Shown here one piece after another: positions 1 through 64,000 of a stretch of 64,000 nt of DNA (position 1 is the stretch's first letter; each line of letters opens with the position of its first letter). Location of the stretch: the NCBI GenBank assembly GCA_038231435.1, contig JBBRLJ010000011.1, positions 55,721 to 119,720 on the forward strand. The letters run 5' to 3'. The notes below the pieces were generated by a model, which saw only the letters and a list, made by a program, of their open reading frames with translations, ran no database searches and was not told where the DNA came from. The position numbers were made by a program, and so were the translations under genes. Source of the stretch: Planctomycetota bacterium. Lineage in GTDB: Bacteria; Planctomycetota; UBA11346.

Positions 1-306
1 ATCTACGCGGCTGCGAAAGCCGGCATCCTCGGCTTGACCCGCGGCCTCGCCCGCGAACTCGGCGCCGATGGCATCCGCATCAACACCGTGTCTCCAGGCT
101 GGGTGTTCACCGAGCGCCAACGCGACGAGCACTTCTCTGGCGCCGCCGGCGTCGAGAAGCTCGCCTACCTGCACCGCGTGCAATCGCTTGCGCTGCACAT
201 CGAGCCCGTCGACATCGCCACCCACATCCTCTTCTACCTGTCCTCAGCCAGCCGCGCCTCCACCGGACACAACTGCGTGGTGGATGCCGGCTGGCTGCTG
301 GAGTGA
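1..306 (+). CDS. SDR family oxidoreductase, C-terminal part (5' end outside window)
   Basis: Frame 1 reads IYAAAKAGILGLTRGLARELGADGIRINTVSPGW...VDAG: YxxxK catalytic motif and typical SDR C-terminus. Confidence 0.9.
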   Translation: MYAAAKAGILGLTRGLARELGADGIRINTVSPGWVFTERQRDEHFSGAAGVEKLAYLHRVQSLALHIEPVDIATHILFYLSSASRASTGHNCVVDAGWLLE

Positions 307-431
307 CGTCCTATCATCGTCAACCTGGGCCTGAGCGCCCCGCGATGGGCGGTCGGCGGATGCGATGGACGAAGCCCCTCACCCGACGATGACGCCAGCT
401 TGGCCACATCGAGCCCCACAACGATGTGGGG

Positions 432-470
432 GCTGATGGCCTCAGAGGCTTCGCCCCTGAGGCCATCAGC
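432..470. terminator. Long inverted repeat between convergent genes (putative bidirectional terminator)
   Basis: gctgatggcctcag ... ctgaggccatcagc stem, located between the SDR stop and the stop of ORF 466-732. Confidence 0.5.
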
Positions 471-732
471 TCAAGGCGCGAACCAGGGCCAGATCGACGG
501 TTCCGTGTAAGAAGCCGACCACCAGCAGGGCGATGGCGGCGAGCATGACGAGGCTCGCCGCGAGACCGGGGATGGGGCGGCCGTGGAGCTCGATGCCAGG
601 CACCACGGCGGCGCTGCGCGTGGAAGGGATGGCCTGGCGTCGCGACGACGGCATGCGCTGGAAAGGATGGCTAGGGACGTACACGTACATGGCGATCGCC
701 TCCATTCGGACCTGTTGAACCGTGTCGCTCAT
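466..732 (-). CDS. Small hypothetical membrane protein
   Basis: 88-aa ORF with one hydrophobic C-terminal segment (LAASLVMLAAIALLVVGFL); start uncertain. Confidence 0.45.
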   Translation of the reverse strand: MSDTVQQVRMEAIAMYVYVPSHPFQRMPSSRRQAIPSTRSAAVVPGIELHGRPIPGLAASLVMLAAIALLVVGFLHGTVDLALVRALS

Positions 733-807
733 ACTCGGCGACCATCCACCTACGATGTAGATGTTATGGAGGAAATACCGTTTTTCGCGTAATTTAGGAC
801 AAACTCG

Positions 808-1317
808 CTACAGCAGTGGTATTCGATCGATCGTGACCAAGCCGGCGAAGCGCGATTCGCACAGTGGCACGCGAGGTCGTCTGCGCCACGTTCCCAGATC
901 CGTCGGGGTGAGGTCGTGGACCCAGATGTCGGCGACGCCATCCGCTCCCGGCTTCGCGGTCGCGACCAGGGCGCGCAGCGCGGCGCGGTCCATACAGCGC
1001 GTTCGCCCCCCGCTCTCGACCACCAACGGCGGAGCGTTGACCAGACGCAGCGAGTGGCGCTCCTCGAAAGCGAGCAGCAGACGCGACAGCTTGTCGTGGC
1101 TGCACCCTGACAGGGTCTCGGCACCCTGCCAGGCGAGAGCGACGATCGAGCCGTCGGCGGCGAGTTCGCTGCCCCAACGGGTGACGCGTCCCTCGCGCTC
1201 GAACTGCGTGAAGAGCTTGGCTAGGGCATCGGCCAGCGTCGTCCATTCGTCGGTCCCCAGCGGGGGATCGCACGCGATCAGGCGCATGGCACAGGCATCG
1301 TCGAGACCATCGAACAT
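808..1317 (-). CDS. Conserved hypothetical protein with SGCSxD motif
   Basis: MFDGLDDA...LSGCSHDKL...LE; resembles, from memory, a Bacteroidota-type hypothetical family with a GCSID motif; ATG at 1317 chosen. Confidence 0.6.
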   Translation of the reverse strand: MFDGLDDACAMRLIACDPPLGTDEWTTLADALAKLFTQFEREGRVTRWGSELAADGSIVALAWQGAETLSGCSHDKLSRLLLAFEERHSLRLVNAPPLVVESGGRTRCMDRAALRALVATAKPGADGVADIWVHDLTPTDLGTWRRRPRVPLCESRFAGLVTIDRIPLL

Positions 1318-1430
1318 GCGCGCATGGTAGCGTCGTCCCACGGGCGCGCAGCGGCCTTGCCAGGGAAACAGCAGTCCAGGGAAGCGGTCAGCGCGCTGGG
1401 AATCCTCGCTCGCGTCGAGAGACTGCCCCC

Positions 1431-2195
1431 ATGCGCGGAACCTTCTGGCCCATCCAGGGCCTCGGCACCTTCCTGAAGTACCCGGCGCTGTGGCGGCGTC
1501 CGCTCGCCGCGCTGCTGGTCGGATGGGTGGCGCTGATCTGCGCCGGCGGCGGCGTGGCCTGGTGGTGGTGGCCGACCGGTCCGGCGAACTGGTGGCCCTG
1601 GCCGATGCACCTGTTCCTGGCCGTAGGGCTGGGCGTGGCCGCCACCTTGCTGGCGTGGATCCTGATCCTGCCCCTGGTGATGAGCTTCGCGCTCGAGCAC
1701 CTGGCGCGCGAGATCCAACGCCGTGCCGGTGCCCAGCCGGCAAAGGATGAATCAATGCTCTCGGCACTGGGCTCGAGCCTCGGTCTCACCATCCGCACCC
1801 TGCCCCTGCGGCTCGGTTGGACAGGAGTGGCGCTGCTGTCGTCGTTCTTCGGTCCGCTCGGACTGCTGGTGGGTGCGTTCGGCATGGCTCACCTCGCCTG
1901 CATCGACGCCTTCGACCTCGCGCTCGCGGTGCGCGGCCTGTCCGGGCCGCGCCGGCGTGAGGCGATGCGCGCGCACCGCGAGGAGATCATTCAGGGCGCG
2001 ATGGCCGGGGCGGTGATGAACCTCGGGCTCGGGGTCACCGTCCTCGGCTGGATCCTGTGGCTGCCGGCCCTGGTCTCGGGCGCGGCGACGCGGGTGCTGT
2101 CGTGGCCCGAGACCGCCATGTCCGCGACGATCGAGGCCGGTCACCTGGATCCGTCCGTGGCCCCTCCCGCTCCGTCGTCGCTGCCAGCACCCTAG
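1431..2195 (+). CDS. EI24/CysZ-like integral membrane protein
   Basis: Multiple TM segments; N-terminal 'GL..L..P.LW...L' pattern and E.LA..I motif typical of the EI24 domain. Confidence 0.65.
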   Translation: MRGTFWPIQGLGTFLKYPALWRRPLAALLVGWVALICAGGGVAWWWWPTGPANWWPWPMHLFLAVGLGVAATLLAWILILPLVMSFALEHLAREIQRRAGAQPAKDESMLSALGSSLGLTIRTLPLRLGWTGVALLSSFFGPLGLLVGAFGMAHLACIDAFDLALAVRGLSGPRRREAMRAHREEIIQGAMAGAVMNLGLGVTVLGWILWLPALVSGAATRVLSWPETAMSATIEAGHLDPSVAPPAPSSLPAP

Positions 2196-2305
2196 CTCAG
2201 GTCTGCGCGGCGCTCGACCTGCGCATCCGAGCGATATCCTCCGTCCATGACTCACGGCGCGACTACCGCATCGATGTCCGCACGCCAGCCTGCGTGGTCG
2301 CCCGC

Positions 2306-4345
2306 ATGGAGCTGACCCCGACCGACGTGCTCGGACCGGGCGGACTCCTGGCGGCACGCATGAGCGCGTACGAGAGCCGACCGCAACAGCTGGCCATGGC
2401 GGACACGGTCTCGCAGGCGATAGCTGACGGCGGCCACGCGATCGTCGAAGCGCCGACCGGCGTGGGCAAGAGCTTCGCCTATCTGGTGCCGCTCGCCCTG
2501 CACGCCATGAAGACCAACGCGCGCGTGGTGGTCTCGACCGGAACCATCGCGCTGCAGGAGCAGCTGATCCGCAAGGACATCCCGCTGCTGCAGGAAGTCT
2601 TCCCGCAGCTCAAGGCCGTGCTGGTCAAGGGCCGCCAGAACTACGTCTCGGTGCGGCGCATGCAGCACGCCGCTGACGGCTCGCTGTCGCAGCAGGCGAT
2701 GTTCGACACCCGCGAAGACGTGCAGTCGCTGCGCGAGCTGCACGACTGGTCGAAGACGACCACAATCGGCGACCTCGCCGATCTCGGCTTCGATCCGCCG
2801 CCCGCGGTATGGCGCCAGGTGGTGTCCGATCGCAACAACTGCCTCGGCCGCAAATGCCCGACCTACGAGAGCTGCTTCTTCTACAACGCGCGCCGCGAGA
2901 TGGAGGGCGCCCACCTGCTGGTGGTCAACCACCACCTCTATTTCAGCGACCTCGGCCTGCGCGAAGAGCACGCCGGCATCCTGCCGCCGCACGACATCGT
3001 GGTGTTCGACGAGGCCCACACCCTCGAGGACATCGCCACCGACCATCTCGGTTCCTCGGTGAGCGAGTCGCAGATCCGCTTCTTCCTCGACGGCTTGTGG
3101 AACCGCCGCGAGAAGGGCCTGCTCGCCGACGAGCGCTTCGCCTTCGCGCGCGAAGCCTGCGAATACGCCCGCGCCCAGAACGACGAATTCTGGAAGTCGG
3201 TGCTGCTGATCGGTGCCGATGCGCGCGACGATGCGGTGAAGATGCCGAATCCGCACGCGGTCGACAACATCCTCAGCCCCGCGCTCGACCTGCTCGCGCA
3301 GCGGCTCGAGGCCTGCGCCACCCGCGCTGGCGACGATAACCTGCTGCTCGAGGTCAAAGCGCAGCAGGCGCGCGCCATCGGCTTCGCGGGCGGCATCCGC
3401 GCGATCATCAGCCAGAACATGGACGGACACGTCTACTACGCGCACGTGCCGCAGGGACGCGCCCCCGGCCGCTCGTCGTCACCCAGCTTGTCGGCGAGCC
3501 CGCTGTCGGTCGCGCAGCTGCTCAAGGAGCGCCTCTTCGACCAGACCCGCACGGTGGTGCTGACCTCGGCGACGCTCGCCGCCGACGATAGCGACCGCTT
3601 CCTGTTCCTGCGCCGCCGGCTCGGCCTCGAGGGCGGAGCGGCGCAGCGCCTGGACAGCCCCTTCGACTTCACCACCCAGGTGAAGCTGATCCTGAACCAA
3701 TCCCAGATCGACCCGAACAGCCCGCGCTACGAGCAGGCGCTGGCCAACTGGCTCGGAGAGTACCTCGCTGACGAGGATCGCGGTCGTTCGGGCGGCAGTT
3801 TCGTGCTCTTCACCAGTTATCGCCAGCTCAAGGCGGTGCACGACCTGGTGCGTCCGACGCTCGACCGCATGAACCGCTTCGTGCTGCGCCACGGCGACGG
3901 CATGGGACGCGCGCAGATGCTCGACCTGTTCAAGCGCGTCGGCGACGCGGTGCTGTTCGGCACCAGCTCGTTCTGGGAGGGCGTCGACGTGCCCGGTGAC
4001 GCGCTGCGCCACGTCATCATCACCAAGCTGCCGTTCGAGGTGCCGAGCCATCCGGTGGTCGAGGCGCGCCATAACGAGATCACCCGCCGTGGCGGCAATG
4101 CCTTCATGGAGCGCACCGTGCCCGAGGCGATCATCCGCCTGAAGCAGGGATTCGGCCGCCTGATCCGCACCAAGACCGACACCGGATCGGTGATCATCTG
4201 CGATCACCGCATCCTCACCAAGGCCTATGGCCGCTATTTCCTCAAGGCGCTGCCGAGCTGCGGCATCGAGGTCATCGATCTGGCGCGCTATGCCGACGGC
4301 GGCGAGCCCTCGTCGATCCCGCGGACTCCCGAGTCCGGCTTCTAG
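2306..4345 (+). CDS. ATP-dependent DNA helicase, DinG/YoaA family
   Basis: Q motif YESRPQQ, Walker A EAPTGVGKS, DEAH, TSATL, FWEGVDVPG, LKQGFGRLIR. Confidence 0.95.
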   Translation: MELTPTDVLGPGGLLAARMSAYESRPQQLAMADTVSQAIADGGHAIVEAPTGVGKSFAYLVPLALHAMKTNARVVVSTGTIALQEQLIRKDIPLLQEVFPQLKAVLVKGRQNYVSVRRMQHAADGSLSQQAMFDTREDVQSLRELHDWSKTTTIGDLADLGFDPPPAVWRQVVSDRNNCLGRKCPTYESCFFYNARREMEGAHLLVVNHHLYFSDLGLREEHAGILPPHDIVVFDEAHTLEDIATDHLGSSVSESQIRFFLDGLWNRREKGLLADERFAFAREACEYARAQNDEFWKSVLLIGADARDDAVKMPNPHAVDNILSPALDLLAQRLEACATRAGDDNLLLEVKAQQARAIGFAGGIRAIISQNMDGHVYYAHVPQGRAPGRSSSPSLSASPLSVAQLLKERLFDQTRTVVLTSATLAADDSDRFLFLRRRLGLEGGAAQRLDSPFDFTTQVKLILNQSQIDPNSPRYEQALANWLGEYLADEDRGRSGGSFVLFTSYRQLKAVHDLVRPTLDRMNRFVLRHGDGMGRAQMLDLFKRVGDAVLFGTSSFWEGVDVPGDALRHVIITKLPFEVPSHPVVEARHNEITRRGGNAFMERTVPEAIIRLKQGFGRLIRTKTDTGSVIICDHRILTKAYGRYFLKALPSCGIEVIDLARYADGGEPSSIPRTPESGF

Positions 4346-4434
4346 CGTCCTGTCCGCCGACGGCGTACCGCGCGCCCGGAAAGCCCGCTCCATCGCCTCC
4401 TTGATCGCTGCCGGGGCCCAGCCAGCCTAGCGCC

Positions 4435-6927
4435 ATGCTCCGTGGCCTGCGCGTTTCCGATTCGACCGTCCTGCAACGCATCTGCGGCGGCGACATGAAG
4501 CTGTTCCTGCGCGTCGGCGCGCTGCTCCAGGCCAAGCTGGCCTTCACCGAGCTCGGGCTCGAGGCGGCGGTCGCCAACGAGGAAGGCAAGAAGCTGGTCG
4601 GCGACCGGCGCCTGCGCGACGCGGTGCCCGACCAGTTCGAGAAGATCGCCGCCGACGCCGGCGCCGCCGAGCTGCGCCTGTCCATGGTCGACACCGCGGG
4701 CGGAGCCGAGGACGGCTGGCGCGTGATCGCGCTCGAGGACGAGCTGGGCAATCCGCTGCTCGACCAATCGCGCGCCAACGATGCCGAGGCCCAGTCGCTG
4801 ATCGACGCCGCGCCGACCTCGGCCCTGTCCACGATGGTGGCCGGCCTGACCCCCTCGCTGCGCGGGCCGGTCGAGGGCCTGCTCCAGGCGCGCGCCGACG
4901 ACCAGCGCGCGGCGGCCCTCGAGCAGCTACGCTACGCGATGCCGCCGCTGCCGGTGGTGACCGAACTGATGCCGATGATCCTCTCCGACGGCGCCGAGCT
5001 GGTGCGCGAGCGCGCCATCGGCCTGCTGGTGGGCGCCGGCGCGAACGTCGCCGTGGTCGATCTCATCCGCGCGCTGCAGCGCAAGGACGACCACGCCCTG
5101 GCGCGCCTGGGCGAGCCGGTGTCGAAGCTGCCGGCGATGCAGCAGGATCTGGTGGTTTCAGCGGTGCTCGCGGCGATGTCGCGGGGCCATACCACCCAGG
5201 CCATCGTCACGCTCTGCGAGCATCTCGCCGCCCACCTGTCAGAGCACCGCGGCCTTGAGCGCCTGATGGAGCTGCTGCTGCCGGCGCGCCTGAGCCTCTT
5301 GGATCTGGTGCGCTCGCTGCAGGGCTTCGATCGCGGCCGCATCGATTCCATCCTCTCGCGCCAGCTCGGCATCAGCTCCGAGCGCGACGCGCACCTGGTG
5401 GTGCTGCTCGCCATGCCCGGCGCGGTCGATGCCGATGTTCCCGACCGCGACCATCTCGTGGAACGAGGCCTCGAGCTGCTGCTGACGCCCGCGGATTCGC
5501 CGCCCGAACGCATGGCGCTGGCCTCGGCGCTGCGCCGTCTCGAGCACGGCAGCAACCTCGCCCAGCGCATCGCCGACCGCGGCGCCGAGATCGCCAAGGC
5601 CTACGAGACCAGCGTCTACTGGCTGCTCGCCGAGCTCTGCCGCGACGGCTCGGTGCCCCCCGCGGCGGCCGAGGCGCTCGCCATCACCCTGCGCCGCCTG
5701 CTGCGCGAGGCCACGGGCCCGCACCTGGTGGCGATCCTCGAGCAGCAGCTGCCCGCGCTGCTGCCGGCGAGCGAGCCCGCGAAGGCGGGCCTGGTCGAGC
5801 CGATGGTCGAGACCATCGCGCGCTTCGTCGACGACCGCAGCCACGACCTGGTGGTGTCGTGCCTGACCGCCATCGGCCCCACCGCGGTGCCGCCGCTGTG
5901 GTCGCTGCTCGAGGACCATCCGCACGAGAACGTGCGCTTGCTCAGCGCCGAGCTGCTGCCGCTGCTCCTGCGCGATGCCCCGGCCGCGGACGCCCGCGCC
6001 GCCGTCTCGCGCCTGCTCAAGGGCCTGGGGCGCGCCAGCCAGGCGCGCGAACGCGCCAGCCTGGTGACCGCGGCGGCGATGATCTCGTGCCTGCCCGCGC
6101 TCGCCGCCGATCCTGAACCGAGCCGGCTCGTCGACGCCGCCGTCGACAGCCTCGGCACCTGGGGCATCGACGCCCTCGGCTACCTCGCCACCAGCGAGCA
6201 CCTCGCCGCGCCGCGCCGCCAGCAGATCATCGAACGGCTGCTCGACGACCTGGTCGAGGACCTGCCCGACACGCCGGTCGAGAGCGTCACGGATTCGTCG
6301 AACGACGAGGTCACCTTCGTCCTCGACGAGCGCCTTGGCGCTCACACCGAGAACGTCCCCAAGCTGCTCGCCGCGCTCTATCGCATCGGCTCGGCGCCGG
6401 CGCTCCCGGCCGAGCTGCAGCGGCGCGTGGTCAACCGCCTGTGCCTGCAATGGGGCCGCGTCTCGGGATGGAAGACCATCTGGGGCCCGGGCAACATCCA
6501 GGAGCTCGGCCGCACCCTCGGCCGCCTCGCCGAGCACCCCGAATTCCCCGGTCCGCTGCGGCTCCAGGTCTCAGAAGCGCTGCTGCCGCGCATCGCCCAG
6601 CTGACCGTGGCCCGCAGTCTGGCGCGGGTGTTCACCTCGGCCGAGGGCAGCTACCTCAGCCAGCTCGCGGGCAAGACCGCGTCCAAGCTCATCGAGCTCG
6701 CCGCCGAGAAGTACTACGCCGACGACGAATGGGAGGAACTCGCCGAGATCCTCGTCGACTACCTGGCGATCCCGCACCTCGGGCCCGACGGCCCGGCGGT
6801 GCGCCGCCGCCTGGTCAACGTCATCGGCGCCTACCGCTCGCACATGACCAGCCGCGCGCGCGCCAAGCTGCGCTACATCATGCCGGAGCTGGACGCCGAC
6901 CTGCGCACGAAGCTCGACTGGGCGTGA
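4435..6927 (+). CDS. Large helical (HEAT/ARM-like) hypothetical protein, 830 aa
   Basis: Strong GC3 codon bias; Leu/Ala-rich amphipathic repeats such as 'LSDGAELVRERAIGLL' and 'LEDHPHENVRLLSAELL'. Confidence 0.7.
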   Translation: MLRGLRVSDSTVLQRICGGDMKLFLRVGALLQAKLAFTELGLEAAVANEEGKKLVGDRRLRDAVPDQFEKIAADAGAAELRLSMVDTAGGAEDGWRVIALEDELGNPLLDQSRANDAEAQSLIDAAPTSALSTMVAGLTPSLRGPVEGLLQARADDQRAAALEQLRYAMPPLPVVTELMPMILSDGAELVRERAIGLLVGAGANVAVVDLIRALQRKDDHALARLGEPVSKLPAMQQDLVVSAVLAAMSRGHTTQAIVTLCEHLAAHLSEHRGLERLMELLLPARLSLLDLVRSLQGFDRGRIDSILSRQLGISSERDAHLVVLLAMPGAVDADVPDRDHLVERGLELLLTPADSPPERMALASALRRLEHGSNLAQRIADRGAEIAKAYETSVYWLLAELCRDGSVPPAAAEALAITLRRLLREATGPHLVAILEQQLPALLPASEPAKAGLVEPMVETIARFVDDRSHDLVVSCLTAIGPTAVPPLWSLLEDHPHENVRLLSAELLPLLLRDAPAADARAAVSRLLKGLGRASQARERASLVTAAAMISCLPALAADPEPSRLVDAAVDSLGTWGIDALGYLATSEHLAAPRRQQIIERLLDDLVEDLPDTPVESVTDSSNDEVTFVLDERLGAHTENVPKLLAALYRIGSAPALPAELQRRVVNRLCLQWGRVSGWKTIWGPGNIQELGRTLGRLAEHPEFPGPLRLQVSEALLPRIAQLTVARSLARVFTSAEGSYLSQLAGKTASKLIELAAEKYYADDEWEELAEILVDYLAIPHLGPDGPAVRRRLVNVIGAYRSHMTSRARAKLRYIMPELDADLRTKLDWA

Positions 6928-6932
6928 TCAGG

Positions 6933-7180
6933 GCAGGCCATCGCGACGCGCAGCGTCGGTAGCCGCGAAGCGGCGAGCGGCAAAGCCGCCGATGGCCGTA
7001 GTGCTTGCACGAAACATCCAAGTCGCGGTGACCCGGGGGTGTCGGGGGCAGAGCCCCTGACGCGGGGGCGGTCCGGGGGTCGCGACCCCCGGATTTATCG
7101 CGAGCGCATGCGAGCAGGCCATCGCGACGCGCAGCGTCGGTAGCCGCGAAGCGGCGAGCGGCAAAGCCGCCGATGGCCGT
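6933..7180. repeat. Composite palindromic element: two identical 67-bp direct repeats (6933-6999, 7114-7180) flanking GGGGCAGAGCCCC and CCGGGGGTCGCGACCCCCGG hairpins
   Basis: gcaggccatcgcgacgcgcagcgtcggtagccgcgaagcggcgagcggcaaagccgccgatggccgt occurs twice. Confidence 0.9.
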
Positions 7181-7446
7181 CAAACAGCAGCAGGCTGATT
7201 CATCAGGCGTTCAACGAAGCCGTAGATGTCGCCCATTGTGCGCAGGGCGCGGGCTTCCTTCTCGGGGCACTTCACCTTGAAGGTCTTCTCCATCGCCGCG
7301 ATCAGGTCGACGCTGTCGAGGCTGTCGAGCTCGAGGTCCTTCACCAGGTCGGCTTCGGGCACCAGACGGGCGGGATCGAGTTCGAACTCCTTGGCGAGGG
7401 CTGCATTCACGGCGCTGCGGACGGCTTCTGGTGACATCGTGGACAT
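7180..7446 (-). CDS. Acyl carrier protein
   Basis: DLELDSLDSVDL phosphopantetheine motif; 88 aa, acidic. Confidence 0.95.
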   Translation of the reverse strand: MSTMSPEAVRSAVNAALAKEFELDPARLVPEADLVKDLELDSLDSVDLIAAMEKTFKVKCPEKEARALRTMGDIYGFVERLMNQPAAV

Positions 7447-7556
7447 CTGGGAATCCTTGCTGAGGCAGGCGTGAACAGGAGGCGAAGCGTTCCAGCTTCA
7501 AGGGTACATCAGGAATCGCGCGAGTGCGGAACTTACTGGCGGTCTTCAGTCTTCGG

Positions 7557-7605
7557 TGAACGAACCTTCAATGAACGGACCAATGAACGAACCGATGAAC
7601 GAACC
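7557..7605. repeat. Four copies of TGAACG(A/G)ACC in the divergent intergenic region
   Basis: Copies start at 7557, 7572, 7584 and 7596. Confidence 0.7.
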
Positions 7606-7908
7606 AAGAGGAGTGAGGTCTGAGCCCGGAGCAGCCACCCGGACATGGATGGGCTATCACTGTACCGCATGATCGTCGGGGACAAGTGTTTCGCCGGTAA
7701 AAACCCTCCACGGAGGCCGCGCTCGCACATTCGCTGCAATCGATTCAAATGCCGGGCACGGGCATTTTCAGCAGGAATCACGCGGGGGTACGTCCTTCCG
7801 AGGACTCTCGGCGAGGTCTCCGAGGACAGATGTGCGGGGGAGATCGGCGCCCAGCTCGCCCCTGCCCGGTGGCCAGCTGCGAATCGCCGGCTACCCTGCG
7901 GCGCTCGC

Positions 7909-9135
7909 ATGCAGCTCATCGCTCCAGCATCCACGACCTGGCCGGCGGGCATGATCGCGCTGGTTCCGGTGTTCAACCACCATGCCACGGTCGCCGAGGT
8001 GGTGCGTGGCCTGCGGTCACTCGGCGCACCGGTGCTGGTGGTCGACGACGGTTCGAGCGATGGCAGCGGCGAGACGGCTGCCGCCGCCGGCGCCGAAGTG
8101 CACCGGCTGCCGATCAACCAGGGCAAGGGCGCCGCGCTGCGCTGCGGCATGGAGATCGCCGCCGCCCGCGGCTACGCCCAGGCACTCTCCTGCGATGCGG
8201 ACGGCCAGCACCCCTTAGTCGCGGTGGCATCGCTCGCCCGGGCGGCGAGCGATGCCACCGCGATCCACATTGGCCAACGCGACATGGCCGGAGCCCCGCG
8301 CTCGAGCCGCGTCGGGCGCTGGTGGTGCAACCTCTGGGTCTGGCTGTGCTGCGGCTGGTGGGTCGGAGACAGCCAATCGGGCCTGCGCGTCTATCCCCTG
8401 CCCGTGACGCCGAGACTGCCGGTGCGCGCGGGCCGCTACGCCTGGGAGGTCGAAGTCCTGGTGCGCGCGGCGTGGGCCGGTCTGCCGATGCGAATCGTGG
8501 ACGTGCCGGTCATCTACCCCGAGAACCGCATCAGCCATTTCCACAAGCTGAAGGACAACGCCCGCGTCACCGTGCTCTTCCACCGCCTGGTCTGGCGGCG
8601 GCTGATCCCATGGCCGCACGAACGGCTGATACCGCGCCGCAAGCTGCGCTTCCGCGAGGTCCTCACCGCCAACCTGTCGTCGTGGCAAGTCGCCGGCGCC
8701 TGCGCGCTCGGGGCGGCGATGGGCGTGGCTCCCTTGCCCGGGCTGCAGATGGCGGCGGCGATCTGGTTGTCGTGGCTGCTGCGGCTGAACGTCGGGCTCA
8801 CCCTGCTGGTGAGCAACCACAGCTTCGGCCCGCTGCTGGCCGCGTGGTACGCGCTGGGCACCGCGCTGGGCATGTACGTGCTCAACGGACTTCCACCCGA
8901 CGAGAACTTCCACCTGCTGCACGAACGTCTCCATCAGGCCGCGAGCTGGCCGGCGCGCCTCGATGTGCTGAAGGACTGCATCGGCAGCTGGCTGCTCGGG
9001 TGCGCGCTGTTGATGCCGGTGCTCGGGCTGATCGCCGGCTTCTTCGGCTATCTGGTGGCCGAGATCGTACGCGGGCGCCGGTCTCGCCGGTTGGAGGTCG
9101 CACCCGAGGCCGGACCCGAGCGACCGCAGCCGTGA
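7909..9135 (+). CDS. Glycosyltransferase family 2 fused to DUF2062-like membrane domain
   Basis: VVDDGSSD, NQGKGAAL, DADGQH, DSQSGLRVYP, RISHF; hydrophobic C-terminal 'A.G...G..P..G.Q' segment. Confidence 0.9.
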   Translation: MQLIAPASTTWPAGMIALVPVFNHHATVAEVVRGLRSLGAPVLVVDDGSSDGSGETAAAAGAEVHRLPINQGKGAALRCGMEIAAARGYAQALSCDADGQHPLVAVASLARAASDATAIHIGQRDMAGAPRSSRVGRWWCNLWVWLCCGWWVGDSQSGLRVYPLPVTPRLPVRAGRYAWEVEVLVRAAWAGLPMRIVDVPVIYPENRISHFHKLKDNARVTVLFHRLVWRRLIPWPHERLIPRRKLRFREVLTANLSSWQVAGACALGAAMGVAPLPGLQMAAAIWLSWLLRLNVGLTLLVSNHSFGPLLAAWYALGTALGMYVLNGLPPDENFHLLHERLHQAASWPARLDVLKDCIGSWLLGCALLMPVLGLIAGFFGYLVAEIVRGRRSRRLEVAPEAGPERPQP

Positions 9136-10031
9136 CGCGCTCGTGGAGCGGCAAGAGCCATGGTGGAGGGCTCGGCCACGCCCTGGTGCACGCCTTCGCC
9201 CGGCATGGCGGTTTGCGCGCGTGCTACGCGCTGCTGATCCCGCCTACCACCTGGTTCTTCATCGCCGACGGAACCGCGCGGCGCCATGCGGTGCGGTACT
9301 GGATGCGCGTGCGGCCCTCGTTGGGGCGCTGGGGCGCCCACGTGATGGCCTGGCGCCATTTCTACAGCTTCGCGAGAAACCTCGCCGACCGCTTCCTGGC
9401 CTCGGCCGCCCCGGGCAGCCTGCGCGTCCACAATCGCGGTGGCAGCCGCATGGATGCTGCCATGCGCCACCCGCAAGGCTGCATCCTGCTCTCGGCGCAC
9501 CTGGGCAACTGGGAGCTGGCGGGCCGCTGGCTGACCACCCATCCCGGCGTGCGCATCAACATCGTCATGCTCCTCGACGAGGCTCCCGAGGTGCAGCGCG
9601 AGCTCGATCGCGCCATGGGCGGCCACCCCTTCGGGATCATCGATCTGCGCGATCCCTTCGGCGCGAGCCTCGAGATCGCCGCCGCGCTGCGCAGGGGCGA
9701 GACCTGCTGCATGCTCGGAGACCGCACCGCGGGCGCGGCGGGCAATTCCGTAGCGGTGCCGTTCTTCGGCGCGCCGGCGCGCTTCCCTACCGGCCCCTTC
9801 ATCGCGGCCGCCGCGACGGGGGCCCTCATCGTTCCGACGTTCTCGTACAAGGAGAGCATCGACACCTACTGCCTGGTCGCCGACGAGCCGTGGACGGTGC
9901 GTTTCTCCAGCCGGGCGGCGCGCGGGCGCGAGCTCGAGGCGGCGGTGGCGCGATGGGCGGAACGCCTGGAACGGATGGTCCGCAGGCACCCGCTGCAGTG
10001 GCAGAATTTCTTCGATTTCTGGGCGAAATAA
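9132..10031 (+). CDS. LpxL/LpxP-family (lipid A-type) acyltransferase
   Basis: GTG overlaps the upstream stop; WSGKSHGG N-terminus, SAHLGNWE, GDR, FPTGPF, PLQWQNFFDFW. Confidence 0.9.
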   Translation: MTRSWSGKSHGGGLGHALVHAFARHGGLRACYALLIPPTTWFFIADGTARRHAVRYWMRVRPSLGRWGAHVMAWRHFYSFARNLADRFLASAAPGSLRVHNRGGSRMDAAMRHPQGCILLSAHLGNWELAGRWLTTHPGVRINIVMLLDEAPEVQRELDRAMGGHPFGIIDLRDPFGASLEIAAALRRGETCCMLGDRTAGAAGNSVAVPFFGAPARFPTGPFIAAAATGALIVPTFSYKESIDTYCLVADEPWTVRFSSRAARGRELEAAVARWAERLERMVRRHPLQWQNFFDFWAK

Positions 10032-10107
10032 CCCGCCTGCAAGGTTGCACCCGCGCGTGCCGGCGCGACACTCCGCGCTCGCCATTCGCCTCCGTCTCGT
10101 GGCGGCG

Positions 10108-11370
10108 ATGACACCGGAGTCCCGCACGATGCTGCTGCCCGCCAATCGCCGTCGCGTCGTGATCACCGGCATGGACGCCTTGTCGTGCCTGGGCTCCACG
10201 CTCGACGACATCTCCTCGTCGCTGCGCCATGGCAAGCCCGGCATCGTGATCAGCGAGGAACGCGTCCAGCTCGGCTTCCGCTCGCCGCTCACCGGAATGA
10301 TCGCGCCGGTGGACGCTGCCGCGCACTTCGCCCGCAAGGAGCGCAAGAGCATGGGCGAGACGGCGCTGTACGCGGCGGTCACCGCCAAGCGCGCCATCGC
10401 CATGTCCGGCTGCGCTGCCGCTCTCGCCAGTGACCGCGCCGGCGTGATATACGGCAACGATTCCTGTGCCGACCCGATCGAGGAGGTGCTGACCACCGTG
10501 CGCCGCGAGAAGAGCACCGGCTCGCTCGGCTCGGACAAGGTGATCAAGGCGCTCAACTCGACCCCGACCATCAACCTCGGGCCGATGCTCGGCACGCGCG
10601 GCATCAGCATGACGGTGAGCGGCGCCTGCGCTTCGGGCGCCCACGCCATCGGCTGGTCGTGGATGCTCATCGCGAGCGGCATGCAGGACGTGATCGTCAC
10701 CGGAGGCTCGCAGGAGCTGTGCTGGCAGAGCATGGCCGCCTTCGACGGCCTGCGCGTGTTCTCGATGCGACTCGATGAGCCTGGCAAATCGGTGCGGCCG
10801 TTCGACCGCGACCGCGACGGCCTGGTGCCATCCGGCGGCGCGGCGAGCCTGGTGCTCGAGGACTACGAGCACGCCAAGCGCCGCGGGGCGCCGATCATCG
10901 CCGAGGTGCTGTCCTACGCCTTCAGCTCCGATGGCAGCCACATGACCTCGGGCGACGGGCTCGGCGCCGCCAGGGCGATGCGCGGCGCGCTCGATGCGGC
11001 TGGACTGAAGCCGGGCGACATCGACTACATCAATGCCCACGCCACCGCGACCGAGGCCGGCGACGCCGCCGAGGCCGAGGCCATCTACGCGGTGTTCGGC
11101 GCCGACGGCCCGCCGGTGTCCTCGACCAAGTCGCTCACCGGCCACGAATGCTGGATGGCTGGCGCGAGCGAGGCGCTGTATTCGCTGCTGATGATGAAGG
11201 GCTCGTTCATCGCGCCCAACGCCAACTACGAGAACCAGGATCCCAAGCTGCCGCGCATCAACATCGCGCCCAAGCCGGTCGAAAACGTGAAGCTGCGTAC
11301 CGTGCTGTCGAACAGCTTCGGTTTCGGCGGCACCAATGCGTGCCTCATCCTGAGGGCGGTGGAGGAGTGA
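10108..11370 (+). CDS. Beta-ketoacyl-ACP synthase (FabB/F-type KS)
   Basis: SGACASG catalytic Cys, YINAHAT, TGHECW, SNSFGFGGTN. Confidence 0.95.
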   Translation: MTPESRTMLLPANRRRVVITGMDALSCLGSTLDDISSSLRHGKPGIVISEERVQLGFRSPLTGMIAPVDAAAHFARKERKSMGETALYAAVTAKRAIAMSGCAAALASDRAGVIYGNDSCADPIEEVLTTVRREKSTGSLGSDKVIKALNSTPTINLGPMLGTRGISMTVSGACASGAHAIGWSWMLIASGMQDVIVTGGSQELCWQSMAAFDGLRVFSMRLDEPGKSVRPFDRDRDGLVPSGGAASLVLEDYEHAKRRGAPIIAEVLSYAFSSDGSHMTSGDGLGAARAMRGALDAAGLKPGDIDYINAHATATEAGDAAEAEAIYAVFGADGPPVSSTKSLTGHECWMAGASEALYSLLMMKGSFIAPNANYENQDPKLPRINIAPKPVENVKLRTVLSNSFGFGGTNACLILRAVEE

Positions 11371-11512
11371 CGGACCGTCCGTCACCAGATCGTCCGTCAT
11401 CGCGTCGACCGTCGTTCGTCGTCGATGACAGTCTCCGTTCTCGCGCCCACCGGATCGACGTCCCTGAGTCGTCCTGCGACAGACGACGGACCACGCGACG
11501 ACGGACTGCCTG

Positions 11513-13051
11513 ATGACCCCCGGCAAAGCCGTCATCATCGGCTCCGGCCTCAGCGGCTTGACCAGCGCCGTGCTGCTCGCCGAGCACGGCTGGCAGGTGA
11601 CGGTGCTCGAGGCGCACGCGATCCCGGGTGGGCTGATGCAGCGCTTCCGGCGCGGGCCGTACTGGTTCGATACCGGCTTCCATTTCATCACCGGTTCCGA
11701 TCCGGGCGGCATCTTCCGCCGCATCGCCAAGCGGCTCGGCATCCTCGAGGGTATGCGCTTCCTGCCGCTCGACGTCGATGCGCAGTACCGCATCCACATC
11801 CCCGGCGAGCCGGCATTCGATTTTCCGGTCGGTCTCGACGCCAGCGCGCACGCGCTCTGCGCGCGCTGGCCGGACCAGGCATCAGCCATCCATCGTTTCT
11901 TCGCCCAGCTGATGGGCGCAATGGGCGCGACCCAATGGCTCGATATCATCGTGCCCGCAGGCACGCCCGCGCCCGAGGTCGACGCACACGGCTCGATCAG
12001 CGCGATCCTCGACCACTGCGGCGTCTCCGGCCGCGCCAAGCAGGTCATCGGCTGCCTGGCTTCGATCCTGGCGATGAAGCCCGAGCGCTGTCCCCTCGAT
12101 CTCTACGCCGGTTTCGCCGGCACCGCGCTCGCCGGCTCATGGCGCGCCGAGGGCGGCGGCGAGGCCATCACCGCTCCGTTGGTCGGTCGCCTGCGCGCGC
12201 TCGGCGGGCGACTCGCGCTGCGCCGCGGCGCTACCCGCATCCATTGGAGCGACCGCGCTGTCACCGGTGTCGAGGACGAACGCGGCGAGTTGCACGCCTG
12301 CGACCTGTGCATCGCCACCTGCCACCCGGCCGAGACCCTGCGCCTGACCGGCGCCGACGGTTTCCGGCCAGGCCTCGCCGAACGCATCCGCGACACCCCG
12401 GACTCCGACAGCGCGGTGCTGGTCTATGCCGCGCTCGACCGCGCGCCGCTGGCGCTCGGCCGCCGCCACCATTTCGCGCGCCTCGGCAACCGCGAAGCGG
12501 ACCTCGGCGACGTGTATTACCTGGCGCCGAGCAACTTCCATGAGACCGAGGCCGAGCAGCGCGATCATCCCTACCTGGAAGCGATGCTGTGGGTGCCATG
12601 CGACAGCGTCGCCGCCTGGAGCGCTTCGCGACGCGGCGCGCGGCCAGCGGAATACGCAGCCTGGAAGGCCGAGCGCGAGCGCGAGATCCTCGAGACCGTG
12701 ACCCGCATCCATCCCGAGATCGCCGGTACCATCACCCGCACCTGGTCGTCATCGCCGCTGACGGTGCGGTTCTACACCGGATCGCGCAATGGCGCGGCGA
12801 TGGGCCTATCGCACGACATCGGCCATCTCGGCACCGAGCCGATGCAGCGCCGCAACCGTCTCAAGAACCTGTGCTTCGCCGGGCAGTCGATCGGCCATCC
12901 GGGCGTGGTCGGCACCATGATCGGCGCGTTCATCCTGCTCGAGAACATCCTGGGCGAGGATCTGCGCGCACAGGTGATGGCCGGTACCGGACCGGCCGCC
13001 CGGCCCCCCGACTCACGGCCCGATCAGCACGCCAGCACCGCGACGCCGTAG
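11513..13051 (+). CDS. FAD-dependent oxidoreductase, phytoene desaturase (CrtI-like) family
   Basis: IIGSGLSGL Rossmann motif, PGG...FDTGFH, SPLT..YTG...GA.G, NLCFAGQS...PGV. Confidence 0.9.
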   Translation: MTPGKAVIIGSGLSGLTSAVLLAEHGWQVTVLEAHAIPGGLMQRFRRGPYWFDTGFHFITGSDPGGIFRRIAKRLGILEGMRFLPLDVDAQYRIHIPGEPAFDFPVGLDASAHALCARWPDQASAIHRFFAQLMGAMGATQWLDIIVPAGTPAPEVDAHGSISAILDHCGVSGRAKQVIGCLASILAMKPERCPLDLYAGFAGTALAGSWRAEGGGEAITAPLVGRLRALGGRLALRRGATRIHWSDRAVTGVEDERGELHACDLCIATCHPAETLRLTGADGFRPGLAERIRDTPDSDSAVLVYAALDRAPLALGRRHHFARLGNREADLGDVYYLAPSNFHETEAEQRDHPYLEAMLWVPCDSVAAWSASRRGARPAEYAAWKAEREREILETVTRIHPEIAGTITRTWSSSPLTVRFYTGSRNGAAMGLSHDIGHLGTEPMQRRNRLKNLCFAGQSIGHPGVVGTMIGAFILLENILGEDLRAQVMAGTGPAARPPDSRPDQHASTATP

Positions 13052-14991
13052 GCGCCCAGCACCACGCGACCGCCCGATAGCTCGCCGAGCAGCGCCTTCG
13101 CGCCCGCTGGAGCCGCGACATCCTTGGTCTCCTCGGTGTGGTTCACCAGGAACAGCAGCCGTCGGCCCGCGCCTTCGCGCACCGACGCCTCGACGCCCGC
13201 GGGCGGCTTCACCAGCGCCACGATGTCGGCCTTGCCCAGGGCATCGGCGACCACCGCGTCGTGGAACGCCTCCTCCTTGATATTGGCGGCGATGTAATAA
13301 CCCCAGCCCGAGCCATGGCGATTGCGCGTCGCGGCCGCGAACGCGCGCATGTGCCAGGGCTCGTAGCGCACCAGGGTCTCGGCGGTCACGGGCGTCGCCC
13401 AATCGGTGAAGCAGTCGGCCGTGAATGTGCCGGGCAGCGTCTCGGTGCCGACCAGGGCGTAGCTGATGCCGCCCGCGAGGCTCTCGTATTCCTCGATGCT
13501 GATGCCGAGCGCCTCGCTCAACAGGCCCGGCAAGGTGCGCTCGTGGCAGCGGTCGTGCTCATCCTTCACACCTGAGCGGATGCCGGTGACGAGCGTGCCG
13601 CCGGCCTTCACGAATGCGCCGAGCTGACGCGCCAGCACATCGGGCATGACGTGCAGCTCGGAAGCGACCACCATACGGTACCCTGAGAGGTCCTGGCCCG
13701 GGCGGATCATGTCGACATTGATGCCGGCGCGCAGCAGCGCCGCTTGCCACAGCTTCATCTGGCCATGCCAGTTGTTCTCGCTGAAGCTCTTCTGGAAGCG
13801 CGTCGCCCAGATGCTGTCGTAGTCGTAGACGATCGCGACCTGGGCCTTCACCGTGGTGCCCTCGAGCTGCGGCCACAGCGCGTGGAGATCCTTGGCGGTC
13901 TGTGCGGCCTCGCGATAGCGGCGGCCTGGCTTGCCGTCGTGCCCGATCAGCCCGTGCCAGTACTGCTCGCGGCCCACCGTGCAGGTGCGCCAACGGAACC
14001 ACACCATGCCGTCGGCGCCGTGCGCCACCTGCTGCATCGCCACCTTGCGCAGCTCGCCCGGCCGGACATTGCGCCCGAACTCGCCCCAGCCGCACGGGCC
14101 CGCGGTCTGCTCCATGATCCAGAAGTTCCTGCGCTTGAGGCCGCGCATCACGTCGGCGGCGCCAGCGGCGTCGTACGGGATCTCGGGCTTGCCCCACACC
14201 GGATAGTTGTCCCAGCTGACGAAGTCGAGATCGCTGGCCAGGTCGTAGTAGTCGAGATCGCTGTGATAGCCCATGAAGTTGTGGGTGATGAAGTGCTTCG
14301 GGCAGGTCTTGCGCAGGATGCGCACCTGGTCGCGCTGGAAGCGCACATTCAGCCACGACCCGTATCGCTGCCAATCCAAGAGCAGGCCGGGATTGTGCGC
14401 GTTCGGATCGTCGGGGATCTGGATCTCGCTCCACTCGGCGTAGGTGTGGCCCCAGAAATGCGTGCCCCACGCCGCGTTCAGATTGGTGAGGGTCGTGTGT
14501 TTGGCGCGCAGCCAATCGTGGAAATCGGCGCGGCAGGTCGGGCACGAGCACGGATTGTTGCCGAACTCGTTGTCGGTCTGCCAGCCGATGACGTGGGGAT
14601 TCGCGGCGTAGCGCTCGGCCATAGCCGCAGTCACGCGCTCAGAGAGCAGGCGGTGCGCGCCAGAGGTGAAGCACAGGTGCTTGCGCACGCCCCAGACCAT
14701 GCGCTGGCCGGTGGGCTTCATCGCCATGGTCTCGGGATACTTGCGCGCCATCCACGCCGGCGTCACCGCCGTCGGGGTGCCCAGGATCACGCGCAGCCCC
14801 TGTTCGCCGAGCACCGCGATCGCCTCGTCGAGCCAGGCGAATTCGTAGCGCCCTTCCTCAGGCTCCATGGCCGCCCAGGCGAATTCCGCGAGCCGCACCA
14901 CGTTGAACCCGGCCTGCTTCATCAGCAGCGCGGACGGCTTCCAGGTCTCGCGGGGCCAGTGTTCGGGATAGTAGTCGACGCCGATGTGCAT
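13024..14991 (-). CDS. Beta-galactosidase, GH42
   Basis: GVDYYPEHW, RLAEFAW, WQTDNEF, FWIMEQ, FRWR, EQYWHG. Confidence 0.95.
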   Translation of the reverse strand: MHIGVDYYPEHWPRETWKPSALLMKQAGFNVVRLAEFAWAAMEPEEGRYEFAWLDEAIAVLGEQGLRVILGTPTAVTPAWMARKYPETMAMKPTGQRMVWGVRKHLCFTSGAHRLLSERVTAAMAERYAANPHVIGWQTDNEFGNNPCSCPTCRADFHDWLRAKHTTLTNLNAAWGTHFWGHTYAEWSEIQIPDDPNAHNPGLLLDWQRYGSWLNVRFQRDQVRILRKTCPKHFITHNFMGYHSDLDYYDLASDLDFVSWDNYPVWGKPEIPYDAAGAADVMRGLKRRNFWIMEQTAGPCGWGEFGRNVRPGELRKVAMQQVAHGADGMVWFRWRTCTVGREQYWHGLIGHDGKPGRRYREAAQTAKDLHALWPQLEGTTVKAQVAIVYDYDSIWATRFQKSFSENNWHGQMKLWQAALLRAGINVDMIRPGQDLSGYRMVVASELHVMPDVLARQLGAFVKAGGTLVTGIRSGVKDEHDRCHERTLPGLLSEALGISIEEYESLAGGISYALVGTETLPGTFTADCFTDWATPVTAETLVRYEPWHMRAFAAATRNRHGSGWGYYIAANIKEEAFHDAVVADALGKADIVALVKPPAGVEASVREGAGRRLLFLVNHTEETKDVAAPAGAKALLGELSGGRVVLGAYGVAVLAC

Positions 14992-15198
14992 GGAGCCTCC
15001 GTGCGCGCTCGCGCGCGAGGAGGCTGTGTATCAGCCGGCGGCGCCGCGCCAAATGGCGCGATGCATCGACGCGCGTCGCTGAGTGCGTGACCTCCCTCGC
15101 GGGTCGGCGCCGAACTTCCCGCCGATCTCTCGCCGATCTCCCACCGATAGTCCGCGTGCGCTTGCCGTAGAGAAACCACCGGCTCGGTCGGGAGTCGT

Positions 15199-16899
15199 CT
15201 ACTTCGTCGTCTCGCGCGACAACTGTTCGAGCCGCTCGCGGTCCGAACGGTACGCCGGCTGCAGGGTCTTCGCGCGCTCGAGCAGCTCGCGTCGTCGCGC
15301 CGGATCAGCGTTCGCCTGCGCGGCCAGCGCATTGGCCTCGAAGCCGTTCGGGTTCAGCTCGAGCAGCCGCGTCGCGTCCGCGCCCGCCTGAGCGGCGTCG
15401 TGCCTGCGCAACGCGCCGAGACAGTCCTCCTTGATGCGCAGGTATTCGTCCGCGTGCGCCTCCTCGAAATCGAGCTCGGGATCGGACGGCAGCGATAGAT
15501 CCTCGCCCAACGGGCCATCGAGCCCGAAGGCGCGCGCGCGACCGAGCCCGTGCGACGGCTCACATACCCACACCACGCCGGCGCTGACATCGGCGATGAC
15601 CAGGTGCGCGCCGATCCAGGCGTTGATGGTGCTGCGATTTCCGAATCCGACATCTGCGCCGCCAGCGCCGGTGTGGTCGCGGCAGATCGCCAGCAGGGAT
15701 GCCGGATCGTGCGTCGGGCGGGCGAGAAGCAGTTCCTCTGCGCGCCGGTAGCGCGCCGCGGTGGTGCTCGAGGCGATGCGCTCGGCGTTGGCCTTGTCGG
15801 TGGCCCAGGTGGCAGTGAGGAAGTGGTTGGTCAGCACCAGGTGGTCGTCGGCCATCTCGCGCACGCCCATCCCGTGCGGCCCGCTCTCGGCGACCACCAC
15901 GCGGTTCTCGAGCGCGCTGGCGAGCAACACGCCGTCGGAGACGAACACGTTCGCCGCCTTCACCACCGCCAGCGCCTCATCGATGGTCGCGCAGCGTTCG
16001 AGGATCTGGCGCACCACCATGACGATCGGTCGGCCGCAGAAATGCTGGCCCTCGGTGGCCGCCGCATTCAGGCTGACCCAGATGCCCGCGTCGTTGAGCC
16101 CGGTGACCGCTCCGGCCATGCCGCCCCAGGCCACCGACAGGAAGCGGTGCGACACGCGGCCGTCCTTCTCGCCGTACGGGGAGACGGTGTAGACGATCTT
16201 GTCGAGGTCGAAGCAGCGCCCGCCCTCGAAGTCGAAGAGCCGGCCGACCAGCACGTGGCCGTCGACGCTGCGCGCGCCCTTCACCGCCACCGCGGTGCAG
16301 CCGACCTGCGGCGGATGCACCAGGGGATTGTCGATCAGGTACTGGCTGATGTCGTGCAACGCGTGGTACTGCAGGCCGCGCGCGTACGACGGGCTCACCG
16401 CCAGGAACGGATCGTGCCAGGCGCCATGGCCAGCGGTGATCGCGCTGATCTCGCGCAGCTCGTCGGCGGTGAAATTGTCGTCGAGATGGCGGTTGTTCCA
16501 GTTGACGAAGCCGAGCAGCAGGTGGCGCGCCGCGAACGACGGCACGCGCTCGGTGAACACGCCCATCATGTCGGTCTCGATGCGCGCCACGCGATCGCCG
16601 ACCAGCACGCCCTGTGCGTAGCCGAAATCCTCGTGGCGACCCTCGAGATGCACATGGATCAGCTCGCCGATCTGTTCGCGGTAGCACGCGCCGGCAACGG
16701 TGCGGCCCCCCTGCTCGACCGGTTCGACCAGCGCGTTGAGCGTGAAGCGCGGCGCCGAGCGCGCGGCGAGCACCATGCCGAGCGCCGGGAATCCCAGGCC
16801 GAGCCACGCCACCGACAGCAGCGAGAGCGCGCCGGTCCAGCGCCCGATCCTCGCCAGGATGCGCTGTCCGTGCATCGCCGTGCCGTCGTCCGTGGCCAT
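15199..16899 (-). CDS. C45-family autoproteolytic acyltransferase/hydrolase (Ntn fold) with N-terminal TM anchor and C-terminal TPR-like helices
   Basis: HDI...GCTAVAV (Cys nucleophile), GRLFDF, TGLNDAG, TNHF, RYRR. Confidence 0.85.
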   Translation of the reverse strand: MATDDGTAMHGQRILARIGRWTGALSLLSVAWLGLGFPALGMVLAARSAPRFTLNALVEPVEQGGRTVAGACYREQIGELIHVHLEGRHEDFGYAQGVLVGDRVARIETDMMGVFTERVPSFAARHLLLGFVNWNNRHLDDNFTADELREISAITAGHGAWHDPFLAVSPSYARGLQYHALHDISQYLIDNPLVHPPQVGCTAVAVKGARSVDGHVLVGRLFDFEGGRCFDLDKIVYTVSPYGEKDGRVSHRFLSVAWGGMAGAVTGLNDAGIWVSLNAAATEGQHFCGRPIVMVVRQILERCATIDEALAVVKAANVFVSDGVLLASALENRVVVAESGPHGMGVREMADDHLVLTNHFLTATWATDKANAERIASSTTAARYRRAEELLLARPTHDPASLLAICRDHTGAGGADVGFGNRSTINAWIGAHLVIADVSAGVVWVCEPSHGLGRARAFGLDGPLGEDLSLPSDPELDFEEAHADEYLRIKEDCLGALRRHDAAQAGADATRLLELNPNGFEANALAAQANADPARRRELLERAKTLQPAYRSDRERLEQLSRETTK

Positions 16900-17003
16900 G
16901 CGGACAGGGTGATCGCGCAGGCGCGCCAGCAAGCGGCGTCAGCACGCGCGCGCCACCGGCCGCACGCTCCTGGCCCGTTCGCGGCCTCGGGCTAGTCTGG
17001 GGC

Positions 17004-17816
17004 ATGCGCGGGCACCTGTTCGTAGACGTGCCCCTGGTCGCCGCCGCGATCAGCCTGTACCCCGCGTATGGCCTCGCTCCTGTGGCGGGCCTGGCTGGGG
17101 CCGCCGCCGCGATCCACGCCTGGGCGGTCACGGATCCGCGCTGCAGCCTCTACCTGCCGGTGTGGTGGCGCCTACCTGTCGACGCACCGGGCTGCGCCTT
17201 GACCTTCGACGACGGCCCCAATCCCGAGGTCACGCCGCGGCTGCTCGATGCGCTGGCCGCGATCGGGCAGCAGGCGACCTTCTTCGTGATCGGCAGCCAC
17301 GTGCGACGGCACCCGGAGCTTATCCGGCGCATGGTGTCCGAAGGCCACGCCGTCGGCCTGCACTCGGATACCCACAGCCGCCTGTTCAACTGCTGGCCTC
17401 CTGGCCGCGTCCGGCGCGACCTCGAAGCTTGCGCCGCTGCGATCGCCGATGCCGCGGGCATTCCGCCGCCGCGCCTGTTCCGCCCGCCCGTCGGCCTGAA
17501 GAATCCGATCGTCGGATGGGTCGCGGGCTGCATGGACCTGGTCGCCGTCACCTGGACCGCCCGCGGCCGCGACACCGGCTCTGCCAGCGCCCAGACCGTA
17601 CGCGCGCGCCTCGAACGCGGACTCGTCAGGCGTGGGATCATGGTCATGCACGACGGCCATGAACCAGGCCGCGCCGGCGCCCGCGCGACCTGCCTCGAGG
17701 TCGTCCGCCTGCTCGACGCACCGCTGCGCGAGCGCAACCTGCGCAGCCTGCCCCTTGTCGCCGTGACCAAGGGCCTGGCTCTACGCACTGATACGGTGGC
17801 ACTCGCGGAGCCATGA
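17004..17816 (+). CDS. Polysaccharide deacetylase (NodB/CE4)
   Basis: LTFDDGP, ATFFVIG, HSDTH, FRPPVG, VMHD. Confidence 0.92.
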   Translation: MRGHLFVDVPLVAAAISLYPAYGLAPVAGLAGAAAAIHAWAVTDPRCSLYLPVWWRLPVDAPGCALTFDDGPNPEVTPRLLDALAAIGQQATFFVIGSHVRRHPELIRRMVSEGHAVGLHSDTHSRLFNCWPPGRVRRDLEACAAAIADAAGIPPPRLFRPPVGLKNPIVGWVAGCMDLVAVTWTARGRDTGSASAQTVRARLERGLVRRGIMVMHDGHEPGRAGARATCLEVVRLLDAPLRERNLRSLPLVAVTKGLALRTDTVALAEP

Positions 17817-17818
17817 CC

Positions 17819-17898
17819 ACGCAGCGTCGGTGGCTGCGGTAGGCACAGCGGCGAAGCCGCTCATGGGCATGCACAGCGGCGAAGCCGCTCATGGCCGT
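17819..17898. repeat. Palindromic element related to 6933-7180, containing a 24-bp direct repeat (17843-17866, 17871-17894)
   Basis: cgcagcgtcggt ... (gcacagcggcgaagccgctcatgg)x2 ... ccgt. Confidence 0.8.
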
Positions 17899-18660
17899 CT
17901 AGAACGTCAGCCACTCCTTGGGCAGCAGGAGCATCGTTCCACCGAGGCCCGTCAGCGTCAGCACGATCCACTCGAAGCCCTTCTGCGGGATGCGCGCGTA
18001 GATCCAGCGGCCGCTCAACGCCCCGGCGATCACCCCCGCGACCACGCACAGGTCGACGCGCAGCGTCGCCCAGGTGATGATCGGCTCGTCGAGTGCGAGA
18101 TACGCCGGGACCTTGGCGAGATTGACGATCAGGAAGTACCATGCGCCGGTGCCCATGAACTGGTCCTTCGGCAGCGCCATGCTCAACAGGTACACGTTCA
18201 TGACCGGGCCAGCGGCATTGGCGACGGTGGTGGCGAAGCCGGCCACCAGCCCGAACACCGCGGCGCGGCGCCAATCAGGGCCAATGGCGACGTCGGGCGT
18301 ACGCTTGCGCACCAGGTGCATGGCGATCATGCCGAGCACGATCGTGCCGATCATGAAGCGGAAGGTGTCGTCCGACAGCCGGCCCATGATCAGCCAGCCC
18401 ACCACGCCGCCAGCAAGCACCCATGGGAACAGCCGCCACAGTGCCCACACGCTGGCGTGGCGGCGGTAGTACCACACCGCGAACAGGTCGGCGGCGCAGA
18501 GCAGTGGCAGCAAGGTCCCCGAGGCCAAACGCCCCTGACCGACCACCAGCACCATCAGCGGCACCACCATGATGCCAAGGCCCGGCACACCGGTCTTGGC
18601 CATGCCGACCAGCACCGCGCAGAATGCGGCGAGCGCCCACTGCCAGGGTTCAAGGTGCAT
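17899..18660 (-). CDS. Sulfite exporter TauE/SafE family membrane protein
   Basis: GMAKTGVPG, LLPLL..AD, ANAAGP, FMGTGAWYF, multiple TM segments. Confidence 0.88.
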   Translation of the reverse strand: MHLEPWQWALAAFCAVLVGMAKTGVPGLGIMVVPLMVLVVGQGRLASGTLLPLLCAADLFAVWYYRRHASVWALWRLFPWVLAGGVVGWLIMGRLSDDTFRFMIGTIVLGMIAMHLVRKRTPDVAIGPDWRRAAVFGLVAGFATTVANAAGPVMNVYLLSMALPKDQFMGTGAWYFLIVNLAKVPAYLALDEPIITWATLRVDLCVVAGVIAGALSGRWIYARIPQKGFEWIVLTLTGLGGTMLLLPKEWLTF

Positions 18661-18757
18661 CAGCGGGATTGCATCAGCGTGATTGGCGACGCAGCGTCGT
18701 GCCGTGCGCGCCGTAGCGCGCCGACGGGATCCGCCGCTCGCCACGACCGGACATGGG

Positions 18758-19657
18758 CTACAGCTCCGGATCGCGGCCGGTGAGCAGCCGGAAGGCCTCG
18801 ACGTATTTGGCTCGCGTGCGCTGGATGACGTCCTCGGGCAGCTCGATGCCGGCGCCGTTCTTGTCGAATTTCACCGACTCGAGGTAATCGCGGACGTATT
18901 GCTTGTCGAAGCTGTTCTGGACCTTGCCTGCGCTGTATTGCGCGGCGGGCCAGAAGCGGCTCGAGTCCGGAGTGAGCACCTCGTCAGCGAGGATCACCGA
19001 GCCTGATTTGTCGGTGCCGAACTCGAACTTGGTATCGGCGATGATGATGCCGCGCGTCGCGGCGTAGTCGCGCGCCTTGCTGTAGAGTTGGATCGACTTG
19101 TTGCGCATCTGGTCGGCGAAACCCTGGCCGATCAGGCTCGCGGCCTGATCGGGGTGGATGTTGACGTCGTGCTTGCCGAGCTCGGCCTTGGTCGACGGCG
19201 TGAACAGCGGCTCGGGCAGCTTCGAGCTCTCGGTCAGCCCCGGGGGCAGCTGAATGTCGCAAACCGTGCCCTTGACCTTGTACTCCTTCAGGCCCGAGCC
19301 GGTGAGGTAGCCGCGCACGATCGCCTCGACCGGCAGGATGGTGAGCCGCTGCACCATCATCGTCCGGCCCTGCAGCTGGTCGCGGTACTTCTGCACCACC
19401 GCCGGCATCTTCGCCAGGTCGGAGGTCACCAGGTGGTTGGGGCCGATGTCCTTGAGCAGGTCGAACCAGAACAGGCTCAGCTGGGTGAGGATCTTGCCCT
19501 TCCCCGGAATGCCGTTGGTCATGACCACGTCGAAGGCGCTGATGCGATCGCTGGCGACGAACAGCAGATGCTGCGCATCGAGCTCGTAGACGTCGCGCAC
19601 CTTGCCGCGCGCGAGCAGTTTCAGATCGGGACAGTGGCTGGTGACGACGGCTTGCAT
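18758..19657 (-). CDS. purC: SAICAR synthetase
   Basis: RGKVRDVY, SDRISAFD, FTPSTKA, IIADTKFEFG, DEVLTPDSSRFW, DKQYVRDYL. Confidence 0.97.
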   Translation of the reverse strand: MQAVVTSHCPDLKLLARGKVRDVYELDAQHLLFVASDRISAFDVVMTNGIPGKGKILTQLSLFWFDLLKDIGPNHLVTSDLAKMPAVVQKYRDQLQGRTMMVQRLTILPVEAIVRGYLTGSGLKEYKVKGTVCDIQLPPGLTESSKLPEPLFTPSTKAELGKHDVNIHPDQAASLIGQGFADQMRNKSIQLYSKARDYAATRGIIIADTKFEFGTDKSGSVILADEVLTPDSSRFWPAAQYSAGKVQNSFDKQYVRDYLESVKFDKNGAGIELPEDVIQRTRAKYVEAFRLLTGRDPEL

Positions 19658-19702
19658 GCGGTCTCCGGATGTCTTTCTGAGTTTTCTACAGGATCGCGGA
19701 CG

Positions 19703-21487
19703 TCATTTCTGATCCATGACGCGCTGCATCTCTGGCTCGAACAGCTTGCTGCGATAGCTCGCGAGCGCGCGATGATAAGCCTCGGCCTCTTGCGCGCGCG
19801 TGGCCAGGTCGGTGGTGGGCTTGCCGGCATCGTAGCCGCGCGCCTGGATCAACTTCGCCTTCGGGATGTCGGCATTCGCGCCTGAACCGTCGTCGACCAG
19901 CGCCACCGGCCGCTCGGGCATGGCAAGGCTGGCCGCGAGCCGCTGGTCGGTGGTCGGCTGGCCGGACTGCGCTGGAGGCGCTGCCAGCTCCTCGGTCGGC
20001 GACAGCGCTGTCTGCTTGGGCGTGGCCTTCCACATCGCGCCTTCAGGCGAAGCGAGGTACGCAGCCAGGCCGCCGGGCCCGAGCTTCTCGGCGGCGGCGC
20101 GCGCGGCCTCGGCCTGTTTCATGAATTCGGCGTAGCCGCGCTGGCCTTTGAGATACGCGATGATCTGCGGCCTCACCTCGGCGAGCGGCTTGAAGCCGGC
20201 TTCCTGGCGGCTCTCCAGGCGCATAACCAGCCAGGTGGACGGCGGGCCGTCGGCCGGCAGAGCGCGACTGATGAACCCGGGTTCCTTGTCGTGGGAGAAC
20301 AGACCGACCTGATCACGCATGGTGCCGAGATCGCCGAGTTTGAGCATGCGCGGTGGCTTCTGATGGGTCATCTGCTCGTACATGCTGTCGCGCTCTGACG
20401 ACGGCTCCTCGATCGAGACCTGCTCCTTGATCACCATGCCGGCGTCGAGCGCCGCCTGCTTGAACGCCGCGCTGTCCTTCTGGCCTTCGAGGCCCTTGTC
20501 CTCGACGATCGCGTCGAGCGCATCGGCGGCCTTCTTGGCTGCGTCGAGCGCGCGTTCGCTGGTCAGCCGCTCGATGATCACGGGTTTCATCTCGTCGAGG
20601 GTCTTCGCCTCCTGGGGCGCCTCGGGCTTGGCATCGGCGGGCTTGGGCTTGAGGAAGTCGGGGTCCTTGGCGTGCGCATCGTAGTAGGACTTCACCTCGT
20701 CGTCGCCGACCTGGATCTTGGAGCGGGCGGCGGCCATGTCGGCATATGCGATGGTGACCGTCGCCGATTGCGGGCGGGTGAAGCGTCCGCGCTGCTTGGC
20801 GTAGGTCGGCTCGATCTCGGCGTCGTCGTCGGCGACGGTGGGCAGCAGCGAGGAGCCGTCGAGCACGGCCTCGTCGACCTGGACCTTGTCGTCGCGCACC
20901 AGCGTCACGGCCTCGGTACCGATGGAGAGCGGGATGGCCGGAGCCACGATGTGGCGGATGCCATAGGCCTGCATGGCGGTGCGTTCGGCGAGGTGGCGGC
21001 GCAGCTCATCGCGGGTGACCTCGTTCTCGCCGCCCTTGTGCTCGTTGAGCGCCTCCTTGTAGGTGCTGCCGCTCGGGAGCTTGCGCGCGAGGAAGTCGTC
21101 GACCAGGCGATCGAGCGCCTTGCCCGACGGCATCAGACCTTCCTGGTCCGCGACGCGCGAGATCTTGATCAGCTGGATGTATCCTTCCTCCTTGTCGTAG
21201 GCGGTGCGCATGCCCAGGGCCTTGTCCAATTTATGATCGACGTTCTGGCGGATGGTGACCTCGCGCCGGTCGACGCCCTTGATGGGTGCCTGTCCGCCCT
21301 GGAGGATGCCGAGCGAGCCGGACATGCCGAACAGCGCTCCGACGATGATGATCAGCGTCCAGATGCCCAGCTGTTGGGCGAAGGTGATCTCCTTGGCCTT
21401 CGGCATCTGGTCGCGCGCGCCATCCGCGGATGGCGTGGATGGCGTCGAGGACGTCGTGCTCGGCTGGTCGGGCTGCTTGTCGCTCAT
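19703..21487 (-). CDS. Membrane-anchored periplasmic chaperone, PpiD/SurA-like
   Basis: N-terminal TM; 'DDEVKSYYDAH...F' and 'KPLAEVRPQI' motifs typical of PpiD/SurA_N-rotamase proteins. Confidence 0.7.
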   Translation of the reverse strand: MSDKQPDQPSTTSSTPSTPSADGARDQMPKAKEITFAQQLGIWTLIIIVGALFGMSGSLGILQGGQAPIKGVDRREVTIRQNVDHKLDKALGMRTAYDKEEGYIQLIKISRVADQEGLMPSGKALDRLVDDFLARKLPSGSTYKEALNEHKGGENEVTRDELRRHLAERTAMQAYGIRHIVAPAIPLSIGTEAVTLVRDDKVQVDEAVLDGSSLLPTVADDDAEIEPTYAKQRGRFTRPQSATVTIAYADMAAARSKIQVGDDEVKSYYDAHAKDPDFLKPKPADAKPEAPQEAKTLDEMKPVIIERLTSERALDAAKKAADALDAIVEDKGLEGQKDSAAFKQAALDAGMVIKEQVSIEEPSSERDSMYEQMTHQKPPRMLKLGDLGTMRDQVGLFSHDKEPGFISRALPADGPPSTWLVMRLESRQEAGFKPLAEVRPQIIAYLKGQRGYAEFMKQAEAARAAAEKLGPGGLAAYLASPEGAMWKATPKQTALSPTEELAAPPAQSGQPTTDQRLAASLAMPERPVALVDDGSGANADIPKAKLIQARGYDAGKPTTDLATRAQEAEAYHRALASYRSKLFEPEMQRVMDQK

Positions 21488-21682
21488 GGGTCCTCGCGGC
21501 GAATGGCCGTGGAGACTAGGGCGCCCTCCCGACTAGGCAACCCAGGGAGCCAGGCCCCAAGCGACTGCCCGCCGAGGGTTTCGGCTTTGGGAAAAACCGC
21601 GTGGGCGAGCATCGGGCTGAAACGGGAAGCCCGCGAAAGACGCTGGCCGGAGCGTCGAGCCTGCCATGATCGCCGGCCCCCC

Positions 21683-22501
21683 ATGACGCTTCCCGATGCC
21701 ACGCCCGCGGCCCTGCTCGACGCCTTCCTGACCGCCCACGCCCAGGGTCTGGCGGTGCCGGCGGCGCTGTACGCGCGCGGCGAGGAGCTGCATCGTCGGC
21801 TCTCGCCAGCTCCCCCGCGCATCCCGTCCTGGGGACGCTTCCTGGTGGCGTTGGGCCATCTCGCCGCCGAGGCCTGCGACGACGCCGCCGCCGCCAGCCG
21901 CTACTTCTTGCAGGCCCTCACCCAGGTCGAGCTGCACGGCGACCACGAGGCCGCGGTGACCGCCGGCTACGACCAAGGGGTGCTGCAGGAACGGCGTGGC
22001 GCGCTGGTCCATGCGCGCGCCGCGTACCTCGCCGCCAGTCGCGAGGGCTTCCGTCTACGGGTGATCGCGCCGAGCACGCTGCGCGCTGGTCTCGGCGCGG
22101 TGCGCCTGCGATTCGCCGAGGACGGCGGCCTCGACGCGGAGACCGCGGCGCTCGCCAAGCGTGCGTGGCTCGGATGGCTGTGGTTGCGCCGCACCCTGCC
22201 CGAGAGCATCGATCGCGAGCTGGCGAGCGAACTCGGTCGGACCTTGGCCGCGCTCCTCCTGCCCGAGGACGATCCGACCGAGCTGGCGGCGCGCTGGCGC
22301 GCCTGGGCGCCGCCGGTGATCGCGGTGCCCGAGGGCTCATGGCGCGACGACGACCCGCGCTGCCTGGCCGAGCTCTTCGCCGCCGCCGCCGAAGCCGCCG
22401 ACGAGCACCTCGCCGATGAATCGCCGCATGCCGCCGCGCCGTATCGGATGCTGCTGCAGGCCGCCGAACGGGCGACCCCGCCTCGCGACGCCCTGTCCTA
22501 G
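21683..22501 (+). CDS. Hypothetical helical (TPR-like) protein
   Basis: GC3-biased ORF with TPR-like 'GYDQGVLQERRG....ARAAY' segment. Confidence 0.6.
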   Translation: MTLPDATPAALLDAFLTAHAQGLAVPAALYARGEELHRRLSPAPPRIPSWGRFLVALGHLAAEACDDAAAASRYFLQALTQVELHGDHEAAVTAGYDQGVLQERRGALVHARAAYLAASREGFRLRVIAPSTLRAGLGAVRLRFAEDGGLDAETAALAKRAWLGWLWLRRTLPESIDRELASELGRTLAALLLPEDDPTELAARWRAWAPPVIAVPEGSWRDDDPRCLAELFAAAAEAADEHLADESPHAAAPYRMLLQAAERATPPRDALS

Positions 22502-22706
22502 TCGCACCACCTGAGACGCTCGAGCGTAGGCACCGACTCGCTCGTGGAGAGGCCTGGTAGACGCCCGCGGGTGTTTCCGTGGGCACGAATCCACACTGGC
22601 GATATCCCATCGCCCGTCCCCGCATGGGTTTCGCGTAGAGCATGATCCTTCGACCTTGCGCGTAGCAGTGGCGCTTACCAGACTCACCGACCAGTCTGGA
22701 GCCGAC

Positions 22707-25370
22707 ATGCCCCCATCGCCCAAATCGTCAGTCAGCAAGCGCGGTCAGGCCGCCAGTCCCGCGCTCGAGGCGCAGCACGTGGCGCGCGGCACCAGCAAGC
22801 GCACGCATGCGATCCCCGGCGCGGCGGGCGCGGCCGCCGATGCGCAGCCCGCGACCAGGTCGATCAGGCGGCCGCAATCCCAGGAGCTGCGCGAGAGCGC
22901 CGAGACCCAGCCGCTGTCTCCGGGACTGGGCATGGATGCGAAGCACTTGCGCGAGGACATCTTCAGGCACCTGAGCTACACCCTCGGCCGCGACAGCCAC
23001 TCCACCAGCCAACGCTACCGCTACAGCGCCACCGTGCTGGCGATCAGGGACCGCCTGATGGAACGCTGGAAGGCGACCCACGCCGCGTACTACCACGCCG
23101 ACTGCAAGCGCGGCTACTACATGTCGCTCGAATTCCTGATGGGCCGCGCGCTCGGCAACTCGCTGCTGAACCTCGGCATCACCGGCCAGACCGATGAAGC
23201 GCTGAAGGGACTCGGCCAGCGCCTCGAGGATATCATCGAGGAGGAGGCCGACGCCGGTCTCGGGAATGGCGGCCTCGGCCGCCTCGCCGCCTGCTTTCTC
23301 GACAGCTGCGCCACGCTGTCGCTGCCGGTCTACGGCTACGGCATCCGCTACGACTACGGCATGTTCCGCCAGCGCATCGTCAACGGCGCGCAGACCGAGG
23401 AGCCCGACCACTGGCTCGCGTTCGGCACCTTCTGGGAGCTGCACCGCCCAGAATACACCCGTCGCGTGCACTTCGGAGGCCGAACCGAGTACTACAAGGA
23501 CGCGAAGGGCGGCAGCCGCGTGCGTTGGGTGGAATGCGACGACGTGCTCGCGGTACCGTACGACATGCCCATCCCCGGCTACAAGAACGGCACGGTGAAC
23601 ACCCTGCGCCTGTGGAGCGCCACCTCGACCGAGGATTTCAACCTGGCCGAGTTCAACGCGGGCGATTACGCCGGCGCCATCGCCGAGCGCTCGCAGGCCG
23701 AGAACATCTCGCGCGTGCTGTACCCGAACGACAAGAGCGAGAACGGCAAGGAGCTGCGGCTGCGTCAGCAGTACTTCCTCGCCAGCGCCAGCCTGCAGGA
23801 CATCCTGCGCCGCTGGGTCGGGGTCCATGGCGACGATTTCGCCGGCTTCGCCGACAAGAACGTCTGCCAGCTCAACGATACCCACCCGACGGTGGCGGTC
23901 GCCGAACTCATGCGCCTGCTGATGGATGAGCACAGTCTCGGCTGGGATGAATCCTGGGCGATCGTCAGCCGCTGCATGGCCTACACCAACCATACGCTGC
24001 TGCCCGAGGCGCTCGAGAAGTGGTCGGTGCCGCTCTTCCGCTCGCTGCTGCCGCGCATCCTCGAGATCATCTACGAGATCAACGCGCGCTTCATGCGCGT
24101 GGTCGCCAACAAATGGCCCGGCGATACCGCCCGCCAGGCGCGCATGTCGATCATCGAGGACGGCCCGGTGCCGCACGTGCGCATGGCGTACCTGGCGATC
24201 GTCGGCTCGTTCTCGGTCAACGGCGTGGCCGCGCTGCATAGCCGTCTGCTGAAAGAGGACCTGTTCCGCGACTTCGACGAGCTGTGGCCCGAGCGCTTCA
24301 ACAACAAGACCAATGGCGTCACCCAACGGCGCTGGCTGGCGATGTGCAATCCGCGACTCGCCGAATTGCTGACCAAGACCATCGGCGATGGTTGGATCAC
24401 CGATCTATCGACCCTCACCCGTATCGCCCCGCACGCCGGCGACGCCAAGTTCCGCAAGGCCTGGCGCGATATCAAGCAGGCCAACAAGCAGGATCTCGCC
24501 AACGTGATCCTGCGCGAGACCGGAGTCGACTTCCCGGTCGACGCCATGTTCGACGTCCAGGTGAAGCGCATCCACGAGTACAAACGCCAGCTCCTGAACG
24601 CGCTGCACGTCATCCACCTCTACGACCGCATCAAGCGCGGCGACACCAAGAACTGGACCAAGCGCGCGGTGCTCTTCGGTGGCAAGGCCGCTCCTGGCTA
24701 CGCCATGGCCAAGACCATCATCAAATTCATCAACAACATCGCCGACGTGGTCAATTCCGACCCCGACGTGAAGGATCTGCTGCGCGTCGCCTTCATCCCC
24801 GACTACCGCGTCAGCCTGATGGAGAAGATCTGCCCCGCGGCCGACCTCTCCGAGCAGGTGTCGACTGCCGGCAAGGAGGCCAGCGGCACCGGCAACATGA
24901 AGTTCATGATGAATGGCGCCCTTACCATCGGCACCCTCGACGGAGCCAACATCGAGATCCGCGAGGAGGTTGGCGACGACCACTTCTTCCTCTTCGGCAA
25001 GACCACCGAGGAGATCGCCGATCTGCGCAGGAAGTACGATCCGGTCGCGATCATCGAGGCCGACCCCGACTTCAAGCGCGTGGTCGCGCTGATCCGCTCG
25101 GGGCATTTCAACCAGGTCGAGCCCGGCGCGTTCGATGACATCATCGGCACCCTGACCAGCTGGGGCGACTACTGGATGGTATGCGCTGATTTCGCCGACT
25201 ACGTCCGCGCCCAGAACGCCGCCGCCGCCGCATACCGCGATAGCGACGGCTGGACTACCTCGAGCATCCTCAATACCGCGCACAGCGGCAAGTTCTCGAC
25301 CGATCGGACGATGCTCGAATACAACAACGAGATCTGGCGTCTGCGCCAGGTGCCATCGATTCCGGTCTGA
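22707..25370 (+). CDS. glgP: Glycogen/starch phosphorylase (GT35)
   Basis: SLEFLMGR, GLGNGGLGRLAACF, QLNDTHP, KRIHEYKRQ, EASGTGNMKF. Confidence 0.97.
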   Translation: MPPSPKSSVSKRGQAASPALEAQHVARGTSKRTHAIPGAAGAAADAQPATRSIRRPQSQELRESAETQPLSPGLGMDAKHLREDIFRHLSYTLGRDSHSTSQRYRYSATVLAIRDRLMERWKATHAAYYHADCKRGYYMSLEFLMGRALGNSLLNLGITGQTDEALKGLGQRLEDIIEEEADAGLGNGGLGRLAACFLDSCATLSLPVYGYGIRYDYGMFRQRIVNGAQTEEPDHWLAFGTFWELHRPEYTRRVHFGGRTEYYKDAKGGSRVRWVECDDVLAVPYDMPIPGYKNGTVNTLRLWSATSTEDFNLAEFNAGDYAGAIAERSQAENISRVLYPNDKSENGKELRLRQQYFLASASLQDILRRWVGVHGDDFAGFADKNVCQLNDTHPTVAVAELMRLLMDEHSLGWDESWAIVSRCMAYTNHTLLPEALEKWSVPLFRSLLPRILEIIYEINARFMRVVANKWPGDTARQARMSIIEDGPVPHVRMAYLAIVGSFSVNGVAALHSRLLKEDLFRDFDELWPERFNNKTNGVTQRRWLAMCNPRLAELLTKTIGDGWITDLSTLTRIAPHAGDAKFRKAWRDIKQANKQDLANVILRETGVDFPVDAMFDVQVKRIHEYKRQLLNALHVIHLYDRIKRGDTKNWTKRAVLFGGKAAPGYAMAKTIIKFINNIADVVNSDPDVKDLLRVAFIPDYRVSLMEKICPAADLSEQVSTAGKEASGTGNMKFMMNGALTIGTLDGANIEIREEVGDDHFFLFGKTTEEIADLRRKYDPVAIIEADPDFKRVVALIRSGHFNQVEPGAFDDIIGTLTSWGDYWMVCADFADYVRAQNAAAAAYRDSDGWTTSSILNTAHSGKFSTDRTMLEYNNEIWRLRQVPSIPV

Positions 25371-25492
25371 GGGACGGCTCGGGAGAAGACGGAAGATCGA
25401 AGAACGAAGGTCACAGCTCGCGCGCCCTCTTCGATGTCCCCGGCCGTTCTCCCGTCCCTTGCCCCGGGGTACATCCCTCCACCATCTCCCCC

Positions 25493-26212
25493 ATGCTCGT
25501 CCTCCACGGCTACACCGAGACCGACATCTTCTGGAGCGACCTGCTCGGCGCCCAGCTTCCGGCCGAATGCGTCCTGCTGCCGGGGCATGGCTGGAAACCC
25601 TGTCCGGACGGGACCACGCTGAAGAGCGTCGCCGCCGACATCGCCAAGCGCCTGCCGGCCGATGGCTCGGGAGATCTGCTCGGCTACAGCCTCGGCGGCC
25701 GCATCGCGCTGCAGCTCGCCTTGGATCATCCGGGCCGCGTCCGACGCCTGGTGCTGGTCAGCTGCGTGGCTGGCCTGCGCGACTCCACGGAGCGCGCCAA
25801 GCGACGGGCCCGCGATGAAGGCCTGGCGATGATCCTCGAGGAGGACGGCATCGGCTCGTTCCTCGCGCTCTGGGAAGGCAATCCAGCGCTCAAGCCGGTG
25901 AAGCCACTGCCGCATCGGGTCTGCGAGACCATCCGCAGCATGCGCATGAACCAGGATCCTCTCGGGCTCGCGGCGGCGGTGCGCTGCATGGGCGTCGGCA
26001 CCATGGAAGACCTGTGGGATCGCCTGCCGACCCTGAAGACGCCAGTGCTGATGATCGTCGGCGACCACGATCAGCGCTACGTCAAGGCAATGGGCGAGAT
26101 GGCGAAGGTCATCCCCGGAGCGCGCTTCGAGATCGTCCACGATTCGGGCCACGCGGTGCATCGCGAGCAGCCGTATGCGTTGCGGCAGCTGGTGGCGGGG
26201 TTCTTGTCCTAG
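25493..26212 (+). CDS. Alpha/beta hydrolase, MenH (SHCHC synthase)-like
   Basis: LHG, LPGHG, GYSLGGRIA, 'R..R...D..LA', GH.VHRE. Confidence 0.8.
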   Translation: MLVLHGYTETDIFWSDLLGAQLPAECVLLPGHGWKPCPDGTTLKSVAADIAKRLPADGSGDLLGYSLGGRIALQLALDHPGRVRRLVLVSCVAGLRDSTERAKRRARDEGLAMILEEDGIGSFLALWEGNPALKPVKPLPHRVCETIRSMRMNQDPLGLAAAVRCMGVGTMEDLWDRLPTLKTPVLMIVGDHDQRYVKAMGEMAKVIPGARFEIVHDSGHAVHREQPYALRQLVAGFLS

Positions 26213-26269
26213 CTGTCAGTTGGGGGGCTACGGCCCCCCCCCCCAACATCGCGCTCCGCGCTGCCCCCC
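26213..26269 (+). repeat. REP-like element family A, copy 1
   Basis: ctgtcagttggggggcTACGgccc...caacatcgcgctccgcgctgcccc immediately after the stop codon; C-run expanded to 11. Confidence 0.9.
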
Positions 26270-26341
26270 GGGAGACAGTGAGCTGGGTGGGAAGGCTGGC
26301 CGGTCTGGCGACCGCCTGATAGTGAGCGCGGACGGCGCGTC

Positions 26342-26770
26342 TCAATTCTCGTGCTGCTTCCTGGCCATGCGTTCGCGGACGGGTTTGGCGAGTTCGGGGA
26401 GACCGCATTCCTCGAGGACGCCGGCGACCACCACGGCGTCGTCATCGTAGCCGGCCACGTCCACGAAGTCGTTGCTGCCGTCGTCGATGAGCACGAAGTG
26501 GACCGCCGCCACGCGCAGCCAGTCGCGCTGCTGCGGGGTCAGCGACGGAGCGCGGTCGAAGGCTGCAAGCACCTGCTGGGCGAGCAGGCGCGACAGGCTC
26601 ACCGAATCGATCGTACCGCGCATCACGGTGCGCGTGGTGTCGGATACGTGCATCAGCACCAGGTCGCGGTAGCGCTGATCGTCGACCTCGCCGAGCGCGG
26701 CCATGGCCTGTCGACAGCGCGCGATCTGCGCCGCGGTCATGGAGCGGGGGTCCTTGATCGGCTTGGACAT
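26342..26770 (-). CDS. YkvA/DUF1232-like protein
   Basis: A.HFV..DD...D....GYDDDAVVV motif. Confidence 0.65.
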   Translation of the reverse strand: MSKPIKDPRSMTAAQIARCRQAMAALGEVDDQRYRDLVLMHVSDTTRTVMRGTIDSVSLSRLLAQQVLAAFDRAPSLTPQQRDWLRVAAVHFVLIDDGSNDFVDVAGYDDDAVVVAGVLEECGLPELAKPVRERMARKQHEN

Positions 26771-26821
26771 GGCGGCGAGAGTTGACCATCCACCGCGAGT
26801 GCAAGCGGCGTCAGCGCCTAT

Positions 26822-27787
26822 ATGCTCGGACCCGTGGACCGCGACCGCATCCTCGAAGCGCGCGACCTCTCGAAGAGCTATGGACCGTTCCAGGCCCTGC
26901 ACGGGGTCAGTTTCAGCCTGGACCGCGGCGAGGTGGTGGGCTTCCTCGGCCCGAACGGCGCCGGCAAATCAACCACGATGAAGATCCTCACCGGCTACGT
27001 CGCGCCGTCCGGGGGCTCAGCCACGATCGCCGGCCACGATCTGCACAGCGATCCGCTCGCCTGCCGCCGCGCGATCGGCTACCTGCCCGAAGAGCTGCCG
27101 CTCTATCTCGACATGACGGTGACGTCCTACCTCGATCACGTCGCGCGGCTGAAGGGCGTGCCCCGCGCCGAGCGCCGCCGCGAGGTGGTCGAGGCGATCG
27201 AGGCCGCCTGGCTGGGCGAGAATGCGAACCGCCACATCCGCAAGCTCTCCAAGGGCAACCGCCAACGCGTGGGCGTGGCCCAGGCGCTGCTCGGCAAGCC
27301 GCCGCTGCTGGTGCTCGACGAGCCGACCTCGGGACTCGATCCGTCGCAGGTGGCAAATTTCCGCGAACTGGTGCGCCGCCTCGCCGAACGCCACACCGTG
27401 CTGCTCTCGACGCACATCCTGGGCGAGGTCGAGGCCACCTGCTCGCGCGTGGTCGTCGTCCACCGCGGACGCACCATCGCCGATGAATCGATCGAGGCGT
27501 TGCGCGCGCGCGCAGCACGGGCGACGCGGTTGCGGCTGCGCGTGCGCACCGAGGACGCCTCAGGGCTCGCTCAGGCGATGACGGATGCCGGAGCTGGAAC
27601 CGTGGTGTCACACGATCGCGACACCCTGATCGTCGAGTCGCCCGCCGAGCGGCGAGCGGAGCTGGTGGCCCTGACCGAGAGCCATGGCGGGCTGCGCGAG
27701 CTGGTCGAGGAGCGGCTGAGTCTCGAGGAGGTATTCCGAGAGCTGACTGCGAGCACACCGCCTGACACGATATCGAAGCCGCGATAG
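26822..27787 (+). CDS. ABC-2 type transporter ATP-binding protein (GldA-like)
   Basis: GPNGAGKST, LSKGNRQRVG, LDEPTSGLDP, STH. Confidence 0.93.
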   Translation: MLGPVDRDRILEARDLSKSYGPFQALHGVSFSLDRGEVVGFLGPNGAGKSTTMKILTGYVAPSGGSATIAGHDLHSDPLACRRAIGYLPEELPLYLDMTVTSYLDHVARLKGVPRAERRREVVEAIEAAWLGENANRHIRKLSKGNRQRVGVAQALLGKPPLLVLDEPTSGLDPSQVANFRELVRRLAERHTVLLSTHILGEVEATCSRVVVVHRGRTIADESIEALRARAARATRLRLRVRTEDASGLAQAMTDAGAGTVVSHDRDTLIVESPAERRAELVALTESHGGLRELVEERLSLEEVFRELTASTPPDTISKPR

Positions 27788-27815
27788 CCGCCGCCGCACG
27801 CGTGGCTAGTAGGGG

Positions 27816-28742
27816 CTAGCCGGGGTCTCTGCCTGCGCCCAGACCAGGCTTGGCCTGCCGGCGGAAATCGCGCGGGCTCAAGCCCGAGAAACGCTTGAAG
27901 GCGGTCGAGAACGCGAATTCATTGCGATATCCGATCCAATCGGCGATGCGCTTGAGTGGTTCGTCGGTCTCGCGCAGGAACTGGCGCGCGCGCTCCATGC
28001 GCAGGCGCGTGACCATCGCCATCGGCTTGACGTCGAAATGGCGCGCGCACAGGCGGTACAGATTGATCTGCGATTCGTGCACGTGTCCGGCCAGCGCGGC
28101 CACCGACCACGGATGGCGGAGATTGCGGTCGACCTCGTCCCACAGCTGCTGCAGGCGCCGGCGGATGGCGGCGGAGCGAGGATCGACATCGGCGGCGAGC
28201 TCACGCTCGAGGTAGCAGCCGATCAGCTCGGCGTTGAGCTCGACCGCGCGCCGCGCGCCGTCATCGCTGCCGCGCGCCTCGACGAGGAAGCCTTCCATCG
28301 CGGCCTGCAGGCGCGCGGTGAAGGCGGCGGCATGGATGACGGGGGCGCGACCACGCAGCGCCTGGCCGATGCCCGTCGACAGCGCGAGGTGGAACCACAG
28401 CACCTGCCATCTGGCCGACCTGATGCCGTATGCGCATGGGGTGCCGGCGGGCACGATCAGCAGCTCGCCAGCGCCGATCTCGGCGGGACAGCCTGCTACA
28501 TCGACCCAGCCGCTCCCGGCGACGGTGTACAGCGCGAGATGGAAGGTCGGCTGGGCGCGGCTGATCTCGTACGGCTTGACCAGATCGCTGATGCCCGACC
28601 ACATCACGCCGACATCGCGCAACGCCACCGCTGACTGGTGCTCGATCGCGAGGAAGCGCTCCTGGCAATCCGGCCCGATGACGTGGAGCGTCTTCCGGGG
28701 AGACGGCGGAGAGTGCGGAGCGTCCACCATCGCTGATGGCAT
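27816..28742 (-). CDS. AraC family transcriptional regulator
   Basis: C-terminal double HTH: RLRMERARQFL...IADWIGY.NEFAFSTAFKRFSGLSP..FR. Confidence 0.93.
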   Translation of the reverse strand: MPSAMVDAPHSPPSPRKTLHVIGPDCQERFLAIEHQSAVALRDVGVMWSGISDLVKPYEISRAQPTFHLALYTVAGSGWVDVAGCPAEIGAGELLIVPAGTPCAYGIRSARWQVLWFHLALSTGIGQALRGRAPVIHAAAFTARLQAAMEGFLVEARGSDDGARRAVELNAELIGCYLERELAADVDPRSAAIRRRLQQLWDEVDRNLRHPWSVAALAGHVHESQINLYRLCARHFDVKPMAMVTRLRMERARQFLRETDEPLKRIADWIGYRNEFAFSTAFKRFSGLSPRDFRRQAKPGLGAGRDPG

Positions 28743-28837
28743 GGTGGAAGGATGGTGGCGGGTTCAACGGGGGAATGAGGGAAGCAGAGCGGAGAGCGGA
28801 GTGCCGAGAGCGCAGAAGAAAGCGCCAGGGAGCGATG

Positions 28838-30688
28838 TCAGCGCTTCACCTTGGCCCTCCGGCTCGAAGTCGCCTTGGTGGCGGCGGTGACGGATATCGG
28901 GGTGATGCCGGCCAGCTCGATCGCCGCTGGACGGGCCTGGGCCGCGCGCAGGCGCGCGAGATCGAGCTTGAGTGAGCGGTCGAAGCGGACCACGCCGTTC
29001 TGTTCCTGGAAGACGTCGGTGAGCTGGGTGTAGCAGTAACCGAACATCCGTGGGTCGTCGAGCAGCACCGCACAGAGCCCCGCGAAGCGTAGATGGAATT
29101 CCTCGACTGTCTGCGGCTTGTTGCCATAGCCCCAAGATGGTTCGCCCGGCTTGAGGTCGGGGTTCCACCAGATTCCGCCAAATTCGCTGACGAAATACGG
29201 CTGGCCGCGGTACGGGATGTTGTGCTGGCCGGGCGAATGATTGATGAACGGCTTGCCGATGCGCAGCCCGGCCTGGTTGACCGCGAACGTAGCCGGATCC
29301 TGCTCGTAGTCGTGGCTGTCGTAGATGTCGCTCTCGGCAACGCGGTGCGAATACCCGGACACGTCGAGGACGGGCCGCGAGGTGTCCATCGCCTTGGTGG
29401 CCAGGTACAGCGCGCGCATCAGGTCGTCGTGGGCGTGGATGGTGTCCTCGATGCGGTACGAGGTCTCGTTCATCGGGCACCAGCCGACGATCGACGGATG
29501 GGAATAATCCCGTTCCAGCGCCTCGAGCCATTGCGCCGCATACGTAGCGCCCCACTGCCGCTCATCGTGCAGGTGGCCGAGCGTGCTCCACGACCAGTCG
29601 CCGAATTCGCCCCAGCACAGGTAGCCCATGCGGTCGGCGTGGTACAAGAAGCGCTCCTCGAAGACTTTCTGGTGCAGTCGCGCGCCATTGAACCCAGCGG
29701 CAAGCGACAGCTCGATGTCCTTCACCAGCGCCTGGTCGGACGGCGCGGTCATGATGCCGTCGGGGTAGTAACCTTGGTCGAGCACCAGGCGCTGGAACAC
29801 CGGCTTGCCATTGAGCACCACGGCCATGCCATCGATCGCCACCGAACGCAATCCGGCGTAGCTCTCGACGCGGTCGATGATCACGCCAGACGAATTGCGC
29901 AGCTCGAGGCGCAGCGCGTACAGGTGCGGATCCCCGCACGACCACAAACGGCGGCGCGAGACCGGGATCGGCACCGTCAGGCGCGGCGACAGCTCGAGCC
30001 CGGTGGCGACCGTGGCCTTGGCGACCACGCCCTTCGCGTCCGAGAGCGTCGCGGTCACGGTCATGCCGCGCTCGACGCGCGTGAGCGGTTGCTCGAGATG
30101 GAAGCATCCGTTGGCGACGTCTGGCGTAATGCGCGTGCGCTCGAGCGCGCAAGCCGCGACCGGTTCCATCCATACCGTCTGCCAGATGCCGGTGGTGCGG
30201 GTGTAGTGGCATCCGCAGTTGCCGTGGATCGGCACCTGCTTGCCACGCGGCTGCGGCGGAGCCCAGTCGTCGCGTGCGCGCACCGTGACCACCGCCTTGG
30301 CGCCGGGCGCGACCGCGTCGGTGATGTCGCAGCGGAACGGCGTGAAGCCGCCGCGATGCCGGCCGACCTCGACGCCGTTCACCCACACCGTGGCGTCGTA
30401 GTCCACCGCGCCGAAGTGCAGAACGATGCGCTTGCCCGCCCACGCCTCGGGCACCGGCACGCTGCGCCGGTACCACACCGCCAGCATGCGATCGGTGTAC
30501 CCGATTCCCGACAGCGTCGATTCCGGGCAGAACGGCACGGTGATGGCGCGGTCGAACGGCCTCGACAGTCCGCGCTCGAAGCCGCTGTCGCCGTGATCGA
30601 TCTCGAATTCCCATTGGCCATTCAGGCACAGCCACTCGTCGCGGCGGAACTGCGGACGGGGATATTCGCTACGCGGGATGGACGGCAT
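28838..30688 (-). CDS. Glycoside hydrolase family 2 (paralog 1)
   Basis: EYPRPQF, LHFGAVDY, TTGIWQTVW, LDQGYYPDG, RLHQK, WCPMNE, SEFGG, CYTQLTD. Confidence 0.93.
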   Translation of the reverse strand: MPSIPRSEYPRPQFRRDEWLCLNGQWEFEIDHGDSGFERGLSRPFDRAITVPFCPESTLSGIGYTDRMLAVWYRRSVPVPEAWAGKRIVLHFGAVDYDATVWVNGVEVGRHRGGFTPFRCDITDAVAPGAKAVVTVRARDDWAPPQPRGKQVPIHGNCGCHYTRTTGIWQTVWMEPVAACALERTRITPDVANGCFHLEQPLTRVERGMTVTATLSDAKGVVAKATVATGLELSPRLTVPIPVSRRRLWSCGDPHLYALRLELRNSSGVIIDRVESYAGLRSVAIDGMAVVLNGKPVFQRLVLDQGYYPDGIMTAPSDQALVKDIELSLAAGFNGARLHQKVFEERFLYHADRMGYLCWGEFGDWSWSTLGHLHDERQWGATYAAQWLEALERDYSHPSIVGWCPMNETSYRIEDTIHAHDDLMRALYLATKAMDTSRPVLDVSGYSHRVAESDIYDSHDYEQDPATFAVNQAGLRIGKPFINHSPGQHNIPYRGQPYFVSEFGGIWWNPDLKPGEPSWGYGNKPQTVEEFHLRFAGLCAVLLDDPRMFGYCYTQLTDVFQEQNGVVRFDRSLKLDLARLRAAQARPAAIELAGITPISVTAATKATSSRRAKVKR

Positions 30689-30738
30689 GGGGCTCCTCGA
30701 TGCTTCACGGGTGCGGACGGATGCCGGGGCTCGCGCGG

Positions 30739-32607
30739 TCACGTTGATGCCTTCTTGAGTCGTGCGTTCAGTCGTGCGTTCAGTCGTGATGACTTCTTCG
30801 GCGCGCTGGCATCCGGCGAGACGCCGACCAGCTCGTACGCGGCGGGCCTGGCCTGCGCCGCGCGCAGGAGCGCGGGATCGAACTTCGTGCGGCGGTCGAA
30901 ATGGAAGAGGCCGTTCTCCTCCTGGAAGACGTCGGTGAGCTGCGTGTAGCAGTAGCCAAATACCTCGGGCGCGTCGAGCAGCGCGCCGCACAGCGTCTCG
31001 AAGCGTTCGATGAACTCGGCGACCGACTTCGGCCGCTCACCGTACCCCCACGACGCATCCCCAGCCTTGGCCTCTGGATTCCACCATGCGCCGCCGAACT
31101 CGCTGATGAAGAACGGCTGTCCGCGGTACGGGATGTTCAGGTCCGGCCAGACGTTTGGCTTTCCCTCCGCGAGCCCGGCGATGTTCTCGCGCAGCTTCGC
31201 GGGATCCTGGTCGTAATAGTGCATGTCGTAGACATCGCTGTCCGGGACGCGGTGCGAGAAGCCCGAGATGTCGAGCACGGGCCGCGAACGGTCTGCCGAC
31301 TTGGTGGCGAGATACATCGCCCGCACCAGATCGTCGACCGCGGTGATGCGCTCATCGTTTTTCTGCTTCTGCTCGTTCAGCGGGCACCAGCCGATGATCG
31401 ATGGATGCGAATAGTCGCGCTCGACCGCCTCGAGCCATTGCGCGACGAAGGTGGAACCCGAGCGGTGATGCTCGTTCTGCCAGCCGGGCAGGTGCGCGCC
31501 CCAATCCCCGAACTCCCCCCAGCACAGGTAGCCGAGGCGGTCGGCGTGGTGCAGGAAGCGCTCCTCGAAGACCTTTTGGTGCAGGCGGGCACCGTTGAAA
31601 CCGGCGGATTTCGCCAGCTCGATGTCACGGATCAACGCCGCGTCGCTGGGTGCGGTCATGAGTCCGTCCGGCCACCATCCCTGGTCGAGCACCAGGCGTT
31701 GAAACACGCGTTCGCCGTTGATGACCATGGCCCGGCCCTCGATGCGCACCGAGCGGAGCCCGGCGTAGCTATCGACGCGGTCGACCACCACGCCCTGCGC
31801 GTCGACGAGTTCGATGATCAGGTCGTAGAGGTGCGGATCGGCGGGCGACCACAGGCGGACGCGGCTTTCTGGGATGTCGAGCTCGAGCGCCGGCGCGAAA
31901 TCGCCATCGGCCCTCACCGTGGCGGTGGCGACCACGCCCTTGGAGTCGCGTGCGGTCGCCCGCGCGCGCAGGCCGGTGGCATCGCCGTTGATCGGGAGCT
32001 CGAGCCTGAAGCGGCTGGCGCCGACATCCGGCGTGATGCGCGGCCGGCGCAGATGCGTGCGGTTGACCGCCTCGAGCCAGACCGTCTGCCAGATGCCGGT
32101 GGTGCGGGCATACAGGCAGCCGGAATTGCCGAACGCCTGCGACTGCTTGCCGCGCGCCTGCGGGGGGCGCCAATCGTCGCGGGCCCGCACCACGATCTCG
32201 GCGACTCCGCCGGGCTCGACGACGCCGCGCAGATCGCAGCTGAAGGGCGTGAAGCCGCCGCGGTGGCGCGCGACCTCGATCCCGTTCACCCACACCGTCG
32301 CATCGTGGTCGACGGCCTGGAAGTGCAGCACCACGTCGCGACCCGCCCAGGCGCGCGGCACCTCGACAGAGCGACGGTACCACACCGCCAGCACGCGGTC
32401 GACATGGCCGATGCCGGAGAGCGCGGACTCCGGGCAGAACGGCACGGTGATGCGCTCGGCGAGCGAGCGCTTGTCCATCCCGCGGTCGAGCCCGGTGTCG
32501 CCCGGGTCCATCTCGAACTGCCATTCCCCATTGAGCGAGAGCCAGCGCGAGCGCACGAACTGCGGGCGCGGATGCTCGGGACGTGGGATGCTCGGTGACT
32601 TTGGCAT
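30739..32607 (-). CDS. Glycoside hydrolase family 2 (paralog 2)
   Basis: EHPRPQF, TTGIWQTVW, LDQGWWPDG, RLHQK, WCPLNE, SEFGG, CYTQLTD. Confidence 0.93.
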   Translation of the reverse strand: MPKSPSIPRPEHPRPQFVRSRWLSLNGEWQFEMDPGDTGLDRGMDKRSLAERITVPFCPESALSGIGHVDRVLAVWYRRSVEVPRAWAGRDVVLHFQAVDHDATVWVNGIEVARHRGGFTPFSCDLRGVVEPGGVAEIVVRARDDWRPPQARGKQSQAFGNSGCLYARTTGIWQTVWLEAVNRTHLRRPRITPDVGASRFRLELPINGDATGLRARATARDSKGVVATATVRADGDFAPALELDIPESRVRLWSPADPHLYDLIIELVDAQGVVVDRVDSYAGLRSVRIEGRAMVINGERVFQRLVLDQGWWPDGLMTAPSDAALIRDIELAKSAGFNGARLHQKVFEERFLHHADRLGYLCWGEFGDWGAHLPGWQNEHHRSGSTFVAQWLEAVERDYSHPSIIGWCPLNEQKQKNDERITAVDDLVRAMYLATKSADRSRPVLDISGFSHRVPDSDVYDMHYYDQDPAKLRENIAGLAEGKPNVWPDLNIPYRGQPFFISEFGGAWWNPEAKAGDASWGYGERPKSVAEFIERFETLCGALLDAPEVFGYCYTQLTDVFQEENGLFHFDRRTKFDPALLRAAQARPAAYELVGVSPDASAPKKSSRLNARLNARLKKAST

Positions 32608-32854
32608 TGGCGATCCTTTCGCTCTTCTAGGGTCCGTGTGAGAGATACCCCCGATGAATGATCAAGGGAATCGCTCAAAGATTCCGAAACATTCGTAAGA
32701 CTATCACACGCCCATGCGTGATCATTTCAGGGGATGCGCATGGCGGTTCACCCGCCGTACCCCCTCGCATCCAGCAATCATCTGCCCTCCGAGCCTCCTG
32801 AATGCGCTGCGGTTGCAGTGGACAGCCACCACTGCGCCTCTAATTTCAGCGGCC

Positions 32855-33679
32855 ATGGCGTCCTGGGCGTTCGCGATCCGTGGTGAAGTGCCGCGCTGGG
32901 CCACCATCGTGCTCGGCCTGGTGCCGATAGCCCTGCTGCTGGGGCTGTGGTGGGGCATCACCCACGGCGAACCCGAGGAGCGGCGCGTCAGCCCCACCAT
33001 CCTGCCCAGCCCGGGCGAGGTGTTCAGCTACCTGCCCCAGTTGCTGACCCACAAGGGCGAGAACAACCAGGGCAACTTCCTGTTCCACAACGTGTGGGCG
33101 AGCGGCAAGCGCGTCATCAAGGGCTTCCTGCTGGCCCTGGTCATCGTCATGCCGATCGGCATCGGCATGGGCGCCTTCGCCAGCATCCGTGCCACCTTCG
33201 GCTCGTTGATGACCGCGAGCGGCTATATTCCCATCGCCACCCTGGTGCCATTGACCATGTCGTGGTTCGGCACCGACGAGAAGCAGAAGGTCATCTTCCT
33301 GGCCATGGCCTTCGGCATCTACCTGCTGCCGCTGGTGGTGAAGGCCATCGATGGCGTGCCAGATGTGTTCCTGCGCACCGCCCAGACCCTCGGCGCCACC
33401 CGTGCGCAGATCGTCACCCGCGTGCTGGTACCCATCGCCATGCCCGACCTGTGGCATGCCATGCGCCTGGCCTTCGGTGTCGGCTGGACCTACATCGTGC
33501 TCACCGAGGCGTTGGTGCAGACCGACGGCCTCGGCTACCTGATCGAGATCGCGCGCCGCCGCGGCCCGCGCGAGCAGATCTACCTGGTGATCATGATCAT
33601 CACCATCATCGCATGGTTCGCCGACCAGCTGTGGATGCGGATCGGCCGCTGGCTCTTCCCGTACCGGCAGGCGCGCTGA
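32855..33679 (+). CDS. ABC transporter permease, NitT/TauT/SsuC type
   Basis: ILPSPGEV, P...L.PL...WFG, EAA-like loop 'AQTLGA', GLGYLI. Confidence 0.92.
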   Translation: MASWAFAIRGEVPRWATIVLGLVPIALLLGLWWGITHGEPEERRVSPTILPSPGEVFSYLPQLLTHKGENNQGNFLFHNVWASGKRVIKGFLLALVIVMPIGIGMGAFASIRATFGSLMTASGYIPIATLVPLTMSWFGTDEKQKVIFLAMAFGIYLLPLVVKAIDGVPDVFLRTAQTLGATRAQIVTRVLVPIAMPDLWHAMRLAFGVGWTYIVLTEALVQTDGLGYLIEIARRRGPREQIYLVIMIITIIAWFADQLWMRIGRWLFPYRQAR

Positions 33680-34566
33680 TGGCCGCCGCGATACCACCGC
33701 TTCATCCCACGCAGAGCGCGGCGCCGGCCACGGCCCCGCCGCCGATCGTCGAGTTCCGTAACGTCACCATGCGCTTCGGCGACTTCGTCGCCCTGCACGA
33801 CGTGTCCTTCCGCATCGAGGACGTGCCCGATCGCGGCGAGTTCGTGACCATGCTCGGGCCCTCGGGCTGCGGCAAGAGCACGGTGCTGAACCTCATCACC
33901 GGTTTCCTGCAGCCGAGTTCGGGTGAAGTACTGGTGCATGGCAAGCCGGTGGACGGCCCCACCCGCGACCGCGGCATGATCTTCCAGCAGTACAGCTCGT
34001 TCCCCCACCTCACGGTACTCGACAACGTGCGCTTCGGCTTGGATCTCAACCGCCATGAGCTCAAGCTCGATGGCAAGATGCGCCACGAGCGCGCCATGGA
34101 TCTGATCGGCCAGGTCGGCTTGGCCGGGCACGAGTCAAAGTACCCGCACCAGCTCTCGGGAGGTCAGCAGCAGCGTGTCGCGATCGCGCGATCACTCGCG
34201 CTCGAACCGCGCATCCTGCTGATGGACGAGCCGTTCTCGGCGCTCGATGAACCGACGCGCATCGAGATGCAGGAGCTGGTGGTGGGGCTGTGGAACCGCA
34301 TCAAGCCGACGGTGTTCTGCGTCACCCACAGCATCACCGAAGCGGTGTACCTCGGCGAGCGGGTGTGGATCTTCGCGGCCAATCCCGGGCAGATCGTCTA
34401 CGACATCCGCGATCCGATCCCGCCCTCGCCTGGCATCTCGCCGATGACCGCGCAGGAGCTGCCCGCGTTCAAGCAGGCGGCGAAGGTGGTGGGCGAGGCC
34501 TTCCGGCATGTCGCCGACAACCGCCGTCCGGCTGGCGGGCAGCCTGCCTCCGGGGGCGGGGGCTGA
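33679..34566 (+). CDS. ABC transporter ATP-binding protein, NitT/TauT/SsuB type
   Basis: GPSGCGKST, YPHQLSGGQQQRVAIAR, LMDEPFSALD, VTH; start overlaps the permease stop (TGATG). Confidence 0.95.
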   Translation: MAAAIPPLHPTQSAAPATAPPPIVEFRNVTMRFGDFVALHDVSFRIEDVPDRGEFVTMLGPSGCGKSTVLNLITGFLQPSSGEVLVHGKPVDGPTRDRGMIFQQYSSFPHLTVLDNVRFGLDLNRHELKLDGKMRHERAMDLIGQVGLAGHESKYPHQLSGGQQQRVAIARSLALEPRILLMDEPFSALDEPTRIEMQELVVGLWNRIKPTVFCVTHSITEAVYLGERVWIFAANPGQIVYDIRDPIPPSPGISPMTAQELPAFKQAAKVVGEAFRHVADNRRPAGGQPASGGGG

Positions 34567-35435
34567 TGGCCTCGGCTCCCGGGCTGATGGATTACGTCTC
34601 GGCGGCGTTCAACGCGCGGCCAGTCGGGATGTTCGTGCCGCCGAACTGGGTCGGTGTCGCCGCCTTCGGCATGCTCGGTTTGATCAATCCCGGGCTATGG
34701 GTGGTCGGCGCGGGGCTCGAACTCGGCTACCTGTTCTGGCTGGTCCACGAACCCCGCTTCCGCCACATTGTCGAGGGCAGGGTGGTGGACGCCACCCAGC
34801 AGGAATGGCAATTGAAGATCGCGTCGCAGGTGTCGCGGCTGAGTCAGAAGAACCGCGGCAAGTATCAGAATCTCGAATCGCGCTGCCTCGCGATCATCGA
34901 CCAGCAAGGCCAGGCAAATGCCGGAGCGTCGGGGCTCGACACCCAGGCCGACGGCCTGAGCCGCCTGCTGTGGATCTACCTGAGGCTGCTGCAGACCCGC
35001 GAATCGATCGCGCGCATCGACGATGGCGCGCCCAGCGCCGATGGCGAGCGCGAGCGTCTCGAGGAGCGCGCCCAGGCGCTGGCCAAGCAGCTGAAGGATG
35101 CGTCGTTGGCCGACGATCTGCGCAAGAGCCTCTCCGGCCAGCTCGACATCGTGCAGCAGCGCCTCGCGAAGCGTAAGGAAGCCGCGTCCAAGGGCGCGTT
35201 CGTCGAAGCCGAAATCCAACGCATCGAGGAGCAGGTCGAGCTGATCCGCGAACAGGCGATGCTCGCTTCCGATCCGCAGAGCGTGTCGCAGCGTATCGAC
35301 GAGGTGGCCGCCACCCTGGGCGGCACCAGCGATTGGATCCGCGACCAGCAGCAGGTGTTCGGCCAGGTCGAGGACCTGATCAGCGCGCCGCCGCCGCTGG
35401 TGAGCGCGAAGGTCCGCGAACGGCAGGCGAATTGA
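34566..35435 (+). CDS. Uncharacterised protein: N-terminal TM hairpin plus long coiled-coil region
   Basis: Start overlaps the upstream stop (TGATG); hydrophobic N-terminal hairpin, then heptad-rich E/Q/R/L helices. Confidence 0.85.
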   Translation: MASAPGLMDYVSAAFNARPVGMFVPPNWVGVAAFGMLGLINPGLWVVGAGLELGYLFWLVHEPRFRHIVEGRVVDATQQEWQLKIASQVSRLSQKNRGKYQNLESRCLAIIDQQGQANAGASGLDTQADGLSRLLWIYLRLLQTRESIARIDDGAPSADGERERLEERAQALAKQLKDASLADDLRKSLSGQLDIVQQRLAKRKEAASKGAFVEAEIQRIEEQVELIREQAMLASDPQSVSQRIDEVAATLGGTSDWIRDQQQVFGQVEDLISAPPPLVSAKVRERQAN

Positions 35436-35528
35436 GATATCATTGCGATCCCTCTCCAGTGCCCCTTTCATCAGCACTCTCTTATCAGTGCCTCTTCTCA
35501 CCGTGCCCATAGTGAATGAGCGAGCGAC

Positions 35529-36188
35529 ATGAGCATCATCGATCAGCTGCGCGCCGTCGGTGGCCGCCTCGGCATCCTGCAGATCGAGCAGCCGAAGACC
35601 GCCAAGACGCTGACCAAGGTGGTCACGCGTGTCCTCACCCTGGCCGAGCTCGAGAGCGAGGTCGCAGTCGCCGGTGGCGCGCTGCAGGCGCGCGAGCGCG
35701 CTGAGCTGACCAATGATTTCATGGGTATCTGCACCGCTGCCGGCGTCCTCGAGCCGAAGCACGGCTGGACCATCGAACGCCTCGAACACGAACTTCGCCA
35801 ACCGACCTTCGCCGGGCTCCAGCGCGCCGCCGCCCAGGCCGCCATCCTCGAGAGTCTGCGCGCCGCCGGCGTCCCGGTCGAGGACGTGGTTCGCGACGCG
35901 GTCGCCCGCGACCAGGCCGTCGACGCGTATGCCGCCGGCATCCGCGAGCAGCTCGCGAGACGTGGCCGGGCCCGCGGCGAACGCCGCGCCGCCATTGCCC
36001 AGGAGATCGCCCGCCTCACCGCCGAACGCGATCAGCTCGAGACCGCCCATGCCGCCGAGCGCGAACGCTGGCGCGCCTGGTGGGCCCTCAAGCACGAGAA
36101 CGAGGTCGCCATGGCCTGGGCCCTGAGCCACCTCCTCGATCAGCCGCTGGTGTCGGTCGACTCGACCCCGCCATCGATCGACAGCTGA
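35529..36188 (+). CDS. Uncharacterised helical/coiled-coil protein
   Basis: GC3-biased 219-aa ORF; 'DAVARDQAVDAY' followed by a coiled coil. Confidence 0.8.
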   Translation: MSIIDQLRAVGGRLGILQIEQPKTAKTLTKVVTRVLTLAELESEVAVAGGALQARERAELTNDFMGICTAAGVLEPKHGWTIERLEHELRQPTFAGLQRAAAQAAILESLRAAGVPVEDVVRDAVARDQAVDAYAAGIREQLARRGRARGERRAAIAQEIARLTAERDQLETAHAAERERWRAWWALKHENEVAMAWALSHLLDQPLVSVDSTPPSIDS

Positions 36189-36452
36189 GTGTTCTGGCGC
36201 CGTTCCGACGGGACGGATGGCTGGAGATAGGGTTCGGCGAGCGGACCACCGCCGATGACGACCTGGAGTGTTGCCCAGCCACGCATTCGCCACGCATCCG
36301 CGCCCCGCGCCGAAGGCCTCCACGGGCCCCGGGCGCCAACTAACAGTTTGCACACCCGCCTCGCAGGCGAATAACATCACCTCCCGCGGGAAACCGCGTA
36401 TCGCACGGCGCCTGGCAATTCGCCGGGCGCCGGATCCTTCGAGGAGCGCATC

Positions 36453-38273
36453 ATGGCCGATGACAAATCAGCGGGCCTCACCGGGCTTGGCAAATTCCTC
36501 TCCTTCATCGTCATCATCGGGCTGATCGGCCTCGGCGTCTGGATCTTCCAGCGCCAGGAGGCTGCGCACGCGCAGGGTGCGGCGAATCCAGCCACCGGTA
36601 CGGCTACGACCACCGCGGGCGCGGCCACCGGCGGCGGCACCACTGCGGCTGCCGCGGGCGGAACCGCCGCCGCTGTCGCCGCGGGAACCGCCGGAGCGAC
36701 TCCTGCGGGGGCCGGGCTCGAGGCTCCCGACGCCGGCAGCGTCACCACGGTGAAGGAATACAAGTTCGTGCCCGCGGAGAAGCTGCCGCCGGTGAAGGGC
36801 GTCAGCCAATACAAGTGGAACGAGGCCGACAAGGTCCTGCGCTTCACCTATAACGTCTGGTCGGGCTGGCTGCCGGTGGTGGCAGCCAACCACGGCACCA
36901 AGGCCAACACCGACAGCCTCTTCTTCAAGAAGCACGGCTTCAAGGTCGAGATGGTGCTGATGGACGACCCGGTCGCGGCGCGCGACGCTTACGCCTCGGG
37001 CGACGTGCACACCCTGTGGGGCACCGTCGACATGATGGTGCTGTTCGCCCCCGAGCTGGCCCGCGATTCGCGCACCGCGCCGCGCATCGTCCAGCAGCTC
37101 GACTGGTCCAACGGCGGCGACGGCATCGTCGTGCGCAAGGCGATCCGCACGGTCAAGGACCTCAAGGGCAAGACCGTCGCTCTCGCGCAGAATTCGCCCA
37201 GCGAGTACTACCTCACTTCGCTGCTGCTGTCGGCTGGCATGAAGCCCGCAGACATCAAGACCAAGTACACCGCCACCGCCTTCGAGGCCGCCGCGGCGTT
37301 CGTCAGCGATCCTTCGATCGACGCCACCGTCTCGTGGTCGCCAGACATCTACAACATCGTCGACCGCGTCGCCGACACCAAGATCCTCTCATCCACCGCC
37401 GATGCCAACAAGCTGATCGCCGACGTCTACGCGGTGCGCGCTGATTTCACCCGCGACCATCCGGATGTCGTCCAGGGCCTGGTCGAGGGCATCCTCGAAG
37501 GCATGGACGAGGTGAAGAAGAATCCCGAACAGGCGTGCGCCTGGATGGCCGACGCATTCGGCATGAAGCCCTCCGACGTCATGGCGATGCGCAACGATGC
37601 GCACCCGACCAACGCCGCCGAGAACGCCCAGTTCTTCCTGAATTCGTCGAATCCGACCAACTTCGAACGCACCTGGAAGAGCGCGAGCTACGTCTACCGC
37701 GAGCTCGGTCGCATCAACGCCCCGGCGCTGTTCGATCAGGTGATGGACTTCACCTACATCCAGAAGGCCCAGGCCTCGGGCACCTTCAGCTCGCAGAAGG
37801 ACGAGAGCGTGGCCACCTTCACGCCCTCGACCCCGAAGAAGGTCAGCGCCGAGGCCCCGATCCTCACCCAGACCATCCGCATCAACTTCTATCCGAACTC
37901 GTCGAATCCCTTCGAGCCGGCGCGCGACGACGTGGGCATGGTCCAATCCGGCAAACTCTACGATCCGAACGTCACCTCGACGCTCGAGCAGGTCGGTCGC
38001 CTGGCCGGCCAGTTCGCGCGCGCCACCATCCTGATCCAGGGCTTCACCGACGATAGCATGCGCGGCAAGGTTCCCGAGAAGGAAGTGAAGCTGCTGAGCA
38101 CCGAGCGCGCCGAGGCGATCAAGCGCTCGCTCATCGACAAGTTCAAGTTCGACCCGAACAAGTTCGTCATCGAGGGCAAGGGCTGGGAAACCCCAGCCGA
38201 CGCCTCGGACCCGCACAACAACTCGCTCAACCGGCGCGTCGAGATCAGCGTCTACCCCCCGGAAGAGAAGTAA
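36453..38273 (+). CDS. Membrane-anchored ABC substrate-binding protein (NMT1/SsuA-like) fused to C-terminal OmpA-like domain
   Basis: GAGGAG RBS; N-terminal TM, Ala/Thr/Gly linker, DWSNGGDGIV, DLKGKTVA; C-terminal GFTD, LSTERAEAI, NRRVEI. Confidence 0.9.
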   Translation: MADDKSAGLTGLGKFLSFIVIIGLIGLGVWIFQRQEAAHAQGAANPATGTATTTAGAATGGGTTAAAAGGTAAAVAAGTAGATPAGAGLEAPDAGSVTTVKEYKFVPAEKLPPVKGVSQYKWNEADKVLRFTYNVWSGWLPVVAANHGTKANTDSLFFKKHGFKVEMVLMDDPVAARDAYASGDVHTLWGTVDMMVLFAPELARDSRTAPRIVQQLDWSNGGDGIVVRKAIRTVKDLKGKTVALAQNSPSEYYLTSLLLSAGMKPADIKTKYTATAFEAAAAFVSDPSIDATVSWSPDIYNIVDRVADTKILSSTADANKLIADVYAVRADFTRDHPDVVQGLVEGILEGMDEVKKNPEQACAWMADAFGMKPSDVMAMRNDAHPTNAAENAQFFLNSSNPTNFERTWKSASYVYRELGRINAPALFDQVMDFTYIQKAQASGTFSSQKDESVATFTPSTPKKVSAEAPILTQTIRINFYPNSSNPFEPARDDVGMVQSGKLYDPNVTSTLEQVGRLAGQFARATILIQGFTDDSMRGKVPEKEVKLLSTERAEAIKRSLIDKFKFDPNKFVIEGKGWETPADASDPHNNSLNRRVEISVYPPEEK

Positions 38274-38329
38274 GCCTTCACCGCATTAACAACCGGTACC
38301 GGACCATTCGACCTTCGATCGGAGCCACC

Positions 38330-39091
38330 ATGTTCAGCCGCATCGCCAACCTCTTCCGGGGATTCCTGGGACTCTTCGTCTCGGGTCTCGAGCGCCGCAA
38401 TCCAGAGGCGCTGCTCGAGGTCGAGCAGGAGAACCTGCGCAAGCAGATCGCCCAGTACAACCAGGGCCTGGCCTCGCACGCGGGCATGTGCGAGCGGCTG
38501 ATGTCCCAGGTGAAGAAGCTCGAGATCGAGGAGCGCGATCTGCGCGCCAAGACCGCCGCCAACCTCAAGGTCGGCAATCGCGCCGCCGCGGGCCAGTACG
38601 CCTTGCGCCTGCAGACGGTCACCCGCGAGCTCGACGAGAACCGCGCGCAGCTCGAGCAGGCCGAGACCACCTACAAGGACCTGACCAAGGCCCGCGACAT
38701 CGCCATCTCCACCGCCAAGTCCAAGCTCGAGAGCCTCAAGGGCGCGATCCAGGACATGAAGATGAAGAAGGCCATGGCCGAGATGAACGAGATGGCCTCG
38801 GGCATGATCTCGAACATCGGCGGCGCCGGCGACACGCTCAACCGCCTGCAGACCATGGTCGAGGACGAGCGCACCAAGGCGGCCGGCCGCGCGCGCGTCG
38901 CCAAGGACTCGATCAACATGAACGACGTCAACCTCAAGGAATCCGAGCAGTCGGCGCTCGCCGACCAGGCGCTCGCCGATTTCGCCGCCAAAGAAGGCAT
39001 GGCCTTCGAGGGCGGGCCGGCGGTGGGGACAGCGGCGCCTGCGGCGCAGAAGAGCATGGGTCCGGCCACCGGCGAGAGCGCGTCCACCTGA
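38330..39091 (+). CDS. PspA/IM30 family protein (ESCRT-III superfamily)
   Basis: GGAG RBS; amphipathic N-terminus MFSRIANLFRGFL, 'NPEALLE', long coiled coil, A....A.QYAL. Confidence 0.9.
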   Translation: MFSRIANLFRGFLGLFVSGLERRNPEALLEVEQENLRKQIAQYNQGLASHAGMCERLMSQVKKLEIEERDLRAKTAANLKVGNRAAAGQYALRLQTVTRELDENRAQLEQAETTYKDLTKARDIAISTAKSKLESLKGAIQDMKMKKAMAEMNEMASGMISNIGGAGDTLNRLQTMVEDERTKAAGRARVAKDSINMNDVNLKESEQSALADQALADFAAKEGMAFEGGPAVGTAAPAAQKSMGPATGESAST

Positions 39092-39092
39092 C

Positions 39093-40814
39093 ATGCCGAC
39101 ACCGGCGACGCCCATCAGCGCCCGTCAGCGCCTGCAGGCCATGGGCCTGCCACGCTGGGCCGAGGATCTGATCACCCAGTACGAGAGCGGCGCCACCAGC
39201 CAGTTCCTGTGCTATGGCAACGTCAACGACCGGCTGCTGCTTCCGCTCTCGGGTAAGGCTCCAGCGCACGAGGAGCTCGGCGGCTTCACCGATTTCCTGG
39301 TCAAGGTATTGCTGCCACGCTTCGACGTGGTGCTGAGCTTCGATCTCGGCAACGGTCTGCGCCTCGAAAAAGGCGGCGATGTCTTCAGCCAATGGCCGCG
39401 CCTGAAAGGCGTCGAGCTGCCGCCGCTGCCAAAGACCCCGCGCGAGGCCATCGACTACCTGACCCAGTACTTCCGCTACTGCGCCAACCTGGCGAAGCTC
39501 GGCACCTCGCGCCTGCAGATCGGCTGTCTGATCAAGGGTGCGGATCTGCTGGTACCGGCCTCGATGGGCGCGAACAGCTACGACACCAGCGCGCTCGCCA
39601 GCCAGATGCGCGACTGGGCGGCCGATGGCACGCTCAGCGGCCATACCCTGGCGACCTTCCTGATCGCCGACAACCTCAATGACCTGCATCCGCTGATCGT
39701 CAACAATCCGCGGGCCTCGCAGGCCAAGGTCCCTCTGCCGTCGGCCGACGATCTCGCGCGGGCCCTCGCGTTGATGGCTCCGAGCTACCCGGTCGCGCTC
39801 GGCGCTTTGGCTAAGGATCTGCCCGCGACCGCCGCAGGCCTCGCAGGCGCCACGCTCAGCTCGATCGAGGCCCTGCTCAAGACCAAGGAGCACCTCGGCG
39901 AGGCGCTGTCGACCGATGATCTGGTGGCCGTGAAGAAGGCCCTGGTCGAGAAGGACTGTGCCGGACTGATCGAATTCATCGATTCGAAGCGCACCCTCGA
40001 TGACATCCATGGCCAAGAGAAGTTGAAGGCTTGGCTGCGCCAGGACATCGCGCTGTGGCGCGCGGGTGACGTGCAAGCGCTGCCAATGGGGTACCTGGTG
40101 TGCGGCCCTGTCGGCACCGGCAAGACCTACCTGGTCGAATGCCTCGCGGGAGAGGCCGGCGTTCCGGTGGTGAAGCTCAAGAATTTCCGCGACAAATGGG
40201 TTGGTTCGACCGAGGGCAACCTCGAGAAGATCTTTCGCCTGATCCACGCTCTCGGGCGCGCCTTCGTGTTCATCGACGAGGCCGACCAGGCCCTTGGCAA
40301 GCGCGACTCGGGATCCACCGACGGCGGCATCGGCGGACGCATCTACGGCATGATGGCCGAGGAGATGTCGAACCCGAACAACCGCGGCTCGATCGTCTGG
40401 ATCCTGGCCTCGAGCCGGCCGGATCTCATCGAGGTCGACCTCAAGCGTCCCGGCCGCGTCGACGTGAAGATCCCGATCTTCCCCACCACCACCGCTGATG
40501 AGAGCTGGCGTCTGATCCGAGCGCTCGCGAAGCGCCGCGGACTGGCCTTCGCCGACGCCGATTTCCCCGCGCTCGAATCGATGCTGCCGTTGCTGCTCAC
40601 TCCTGGCGCCGCCGAAGCCCTGGCGGTGAAGACCTATCGCATGGTGCGCACCGCCGGGCTGCAGCCCATGCTGGCGCTGAAGGAATGCCTGACCGGATAC
40701 CAGAACCCGGTGCCCAAATCGGTCATGGATTTCCAGATCGCCCTAGCCGTCGACGAAGCGACCGACCTGGATTTCGTGCCGCAGTCGCTGCGCAGCTATG
40801 GTAAACGTACATAG
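39093..40814 (+). CDS. AAA+ ATPase (classical clade) with large N-terminal region
   Basis: Walker A GPVGTGKT, pore loop KWVG, Walker B FVFIDE, Arg finger LKRPGR; starts 1 nt after the PspA stop. Confidence 0.93.
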   Translation: MPTPATPISARQRLQAMGLPRWAEDLITQYESGATSQFLCYGNVNDRLLLPLSGKAPAHEELGGFTDFLVKVLLPRFDVVLSFDLGNGLRLEKGGDVFSQWPRLKGVELPPLPKTPREAIDYLTQYFRYCANLAKLGTSRLQIGCLIKGADLLVPASMGANSYDTSALASQMRDWAADGTLSGHTLATFLIADNLNDLHPLIVNNPRASQAKVPLPSADDLARALALMAPSYPVALGALAKDLPATAAGLAGATLSSIEALLKTKEHLGEALSTDDLVAVKKALVEKDCAGLIEFIDSKRTLDDIHGQEKLKAWLRQDIALWRAGDVQALPMGYLVCGPVGTGKTYLVECLAGEAGVPVVKLKNFRDKWVGSTEGNLEKIFRLIHALGRAFVFIDEADQALGKRDSGSTDGGIGGRIYGMMAEEMSNPNNRGSIVWILASSRPDLIEVDLKRPGRVDVKIPIFPTTTADESWRLIRALAKRRGLAFADADFPALESMLPLLLTPGAAEALAVKTYRMVRTAGLQPMLALKECLTGYQNPVPKSVMDFQIALAVDEATDLDFVPQSLRSYGKRT

Positions 40815-40896
40815 CTGAGCGACTTTTCAGCGGGTGCACACTGCGCTCCCTCCTGATGCTGTCTGGCTTCAATGATACACTAATCCGTTTCTTCGT

Positions 40897-40948
40897 GGGG
40901 GGCAGCGCGGAGCGCGATGTTGGGGGGCCGTAGCCCCCCAACTGACAG
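40897..40948 (-). repeat. REP-like element family A, copy 2
   Basis: Reverse complement of copy 1, directly after the ruvX stop. Confidence 0.9.
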
Positions 40949-41359
40949 CTAGCGTTCGCCGTCGAGGTAGCGCCGGAGCAGGATCGCGGCGCAGCGGGCG
41001 TCGACGGCGCCGAACTGGGCGGGCCAGGGGCCTTCGGCGCGCAGCTGCTCCTCGGCCTCGGCGCTCGAGTAGCGTTCATCGACCTCGTACACCGGCAGCG
41101 CGCAGACCTTGGCCAGCTCGGCGCAGAAATCGCGGACCCAGCGCACATTCCCGCCTTCGGCTCCGTGGGCGTGCAGGGGCAGGCCGATGACGATGCCATC
41201 GGCGCTCTCGCGCTTCGCCACCGCAGCGACCAGCACTGCCGCCTGGCGGTCGTCCTCGCGGCGCACATAGCCGATGGCGCGCGTCGCGATGCCGAGTTCG
41301 TCGCACACCGCCAGGCCGATGCGCACGCGTCCGTAATCCACTCCGAGCAGTCGCGGCAT
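40949..41359 (-). CDS. ruvX: RuvX/YqgF pre-16S rRNA nuclease
   Basis: LLGVDYG..RIGLAV.D, IVIGLP, DERYSS, VD...A.IL. Confidence 0.93.
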   Translation of the reverse strand: MPRLLGVDYGRVRIGLAVCDELGIATRAIGYVRREDDRQAAVLVAAVAKRESADGIVIGLPLHAHGAEGGNVRWVRDFCAELAKVCALPVYEVDERYSSAEAEEQLRAEGPWPAQFGAVDARCAAILLRRYLDGER

Positions 41360-41478
41360 GCCGACATGATCGGACACGGCCGGCGCGCGCCAACACGGAC
41401 TTCGCATGCAGTGGGCATGCGGTCCGGTGCGATCAGATCAGTGGAAGTCGGTGGCGGCCGGTGGCGGGCAGGCCGAGG

Positions 41479-44400
41479 TCACTTGCCGGCCGCGAATTCG
41501 AGCCTGCGGGCGCTCACGTATTGGTGTTCCGCCCTGGTGAGCCCGAGCCCGAACGGCTCCTCGGCCAAGCTGCATTCCCGGTACTCGGCGTCCGCCGCGA
41601 GCCAATCGCGCGCCAGCTCTGCTTTAAGGCCTCGCGCCAGGTGCAGCCGCGCGCGGACCTGGATCTGGTACGGTTGGCGCAGGAATTCCTCCTCGCCTAT
41701 CCGACCCGCCACCAGAGCGGCCAGGTACCAGGCGCGTTGGCCGCCCCAGAGATGCCCATGCTCCAGGACCTCGGTGAATGCGACGCGCGGATCGACCTGC
41801 TCGCCGGCGCGATTGGCAGTCAGGGCTGGCAGGAAGCAGCGCGTGAACACCACCATGTAGTTGTCCATGTCCCCCTGGCCTCGACACAACCTGCTCAACA
41901 GCTCGCGCCCTCGCTCGCGCATCGACGGGTCCTCGAGAATCATGAAGGCCGCGCACTCGTACGATACCAGGTCGTAGTCGTGGCTCCCTGCCATCGCCTC
42001 GTCATAGCGGCCGAGATGCTCAAGGATGCTCTGCTTGAGCCAGGTCGGTTCCGCCAGCGGTAGGGCCTCCTCGAAGCGCTCTTGGGCGATGAGGACCCTG
42101 CACTGCAGGGTCTTGTTTCCTGGAGCGAGCGCGAGCGCCTCATCGAAACGCCTGAGCTCGAAGCGCAATTCAGCATCGCGCGGAAAGAGTTCGAGCGCGC
42201 GATCCTGCTTACCCATCACCAGCAGCGCTTCCCAGCGGAATAAGGTATGGAAATTGCCGCTGTCCGCGAGCTCCGGCAAGCGGCCGAGCGCGAGCAGGGC
42301 ATGAGCAGCCTGGAAGGTCATGGCCGGATAGGTCGCGAGCACGTCCTCGTAGCGCCCGGTGGCGAGGAGGGCATCTGCGCAGATCACGCTGTCCTCGGGG
42401 AAGTACTCGGGTACGAGCTCGCTGCGACCGAGCCAGGCCAGGACCTTCGCTGCGTCGCGGCTGAAGCGGGTTTCGGTGTATGACGCTCCGATGGCCGGAA
42501 GCCAGCCGCGGAGCCGCGTCATCGCGTGCGCGATCCGCTCGGGCGCATCGGCTGGAAATTTGACGCCGCTATCAACACGCATGCCCGCCGGGTGGATGGC
42601 GCGGGCGAATTCGTCATCGACCAGGCGGTTGGCGACCGACGTGAGGACCGGGTGGCCTGGAAACGCCGCCAGGCCATCGAGCGCGGCCTGGCGCTCGCGC
42701 GCATCGTCGGCGGCACTCGCGAGCGACAGGCGCTCGCGCAGGCAGTAGGGCATGAGCTCGTGGTGGGCGTGCGACGCCGCGAAGCGGTCGAGCAGCGCCT
42801 TCGCCTCGTCGCCCTTGCCCTCGCGCACACGACACACCGCCATCCCGTACAGAGCCTCCGGCTCGAGAGCGGAGCCGGGATAGGCTTCCAGGATGTCGAG
42901 GAACTGCTCGTAAGCCTGGGGATAGCGCTGCATCTCGAGCAGCTTGCGTCCGAACGCGATAGGCGACACGCGCCGTGCGAGGGGCTTGTGCCAGATGCCG
43001 ACCGCGGCGACGCGATTGCCGAGGGCGTGGGTGCTATCGAAACCGAAGAGACCGTCATCGGGGACGTCGGTGGGATCGAGATCGCTGTAGTCGATGACCT
43101 CGACACCATCGATCACCAGGAGCAGCCGGTTCCCCTCCTTCTCCATGCGGAAATGATGGGGGCTCCTCGCCGACAATGGCGCCATCGATCGACGCTGGAG
43201 CACCACCGTGCCCTTGGTCAGCGTGACGCTGTCCCTCAAGCCGAAGCCTCCGGTGTGGAAGGTGTATCCCGACTCGCGGTCCTTGCCCTCGATGAAGCAG
43301 TTGAGGTTGGTGCCGTCGAACAGCGAGGTGTAGTCCCACTCGACGCGCAGGTCTCCGAGGACGGGCCGCTGGTGGATGAGGTCAACGAATCCCTCGCGGG
43401 AGTGCATCAACATGGCCCCCGGTTCGCGGGTGAAGGCCGCATCATCGATGGAAATGGGCCGCGACGCCGGCCACGTCCACTCCTTGTACGCTCCGGTCCA
43501 CTCGGCATGGATGTCGCCTGAGAAATCCTCGCGCCCCACGAGTATCCAGCTGGTGCGCTCCTTGGCCTTCTCGACCGCCATCATCGCCGTCATGCACGCC
43601 ACCGTCACGCACGCCGCGGCGGCGGTCCAGAAGATGCGGCGATTGGCCCGGTACCAGCGCAGCAGCATGCGGGCCAACGGCTCCCGGTGCACGCTCACCG
43701 CCAGCCCCGCCTGGTAGCGTTCGAGGTCGCGAGCGAGATCGGTGACGGTAGCGTAGCGTTTACCGGGGTCGGGAGCGAGGGCGGTCGCGGCGATGCTCAG
43801 CAGCTCAGGTGGGCAGAGTGCGCGTTCAGCGGGCTCGAGCGCATCGATGACGCCGCGGCGCTTCTTGTCCCAGAAGCTGTCGCTGTCGTCGGACCAGGTC
43901 GGCTGACGCAGAGTGAGGGCATGGAACAGCGCGGCACCGATCGCGTAGATGTCGCTACGCGCATCGCTGTACTCGCTGCGCGCCTGCTCGGGGCTCATGT
44001 AGAGAGGAGTACCGTAGAGGCGCGACATCGTGCGCCCATCGGCGCCCACGCGCGCCGCGCTGCCCCAGTCGAGCACCAGCACCTCTCCGAAATCTCCGAG
44101 CAGGATGTTGTCGGGCTTGATGTCCTGATGGACGAGGCCGCGGTTGTGCGCGTATCCGAGCGCGTGGCAGATGGCGATGAAGATGGTGACGATCGCGTTC
44201 GGGGTGGCGATCTTCGCGTCGCGCGCCTCGGTCGTCGAGCGCGACAGCACATCGCCCAGCGTGACTCCGTCGATGCGGCTCATGCTGAAGCACGGCCTGC
44301 CGGCGTCGTCAACGCCGAGATCGTGGACCGGAAGCACGTTCGGATGCTGGAGCGACGCCGTCACCCGCGCCTCCTCGAGCAGTCCGAGCAGATCCTGGTC

Positions 44401-44688
44401 GCCCGGCTCGGCGCCGTGGCGCAGCATCTTCACCGCGATCGTGCGCTGCAGATCGCGATCGAATACCGCGTAGACCTGCCCCGTCGCACCGACTCCGAGC
44501 ATGGCGCCGAACTCGAAGCGCGGGCCCGGGCTGCCACCGGTCAGGCGGGGGGCGAGCGAAGACTCAGACATCGACGGCGGAGCGTCGGAGCCCGTGACCG
44601 AGGGCGACGCCATGGACGATCCATCCGCACTGCCCACGGTGGCACCGAGCGAACGTCGCAGCGCATCCACCTCGATATGCTCCGCCAT
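41479..44688 (-). CDS. Hanks-type Ser/Thr protein kinase with putative TM segment, beta-sandwich domain and TPR-like repeats
   Basis: LGVGATGQVY, IAVK, HQDIKPDN, LDWG, GTPLYMSPEQ, SDIYAIG. Confidence 0.93.
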   Translation of the reverse strand: MAEHIEVDALRRSLGATVGSADGSSMASPSVTGSDAPPSMSESSLAPRLTGGSPGPRFEFGAMLGVGATGQVYAVFDRDLQRTIAVKMLRHGAEPGDQDLLGLLEEARVTASLQHPNVLPVHDLGVDDAGRPCFSMSRIDGVTLGDVLSRSTTEARDAKIATPNAIVTIFIAICHALGYAHNRGLVHQDIKPDNILLGDFGEVLVLDWGSAARVGADGRTMSRLYGTPLYMSPEQARSEYSDARSDIYAIGAALFHALTLRQPTWSDDSDSFWDKKRRGVIDALEPAERALCPPELLSIAATALAPDPGKRYATVTDLARDLERYQAGLAVSVHREPLARMLLRWYRANRRIFWTAAAACVTVACMTAMMAVEKAKERTSWILVGREDFSGDIHAEWTGAYKEWTWPASRPISIDDAAFTREPGAMLMHSREGFVDLIHQRPVLGDLRVEWDYTSLFDGTNLNCFIEGKDRESGYTFHTGGFGLRDSVTLTKGTVVLQRRSMAPLSARSPHHFRMEKEGNRLLLVIDGVEVIDYSDLDPTDVPDDGLFGFDSTHALGNRVAAVGIWHKPLARRVSPIAFGRKLLEMQRYPQAYEQFLDILEAYPGSALEPEALYGMAVCRVREGKGDEAKALLDRFAASHAHHELMPYCLRERLSLASAADDARERQAALDGLAAFPGHPVLTSVANRLVDDEFARAIHPAGMRVDSGVKFPADAPERIAHAMTRLRGWLPAIGASYTETRFSRDAAKVLAWLGRSELVPEYFPEDSVICADALLATGRYEDVLATYPAMTFQAAHALLALGRLPELADSGNFHTLFRWEALLVMGKQDRALELFPRDAELRFELRRFDEALALAPGNKTLQCRVLIAQERFEEALPLAEPTWLKQSILEHLGRYDEAMAGSHDYDLVSYECAAFMILEDPSMRERGRELLSRLCRGQGDMDNYMVVFTRCFLPALTANRAGEQVDPRVAFTEVLEHGHLWGGQRAWYLAALVAGRIGEEEFLRQPYQIQVRARLHLARGLKAELARDWLAADAEYRECSLAEEPFGLGLTRAEHQYVSARRLEFAAGK

Positions 44689-44761
44689 CCGTAATCATAC
44701 CCCATCGTCAGAGGCGGTGGCGGGGCGGTCCGCTGGCTTCCAAGTGCCTGCGACCTAGGAT

Positions 44762-45136
44762 GCACTCGCCGCTGGACGGCCGCGTCCGCCATCCTCGCAA
44801 GAGATGTGGCGGCCGAGGAAAGTCCGGGCTCCACAGGGCATGGTGGCTGGCAAATCCAGCCGTCTCCCGTTGCGGGGGGATAGGGACAGTACAACAGAAA
44901 GCGAACCGCCACGGCCGAAAGGCCGGGGTAAGGGTGAAAAGGCGGGGTAAGAGCCCACCGGGTGCGCCGCGAGGCGGACCGCATTGCAAACCCCACCAGG
45001 AGCAAGCCCAGATCGCGGAGAGGCGCTGCCCGCGCCGTCGGATCCGCAGGTAGGGCGCATGAGCTGCGGCGGCAACGCCGTGGTCGAGAGAAATGGCCGT
45101 CCTCGACAGGACCCGGCTTATAGGCGGCTTCCGCAC
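44762..45136 (+). ncRNA. rnpB: RNase P RNA (bacterial type A); ends approximate
   Basis: GAGGAAAGTCCGGGCTCC at 44815, ACAGAAA, GGGTGAAA.GGCGGGGTAAGAGCCCACC, GAGCAAG, GACAGGACCCGGCTTAT near 45105. Confidence 0.97.
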
Positions 45137-45138
45137 AC

Positions 45139-45176
45139 ATCACTGACCCCGGCCGCAAGGCCGGGGTCAGTGATTT
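45139..45176 (+). terminator. Hairpin terminator downstream of rnpB
   Basis: atcactgaccccggcc-GCAA-ggccggggtcagtgat followed by tt; 16-bp perfect stem. Confidence 0.8.
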
Positions 45177-45295
45177 CCGGATTCTTCCGCCTATCCACTG
45201 CCCCGCCGACCAGGGTGTGGGGAATTCCCACAGACGACCAGGTACGGCGGTACTAGGCTTGCCAGTCGCCACCGGACACGCCAGGGGACCCAGTC

Positions 45296-46078
45296 ATGCG
45301 ATCCACCGCACTCAGCGCCACCATCCTCATTCTCATCGCCGGAGCGTGGGCGTCGGCCGAGGACGCCGTGGGCCCAGCCCAGCCTCCATCGGGCCACGAG
45401 GTGCGTCCGGCGCGCGCGAAGGAGCACCAGGCGCCCGAGGCCAAGCTGAGGGTCGCCGACATCCGCGTGAGCCTGGGTGGCCAGCACGGCCCGAAGCACG
45501 TCCATGAGCAATACACCGCGGGCGCGGGATCCCTCAATCCCAGCGGCAACAACGAGTACGACGTCACCCGCGACCAGAACGGCGGCGGCATCTTGGAGGT
45601 GGCCTTCGAGTACGGCCGCCTGCACGACGGCGGCGGCCTGGTCTGGGGCGCCGGCTTGCGCACCGTCGGCCACACCCTCGACCTCAAGGGCGGCTCCTCC
45701 ATCCCGCAGACCCAGAACCTGTCGTATGGCACCTTCGGCCTGATCGGCAATGTCGGCTACGGGTACGCATTCACGCCGAACTGGCACGCCGAGGTCGGAC
45801 CGTTCGCGAGCGTCGGCGGCGCATCCATGGAGTGGTTCGACCAGGACGCGACCGGGACATACCGCGCCGATACCGCTACCGGCGGCTACGTGCAGGGCGG
45901 CCTGCGCGCGGGCACCTACGTCGCGCTGTGGAAGCATCTGGTGCTGGGCTTCGAGCTCGAATATTCGGGCACCTTGGCGACCATGGAGGTCGACCACTCG
46001 GCAAGCTCGGCGAAGAGCAAGCTGACCGTGCACGAGAGCGGCATGGGCGGGCTGTTCGCGATCGGCTATCGGTTCTGA
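45296..46078 (+). CDS. Outer-membrane beta-barrel protein
   Basis: Signal peptide, alternating aromatic/Gly beta-strands, C-terminal IGYRF signature. Confidence 0.85.
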   Translation: MRSTALSATILILIAGAWASAEDAVGPAQPPSGHEVRPARAKEHQAPEAKLRVADIRVSLGGQHGPKHVHEQYTAGAGSLNPSGNNEYDVTRDQNGGGILEVAFEYGRLHDGGGLVWGAGLRTVGHTLDLKGGSSIPQTQNLSYGTFGLIGNVGYGYAFTPNWHAEVGPFASVGGASMEWFDQDATGTYRADTATGGYVQGGLRAGTYVALWKHLVLGFELEYSGTLATMEVDHSASSAKSKLTVHESGMGGLFAIGYRF

Positions 46079-46202
46079 GGACGCTTCCGGCAACATCCTC
46101 GGGCGATGGCGGCGATCTGTCGCTGAAGACAGCGTGGACTCGACGCGCGAAATCCGGACAGCGGTTGGTGCCGGCGCTCCTGCATGGTAGAACCGGCCGC
46201 CG

Positions 46203-47318
46203 ATGCGCGTCCTCCAGCGAGCCTGCCTGTACGAATCGGGGACCAATTTCCTCTTCTACGGCACTGCATACCTCGCCTTGATCTCGGTGGTGATCTGCGC
46301 GCCTCTGCTGAAGCAGGGCGCGCCGCTGGGTGCGGTGCTCGGCTTCCTCCCCGACAACCTCATCTTCATCAGCATGCTGGCGCTGCCACTGGCGCTGGTC
46401 ACCGCGCTGCTCGCGACCGTCGGGCGCATGCGCGAAGATGGCGAGATCACCGCGCTGATGGCCGCCGGAGTCAGCACCGTCAAGATCGCCATGGCGATGC
46501 TGCCGCTCGCGCTGCTGCTGGCGGCGTGGCTCGGATTCGCCGCCCATGTGCTGCTACCCCACGTCGCCAAGCGCCTGCTCGAGGGGCGCTCCGAGGTGCT
46601 GCGCCAGGCGACCGCCACCCAGGTGTCGCGGCGGGCGCCGATCTACCAGACCGACGAGGCCATGGTCGCGGCGATCGGCGTCGAGGGCGACATGCTCAAG
46701 CAACTGTTCGGCGTCTACCTCGAGAAGGACGGCAGCGGCCTGTTCGGCACCGGGGCCCTGGTGGTGTGCTACGCTCCCGAGGCCCGCTTCGTCACCGATC
46801 CGGATGCGCTGTCGAACGACCAGGCCGCCGGCCTCGAGCTCCATGACGCCTGGTTCCTGCGCCGCTCGCGCATCACCACCGACCAGCCCGACGTGATGAC
46901 CGGGATCCTGCCGCTGTGGTCGCTGCGGCTTCCCAGCCAGCGTCAGAACCTGTCCGACATCCAGGATTCGCTCTCGACCGCCGAGCTGCGCAAACGCCTG
47001 GAGAACACCCCCGAGACCAAGGACAACCGCGGCTACATCCGCGGCCTCGAGCGCGCCTGGCACATCCGCTGGATGATTCCCTGCGCGGTGATCGCGTACT
47101 GGACCTTTGCCACCGGTCTCGGCCTGACCATGGGCAGGGGCAATCGCCTGCTCGCCGTGTTCATCGGTCTGCTGGTGGTGGTGACGACCCTGGTCCCGTC
47201 GTTCGGGGTGGTGAAGAACCTCGGCGATTCCCTGCGCATCAACGCGGGCTGGATCCTGTGGCCGCCAGTCTTGCTGATGGCCTGCGCCGGCAGCTGGATG
47301 CTGTGGAGGCAGCGATGA
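46203..47318 (+). CDS. LptF/LptG family permease
   Basis: LPLAL...L...GRM..DGEITALMAAGVS motif; 3 TM + periplasmic domain + 3 TM. Confidence 0.88.
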   Translation: MRVLQRACLYESGTNFLFYGTAYLALISVVICAPLLKQGAPLGAVLGFLPDNLIFISMLALPLALVTALLATVGRMREDGEITALMAAGVSTVKIAMAMLPLALLLAAWLGFAAHVLLPHVAKRLLEGRSEVLRQATATQVSRRAPIYQTDEAMVAAIGVEGDMLKQLFGVYLEKDGSGLFGTGALVVCYAPEARFVTDPDALSNDQAAGLELHDAWFLRRSRITTDQPDVMTGILPLWSLRLPSQRQNLSDIQDSLSTAELRKRLENTPETKDNRGYIRGLERAWHIRWMIPCAVIAYWTFATGLGLTMGRGNRLLAVFIGLLVVVTTLVPSFGVVKNLGDSLRINAGWILWPPVLLMACAGSWMLWRQR

Positions 47319-48388
47319 TCTCGTCGCTCCTGCCTGGGCGTCTCGATTCGTACCTGCTGCGCCGCGGCCTCGGCGCCTTGTTCATGGTGGCTTCGCTGAT
47401 CATCGTGGTCGCGCTCGCGATCGATTTCCTGATCAACATCGGCACCCTCGCCAAGAGCACCACCAAGGGCGGCCAGCTCGCCCTGATCGCCTCGCTGTAC
47501 TGGTATCGCCTGCCGCAGCTGGCGAACATCGCGCTGCCGATCGGCGCGGTGGTCTCGTGCCTGTTGGTATGCGCACCGATGCTCAAACGCGGCGAGTTCA
47601 TCGCGCTGTCCGCGAACGGCATCAGCCCGGCGCGCGCCGCGCGCATGTTGCTGGCGCTGATGCTGGTGGTCGGCGTGGTGGATACCGTCATCGCGGATTT
47701 CATCAGCCCGAAGGCGATCGCGCGCACCACCGCGATCGAGGACATCCTGCAGAACCAACGCCGCCTGGGACGGGTGTGGCAGGTGCCCGCGACCAAGACC
47801 AACTGGTTCGCCGGTCGCGCGCAGGGCCTGATCCGCGGCGACGTCCCGACCGTGGACCGCGTCGTGATCGCCTCCAAGGGCGGGCTGGTCTGCGCCGATC
47901 AGATGGTGTGGCAGGAAGGGAGATGGCAGCTGCAGGGCCATCTGCTCGAGTTCCGCGTCACCCCAGAGGGGCACTGCCTGCTCTACCGACCTACCGAGAT
48001 CCCCCTCGAAGGCGATCTGGCGCTACCGTACGATCCGCAGCAGCTGTACCGCAATCTCCTGCCCAGATACACCATGACCGGGCCCGAGCTGCTGCGCATC
48101 GGCGGCAGGACCGAGATCTCGTATGCCTGGTCGCGGTGGTCGCGGCTGGTGGTGCCGCTGCTGGCGGCGCTGATCGCCCTGCCAGTGTTCGTGCGCTTCT
48201 CGCATCGCGACGCGCTGGTGATGGGAACGATCCGCGCCTTGGCGGCGGCCAGCGTTCCGGTCATGGTGGTCGTCGCCGGCGGCATGGTGGCCGATACCAG
48301 CGGCGCGCATCCGGCAGTGCCCGTGCTCTCGGCCGTCGCCCTGGCGCTGATCCCGTCGATCGTGGTCTACTGGCGCTGGCGGCTCTGA
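47315..48388 (+). CDS. LptF/LptG family permease
   Basis: LDSYL, RLP......LP, RGEFIALSANGIS; ATGA overlap with the upstream paralog. Confidence 0.88.
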   Translation: MISSLLPGRLDSYLLRRGLGALFMVASLIIVVALAIDFLINIGTLAKSTTKGGQLALIASLYWYRLPQLANIALPIGAVVSCLLVCAPMLKRGEFIALSANGISPARAARMLLALMLVVGVVDTVIADFISPKAIARTTAIEDILQNQRRLGRVWQVPATKTNWFAGRAQGLIRGDVPTVDRVVIASKGGLVCADQMVWQEGRWQLQGHLLEFRVTPEGHCLLYRPTEIPLEGDLALPYDPQQLYRNLLPRYTMTGPELLRIGGRTEISYAWSRWSRLVVPLLAALIALPVFVRFSHRDALVMGTIRALAAASVPVMVVVAGGMVADTSGAHPAVPVLSAVALALIPSIVVYWRWRL

Positions 48389-49071
48389 GCGATCCGCGCC
48401 GAGGCGCTTCCATGGCACGCAGTGCGGCCCTGATGCGAGGTGTGGCCCGGAAGCGCAGGTCTGTCAACAAGCGCAGCGCTGCCAGGCGACTGATCGCGCC
48501 CCGAAACCTCCCGCTCCGTGGATGGACCTCGCCCAAGCGGTGCCTCCGGCGCGCCCAGCGTCGCTTCACGAGCGGCTGCTGGAGCGACAAGTCCCTGGAC
48601 CGACCTGGCAGGATGCGCAGCGTCGATCTCGAGCGAGGGCGCATGCCTGGGAGGATCGCCTGCTAGCGCCCGCGCGGTGGCTCCCACCACTCCCGCGCGA
48701 CGCCGCTCGGCGTATAGGAAGTAGAGATTGCGCACGTACACCACGTTTCCGAACAGCTGACCAGCGATGCCGACGGGATCGCTACGACGCCAGAAATAGA
48801 CCAGCAGCATCAGACCGCCGAGCAGGCTGAGCCACCAGAAGGACGTCGGCACCACGCTGCGACGGTGCTTCTCGGTCGCGATCCATTGCACGATCAATCG
48901 GCCCGCGAACAGCGCCTGTGCCGAGAAGCCGAAGACCAGCCACCAGTTGTTGAGGTCCGACGGATCCGGATCAGAGACGTGGGTCTGCATCAGCCACAGC
49001 AGCGGGATCAGCGAGGCCACCGAGCCCGCGCTGATGGCGAACAGCACCCAGTTCTTGCGTCTGCTCGCCAT
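48367..49071 (-). CDS. Lipid-A-disaccharide synthase N-terminal (LAB_N) domain protein with long low-complexity tail
   Basis: GFSAQALFAGRLIVQW..TE...SVVP..FWWLSL.GG..LL.YF..R.DPV.I.GQ...VY.RNL. Confidence 0.85.
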   Translation of the reverse strand: MASRRKNWVLFAISAGSVASLIPLLWLMQTHVSDPDPSDLNNWWLVFGFSAQALFAGRLIVQWIATEKHRRSVVPTSFWWLSLLGGLMLLVYFWRRSDPVGIAGQLFGNVVYVRNLYFLYAERRRAGVVGATARALAGDPPRHAPSLEIDAAHPARSVQGLVAPAAAREATLGAPEAPLGRGPSTEREVSGRDQSPGSAALVDRPALPGHTSHQGRTACHGSASARIAQSRQRQ

Positions 49072-49137
49072 CCGGTGCTCCGCTTCCACGAGATTCCCAG
49101 AGCACCGCTTACCGGGGGTCCGCCGAGGAATAGAGGC

Positions 49138-49905
49138 CTATGATACCGGGTTTCCAGGCGTGGAGCCCCCGCTCTGCGCGACCTTCCACGAACGGTTCCG
49201 CGAACGCAGCCAGCGCACGCCGAAGCAATCGCGTAGCCCCGACCACAGGCGGTTATGGATGCCGTACTTGCTCGCGCCTCCGGCGCGAGGGCGATGGTTG
49301 ACCGGGATCTCGGCGATGGTGTACCCTCTCATCGATACCAGGGTCGGCAGGAAGCGGTGGTTGCCGTGGAAGAACGGCAGATCGACGACGCACTCGCGGC
49401 GCGCGACGCGCGTCGAGCATCCCACGTCGCTGACCGAACGGCCGGTGACCCAGTTGCGGAAACCATTGCCGATGCGCGAGCTGATCTTGCGCACAATGCT
49501 GTCGGCACGCTTGGCGCGGATGCCATTGACCATGTCCACCTTGCGCTCCAGGGCATGGGCGAGCTGCTTGCGCAGGTCAGCCGGATCGTTCTGGCCGTCG
49601 CCATCTACGGTGCCGATCCACTGGCCGCGGGCATGCTTGAAGCCGGCGGCGAAGCCGGCGGACTGGCCGTGGTTGCGATCGAAGCTGATCCAGCGGTGCG
49701 GCGCCGGCAGCGCCTTGATGATGGCGAGGGTCTTGTCGGTCGAACCGTCATCGATCCACAACGCTTCCCACGCGTAGTCCACGCCTGCGAACGCACGGTC
49801 GATCTCTGCCGCGAGCGCGGGAACCGTCTCCTCCTCGTTCTTCACCGGGATCACCAGGCTGAAGAATGGCGGTGCATCGCCGACGGAGTTGGCGGAATCG
49901 CTCAT
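49138..49905 (-). CDS. GT2 polyprenyl-phosphate glycosyltransferase (DPM1/ArnC-like)
   Basis: VIPVKNE, IDDGSTD, NHGQSA, DGDGQNDP, DVGC, HRFLP, HRPR..G.SKY. Confidence 0.92.
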   Translation of the reverse strand: MSDSANSVGDAPPFFSLVIPVKNEEETVPALAAEIDRAFAGVDYAWEALWIDDGSTDKTLAIIKALPAPHRWISFDRNHGQSAGFAAGFKHARGQWIGTVDGDGQNDPADLRKQLAHALERKVDMVNGIRAKRADSIVRKISSRIGNGFRNWVTGRSVSDVGCSTRVARRECVVDLPFFHGNHRFLPTLVSMRGYTIAEIPVNHRPRAGGASKYGIHNRLWSGLRDCFGVRWLRSRNRSWKVAQSGGSTPGNPVS

Positions 49906-50017
49906 GGCGATCCAGGGTGAATCGGCAAGCCTGCTACGCAAGTTGCCATTCGCGAACCAGCCACAGCGAGCCTGGTTGCCACGTGGCTAGAATCGAAGTG
50001 ATGGTCGGAACGGTGGC

Positions 50018-50647
50018 TCATTCGAGCAGGTCGATCCAGGTGCCGTCGCCATAGGGAGTGCGCGCGCGTAGCCATTCGCTCACTCGCTCATCGCGGGCGA
50101 TGCCGCGGTCCCCCTGCCAGCCATACACCAGGGCGGTACGGCCGTCGCGGTCCTTGCGCAGCGAGAACACCGGGAACAACCCAGTCTCGCCGCCGAGCGC
50201 ATTGAGCCGCGCGGCCTCGCGCTCGAGTTCGGCTTCGCGCTCGGGCGCGACCTGCGCTGGCGGCGTCACCAGCAGGATGAAGCGCCCTTCCTGGACGGTG
50301 ACCGGATTCGCCGCTGATGGGCGCGTAGCCGATGACGCCACGCGCAGCGCGTAACCCGGCGGCGGCAAGCGCGCCCAGCCGGAATCGGCGTCGACCACCA
50401 CGATGCGCCCCCCATGTGGGCCCCCGACCTCGTCGGCATAACGCATCTGCCACCAGCGATGACCGCTGGCGTCGGGCGACGCAGGCGGCAGCACCTCGAG
50501 CGGCGATCCCCAGCTCACGCCCTCGCGACGCTGGAAATTGTCGGCGACCGCCACCGCCTCCCCCTGCCCCAGGGATTGGCGCGGCTCACAGCCGACCAGG
50601 AGGGCGACGAGGACGGACACGGCCAGGATCCAGGGCGCGATGCGCAT
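50018..50647 (-). CDS. Hypothetical lipoprotein
   Basis: Signal peptide with lipobox LVGC. Confidence 0.7.
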   Translation of the reverse strand: MRIAPWILAVSVLVALLVGCEPRQSLGQGEAVAVADNFQRREGVSWGSPLEVLPPASPDASGHRWWQMRYADEVGGPHGGRIVVVDADSGWARLPPPGYALRVASSATRPSAANPVTVQEGRFILLVTPPAQVAPEREAELEREAARLNALGGETGLFPVFSLRKDRDGRTALVYGWQGDRGIARDERVSEWLRARTPYGDGTWIDLLE

Positions 50648-50819
50648 GGAACGAATTGAGTCCCGGCAGCGGGAAAAACAACCCCCCATTGTCACCGTTA
50701 TGCCACTGCCATGCCACCGATGCCACCGCGACCCTCACCCGCAAGGTGGCAGTCGCCCTGAGTCAGGAACCGCCTTGCACGCTGCGCCTGGGCTCAACGA
50801 TCCTCGGCGGGAACTGCCA

Positions 50820-51656
50820 ATGGCCATCATCGAGATGCACCACTTCAGCACGGCGCTGCAGCGTCACATCGGCCTGACGGTCATCGTGCCGGAAGGCCCA
50901 GGCCCGCACCCGGCGGTCTACCAGCTGCACGGACTCAGCGACGACCACACGGTGTGGTCACGGCGCACCTCCATCGAGCGTTACGCGGAGCGGCACGGCC
51001 TGCTGATAGCCATGCCCGAGGGCGGACGGTCGTTCTACTGCAACGCTCCTGGCGCGGTCGAGCGCGCCGAGGACCACATCCTCGAGACCATCGCCGTCGT
51101 CGATCGCACCTTCAAGACCATCCCGGAGCGCTCCGCGCGAGCCATCGGCGGCTTGTCCATGGGTGGCTACGGCGCGATGAAGATCGCCCTCAAGCACCCG
51201 CACCTGTTCGCCTCGGTGGTCTCGCACTCGGGATGCCCTGATTGCCGGGTCCGCTTCAAGAAAGATGGTTACCAGGATCTCATCCACGCCTTCGGCGACA
51301 GCATGCCGACGTCGGAGGATGCGCTGGCGCTGGCGACCAGGCTCAAGCGCAGCCGCGGCCCGCGCCCGGCGATCCTCTTCGACTGTGGCACCGAGGACTT
51401 CCTGCTGGATCAGAACCGCGTGTTCCGCGATCACCTCCAGCGCATCGGCCTCGCCCACGAGTACCGCGAGTTCCCCGGCGGGCACTCGTGGGAGTACTGG
51501 GACGAGCACGTGCAGGAAGCCCTGCTCTTCCATGTGGCGGCGTTCGCAGCGGCCAAGCGCGACCGCAACCAGAGGCCAGCCCGCTCCACGAAAAGCGCCG
51601 CGAAGAAGAGCGAGATGAAAAGCGCGAAAAAGAGCGCAAAGGCCCGCGCACCGTGA
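50820..51656 (+). CDS. Esterase (CE1/FrmB-like alpha/beta hydrolase)
   Basis: LHGLSDD, GGLSMGGYGA, DCGTEDF, GGHSWEYW. Confidence 0.9.
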   Translation: MAIIEMHHFSTALQRHIGLTVIVPEGPGPHPAVYQLHGLSDDHTVWSRRTSIERYAERHGLLIAMPEGGRSFYCNAPGAVERAEDHILETIAVVDRTFKTIPERSARAIGGLSMGGYGAMKIALKHPHLFASVVSHSGCPDCRVRFKKDGYQDLIHAFGDSMPTSEDALALATRLKRSRGPRPAILFDCGTEDFLLDQNRVFRDHLQRIGLAHEYREFPGGHSWEYWDEHVQEALLFHVAAFAAAKRDRNQRPARSTKSAAKKSEMKSAKKSAKARAP

Positions 51657-52690
51657 TCACCCGCACGGATTTCGCCGCCATCCAGCGCGCCTGGCCGAAA
51701 GCGTTCGCACGCGCGGAGACAGGTCCTGTCACGGGCGAAGTCACCTTGGCCGCAGGTGCGGACATCGCCGCCGCCTGGACTGGGAAACCGCGTCCCCCTG
51801 GACTGCGCCTCGCGGGCGAGTCGATCCGCCTCGCCGACAGCGCTGAAGGTCTCTCTCACCTGCAGACGAGCCATCAGCAGGTGAGCCAGGCCTCCGGCCC
51901 CGGACAGCTGCGCGGCCAGGTGGCCATCGTCAGCGGCGGCGCGAGCGGACTCGGGCTCGGCGTCGCCCTGGGATTGCATGCCGCGGGCGCGGCAGTGGCG
52001 TTCACCGACATCGACGCACAGGGCTTGGCCGCCGTCGACTCGCGGCTGGCGGGAGATCCCCGGGCGATGACCGTGGCGGTGGACGTGACGCGCGAGGATT
52101 CGGTCGCGGCCACCTTCGACGCCGTGATCCGGCGCTTCGGCCGCGTGGATTGCGTGGCCTGCTGCGCGGGGATCGCGCCCGCGTTCGAACTCGACGAATT
52201 CCCGCTGGAAAAATGGCGGCTCGCGCTCGAGGTGAACCTCACCGGCTACTTCCTGTTCGGTCGCGAGGCCGCCCGCGTGATGCGCGCTCAGGGCCATGGC
52301 GGGAGCATGGTCCTGCTGTCGTCCAAGAGTGGCCTCGAACCGAGCAAGGCGAACACCGCCTACAACGCCACCAAGGCGGGAGAGATCCACATGGCGCGCG
52401 GCTGGGCGCTGGAGCTCGGCGGCGACGGCATCCGCGTGAACTGCATCGCCCCCGGCAACGTCTTCGAGGGCTCGAAGATCTGGAACACCGAGTACATCGC
52501 CAAGATCGCCAAGAAACGCGGCATCCAGCCCGACCAGGTGATTTCCCACTACGTGGGCATGACCGCCCTCAACCGCGACATCAAGCCGGACGACATCGCC
52601 AACGCCGCCGTCTTCCTCGCCAGCGACGCCGCGCGCTGCGTGACCGGCCAGGTCCTGGTCGTGGATTCGGGACAGGTCTTCTCCCGCTAG
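51653..52690 (+). CDS. SDR family sugar(-phosphate) dehydrogenase with N-terminal extension
   Basis: GTGA overlap with the esterase; SGGASGLG, VNLTGYF, SSKSG, YNATK, GNVFEGSKIW. Confidence 0.88.
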   Translation: MITRTDFAAIQRAWPKAFARAETGPVTGEVTLAAGADIAAAWTGKPRPPGLRLAGESIRLADSAEGLSHLQTSHQQVSQASGPGQLRGQVAIVSGGASGLGLGVALGLHAAGAAVAFTDIDAQGLAAVDSRLAGDPRAMTVAVDVTREDSVAATFDAVIRRFGRVDCVACCAGIAPAFELDEFPLEKWRLALEVNLTGYFLFGREAARVMRAQGHGGSMVLLSSKSGLEPSKANTAYNATKAGEIHMARGWALELGGDGIRVNCIAPGNVFEGSKIWNTEYIAKIAKKRGIQPDQVISHYVGMTALNRDIKPDDIANAAVFLASDAARCVTGQVLVVDSGQVFSR

Positions 52691-52749
52691 CTTTTTGTTG
52701 GGGGGCTACGGCCCCCCAACATCGCGCTCCGCGCTGCCCCCTGGGAAGC
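52691..52749 (+). repeat. REP-like element family A, copy 3
   Basis: gttggggggcTACGgccccccaacatcgcgctccgcgctgccccctgggaagc after the SDR stop. Confidence 0.9.
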
Positions 52750-52918
52750 AGGGAACAGTGGGGTTTGGAAGCAGACGCCGGTGGCGCTGCTCGACATCAC
52801 TGCGTGCAGGCAAGTTTGTCAGTGTGTACGTGAGGAATCAGCAGCGCGAAGCGCCTGCTCTACCCACCCTTCTCCCTGGCTCCTGGGGGGCAGCGGCGGC
52901 GTGAGGCCCCGGTCGCTA

Positions 52919-52961
52919 GGGGCAGCGCGATGTTGGGGGGCCGTAGTCCCCCAACTGAAAG
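52919..52961 (-). repeat. REP-like element family A, copy 4 (variant), inverted relative to copy 3
   Basis: ggggcagcgcgatgttggggggccgtagtcccccaactgaaag. Confidence 0.85.
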
Positions 52962-53448
52962 CCTCCCAACCTAGAGTACTTCGACCACCATCTTGGTGTT
53001 CGGCGTGCCGCTCCAGCATTTCGCCATCAGGCAGAAATCGCGTGTGGGTTCGAGGCCGCGTTTAGGTCGGTGGTACCAGGTGTTGGGGACGGGGCGGAAA
53101 GGAAAATAATTTCGCCCTCCATCGCTCCAGTACAGGAGCAGACCTCCCGGCGGGGAGACTTCATGCACGCGGAAACAGCGGATGCCGGAGAACAGCTCTT
53201 TCGGAGACCGGCAGTGGAATACTTTGAAGAACAGGGACATCGCGCCTCCGACATGGAATCTACTCCCCTGAGTTTAAGAAACGGGGTCTCGACGACCAAA
53301 ACGGAATCTCGCATCCCGAACGGAGACGGCCGCCGCCTTAACCGCCAGGAGAGCACCTAGAATCAACCAGTGTGCAATGACGATGCAGCGAGGGTAGCCG
53401 GCGTGGACCTTGCTGTGGAACTTGCCGCGGGAGCAGGCTGGGCGGGCT

Positions 53449-54066
53449 TCAGCCCATGCCGAGTTCGTCGAGGCCGTCCTCATCGTAGCCGATGTAGTGT
53501 CCGAGCTCGTGGTAAAGCGTCTGCTTGACCTCGTCGGCGAGTTCGCGCGCGTTCGAGCTGTTGTGCTCGTGGGCGCGCCTGAACACGTAGATGCGCGGGC
53601 TGATCGATCCCGGCGCTGGTGACAGCCGATCGCCGCGTTCCACTCCGGCGAACAATCCCAGCAGTTCGGGCTCGCCGTGGTGCTCGATCAGTTCCGGCTC
53701 GGCGTAGTCCGCGAGCACCAGAGTCACCTCGCCCAGCACCGCCTTCAGGCGTTCGGGGAGCGCGCGTCCAGCCTCGTCGATCAGACGCTGGAAGCGCGGC
53801 CAACCCACGCGGTACGGCAGCGGCTGCGGATCGACCCGGCATCGCGAGGCCCGGGCGAAGCAGCGATCGGCCTCGAGCAGGTCGCCCCGCCGCTCGATGC
53901 AACAGGCGAGCGCGAACCAGGCCTCGCCATGGTCCGCATGGGCGTCGACGACCGCGCGCGCCAGCTTCGCGCCGCGGAGCGCATCGGCCTGCTGGTACGC
54001 CATCCACACCGGCGCCAGGGCCTCGGTGAGGGTTGAATCGGCGGTATCGTCGCTCTCGTCGGCCAT
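53449..54066 (-). CDS. Zincin-like metallopeptidase with N-terminal TPR
   Basis: LLGLF.G, RIYVFR, TLYHELGHY.G.DE; TPR 'HGEAWFALA'. Confidence 0.88.
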   Translation of the reverse strand: MADESDDTADSTLTEALAPVWMAYQQADALRGAKLARAVVDAHADHGEAWFALACCIERRGDLLEADRCFARASRCRVDPQPLPYRVGWPRFQRLIDEAGRALPERLKAVLGEVTLVLADYAEPELIEHHGEPELLGLFAGVERGDRLSPAPGSISPRIYVFRRAHEHNSSNARELADEVKQTLYHELGHYIGYDEDGLDELGMG

Positions 54067-54163
54067 GCCCACATTCAAGCGTCGCCGAGGCCCGGGGAAA
54101 GCGAAGCCCGGCGGTCACTCACACGGCCGATGCGCCAGCCGTGGCCCAGGCTATCCTGCCGGC

Positions 54164-55291
54164 GTGATCTACGCGGACTACAACGCCACGACCCCCTGCC
54201 TGCCCGCGGTGATCGCGGCGATGGCCGAGGCCCTGGCCGCCAGCGGCAATCCGAGCGCGCGCCACCACCTGCCCGGACGGACCGCGGCGGCATCCCTCGA
54301 ACTCGCGCGCGAGCGCGTGGCGGCGCTGCTGTCCACGCGACCCGAGCACATCATCTTCACCAGCGGCGCCACCGAGGCCTGCAACCTGGCAATCCTCGGG
54401 GTCGCCGAAAGGCTGCTCGCCAGCCGTCCGCGATTCATCACGGTCGCGACCGAGCACCACGCCGTGCTCGAGCCGCACCGCCGCCTGGCGGCCGCGGGGG
54501 CGACGGTCGAGGAGCTTGGCGTCGACCACGATGGCCGCCTCGATCCCACGCGCCTGGCAGCCGCCCTCGATGATCGTACCGCGCTTGTGTCGGTCATGCT
54601 GGTCAACAACGAGACCGGCGTCATCCAGGATCTTGCGGCGGTGGCTCGCGCAGCCCACGCGCGCGGCGCGCTGGTGCTGTGCGACGCCACCCAGGCGGCA
54701 GGCAGGATGCGGCTCGACCCGCTGGCGCTGGGCGTCGATTTCCTGGCGCTCTCTGCCCACAAGCTCTACGGGCCGCAAGGCAGCGGCGCGCTGTGGATCC
54801 GCTCCGGCCTCGCGATCGAAGCCCAGATCCACGGCGGCGGGCAGGAACGCGGATTGCGCTCGGGGACCCATAATCTTCCCGGGATTGTGGGGTTCGGCGT
54901 CGCCGCCGAGTCCGCCGCGCGCGAGCTCTCTGCCCGCATCGCGCACCTGCGAGCCCTCGTCTCCCGCCTAGATGCCGCCGTGATCGAGCGCATCCCCGGA
55001 GTGCTCGTGCAAGGCGGCCGCGCGGATCGCGCTCCGGGAACCAGCATGTTCACCGTGCCCGGCCTGCCGCGCGGGTGGCTGGCTCAGCTGGTCGACGTGG
55101 CCGCGTCAGGCGGATCGTCGTGTGCATCAGGGACCGGCAAGCCGAGCCACGTGCTCGCGGCCATGGGCACGGCGCCGGCCGACGCGGCGAACAGCGTGCG
55201 TATCGGCCTGGGCATCCCCACCACCATCGCCGACGTCGATGCGATCGCGGCCGCGCTGGCCAGCGGCGCCGCGCGCCTGCGCGCGGGCTGA
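54164..55291 (+). CDS. Cysteine desulfurase (IscS/NifS family)
   Basis: IYADYNATTP, GNPS, FTSGATE, NNETG, DATQ, SAHKLYGP, RSGT, SGGSSC. Confidence 0.93.
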   Translation: MIYADYNATTPCLPAVIAAMAEALAASGNPSARHHLPGRTAAASLELARERVAALLSTRPEHIIFTSGATEACNLAILGVAERLLASRPRFITVATEHHAVLEPHRRLAAAGATVEELGVDHDGRLDPTRLAAALDDRTALVSVMLVNNETGVIQDLAAVARAAHARGALVLCDATQAAGRMRLDPLALGVDFLALSAHKLYGPQGSGALWIRSGLAIEAQIHGGGQERGLRSGTHNLPGIVGFGVAAESAARELSARIAHLRALVSRLDAAVIERIPGVLVQGGRADRAPGTSMFTVPGLPRGWLAQLVDVAASGGSSCASGTGKPSHVLAAMGTAPADAANSVRIGLGIPTTIADVDAIAAALASGAARLRAG

Positions 55292-55322
55292 TCCCTACTC
55301 TAGGATCGCACTGATCGACGGC

Positions 55323-56606
55323 TCAGATCAAGCCGTCGCGGAACATCCGGCTCGGCAGGGCAAGGCGTCCCTGCGAGCCGGCCTGGGCGAGCGGCGCGCC
55401 GGCATCGGTGCGCAGCAAGACTCCCGCCTCCAGCCCGGCGACCGCGCGGCCTGACCACAGCTCGAGCGCCTGCGCGTGCGCCACCTCGAGCGCGGGAGCG
55501 CCGCGCTCGATCAGGGCCTGCGCGGCCCAGGGCTCGAGCCCGAAGCGCTCGTCACCGCCGGGCTCGTCGTGCTGATGGCCGCCGTGCTGATGATGGCCGC
55601 CGTGCCCCAGCAGCAGGCCGCGCGCGTCGGCGGGCAGGGCGCACGCGGCGACCTCGTCGGTTCCGGAGAGCACCGCATTACCGCGCCGCCAGCAGCGCAG
55701 CGGCGACCCGGGCAGCCAGCGAGACAGGGTCGCGTCGGTCGCGGGAGCCTGGCCGGCGATGGGCGTGGCCGGGCTGTCGCCAGGAGCGCGCAACAGGCAG
55801 GCGAAGAAGGGTTCCGTCCCCTGGCGCTGCGGCCACAGGCGCCAGCCGCCCGCGTCCTCGAAGGCGGGATCGCAGCCATCCAGCGCCATCCGCTCGATCG
55901 CCCAGCCCTCATGCGATGCCAGGAATGCGGCGACCACGCCTTCGTCCTCTTCGGCGTATGGCGTGCAGGTGCTATAGACCACTCGTCCGCCGGGCCGAGC
56001 CAGTCGCGCGGCCAGCGCGAGCAGGGCCACCTGGCGTTGAGCCATGCGCGCCACCTGCCGCGATGACCGCGGCTCGTGGCCGCTGCACGGCGCGTCGACC
56101 AGCACGCCGTCGGCGCAGGCGGGATGCCGCTCGGCGAGGGTCACCACCGGCATGGGCGTCACCAAGGCGCAGGCGACCCCCTGACGGGCGAGGTTCTCGA
56201 CCAGGACGCGCCGCCGTGGCGGCGAGGCGTCGGCGCAGATGAGCAGTCCACGGTCGCCGAGCGCCAAGCCGATCTGCGTGGATTTCGATCCCGGCGCGGC
56301 GCAGACATCGACGATGGTCTCGCCTGGAACCGGCGCGAGCAGCACCGCCGGCAGCTGGCTCGCGGCGTCCTGGGGATAGGCGGTGCCGGTATGGTAATCG
56401 AGCCTGCCGCCAGGATCGATGTCGGGTGCGTGGAAGCGTCCGTCGGGATTCCACGGGATGGCGGTCAATCCGCCCCAGCCCGAGGGACGGCCGCGGCGGG
56501 GATGTACGCGGATCGCGCGCCGGAACGGCCCGGCCACAGCGGCGAGGAATCCCTCGCCGTCGGGCAGACGTCGCGCGAGCTCGTCGAGCGCTGACTCCCG
56601 GATCAC
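55323..56606 (-). CDS. RsmB/RsmF (NOL1/NOP2) RNA m5C methyltransferase
   Basis: QDAAS, DVCAAPGSKS, VDAPCSG, YSTCT. Confidence 0.9.
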   Translation of the reverse strand: MIRESALDELARRLPDGEGFLAAVAGPFRRAIRVHPRRGRPSGWGGLTAIPWNPDGRFHAPDIDPGGRLDYHTGTAYPQDAASQLPAVLLAPVPGETIVDVCAAPGSKSTQIGLALGDRGLLICADASPPRRRVLVENLARQGVACALVTPMPVVTLAERHPACADGVLVDAPCSGHEPRSSRQVARMAQRQVALLALAARLARPGGRVVYSTCTPYAEEDEGVVAAFLASHEGWAIERMALDGCDPAFEDAGGWRLWPQRQGTEPFFACLLRAPGDSPATPIAGQAPATDATLSRWLPGSPLRCWRRGNAVLSGTDEVAACALPADARGLLLGHGGHHQHGGHQHDEPGGDERFGLEPWAAQALIERGAPALEVAHAQALELWSGRAVAGLEAGVLLRTDAGAPLAQAGSQGRLALPSRMFRDGLI

Positions 56607-56624
56607 GGACTATTCACAGCCTGA

Positions 56625-58022
56625 TCACAGCAGAGCGTGGAGCGCGCGAGCGAGCTTGGGCAGCTCCGGATCGCGGGCGCCCATCACCAGCACGGTATCC
56701 GAGGGGATCGCAGCGTCAGCGGTCCAGCTCAGCGCCTCGGCATGCGACGCAGCGTAGCCGCAGCGTAGCGCGGTCGGCAGATCGCCGGCGAGATCGCGGC
56801 TCGAGATGTCCTTCGCGACCGTCCCGCCGGCATAGAAGATCTCGGCGTAGCAGAAGCGGTCCTGGGGCCGCAGCACGGTGGGCAGCAACTCCTTCAGCTC
56901 CGGCCGCAGGAAGCGCGCGGGCCCATAGCCGTGCGGCTGGAAGATCGCGACCAGCCGGTCGCAGCCGGCTTGGGCCGCGAGGATCGCCGCGCGGATCTTC
57001 TCGCCGTTGTGCGCGTAGTCGTCGACCACCCGGATGCCGCTCTCGGTGGTGCCGACCACTTCGAAACGGCGCGCGACGCCGGGAAAGCTCGCCAGCGCGG
57101 CCTCGATGACGGCAGGAGCGATGCCCAGCGACAGGGCCAGCGCGACGGCGGCGGTGGCGTTCTCGAGATTGTGCGCGCCTGGTTGCGGCAGGTCGATCAT
57201 CAACTCGCCAGGCTCCTTCCCGCTCGGCTGCCTGCCCGTACATGCGATCACGCCGCGCGCGCGATCGGGTCCGACCGAGATCACCTCGAGCGCGATGTCC
57301 GCCGCGCCCGATCCGCCGTAGCCGATGACGCGCGGATGGCCGACGGCGAGCCGCGACGCCTCTGCGCATCCGCGATTGACCAGCAGCGTGGCGCACTGGC
57401 CGGCAAAGGTCGCGAACTGGGCGCGCAGCGTCTCGACCTCAGCGTGGTCGCGGCTGATGTTGTGGATCACCCCATAGCTGGGATGGTAGCCGATCAGGGT
57501 GCCGTCGGACTCGCATGCCTCGGCCACCACCAAGCCGTCGCGCGGCCCGGCCGTGGAGCCGCCGGAAGCAGATGCACCCGCCTCTCCAGCCAATGCAGCG
57601 CCACCGAGCACCGAGGCCGGCTTGCCGGCACGGTGCAGGATCCAGGCGAGCATCCCGGTGATGGTGCTCTTGCCTGAGGTGCCGGCGATGGCGATCCCCG
57701 GGTGGCCGCCATCGACCACCTCGGACAGCAGGCGCGGGCGCGGCACCAGCTCGATGCCGAGCTCTTTCGCCCGGCGCACCTCCGGGGTGTCCTGCTCGAC
57801 CGCGGTCGAGTAGACGAAGCGCTCGATGCCCGCCTTCACCCCGGCGCCATCCTGCGGCACCACCGCGATGCCGAGCGATATCAGACGCTGCTTCAGCTCC
57901 GCCTGCTTCCCCTGATCGAATCCCCGATCAGAGCCGGAAACCTCATGCCCCCACGCCTTCATCAGCTGGGCGAGCGGATTCATCCCCGCCCCCGCGATGC
58001 CCGAAAAGAAGTACCTCGCCAT
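56625..58022 (-). CDS. Mur ligase, MurC/Mpl-like
   Basis: GIAGAGM, GSD, IAGTSGKST, HNLEN, GVARRFE, DDYAH, FQPH, MGA. Confidence 0.88.
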   Translation of the reverse strand: MARYFFSGIAGAGMNPLAQLMKAWGHEVSGSDRGFDQGKQAELKQRLISLGIAVVPQDGAGVKAGIERFVYSTAVEQDTPEVRRAKELGIELVPRPRLLSEVVDGGHPGIAIAGTSGKSTITGMLAWILHRAGKPASVLGGAALAGEAGASASGGSTAGPRDGLVVAEACESDGTLIGYHPSYGVIHNISRDHAEVETLRAQFATFAGQCATLLVNRGCAEASRLAVGHPRVIGYGGSGAADIALEVISVGPDRARGVIACTGRQPSGKEPGELMIDLPQPGAHNLENATAAVALALSLGIAPAVIEAALASFPGVARRFEVVGTTESGIRVVDDYAHNGEKIRAAILAAQAGCDRLVAIFQPHGYGPARFLRPELKELLPTVLRPQDRFCYAEIFYAGGTVAKDISSRDLAGDLPTALRCGYAASHAEALSWTADAAIPSDTVLVMGARDPELPKLARALHALL

Positions 58023-58127
58023 CGTCGCGCAGCTTTCGCCGCAGGGCCGCTCCCACAAGGGTCAGGTCATCGCGCGCCCAGGAACCAGTCGACGAGCGGC
58101 CCCTGTCTCCAGCCCTCCCTGCGGTCG

Positions 58128-58187
58128 GCTTCCCAGGGGGCAGCGCAGAGCGCGATGTTGGGGGGGCCGTAGCCCCCCAACTGAAAG
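58128..58187 (-). repeat. REP-like element family A, copy 5
   Basis: Minus strand ctttcagttggggggcTACGgcccccccaacatcgcgctctgcgctgccccctgggaagc directly after the stop at 58188. Confidence 0.9.
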
Positions 58188-59384
58188 TCACTCCGGATAT
58201 CTCGCCAACAACTGCTTGGCCTCGTCCACATACGCGGCGATGCCATAGTTGTCGATCACCGCGTGGAGGCGCGCGCGCGCCTTGTCGATGGCTTCCTTGC
58301 GCGTCGCGGCGGAGCTGCCGATGGCTTCGTAATCCTTGTACAGGTTCTCGACCACCGACTTCTCGGTTTCCCACATCTTCTTCGCCTCGCCATCGACCCA
58401 TTCACGGATCGCGGTGAAATTCGCGTTGGGATATTTACGCGCCGCTTCGTCGATGGCCGACAGCGCGTCCTGGTACTTCTGCTGCTGCATCAGTACCTTG
58501 GCCTGGCCACGCGCCTGCTCGACCGGGGTGGTCGTCTCGGCGATCTTGCGCTGCGAGCGCACGGTTTGGATTTGCGCCATCTGCACGTGGATGGCGTTGA
58601 CCTTGTCGGAGTAGGTCTTGACGTAGTCCTCGTTGTGCCCGCCTTTCGGATCGACGGGATTGTCCATGAAGGCGTTCGCGTCGGCTTCCAGCGTCTCGAG
58701 ATTGGTCTCGGGCTCGCCGACATGCGCGAACTGCGCCTGCAGGTTCGCGTAGTTGCCGCTCGCGCGCACGTCGCGCTTCACGCGCGCGATACGGTTGTCG
58801 CGATCCGACAGCATGGTCTTGACGTCCTCGGCCAGCGGCGCGAGGTCAGGACGGCCGAGATCGGGGTTGTCCTCGAGCTTCTTCTTCGCCTCCGCCATCG
58901 CCTTCTCGGCGTCCTCGGGTTTCTGGTTGTCCAGGCTGCTGTCGATGGTGCGGATGTTCTGGGTCTTGATGTCCGAGATCAGCGCCTTGGCCTTGGATGC
59001 CCTGGGGTCGTCACGGATCAGGAACCAGTAGATCGCGAACGCGCCGCCGACCAGGATGATCAGGCCGAGCGCGAGCTTGATGGCCGAGAACAGGGCGCGG
59101 CGGCGCGCGGCGGATTCCTCGGGCGACAGGCGGGAGGAACGACGCGCCGACTTCTTGTCGGAGGTCGCGGACATCCGCCGCGACGAGCGCTGGGCTCCGC
59201 GCCGGCTGCTGCTCGGCGATCTCTCGGCCGCGTCCTCGTCAGAGGCGAAGGCCTCTTCCTCGGCGAAGGTCGCGTTGCCCTCGGGCAGATCGACCGACAG
59301 GTCGTCCTCGTCGACCGGGGGGGCAGGTTTCTGCGCCGCGCCGCGGCGTGAGGAAGAAGAGCGCGAATGCCTGCTGGATGCCAT
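58188..59384 (-). CDS. Hypothetical bitopic membrane protein with disordered Ser/Arg-rich N-terminus and helical C-terminal domain
   Basis: SSRR repeats, a single TM (LALGLIILVGGAFAIYWFLI), helical/TPR-like remainder; GC3 bias. Confidence 0.8.
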   Translation of the reverse strand: MASSRHSRSSSSRRGAAQKPAPPVDEDDLSVDLPEGNATFAEEEAFASDEDAAERSPSSSRRGAQRSSRRMSATSDKKSARRSSRLSPEESAARRRALFSAIKLALGLIILVGGAFAIYWFLIRDDPRASKAKALISDIKTQNIRTIDSSLDNQKPEDAEKAMAEAKKKLEDNPDLGRPDLAPLAEDVKTMLSDRDNRIARVKRDVRASGNYANLQAQFAHVGEPETNLETLEADANAFMDNPVDPKGGHNEDYVKTYSDKVNAIHVQMAQIQTVRSQRKIAETTTPVEQARGQAKVLMQQQKYQDALSAIDEAARKYPNANFTAIREWVDGEAKKMWETEKSVVENLYKDYEAIGSSAATRKEAIDKARARLHAVIDNYGIAAYVDEAKQLLARYPE

Positions 59385-59594
59385 GAGCCTCTCCTGAACG
59401 GGGCAGTGTGCGGCGGGCGGGGGTGGGGGCAACCCGACACGGACCATTCCGCGGGTGTGGTGTCACCGTCACTGTTTCAACCCGTGCGAGGCTCCGCATG
59501 GCCCACCACCCCCCCGCATCCACGGGGACCGGCGGCGCGAGCCCCCTGCATGCCCGTGCTTGCGTGCTCGCGGCAGGGGTACAATGGCCCTCCC

Positions 59595-61706
<2,112 letters not shown>

Positions 61707-61709
61707 CTT

Positions 61710-61891
61710 TTTTTCGCAGGGGCGCTGCCCCTACGGCCCGATGGGCCTACCCCACGGACTTTGGCGGGGCTCGCTTCCGCCGTGACGGCGGAAGCGTCGG
61801 CGGATGGGCTGCGCCCATGCTATCCGCCGACCGCCCCTCGGCGTCCGGTCGCTCACGCTCCGGTTTTTCGCAGGGGCGCTGCCCCTACGGC
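61710..61891. repeat. Composite palindromic element: 28-bp direct repeats (61710-61737, 61864-61891) enclosing several hairpins
   Basis: tttttcgcaggggcgctgcccctacggc x2; internal gcttccgccg-tga-cggcggaagc and tcggcggat...atccgccga stems. Confidence 0.85.
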
Positions 61892-62004
61892 TCGACGGGT
61901 CTACTCTCGGCCTTCATCGGAATTGGATCGCTTGTCTTGGGAATGTAAGGCCAGGTGGCAGGGCATGGCGCTTGTGTGGCAGCGGTGTCGCGCAGCATCC
62001 GTTC

Positions 62005-62685
62005 ATGCTCGCGCTTCCTCTCGGATGCATCGCCGGACTGGTCCACGTCGTCACCGGCCCCGATCATCTGGCCGCGGTGTCGACGCTGGCGGCGGGATCC
62101 CCGGGAAAGGCTGGCGTCATCGGCTTCCGATGGGGACTCGGGCATTCGCTGGGTGTAGTAGTGCTCGGCGCGCTGGCGCTCGTGCTCCAGCGCGCGTGCG
62201 GCCTCGAGGCTGCTTCTGGTTGGTCCGATCGCGCGGTGGGGATCATGATGATCGGCCTGGGGTTGTGGGCGCTGCACCGCGCGTTGCGCGGCGGCTTGCA
62301 GGGTCGTGTCCACGACCATACGCACGAGCACGGCGGCGTCGCGCACTCGCACGAGCATGTGCATTTGGACCTGAACCTGCGAGCGAACGGGGTTCGCGCC
62401 GACATCCATCGCCACACCCACGCCCCCTACGCTTTCGGCATCCTGCATGGCTTCGGTGGCGGCTCGCATCTGTTCGGCGTGCTGCCGGCATTGGCGTTCG
62501 CGACCCTGGATTCGGCAGCGTGGTATCTCGCCGGGTTCGTGGTCGGTACACTGATCGCCATGACCGCATTCGCGGTGGCGATCGGCGCGGTGGCCGGTCG
62601 CGGTTCGCCGGGCATGCGTAGGATACTCGCGTCGTCATGCGCGCTCGCATCGTGCGGGGTCGGCGGCTGGTGGGCGATCGGCTGA
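62005..62685 (+). CDS. Nickel/cobalt transporter-like membrane protein (UreH/NicO type)
   Basis: GLVH...GPDHLAAV, WGLGHS, His-rich loop HDHTHEHGGVAHSHEHVH, GILHGFGG. Confidence 0.85.
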   Translation: MLALPLGCIAGLVHVVTGPDHLAAVSTLAAGSPGKAGVIGFRWGLGHSLGVVVLGALALVLQRACGLEAASGWSDRAVGIMMIGLGLWALHRALRGGLQGRVHDHTHEHGGVAHSHEHVHLDLNLRANGVRADIHRHTHAPYAFGILHGFGGGSHLFGVLPALAFATLDSAAWYLAGFVVGTLIAMTAFAVAIGAVAGRGSPGMRRILASSCALASCGVGGWWAIG

Positions 62686-62856
62686 GCCCGTCGCGGTGGC
62701 GCTCGTCGCCTCCGCCATCGATCACAAAGGATACGGAAATCCCTTCGCGATCGTTATGTACGATTGCGTGTGCTGGAAATTCTCGGTAAATCGATGTAGA
62801 ATCGACCAGATCATTGTTCTCTGCCACGGTCCTTCCGTCCGATCCAGGAGCCTCGC

Positions 62857-63672
62857 ATGCCCTTGTCTGATGAAGAGAAATTCTCGTTCGACCTGGCGGG
62901 ATACTTCGTCCGTCCAGCGATCATCACGCCCGAAGAGATCGCGGCGATCCGCGACCAGATCGTCCGGGCGATCGATGATCCCCAGTCGCTGCCCGAGCAT
63001 CATCGCGGCTCGCCGGGCGGAGCCTCGAGCGTGCTGCTCGATCACCCGCGCATCGTCGACGTGCTCCACGAGGTTCTGGGCGCCCAAGTGCGCTGCGACA
63101 CCACCTGGTTCATGGTGCGCAAACGCGGTGACAGCTTCGATAGCGCAAAGATCCACCGCGGAGCCGCCAGTCCCGCCGATCCGATCTTCGGCTACCGGGT
63201 CCACAACGGCCGCATCCATGCTGGCGAGGTGAACGTCATCATCGAACTCACCGACGTCGGCCCCGAAGATGGCGGCACGGGTTTCATCATCGGCAGCCAC
63301 AAGGCGAACTTCCCGCTCCCCAAGTCGTTCGAGTCATCTGATCCCGACAAGCGCTGCGAATTCTACCGCAGCTATGCGTGCCCCGCCGGCAGTGCGGTGT
63401 TCTTCAACGAGAACCTGCTGCACGTCGGCCCGGTCTGGCAGCGCGAGACGCCCCGGATCGCCGTGCTCTCGACCTACCTCCCGGTGGGCATCTGCTTCCA
63501 CCGGCCCGACGTCTCTCCCACCGTCGTGGCGGGCCTGCCGCGCGAGAAGCAGGCGTACTTTCGCGAACCGTGGACCATCGATTTCATGACCAAGGATCCC
63601 GCCAAGCGTGTGAACAGCGTCGCCAACTACGTGGCGTCGGTTGATCCCTATTTGGCTAGGCGCGACGTCTGA
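62857..63672 (+). CDS. Phytanoyl-CoA dioxygenase (PhyH)-like Fe(II)/2OG enzyme
   Basis: AGGAG RBS; F...GY, LTDV.PEDGG...I.GSHK, AGS.VFF.E.L.H, R. Confidence 0.88.
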   Translation: MPLSDEEKFSFDLAGYFVRPAIITPEEIAAIRDQIVRAIDDPQSLPEHHRGSPGGASSVLLDHPRIVDVLHEVLGAQVRCDTTWFMVRKRGDSFDSAKIHRGAASPADPIFGYRVHNGRIHAGEVNVIIELTDVGPEDGGTGFIIGSHKANFPLPKSFESSDPDKRCEFYRSYACPAGSAVFFNENLLHVGPVWQRETPRIAVLSTYLPVGICFHRPDVSPTVVAGLPREKQAYFREPWTIDFMTKDPAKRVNSVANYVASVDPYLARRDV

Positions 63673-63861
63673 TTCGCGGATCACCGCCGCGGACCCTCGG
63701 ACCTGAAATCTGAAAGGAGCACGAATCGGAGACAGGATTCGGGCAATCGGCTCGCACGGTTCGCCGTCCCGTGGCCCAGGCTCCTGATCGACCGCAGGGG
63801 ATATGCCCTTCCGGTCATTCCTTTTGAAATGAGCCGATGGCACGCGTGCGCATGCGCGAAC

Positions 63862-63895
63862 AAAAAGAACCACCCGCTGTTATTCACAGCGGGTG
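63862..63895 (-). terminator. Rho-independent terminator downstream of the 5S rRNA
   Basis: Minus strand cacccgctgt-gaata-acagcgggtg followed by gttcttttt. Confidence 0.8.
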
Positions 63896-63909
63896 TTTCA
63901 GAAAAAAAT

Positions 63910-64000
63910 CCAGGCAACGACCTACTTTCCCCTTACGAGTATCATCGGCGCAGACGGGCTTAACGGCCGTGTTCGGAATGGGAACGGGTGTGACCCCGTC
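63910..64000 (-). rRNA. rrf: 5S rRNA (5' end outside window)
   Basis: Reverse complement reads acacccgttcccattccgaacacggccgttaagcc...cgccgatgatac...gaaagtaggtcgttgcc. Confidence 0.96.

Follow-up and report, generated by a model that had tools for sequence, protein, structure and literature searches.

Is the AAA+ ATPase encoded directly downstream of pspA at this planctomycetotal locus a motor that acts on PspA polymers, and do the genes around it form one system? The passages of a 2025 review that bear on this point (PMC7619361) state that bacteria appear to lack a regulator of PspA polymers resembling Vps4. For a bacterial PspA remodeller, the operon family studied here is the obvious candidate. 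We analysed the locus within a stretch of 64,000 nucleotides (the window) and compared it with related loci.

Operons of this type have been described by genome comparison. In the passages concerned, Ravi et al. (mSystems 2024, PMC11237479) report operons that combine PspA, a tandem AAA+ protein with an inactive and an active copy, a TM-'Snf7' protein, ABC genes and PBPB-OmpA. They give the architectures 'inactive-Classical-AAA+Classical-AAA', 'SIG+TM+Snf7' and 'PBPB+OmpA', with OGG56892.1 as an example, draw the ESCRT/Vps4 analogy, propose ATP-dependent membrane remodelling, and leave the regulation of PspA assembly open. The locus is a new instance of this described, functionally uncharacterised system, an assignment that rests on the gene and domain content described there. 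The original prediction had supposed that similar neighbourhoods might appear in surveys and that none had been functionally characterised. The latter part stood, no experimental study of the operon type being found in the literature searched; the former was already published in 2024, and neither the neighbourhood nor its comparison with ESCRT/Vps4 is new.

Organization of the locus

Seven intact ORFs lie on the plus strand, co-directional as predicted. They encode a SsuC/TauC-like ABC importer permease (32855-33679, 274 aa), a TauB/SsuB-like ABC ATPase (33679-34566, 295 aa), an N-terminally membrane-anchored helical-bundle protein (gene 3, the TM protein; 34566-35435, 289 aa), a soluble, helical protein whose family has no name (gene 4; 35529-36188, 219 aa), a membrane-anchored SBP of the NMT1/SsuA/TauA class with a C-terminal OmpA-like peptidoglycan-binding domain (SBP-OmpA; 36453-38273, 606 aa), PspA/IM30, which belongs to the ESCRT-III superfamily (38330-39091, 253 aa), and a tandem AAA+ ATPase (39093-40814, 573 aa). 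In gene order, Pfam assigned BPD_transp_1, ABC_tran, nothing, nothing above cut-off, NMT1 + OmpA, PspA_IM30 and AAA. The intergenic gaps in the same order are -1, -1, 93, 264, 56 and 1 nt. Therefore both TGATG overlaps claimed to join the permease, ABC ATPase and TM genes are present, and the pspA stop does lie 1 nt ahead of the AAA start. A promoter could lie inside the 264-nt gap after gene 4. GC3 is 0.85-0.94 across all seven genes, and the GC content of the locus equals that of its surroundings. By Pfam, the flanks hold GH2/AraC genes and RuvX/kinase genes, with no mobile-element genes among the flanking proteins.

It had also been claimed that pspB, pspC and pspF are missing from the locus, and none was found among its ORFs and the Pfam-scanned flanks. 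There is no PspB-type ORF at the locus, and Sigma54_activat (PspF) matched neither the ATPase nor the six flanking proteins scanned. PspC (PF04024) gave 0 matches in the whole genome, which is 87.6% complete (control found in 7/14).

Conservation of the gene set

The identical seven genes in identical order were found in two other genera (L028, L030) among the 61 loci examined, and all seven in other orders at four further loci. The genes thus cluster more than chance would allow. Within the family of the window (n=36 genomes), PspA, the TM protein and the ATPase were all present in 16 genomes, two of the three in 5 (72-85% complete), only one in 0, and none in 15. PspA and the ATPase were jointly present or absent in 33/36 (18 both, 15 neither), even though they lie on different contigs in 7 of the 18. 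In G006 and G022 each of them is placed mid-contig without partners, yet both are retained. The core of the system is this trio of PspA, TM protein and ATPase, co-retained even where their genes are unlinked; the ABC module is accessory, as is gene 4.

At 25 well-flanked metagenome loci, PspA was present in 24/25, the TM protein in 20/25, SBP-OmpA in 6/25, and the permease and gene 4 in 0/25 each; these loci were drawn from the 80 nearest among 542 relatives, with the result that one subclade dominates the counts. The original prediction gave the ABC/SBP module and the second helical protein a general sensing or adaptor step, which has to be dropped: being optional, the ABC module and gene 4 cannot be a general sensing step.

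Immediately upstream of the ATPase stands the TM gene at 37/61 loci and pspA at 17/61, and PspA-ATPase dyads without a TM gene are common among the loci examined. Three genomes that carry the ATPase yielded no PspA (G131, 90% complete; G007, 89%; G010, 77%), and in G131 and G010 the TM gene accompanies the ATPase. A divergent ATPase subclade adjoins a divergent PspA of its own (hhalign P 96.3), and two basal ATPase paralogues (L119/L122) adjoin unrelated genes. At E<=1e-30 the ATPase family occurs, patchily, in 47/301 genomes of the phylum. Within the family each orthologue is present as one copy and strongly conserved (PspA identity 71-79%); some loci also have vWA-domain genes and a DUF3686 ATPase beside them. 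The idea of a conserved, functionally coupled PspA and AAA+ system is supported, since the ATPase stays with PspA through gene shuffling and operon break-up.

The tandem AAA+ ATPase

The N-terminal domain, D1 (39132-39968, plus strand), is a catalytically dead AAA domain: G-N-V-x-D, lacking the Lys, stands in place of Walker A, and the Walker B DE is missing. It is not an MIT domain. D2 (39978-40652, plus strand) is an AAA domain of the classical clade with Walker A, a DEAD Walker B, an aromatic pore loop W/Y369-x-G371 and R452/R455. K344, D395, E396, G371, R452 and R455 are invariant (58/58), and residue 369 is W or Y in 58/58; the sensor-1 Asn is changed to Ser, Ala or Cys in most members. 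Judged by these motifs, D2 is an intact translocase-type active domain.

No MIT domain was matched in 46 members of the ATPase family, and Vps4_C (PF09336) gave no match in the ATPase at E<=0.05; the same model matched 4/6 bacterial Vps4-like references at E<=0.001. Placement of the ATPase with the Vps4-like proteins, for which a phylogeny had been proposed, was not obtained: a joint clade was rejected (p-AU 0.0039; quick tree of 46 rows), the Vps4-like references in the tree all being bacterial proteins below the CdvC cut-off. A group of ATPases that we take to be Ycf46-like, from their Walker A pattern and size, is the sister group (support 94, with a long-branch warning on the join). The D1 profile matched Cdc48/p97 (E 2.8e-12), and D1 aligned with the N-halves of the Ycf46-like ATPases at P 94.3 (E 1e-7), as against P 0.4 for bacterial Vps4-like proteins. 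The ATPase scored 31.5 bits against the CdvC model and 65.8 bits against the Cdc48 model, and the nearest solved structures for its family are the extractases VAT/Cdc48/p97. Because MIT and Vps4_C are absent and the Vps4-like clade does not include the ATPase, the predicted 'Vps4-like' character holds as an analogy only.

PspA and its tail motif

PspA matched PF04012 at 37.2 bits (cut-off 33.9), and its family profile matched Vipp1/PspA structures (E 4e-12). Its N-terminal helix is amphipathic (hydrophobic moment 0.70, residues 2-12). Near the C-terminus, after a variable Ala/Pro-rich linker (12-28 aa), stands the motif K-S-M-G-P (residues 241-245; 39050-39064, plus strand). The pattern [KR]-x-[MLI]-G is found in 71/76 PspAs paired with the ATPase vs 0.99 expected by shuffling, and in 3/27 ordinary PspAs; G244 is conserved in 74/77. 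The [KR]-x-[MLI]-G pattern is kept in six of seven complete unlinked PspAs of the family, is absent from 5/76 paired ones, and is lacking in a second family PspA found in one genome (L322). Another ATPase subclade pairs with PspAs whose tail reads LPE (10/11, plus a twelfth case), and the tail RQKIAE occurs in L039/L118. These patterns suggest that the tail motif is a candidate MIM-like docking tag for the ATPase, although it could instead bind the TM protein or the PspA polymer itself. Since the motif and the ATPase subclade alike follow kinship, their match is no demonstration of co-evolution.

The helical proteins and the importer

The TM protein has a hydrophobic segment at residues 29-47 and 1632 homologues. 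Its model (pLDDT 91.6, pTM 0.83) gave no specific fold match in structure searches: the best VIA hit was a designed bundle (Z 8.8), and Foldseek placed Vipp1 at rank 16 (E 0.88, TM 0.22), a comparison in which the monomer model may miss the polymer conformation. Against PspA, hhalign gave P 0.6. The nearest named ESM cluster is Rv2743c/PspM (0.87, 184 shared features), which serves as a lead only; the PspM HMM (PF25587) did not match gene 3 at E<=1, nor was it among the best 25 of 83 families for 112 members of the gene 3 family. The C-termini of the TM proteins differ between subgroups, to which the PspA tail motif is common. Gene 3 occupies the position that the 'TM+Snf7' protein has in the operons of Ravi et al.

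Gene 4 is accessory but system-specific, and adjoins another gene of the system in 17/18 other genomes that carry it. It was modelled as a small helical domain followed by a helix of ~84 residues (pLDDT 92.0; best fold match Z 6.0), and had no Pfam match over cut-off. Its family (692 clusters at 50% identity, E<=0.001) conserves D-A-x-x-R-D-x-x-x-D and W-x-x-x-K-x-x-x-E in the alignment.

The permease (PF00528, E 3.8e-12) has SaoP and TauC as its nearest NCBIfam models, all below cut-off, and no NCBIfam match reached the cut-off for a ligand class of the importer. In the ABC ATPase (PF00005, E 5e-32), which has a TGATG overlap on each side, Walker A, the signature, Walker B and the H-loop are visible. 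SBP-OmpA has a TM segment (15-33), NMT1 (157-361) and OmpA (504-589) regions, and TauA, SsuA and Omp38 as closest solved structures. Asp533 (23/24 alignment rows) and Arg552 (24/24) are presumably its DAP-binding residues. Permease, ABC ATPase and SBP-OmpA recur beside the ATPase in several families, the divergent subclade included; many loci have SBP-OmpA with no ABC genes nearby, and at L327 and L328 it follows the TM gene although unlinked from the ATPase.

Proposed mechanism and alternatives

We propose an envelope-maintenance system with a three-protein core, in which the ATPase docks on the PspA tail and remodels or recycles the polymer; in our judgement this has about an even chance of being right. 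PspA would polymerise on the inner membrane face through its amphipathic N-helix, as its family does, and the TM protein may anchor or position it there, by analogy with PspM in mycobacteria. The ATPase would form a double ring, whose dead D1 ring docks on the motif ending the flexible PspA tail and whose active D2 ring pulls PspA subunits through the aromatic pore loop, so that the polymer is remodelled or recycled. The wall-tethered importer (SBP-OmpA, permease, ABC ATPase) and the gene 4 protein would be lineage-specific add-ons, and the whole a convergent, non-homologous counterpart of ESCRT-III/Vps4. In favour of this mechanism, the partners are constant despite varying gene order and unlinking, the translocase motifs of D2 are complete, and the tail motif changes with the ATPase subclade. 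Against it stand the motif-less PspAs, the ATPase genomes without detected PspA, the basal paralogues beside unrelated genes, the sensor-1 Asn replaced in most members, and the regulatory precedent of PspA-PspF. A more specific version is put forward tentatively: the ATPase may be a bacterial disassembly motor for polymers of the ESCRT-III type that arose independently of Vps4, in which dead D1 replaces MIT and reads subclade tags (K-x-M-G-P/LPE/RQKIAE) on the PspA tail, much as in the MIM code; the TM protein would be a distant PspM-like anchor and not Snf7.

PspA might instead be a regulator or adaptor that holds the ATPase in check until stress, while the ATPase extracts the TM protein or damaged membrane proteins. 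The TM gene as the neighbour most often found upstream of the ATPase, its pairing with the ATPase where PspA was not detected, and the extractases as best solved relatives would fit this. So would PspA-PspF, given in the passages of the review (PMC7619361) as the only characterised PspA-AAA pairing, which is regulatory and involves no disassembly. However, PspA is the most constant partner, dyads lacking the TM gene are common, and it is the PspA tail motif that subgroups share while the C-termini of the TM proteins vary; we regard this explanation as unlikely. The translational coupling of the permease, ABC ATPase and TM genes, the recurrence of the importer genes beside the ATPase and the frequent placement of SBP-OmpA after the TM gene could point to a transport-centred role, the core assembling, positioning or quality-controlling the wall-tethered importer, or the importer switching the system on when it senses a periplasmic signal, as originally predicted. 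The low counts of the permease and SBP-OmpA in the metagenome loci (with one subclade dominant), the many SBP-OmpA loci without nearby ABC genes and an importer whose NCBIfam matches are all below cut-off make it improbable.

A membrane-acting module for defence or toxin resistance (against phage or pore-formers), in place of general envelope upkeep, would agree with the patchy distribution and with the vWA-domain and DUF3686 neighbours, but single-copy, highly conserved orthologues, a GC content like that of the surroundings and flanks without mobile-element genes leave it quite improbable. That PspA and the ATPase are functionally unlinked members of a chance or co-inherited cluster is suggested by the frequent break-up of the operon. 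This explanation is largely refuted by the co-occurrence of PspA and the ATPase and by their association through many gene orders and separate ATPase subclades, and we hold it to be highly improbable.

Comparison with known systems

As far as the passages of Ravi et al. (PMC11237479) describe their type, the locus shares with it PspA, the tandem AAA with an inactive N-terminal copy, a membrane-anchored helical partner, the ABC ATPase and permease, and PBPB+OmpA. It differs in gene order, in gene 4, defined here as a system-specific family, and in the 'Snf7' label, which was not reproduced, the gene 3 model having no ESCRT-III match. Those passages contain neither the PspA tail motif nor co-retention after operon break-up. 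What is added here is this five-residue motif and a three-protein core separable from the transporter. With ESCRT-III and Vps4/CdvC the system shares a superfamily subunit, a short motif on a flexible C-terminal tail and an adjacent classical AAA+ protein with an aromatic pore loop; in contrast, it has no MIT/Vps4_C, and has dead and active AAA domains in tandem outside the Vps4-like clade. If the ATPase were shown to remodel PspA, bacteria would have evolved the disassembly of ESCRT-III polymers convergently.

In proteobacterial pspFABC, too, the effector PspA is encoded with an AAA+ protein, whereas the ATPase here, a tandem AAA of the classical clade, has no match to sigma-54-activator or HTH domains, and the genome gave no PspC match. 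Mycobacterial ClgR-PspA-PspM (Rv2745c-Rv2744c-Rv2743c) likewise joins PspA to an N-terminally anchored helical membrane partner (ESM score 0.87), and PspM holds a PspA species at the membrane, as stated in the relevant passages of bioRxiv 10.64898/2026.09.09.750162; however, PspM homology has no HMM support, and the locus has an ATPase and an importer and no transcription factor. The Ycf46-like tandem AAA proteins, a label we presume as above, share the dead and active architecture, and their N-halves align, but they form a separate clade (96-98 vs 100 SH-aLRT). The host genome carries a separate Ycf46-like gene on another contig.

Layout of the locus

The seven genes run on the + strand and encode a permease (gene 1, 32855-33679), an ABC ATPase (gene 2, 33679-34566), a transmembrane-helical protein (gene 3, 34566-35435), a soluble helical protein (gene 4, 35529-36188), an NMT1 + OmpA fusion, hereafter SBP-OmpA (gene 5, 36453-38273), PspA_IM30 (gene 6, 38330-39091) and a tandem AAA+ ATPase (gene 7, 39093-40814). 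All are intact ORFs with gaps of -1, -1, 93, 264, 56 and 1 nt in order, and all have Pfam matches except genes 3 and 4, for which no family exceeded the cut-off. The original prediction had described the genes correctly. GC3 of the seven genes is 0.85-0.94, and the GC content of the operon does not differ from that of its flanks. When the genome was searched by tblastn at E<=1e-5, genes 1, 3, 4, 5 and 6 each matched only themselves.

The locus is real and conserved, a further example of an operon type that Ravi et al. 2024 (PMC11237479) described by computational analysis. According to the accessible part of that paper, PspA in bacteria is accompanied by a protein with two AAA+ domains, of which the first is inactive. 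The authors add that PspA, a 'divergent Snf7' with a TM anchor and the tandem ATPase can be part of longer operons, together with a permease, an ABC ATPase and a PBPB+OmpA protein, and they propose ATP-dependent membrane remodelling, likened to Snf7/Vps4. The guess that comparative surveys might hold similar neighbourhoods was right. It had also been stated that no functional characterisation was known, and the literature searched, mostly without subscription papers, gave no experimental study of the operon type. In the accessible part of Popp et al. 2022 (PMC9239133) there is no text on the operon, AAA/ATPase terms occurring in the reference list alone.

The interval between gene 4 and the SBP-OmpA gene (36189-36452, 264 nt) far exceeds the ~50 nt between the corresponding matches in loci L028 and L030 of other genomes, and may reflect an internal promoter or an insertion. 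Scans of the locus for sigma-70 promoters (0 sites, 0.8 expected) and terminators (3 terminator-like sites, 3.7 expected) were uninformative; no Rfam family was found in it and its intergenic repeats showed nothing notable. A short palindromic repeat with a perfect 10-bp stem (40919-40947) separates the ATPase gene from ruvX, which is convergent with it; further copies of the repeat stand at 26214-26242, 52692-52720, 52932-52960 and 58158-58186. It has 92 matches in the genome (<=3 mismatches, both strands counted) and is a REP-like element, possibly serving as bidirectional terminator.

Conservation of gene content and order

Sixty-one ATPase-centred loci (20 + 1 + 40 from three sources, leaving out four genomes found by ATPase search) were compared; a single-protein search of genome contigs gave 5 loci only. 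All seven genes occur together in 6 of the 61, in the window's order in L028 and L030 and in other orders in L100, L101, L102 and L106, and all but gene 4 occur together in 7 further loci. The metagenome set consisted of the best 80 of 542 confirmed relatives and is therefore biased to the window's subclade. Its 25 loci with at least 2.5 kb on either side were counted, the 55 short ones being left out: within these 25, drawn from the best 80 of 542, PspA is present in 24, gene 3 in 20, SBP-OmpA in 6, a lone ABC ATPase in 2, and the permease and gene 4 in 0.

Among the 36 other genomes of the window's family, 19 have an ATPase orthologue, which in two of them is a fragment at a contig end; 20 have PspA and 19 have gene 3. 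With thresholds that we set ourselves, all three genes are present in 16 genomes, two in 5 (72-85% complete), none in 15 and exactly one in 0; the tally is given without a p-value because kin genomes are not independent. PspA and the ATPase lie on different contigs in 7 of the 18 family genomes carrying both. They are both mid-contig amid unrelated genes in G006 and G022, genomes of one genus, and so is the ATPase in G029. Several of the 15 genomes scored as having none contain more distant members of the ATPase family. One distant subclade, seen also in G255 and G019, adjoins a divergent PspA of its own (hhalign P 96.3). PspA was not found in three ATPase-bearing genomes, G131 (90% complete), G007 (89%) and G010 (77%), and the basal ATPase paralogues of L119 and L122 have neighbours other than PspA, which counts against universal pairing. 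The core of the system is PspA, gene 3 and the ATPase, to which the importer and gene 4 are accessory. The expectation that the genes would co-occur elsewhere was upheld, both by the six complete loci and by the joint retention of the core.

Several variants were observed beside these. L028, from G020, carries all seven genes as in the window; in the congeners G028, G033 and G036 the version is shorter and the ATPase more distant (58-60%, against 64%). Replacement by transfer in G020 is possible. A nine-gene version (L121, L126, L127, L129, L132, L133) combines PspA, permease, ABC ATPase and tandem ATPase with a vWA protein, a different TM-helical gene and as many as three solute-binding proteins. 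In the divergent subclade a gene of ~1800 aa stands upstream of pspA and the tandem ATPase (L120:12006-17555, L128, L134); its product in L120 is DUF3686 + AAA, and there may be a likeness to the CesT/band-7-linked ATPase operons that Ravi et al. describe. Downstream of the paralogues at L119:3288-5340 and L122:6581-8575, the place of PspA is taken by an unnamed protein of ~340 aa and a pyruvate-kinase-barrel protein, which points to a possible separate system.

A conserved motif at the PspA tail

Ordinary PspAs of the phylum terminate directly after the last helix. Those linked to the ATPase extend by an Ala/Pro-rich linker of 12-28 residues, behind which stands [KR]-x-[MLI]-G, as a rule with a P after it (K-S-M-G-P in the window), at a median of 6 residues from the C-terminus. 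The motif falls within the last 22 residues in 71 of 76 paired PspAs vs 0.99 expected from shuffles. Of the representatives at 60% identity, 8 of 10 carry it; of those at 45%, 6 of 7 do. The pattern also matches 3 of 27 ordinary PspAs (30 loci less 3 family members set aside), all within the terminal helix and without a linker; among complete unlinked PspAs of the family it is kept in 6 of 7. Other ends occur: PspAs of the divergent subclade end in LPE (10/11) or at least PE (11/11), a more distant twelfth doing likewise, and the L039/L118 pair has C-terminal RQKIAE.

A conserved short motif behind a variable linker commonly marks a docking site, and the pattern suggests that the PspA tail is a candidate for one. 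ESCRT-III tails recruit Vps4 via a short motif on a variable linker, according to the accessible part of a review (PMC7619361). The literature searched, mostly without subscription papers, gave no mention of the PspA motif, and the interest of the operon rests partly on this testable feature.

Yet another tail was seen in G016, in a highly diverged PspA-like gene that Pfam did not recognise (L353:1468-2241) and that is unlinked from the stand-alone tandem ATPase of that genome (L124).

The tandem ATPase

Across 58 aligned members, the C-terminal AAA domain (D2) has an invariant Walker A Lys, DEAD Walker B and pore-loop W/Y-x-G. Invariant too are R416 and the arginine pair R452/R455; the sensor-1 position is mostly Ser/Ala/Cys. 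The N-terminal half (D1) has G-N-V-x-D where Walker A would stand and no Walker B. Its profile matches Cdc48/p97 (E 2.8e-12). It pairs strongly with the N-halves of Ycf46-like ATPases (P 94.3), gives a weak match to its own D2 (P 66.8) and does not align with the N-halves of Vps4-like proteins (P 0.4); a Pfam scan of the D1 alignment gave scattered coiled-coil or lid matches only. D1 is therefore a dead AAA domain rather than an MIT domain.

A quick tree was built from 106 D2 domains: 39 from the family's 58 rows and 67 same-phylum references, without SpoVK or true archaeal/eukaryotic Vps4. The family forms one clade (SH-aLRT 96) next to 16 domains of a tandem ATPase clade that we take to be 'Ycf46-like', and apart from 21 Vps4-like, 11 FtsH, 4 Cdc48-like and 12 other domains. 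The join with the Ycf46-like proteins has a support of 94, with a long-branch warning. A joint clade with the Vps4-like proteins was rejected by the AU test on 46 rows (p 0.0039), the references being bacterial proteins selected for scores of 207-240 bits against the CdvC model, whose cut-off is 650; Vps4_C was matched in 4 of the 6 scanned. Against these references, the Vps4-like placing of the ATPase did not hold. In their accessible parts, a 2025 review (PMC7619361) regards a Vps4-like ATPase as apparently absent from bacteria, and Makarova et al. (PMC11188069) describe vps4 + ESCRT-III systems as restricted to archaea and eukaryotes. Proteins matching the CdvC model at E<=1e-60 were observed in 21 of 251 phylum genomes (L140-L160), most of them in one Vps4-like clade and two being Cdc48.

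Genes 3, 4 and 5

At its N-terminus gene 3 carries a hydrophobic anchor, and its model is compact, helical and confident (pLDDT 91.6, pTM 0.83); its homologues include entries with Acidobacteria names and clusters from Acidobacteriota and Verrucomicrobiota. Comparison of gene 3, gene 4 and PspA by hhalign gave P<=2.5, and the TM genes of the divergent subclade scored P 3.1 against gene 3; neither result points to a relation. Fold searches with both models gave generic helical matches only, and Pfam scans of both alignments scattered coiled-coil or lid matches only. ESCRT-III chains were absent among the 50 VIA matches listed, a relation being still conceivable. The published 'Snf7' label for gene 3 is thus unconfirmed, since neither profile nor fold searches tie it to ESCRT-III. 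A profile match to 'PspA' 2pms (E 3.7e-5) was rejected: this is pneumococcal surface protein A, a coincidence of names and a coiled-coil match. The nearest named ESM cluster, a lead only, is Rv2743c/PspM (0.87), a kinship that found no HMM support. Mycobacterial PspM is required to hold a PspA species at the membrane, according to the accessible part of a preprint (bioRxiv 10.64898/2026.09.09.750162), which offers a functional analogy for gene 3.

Gene 4 belongs to an unnamed family of 692 clusters; the best fold match of its model (pLDDT 92.0) reached Z 6.0. Of 400 other phylum genomes 18 were found to carry gene 4, in 17 of them within 1.5 kb of another system gene. Gene 5 consists of a TM anchor, a linker, a TauA/SsuA-class binding domain and an OmpA-like domain, in which an Asp (23/24) and an Arg (24/24), presumably the peptidoglycan-binding residues, are kept.

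Possible mode of action

PspA polymerises on membranes, and classical AAA+ rings thread substrates by an aromatic pore loop. Gene content, co-retention, the intact translocase-type D2, the dead D1 and the tail motif are established directly. Gene 3 might position PspA, D1 would dock its tail and D2 would remodel the polymer; to this scheme we give about an even chance. PspA could instead regulate the ATPase, whose clients would be the gene 3 protein or others, a reading that we think rather unlikely. A function centred on transport we hold improbable, and a defence function slightly more so. That the genes form a chance cluster is, beside their co-retention, very improbable indeed.

Returning to remodelling of PspA by the ATPase, the system plausibly works like ESCRT-III/Vps4, yet it is not a member of that family. 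Of the ESCRT-III/Vps4-like system first proposed, the similar working stays plausible and the family membership falls, D1 being a dead AAA domain and the Vps4-like clade rejected.

Other features of the window

Divergent from the operon, two tandem GH2 glycoside hydrolase genes and then an AraC regulator occupy ~27816-32607 (-). A Ser/Thr kinase of 1069 aa, with a TM segment, a Pfam-less central domain and TPR repeats, is encoded at 41479-44688 (-). The window also contains an RNase P class A RNA (44768-45132, +) and a partial 5S rRNA (63909-64000, -).
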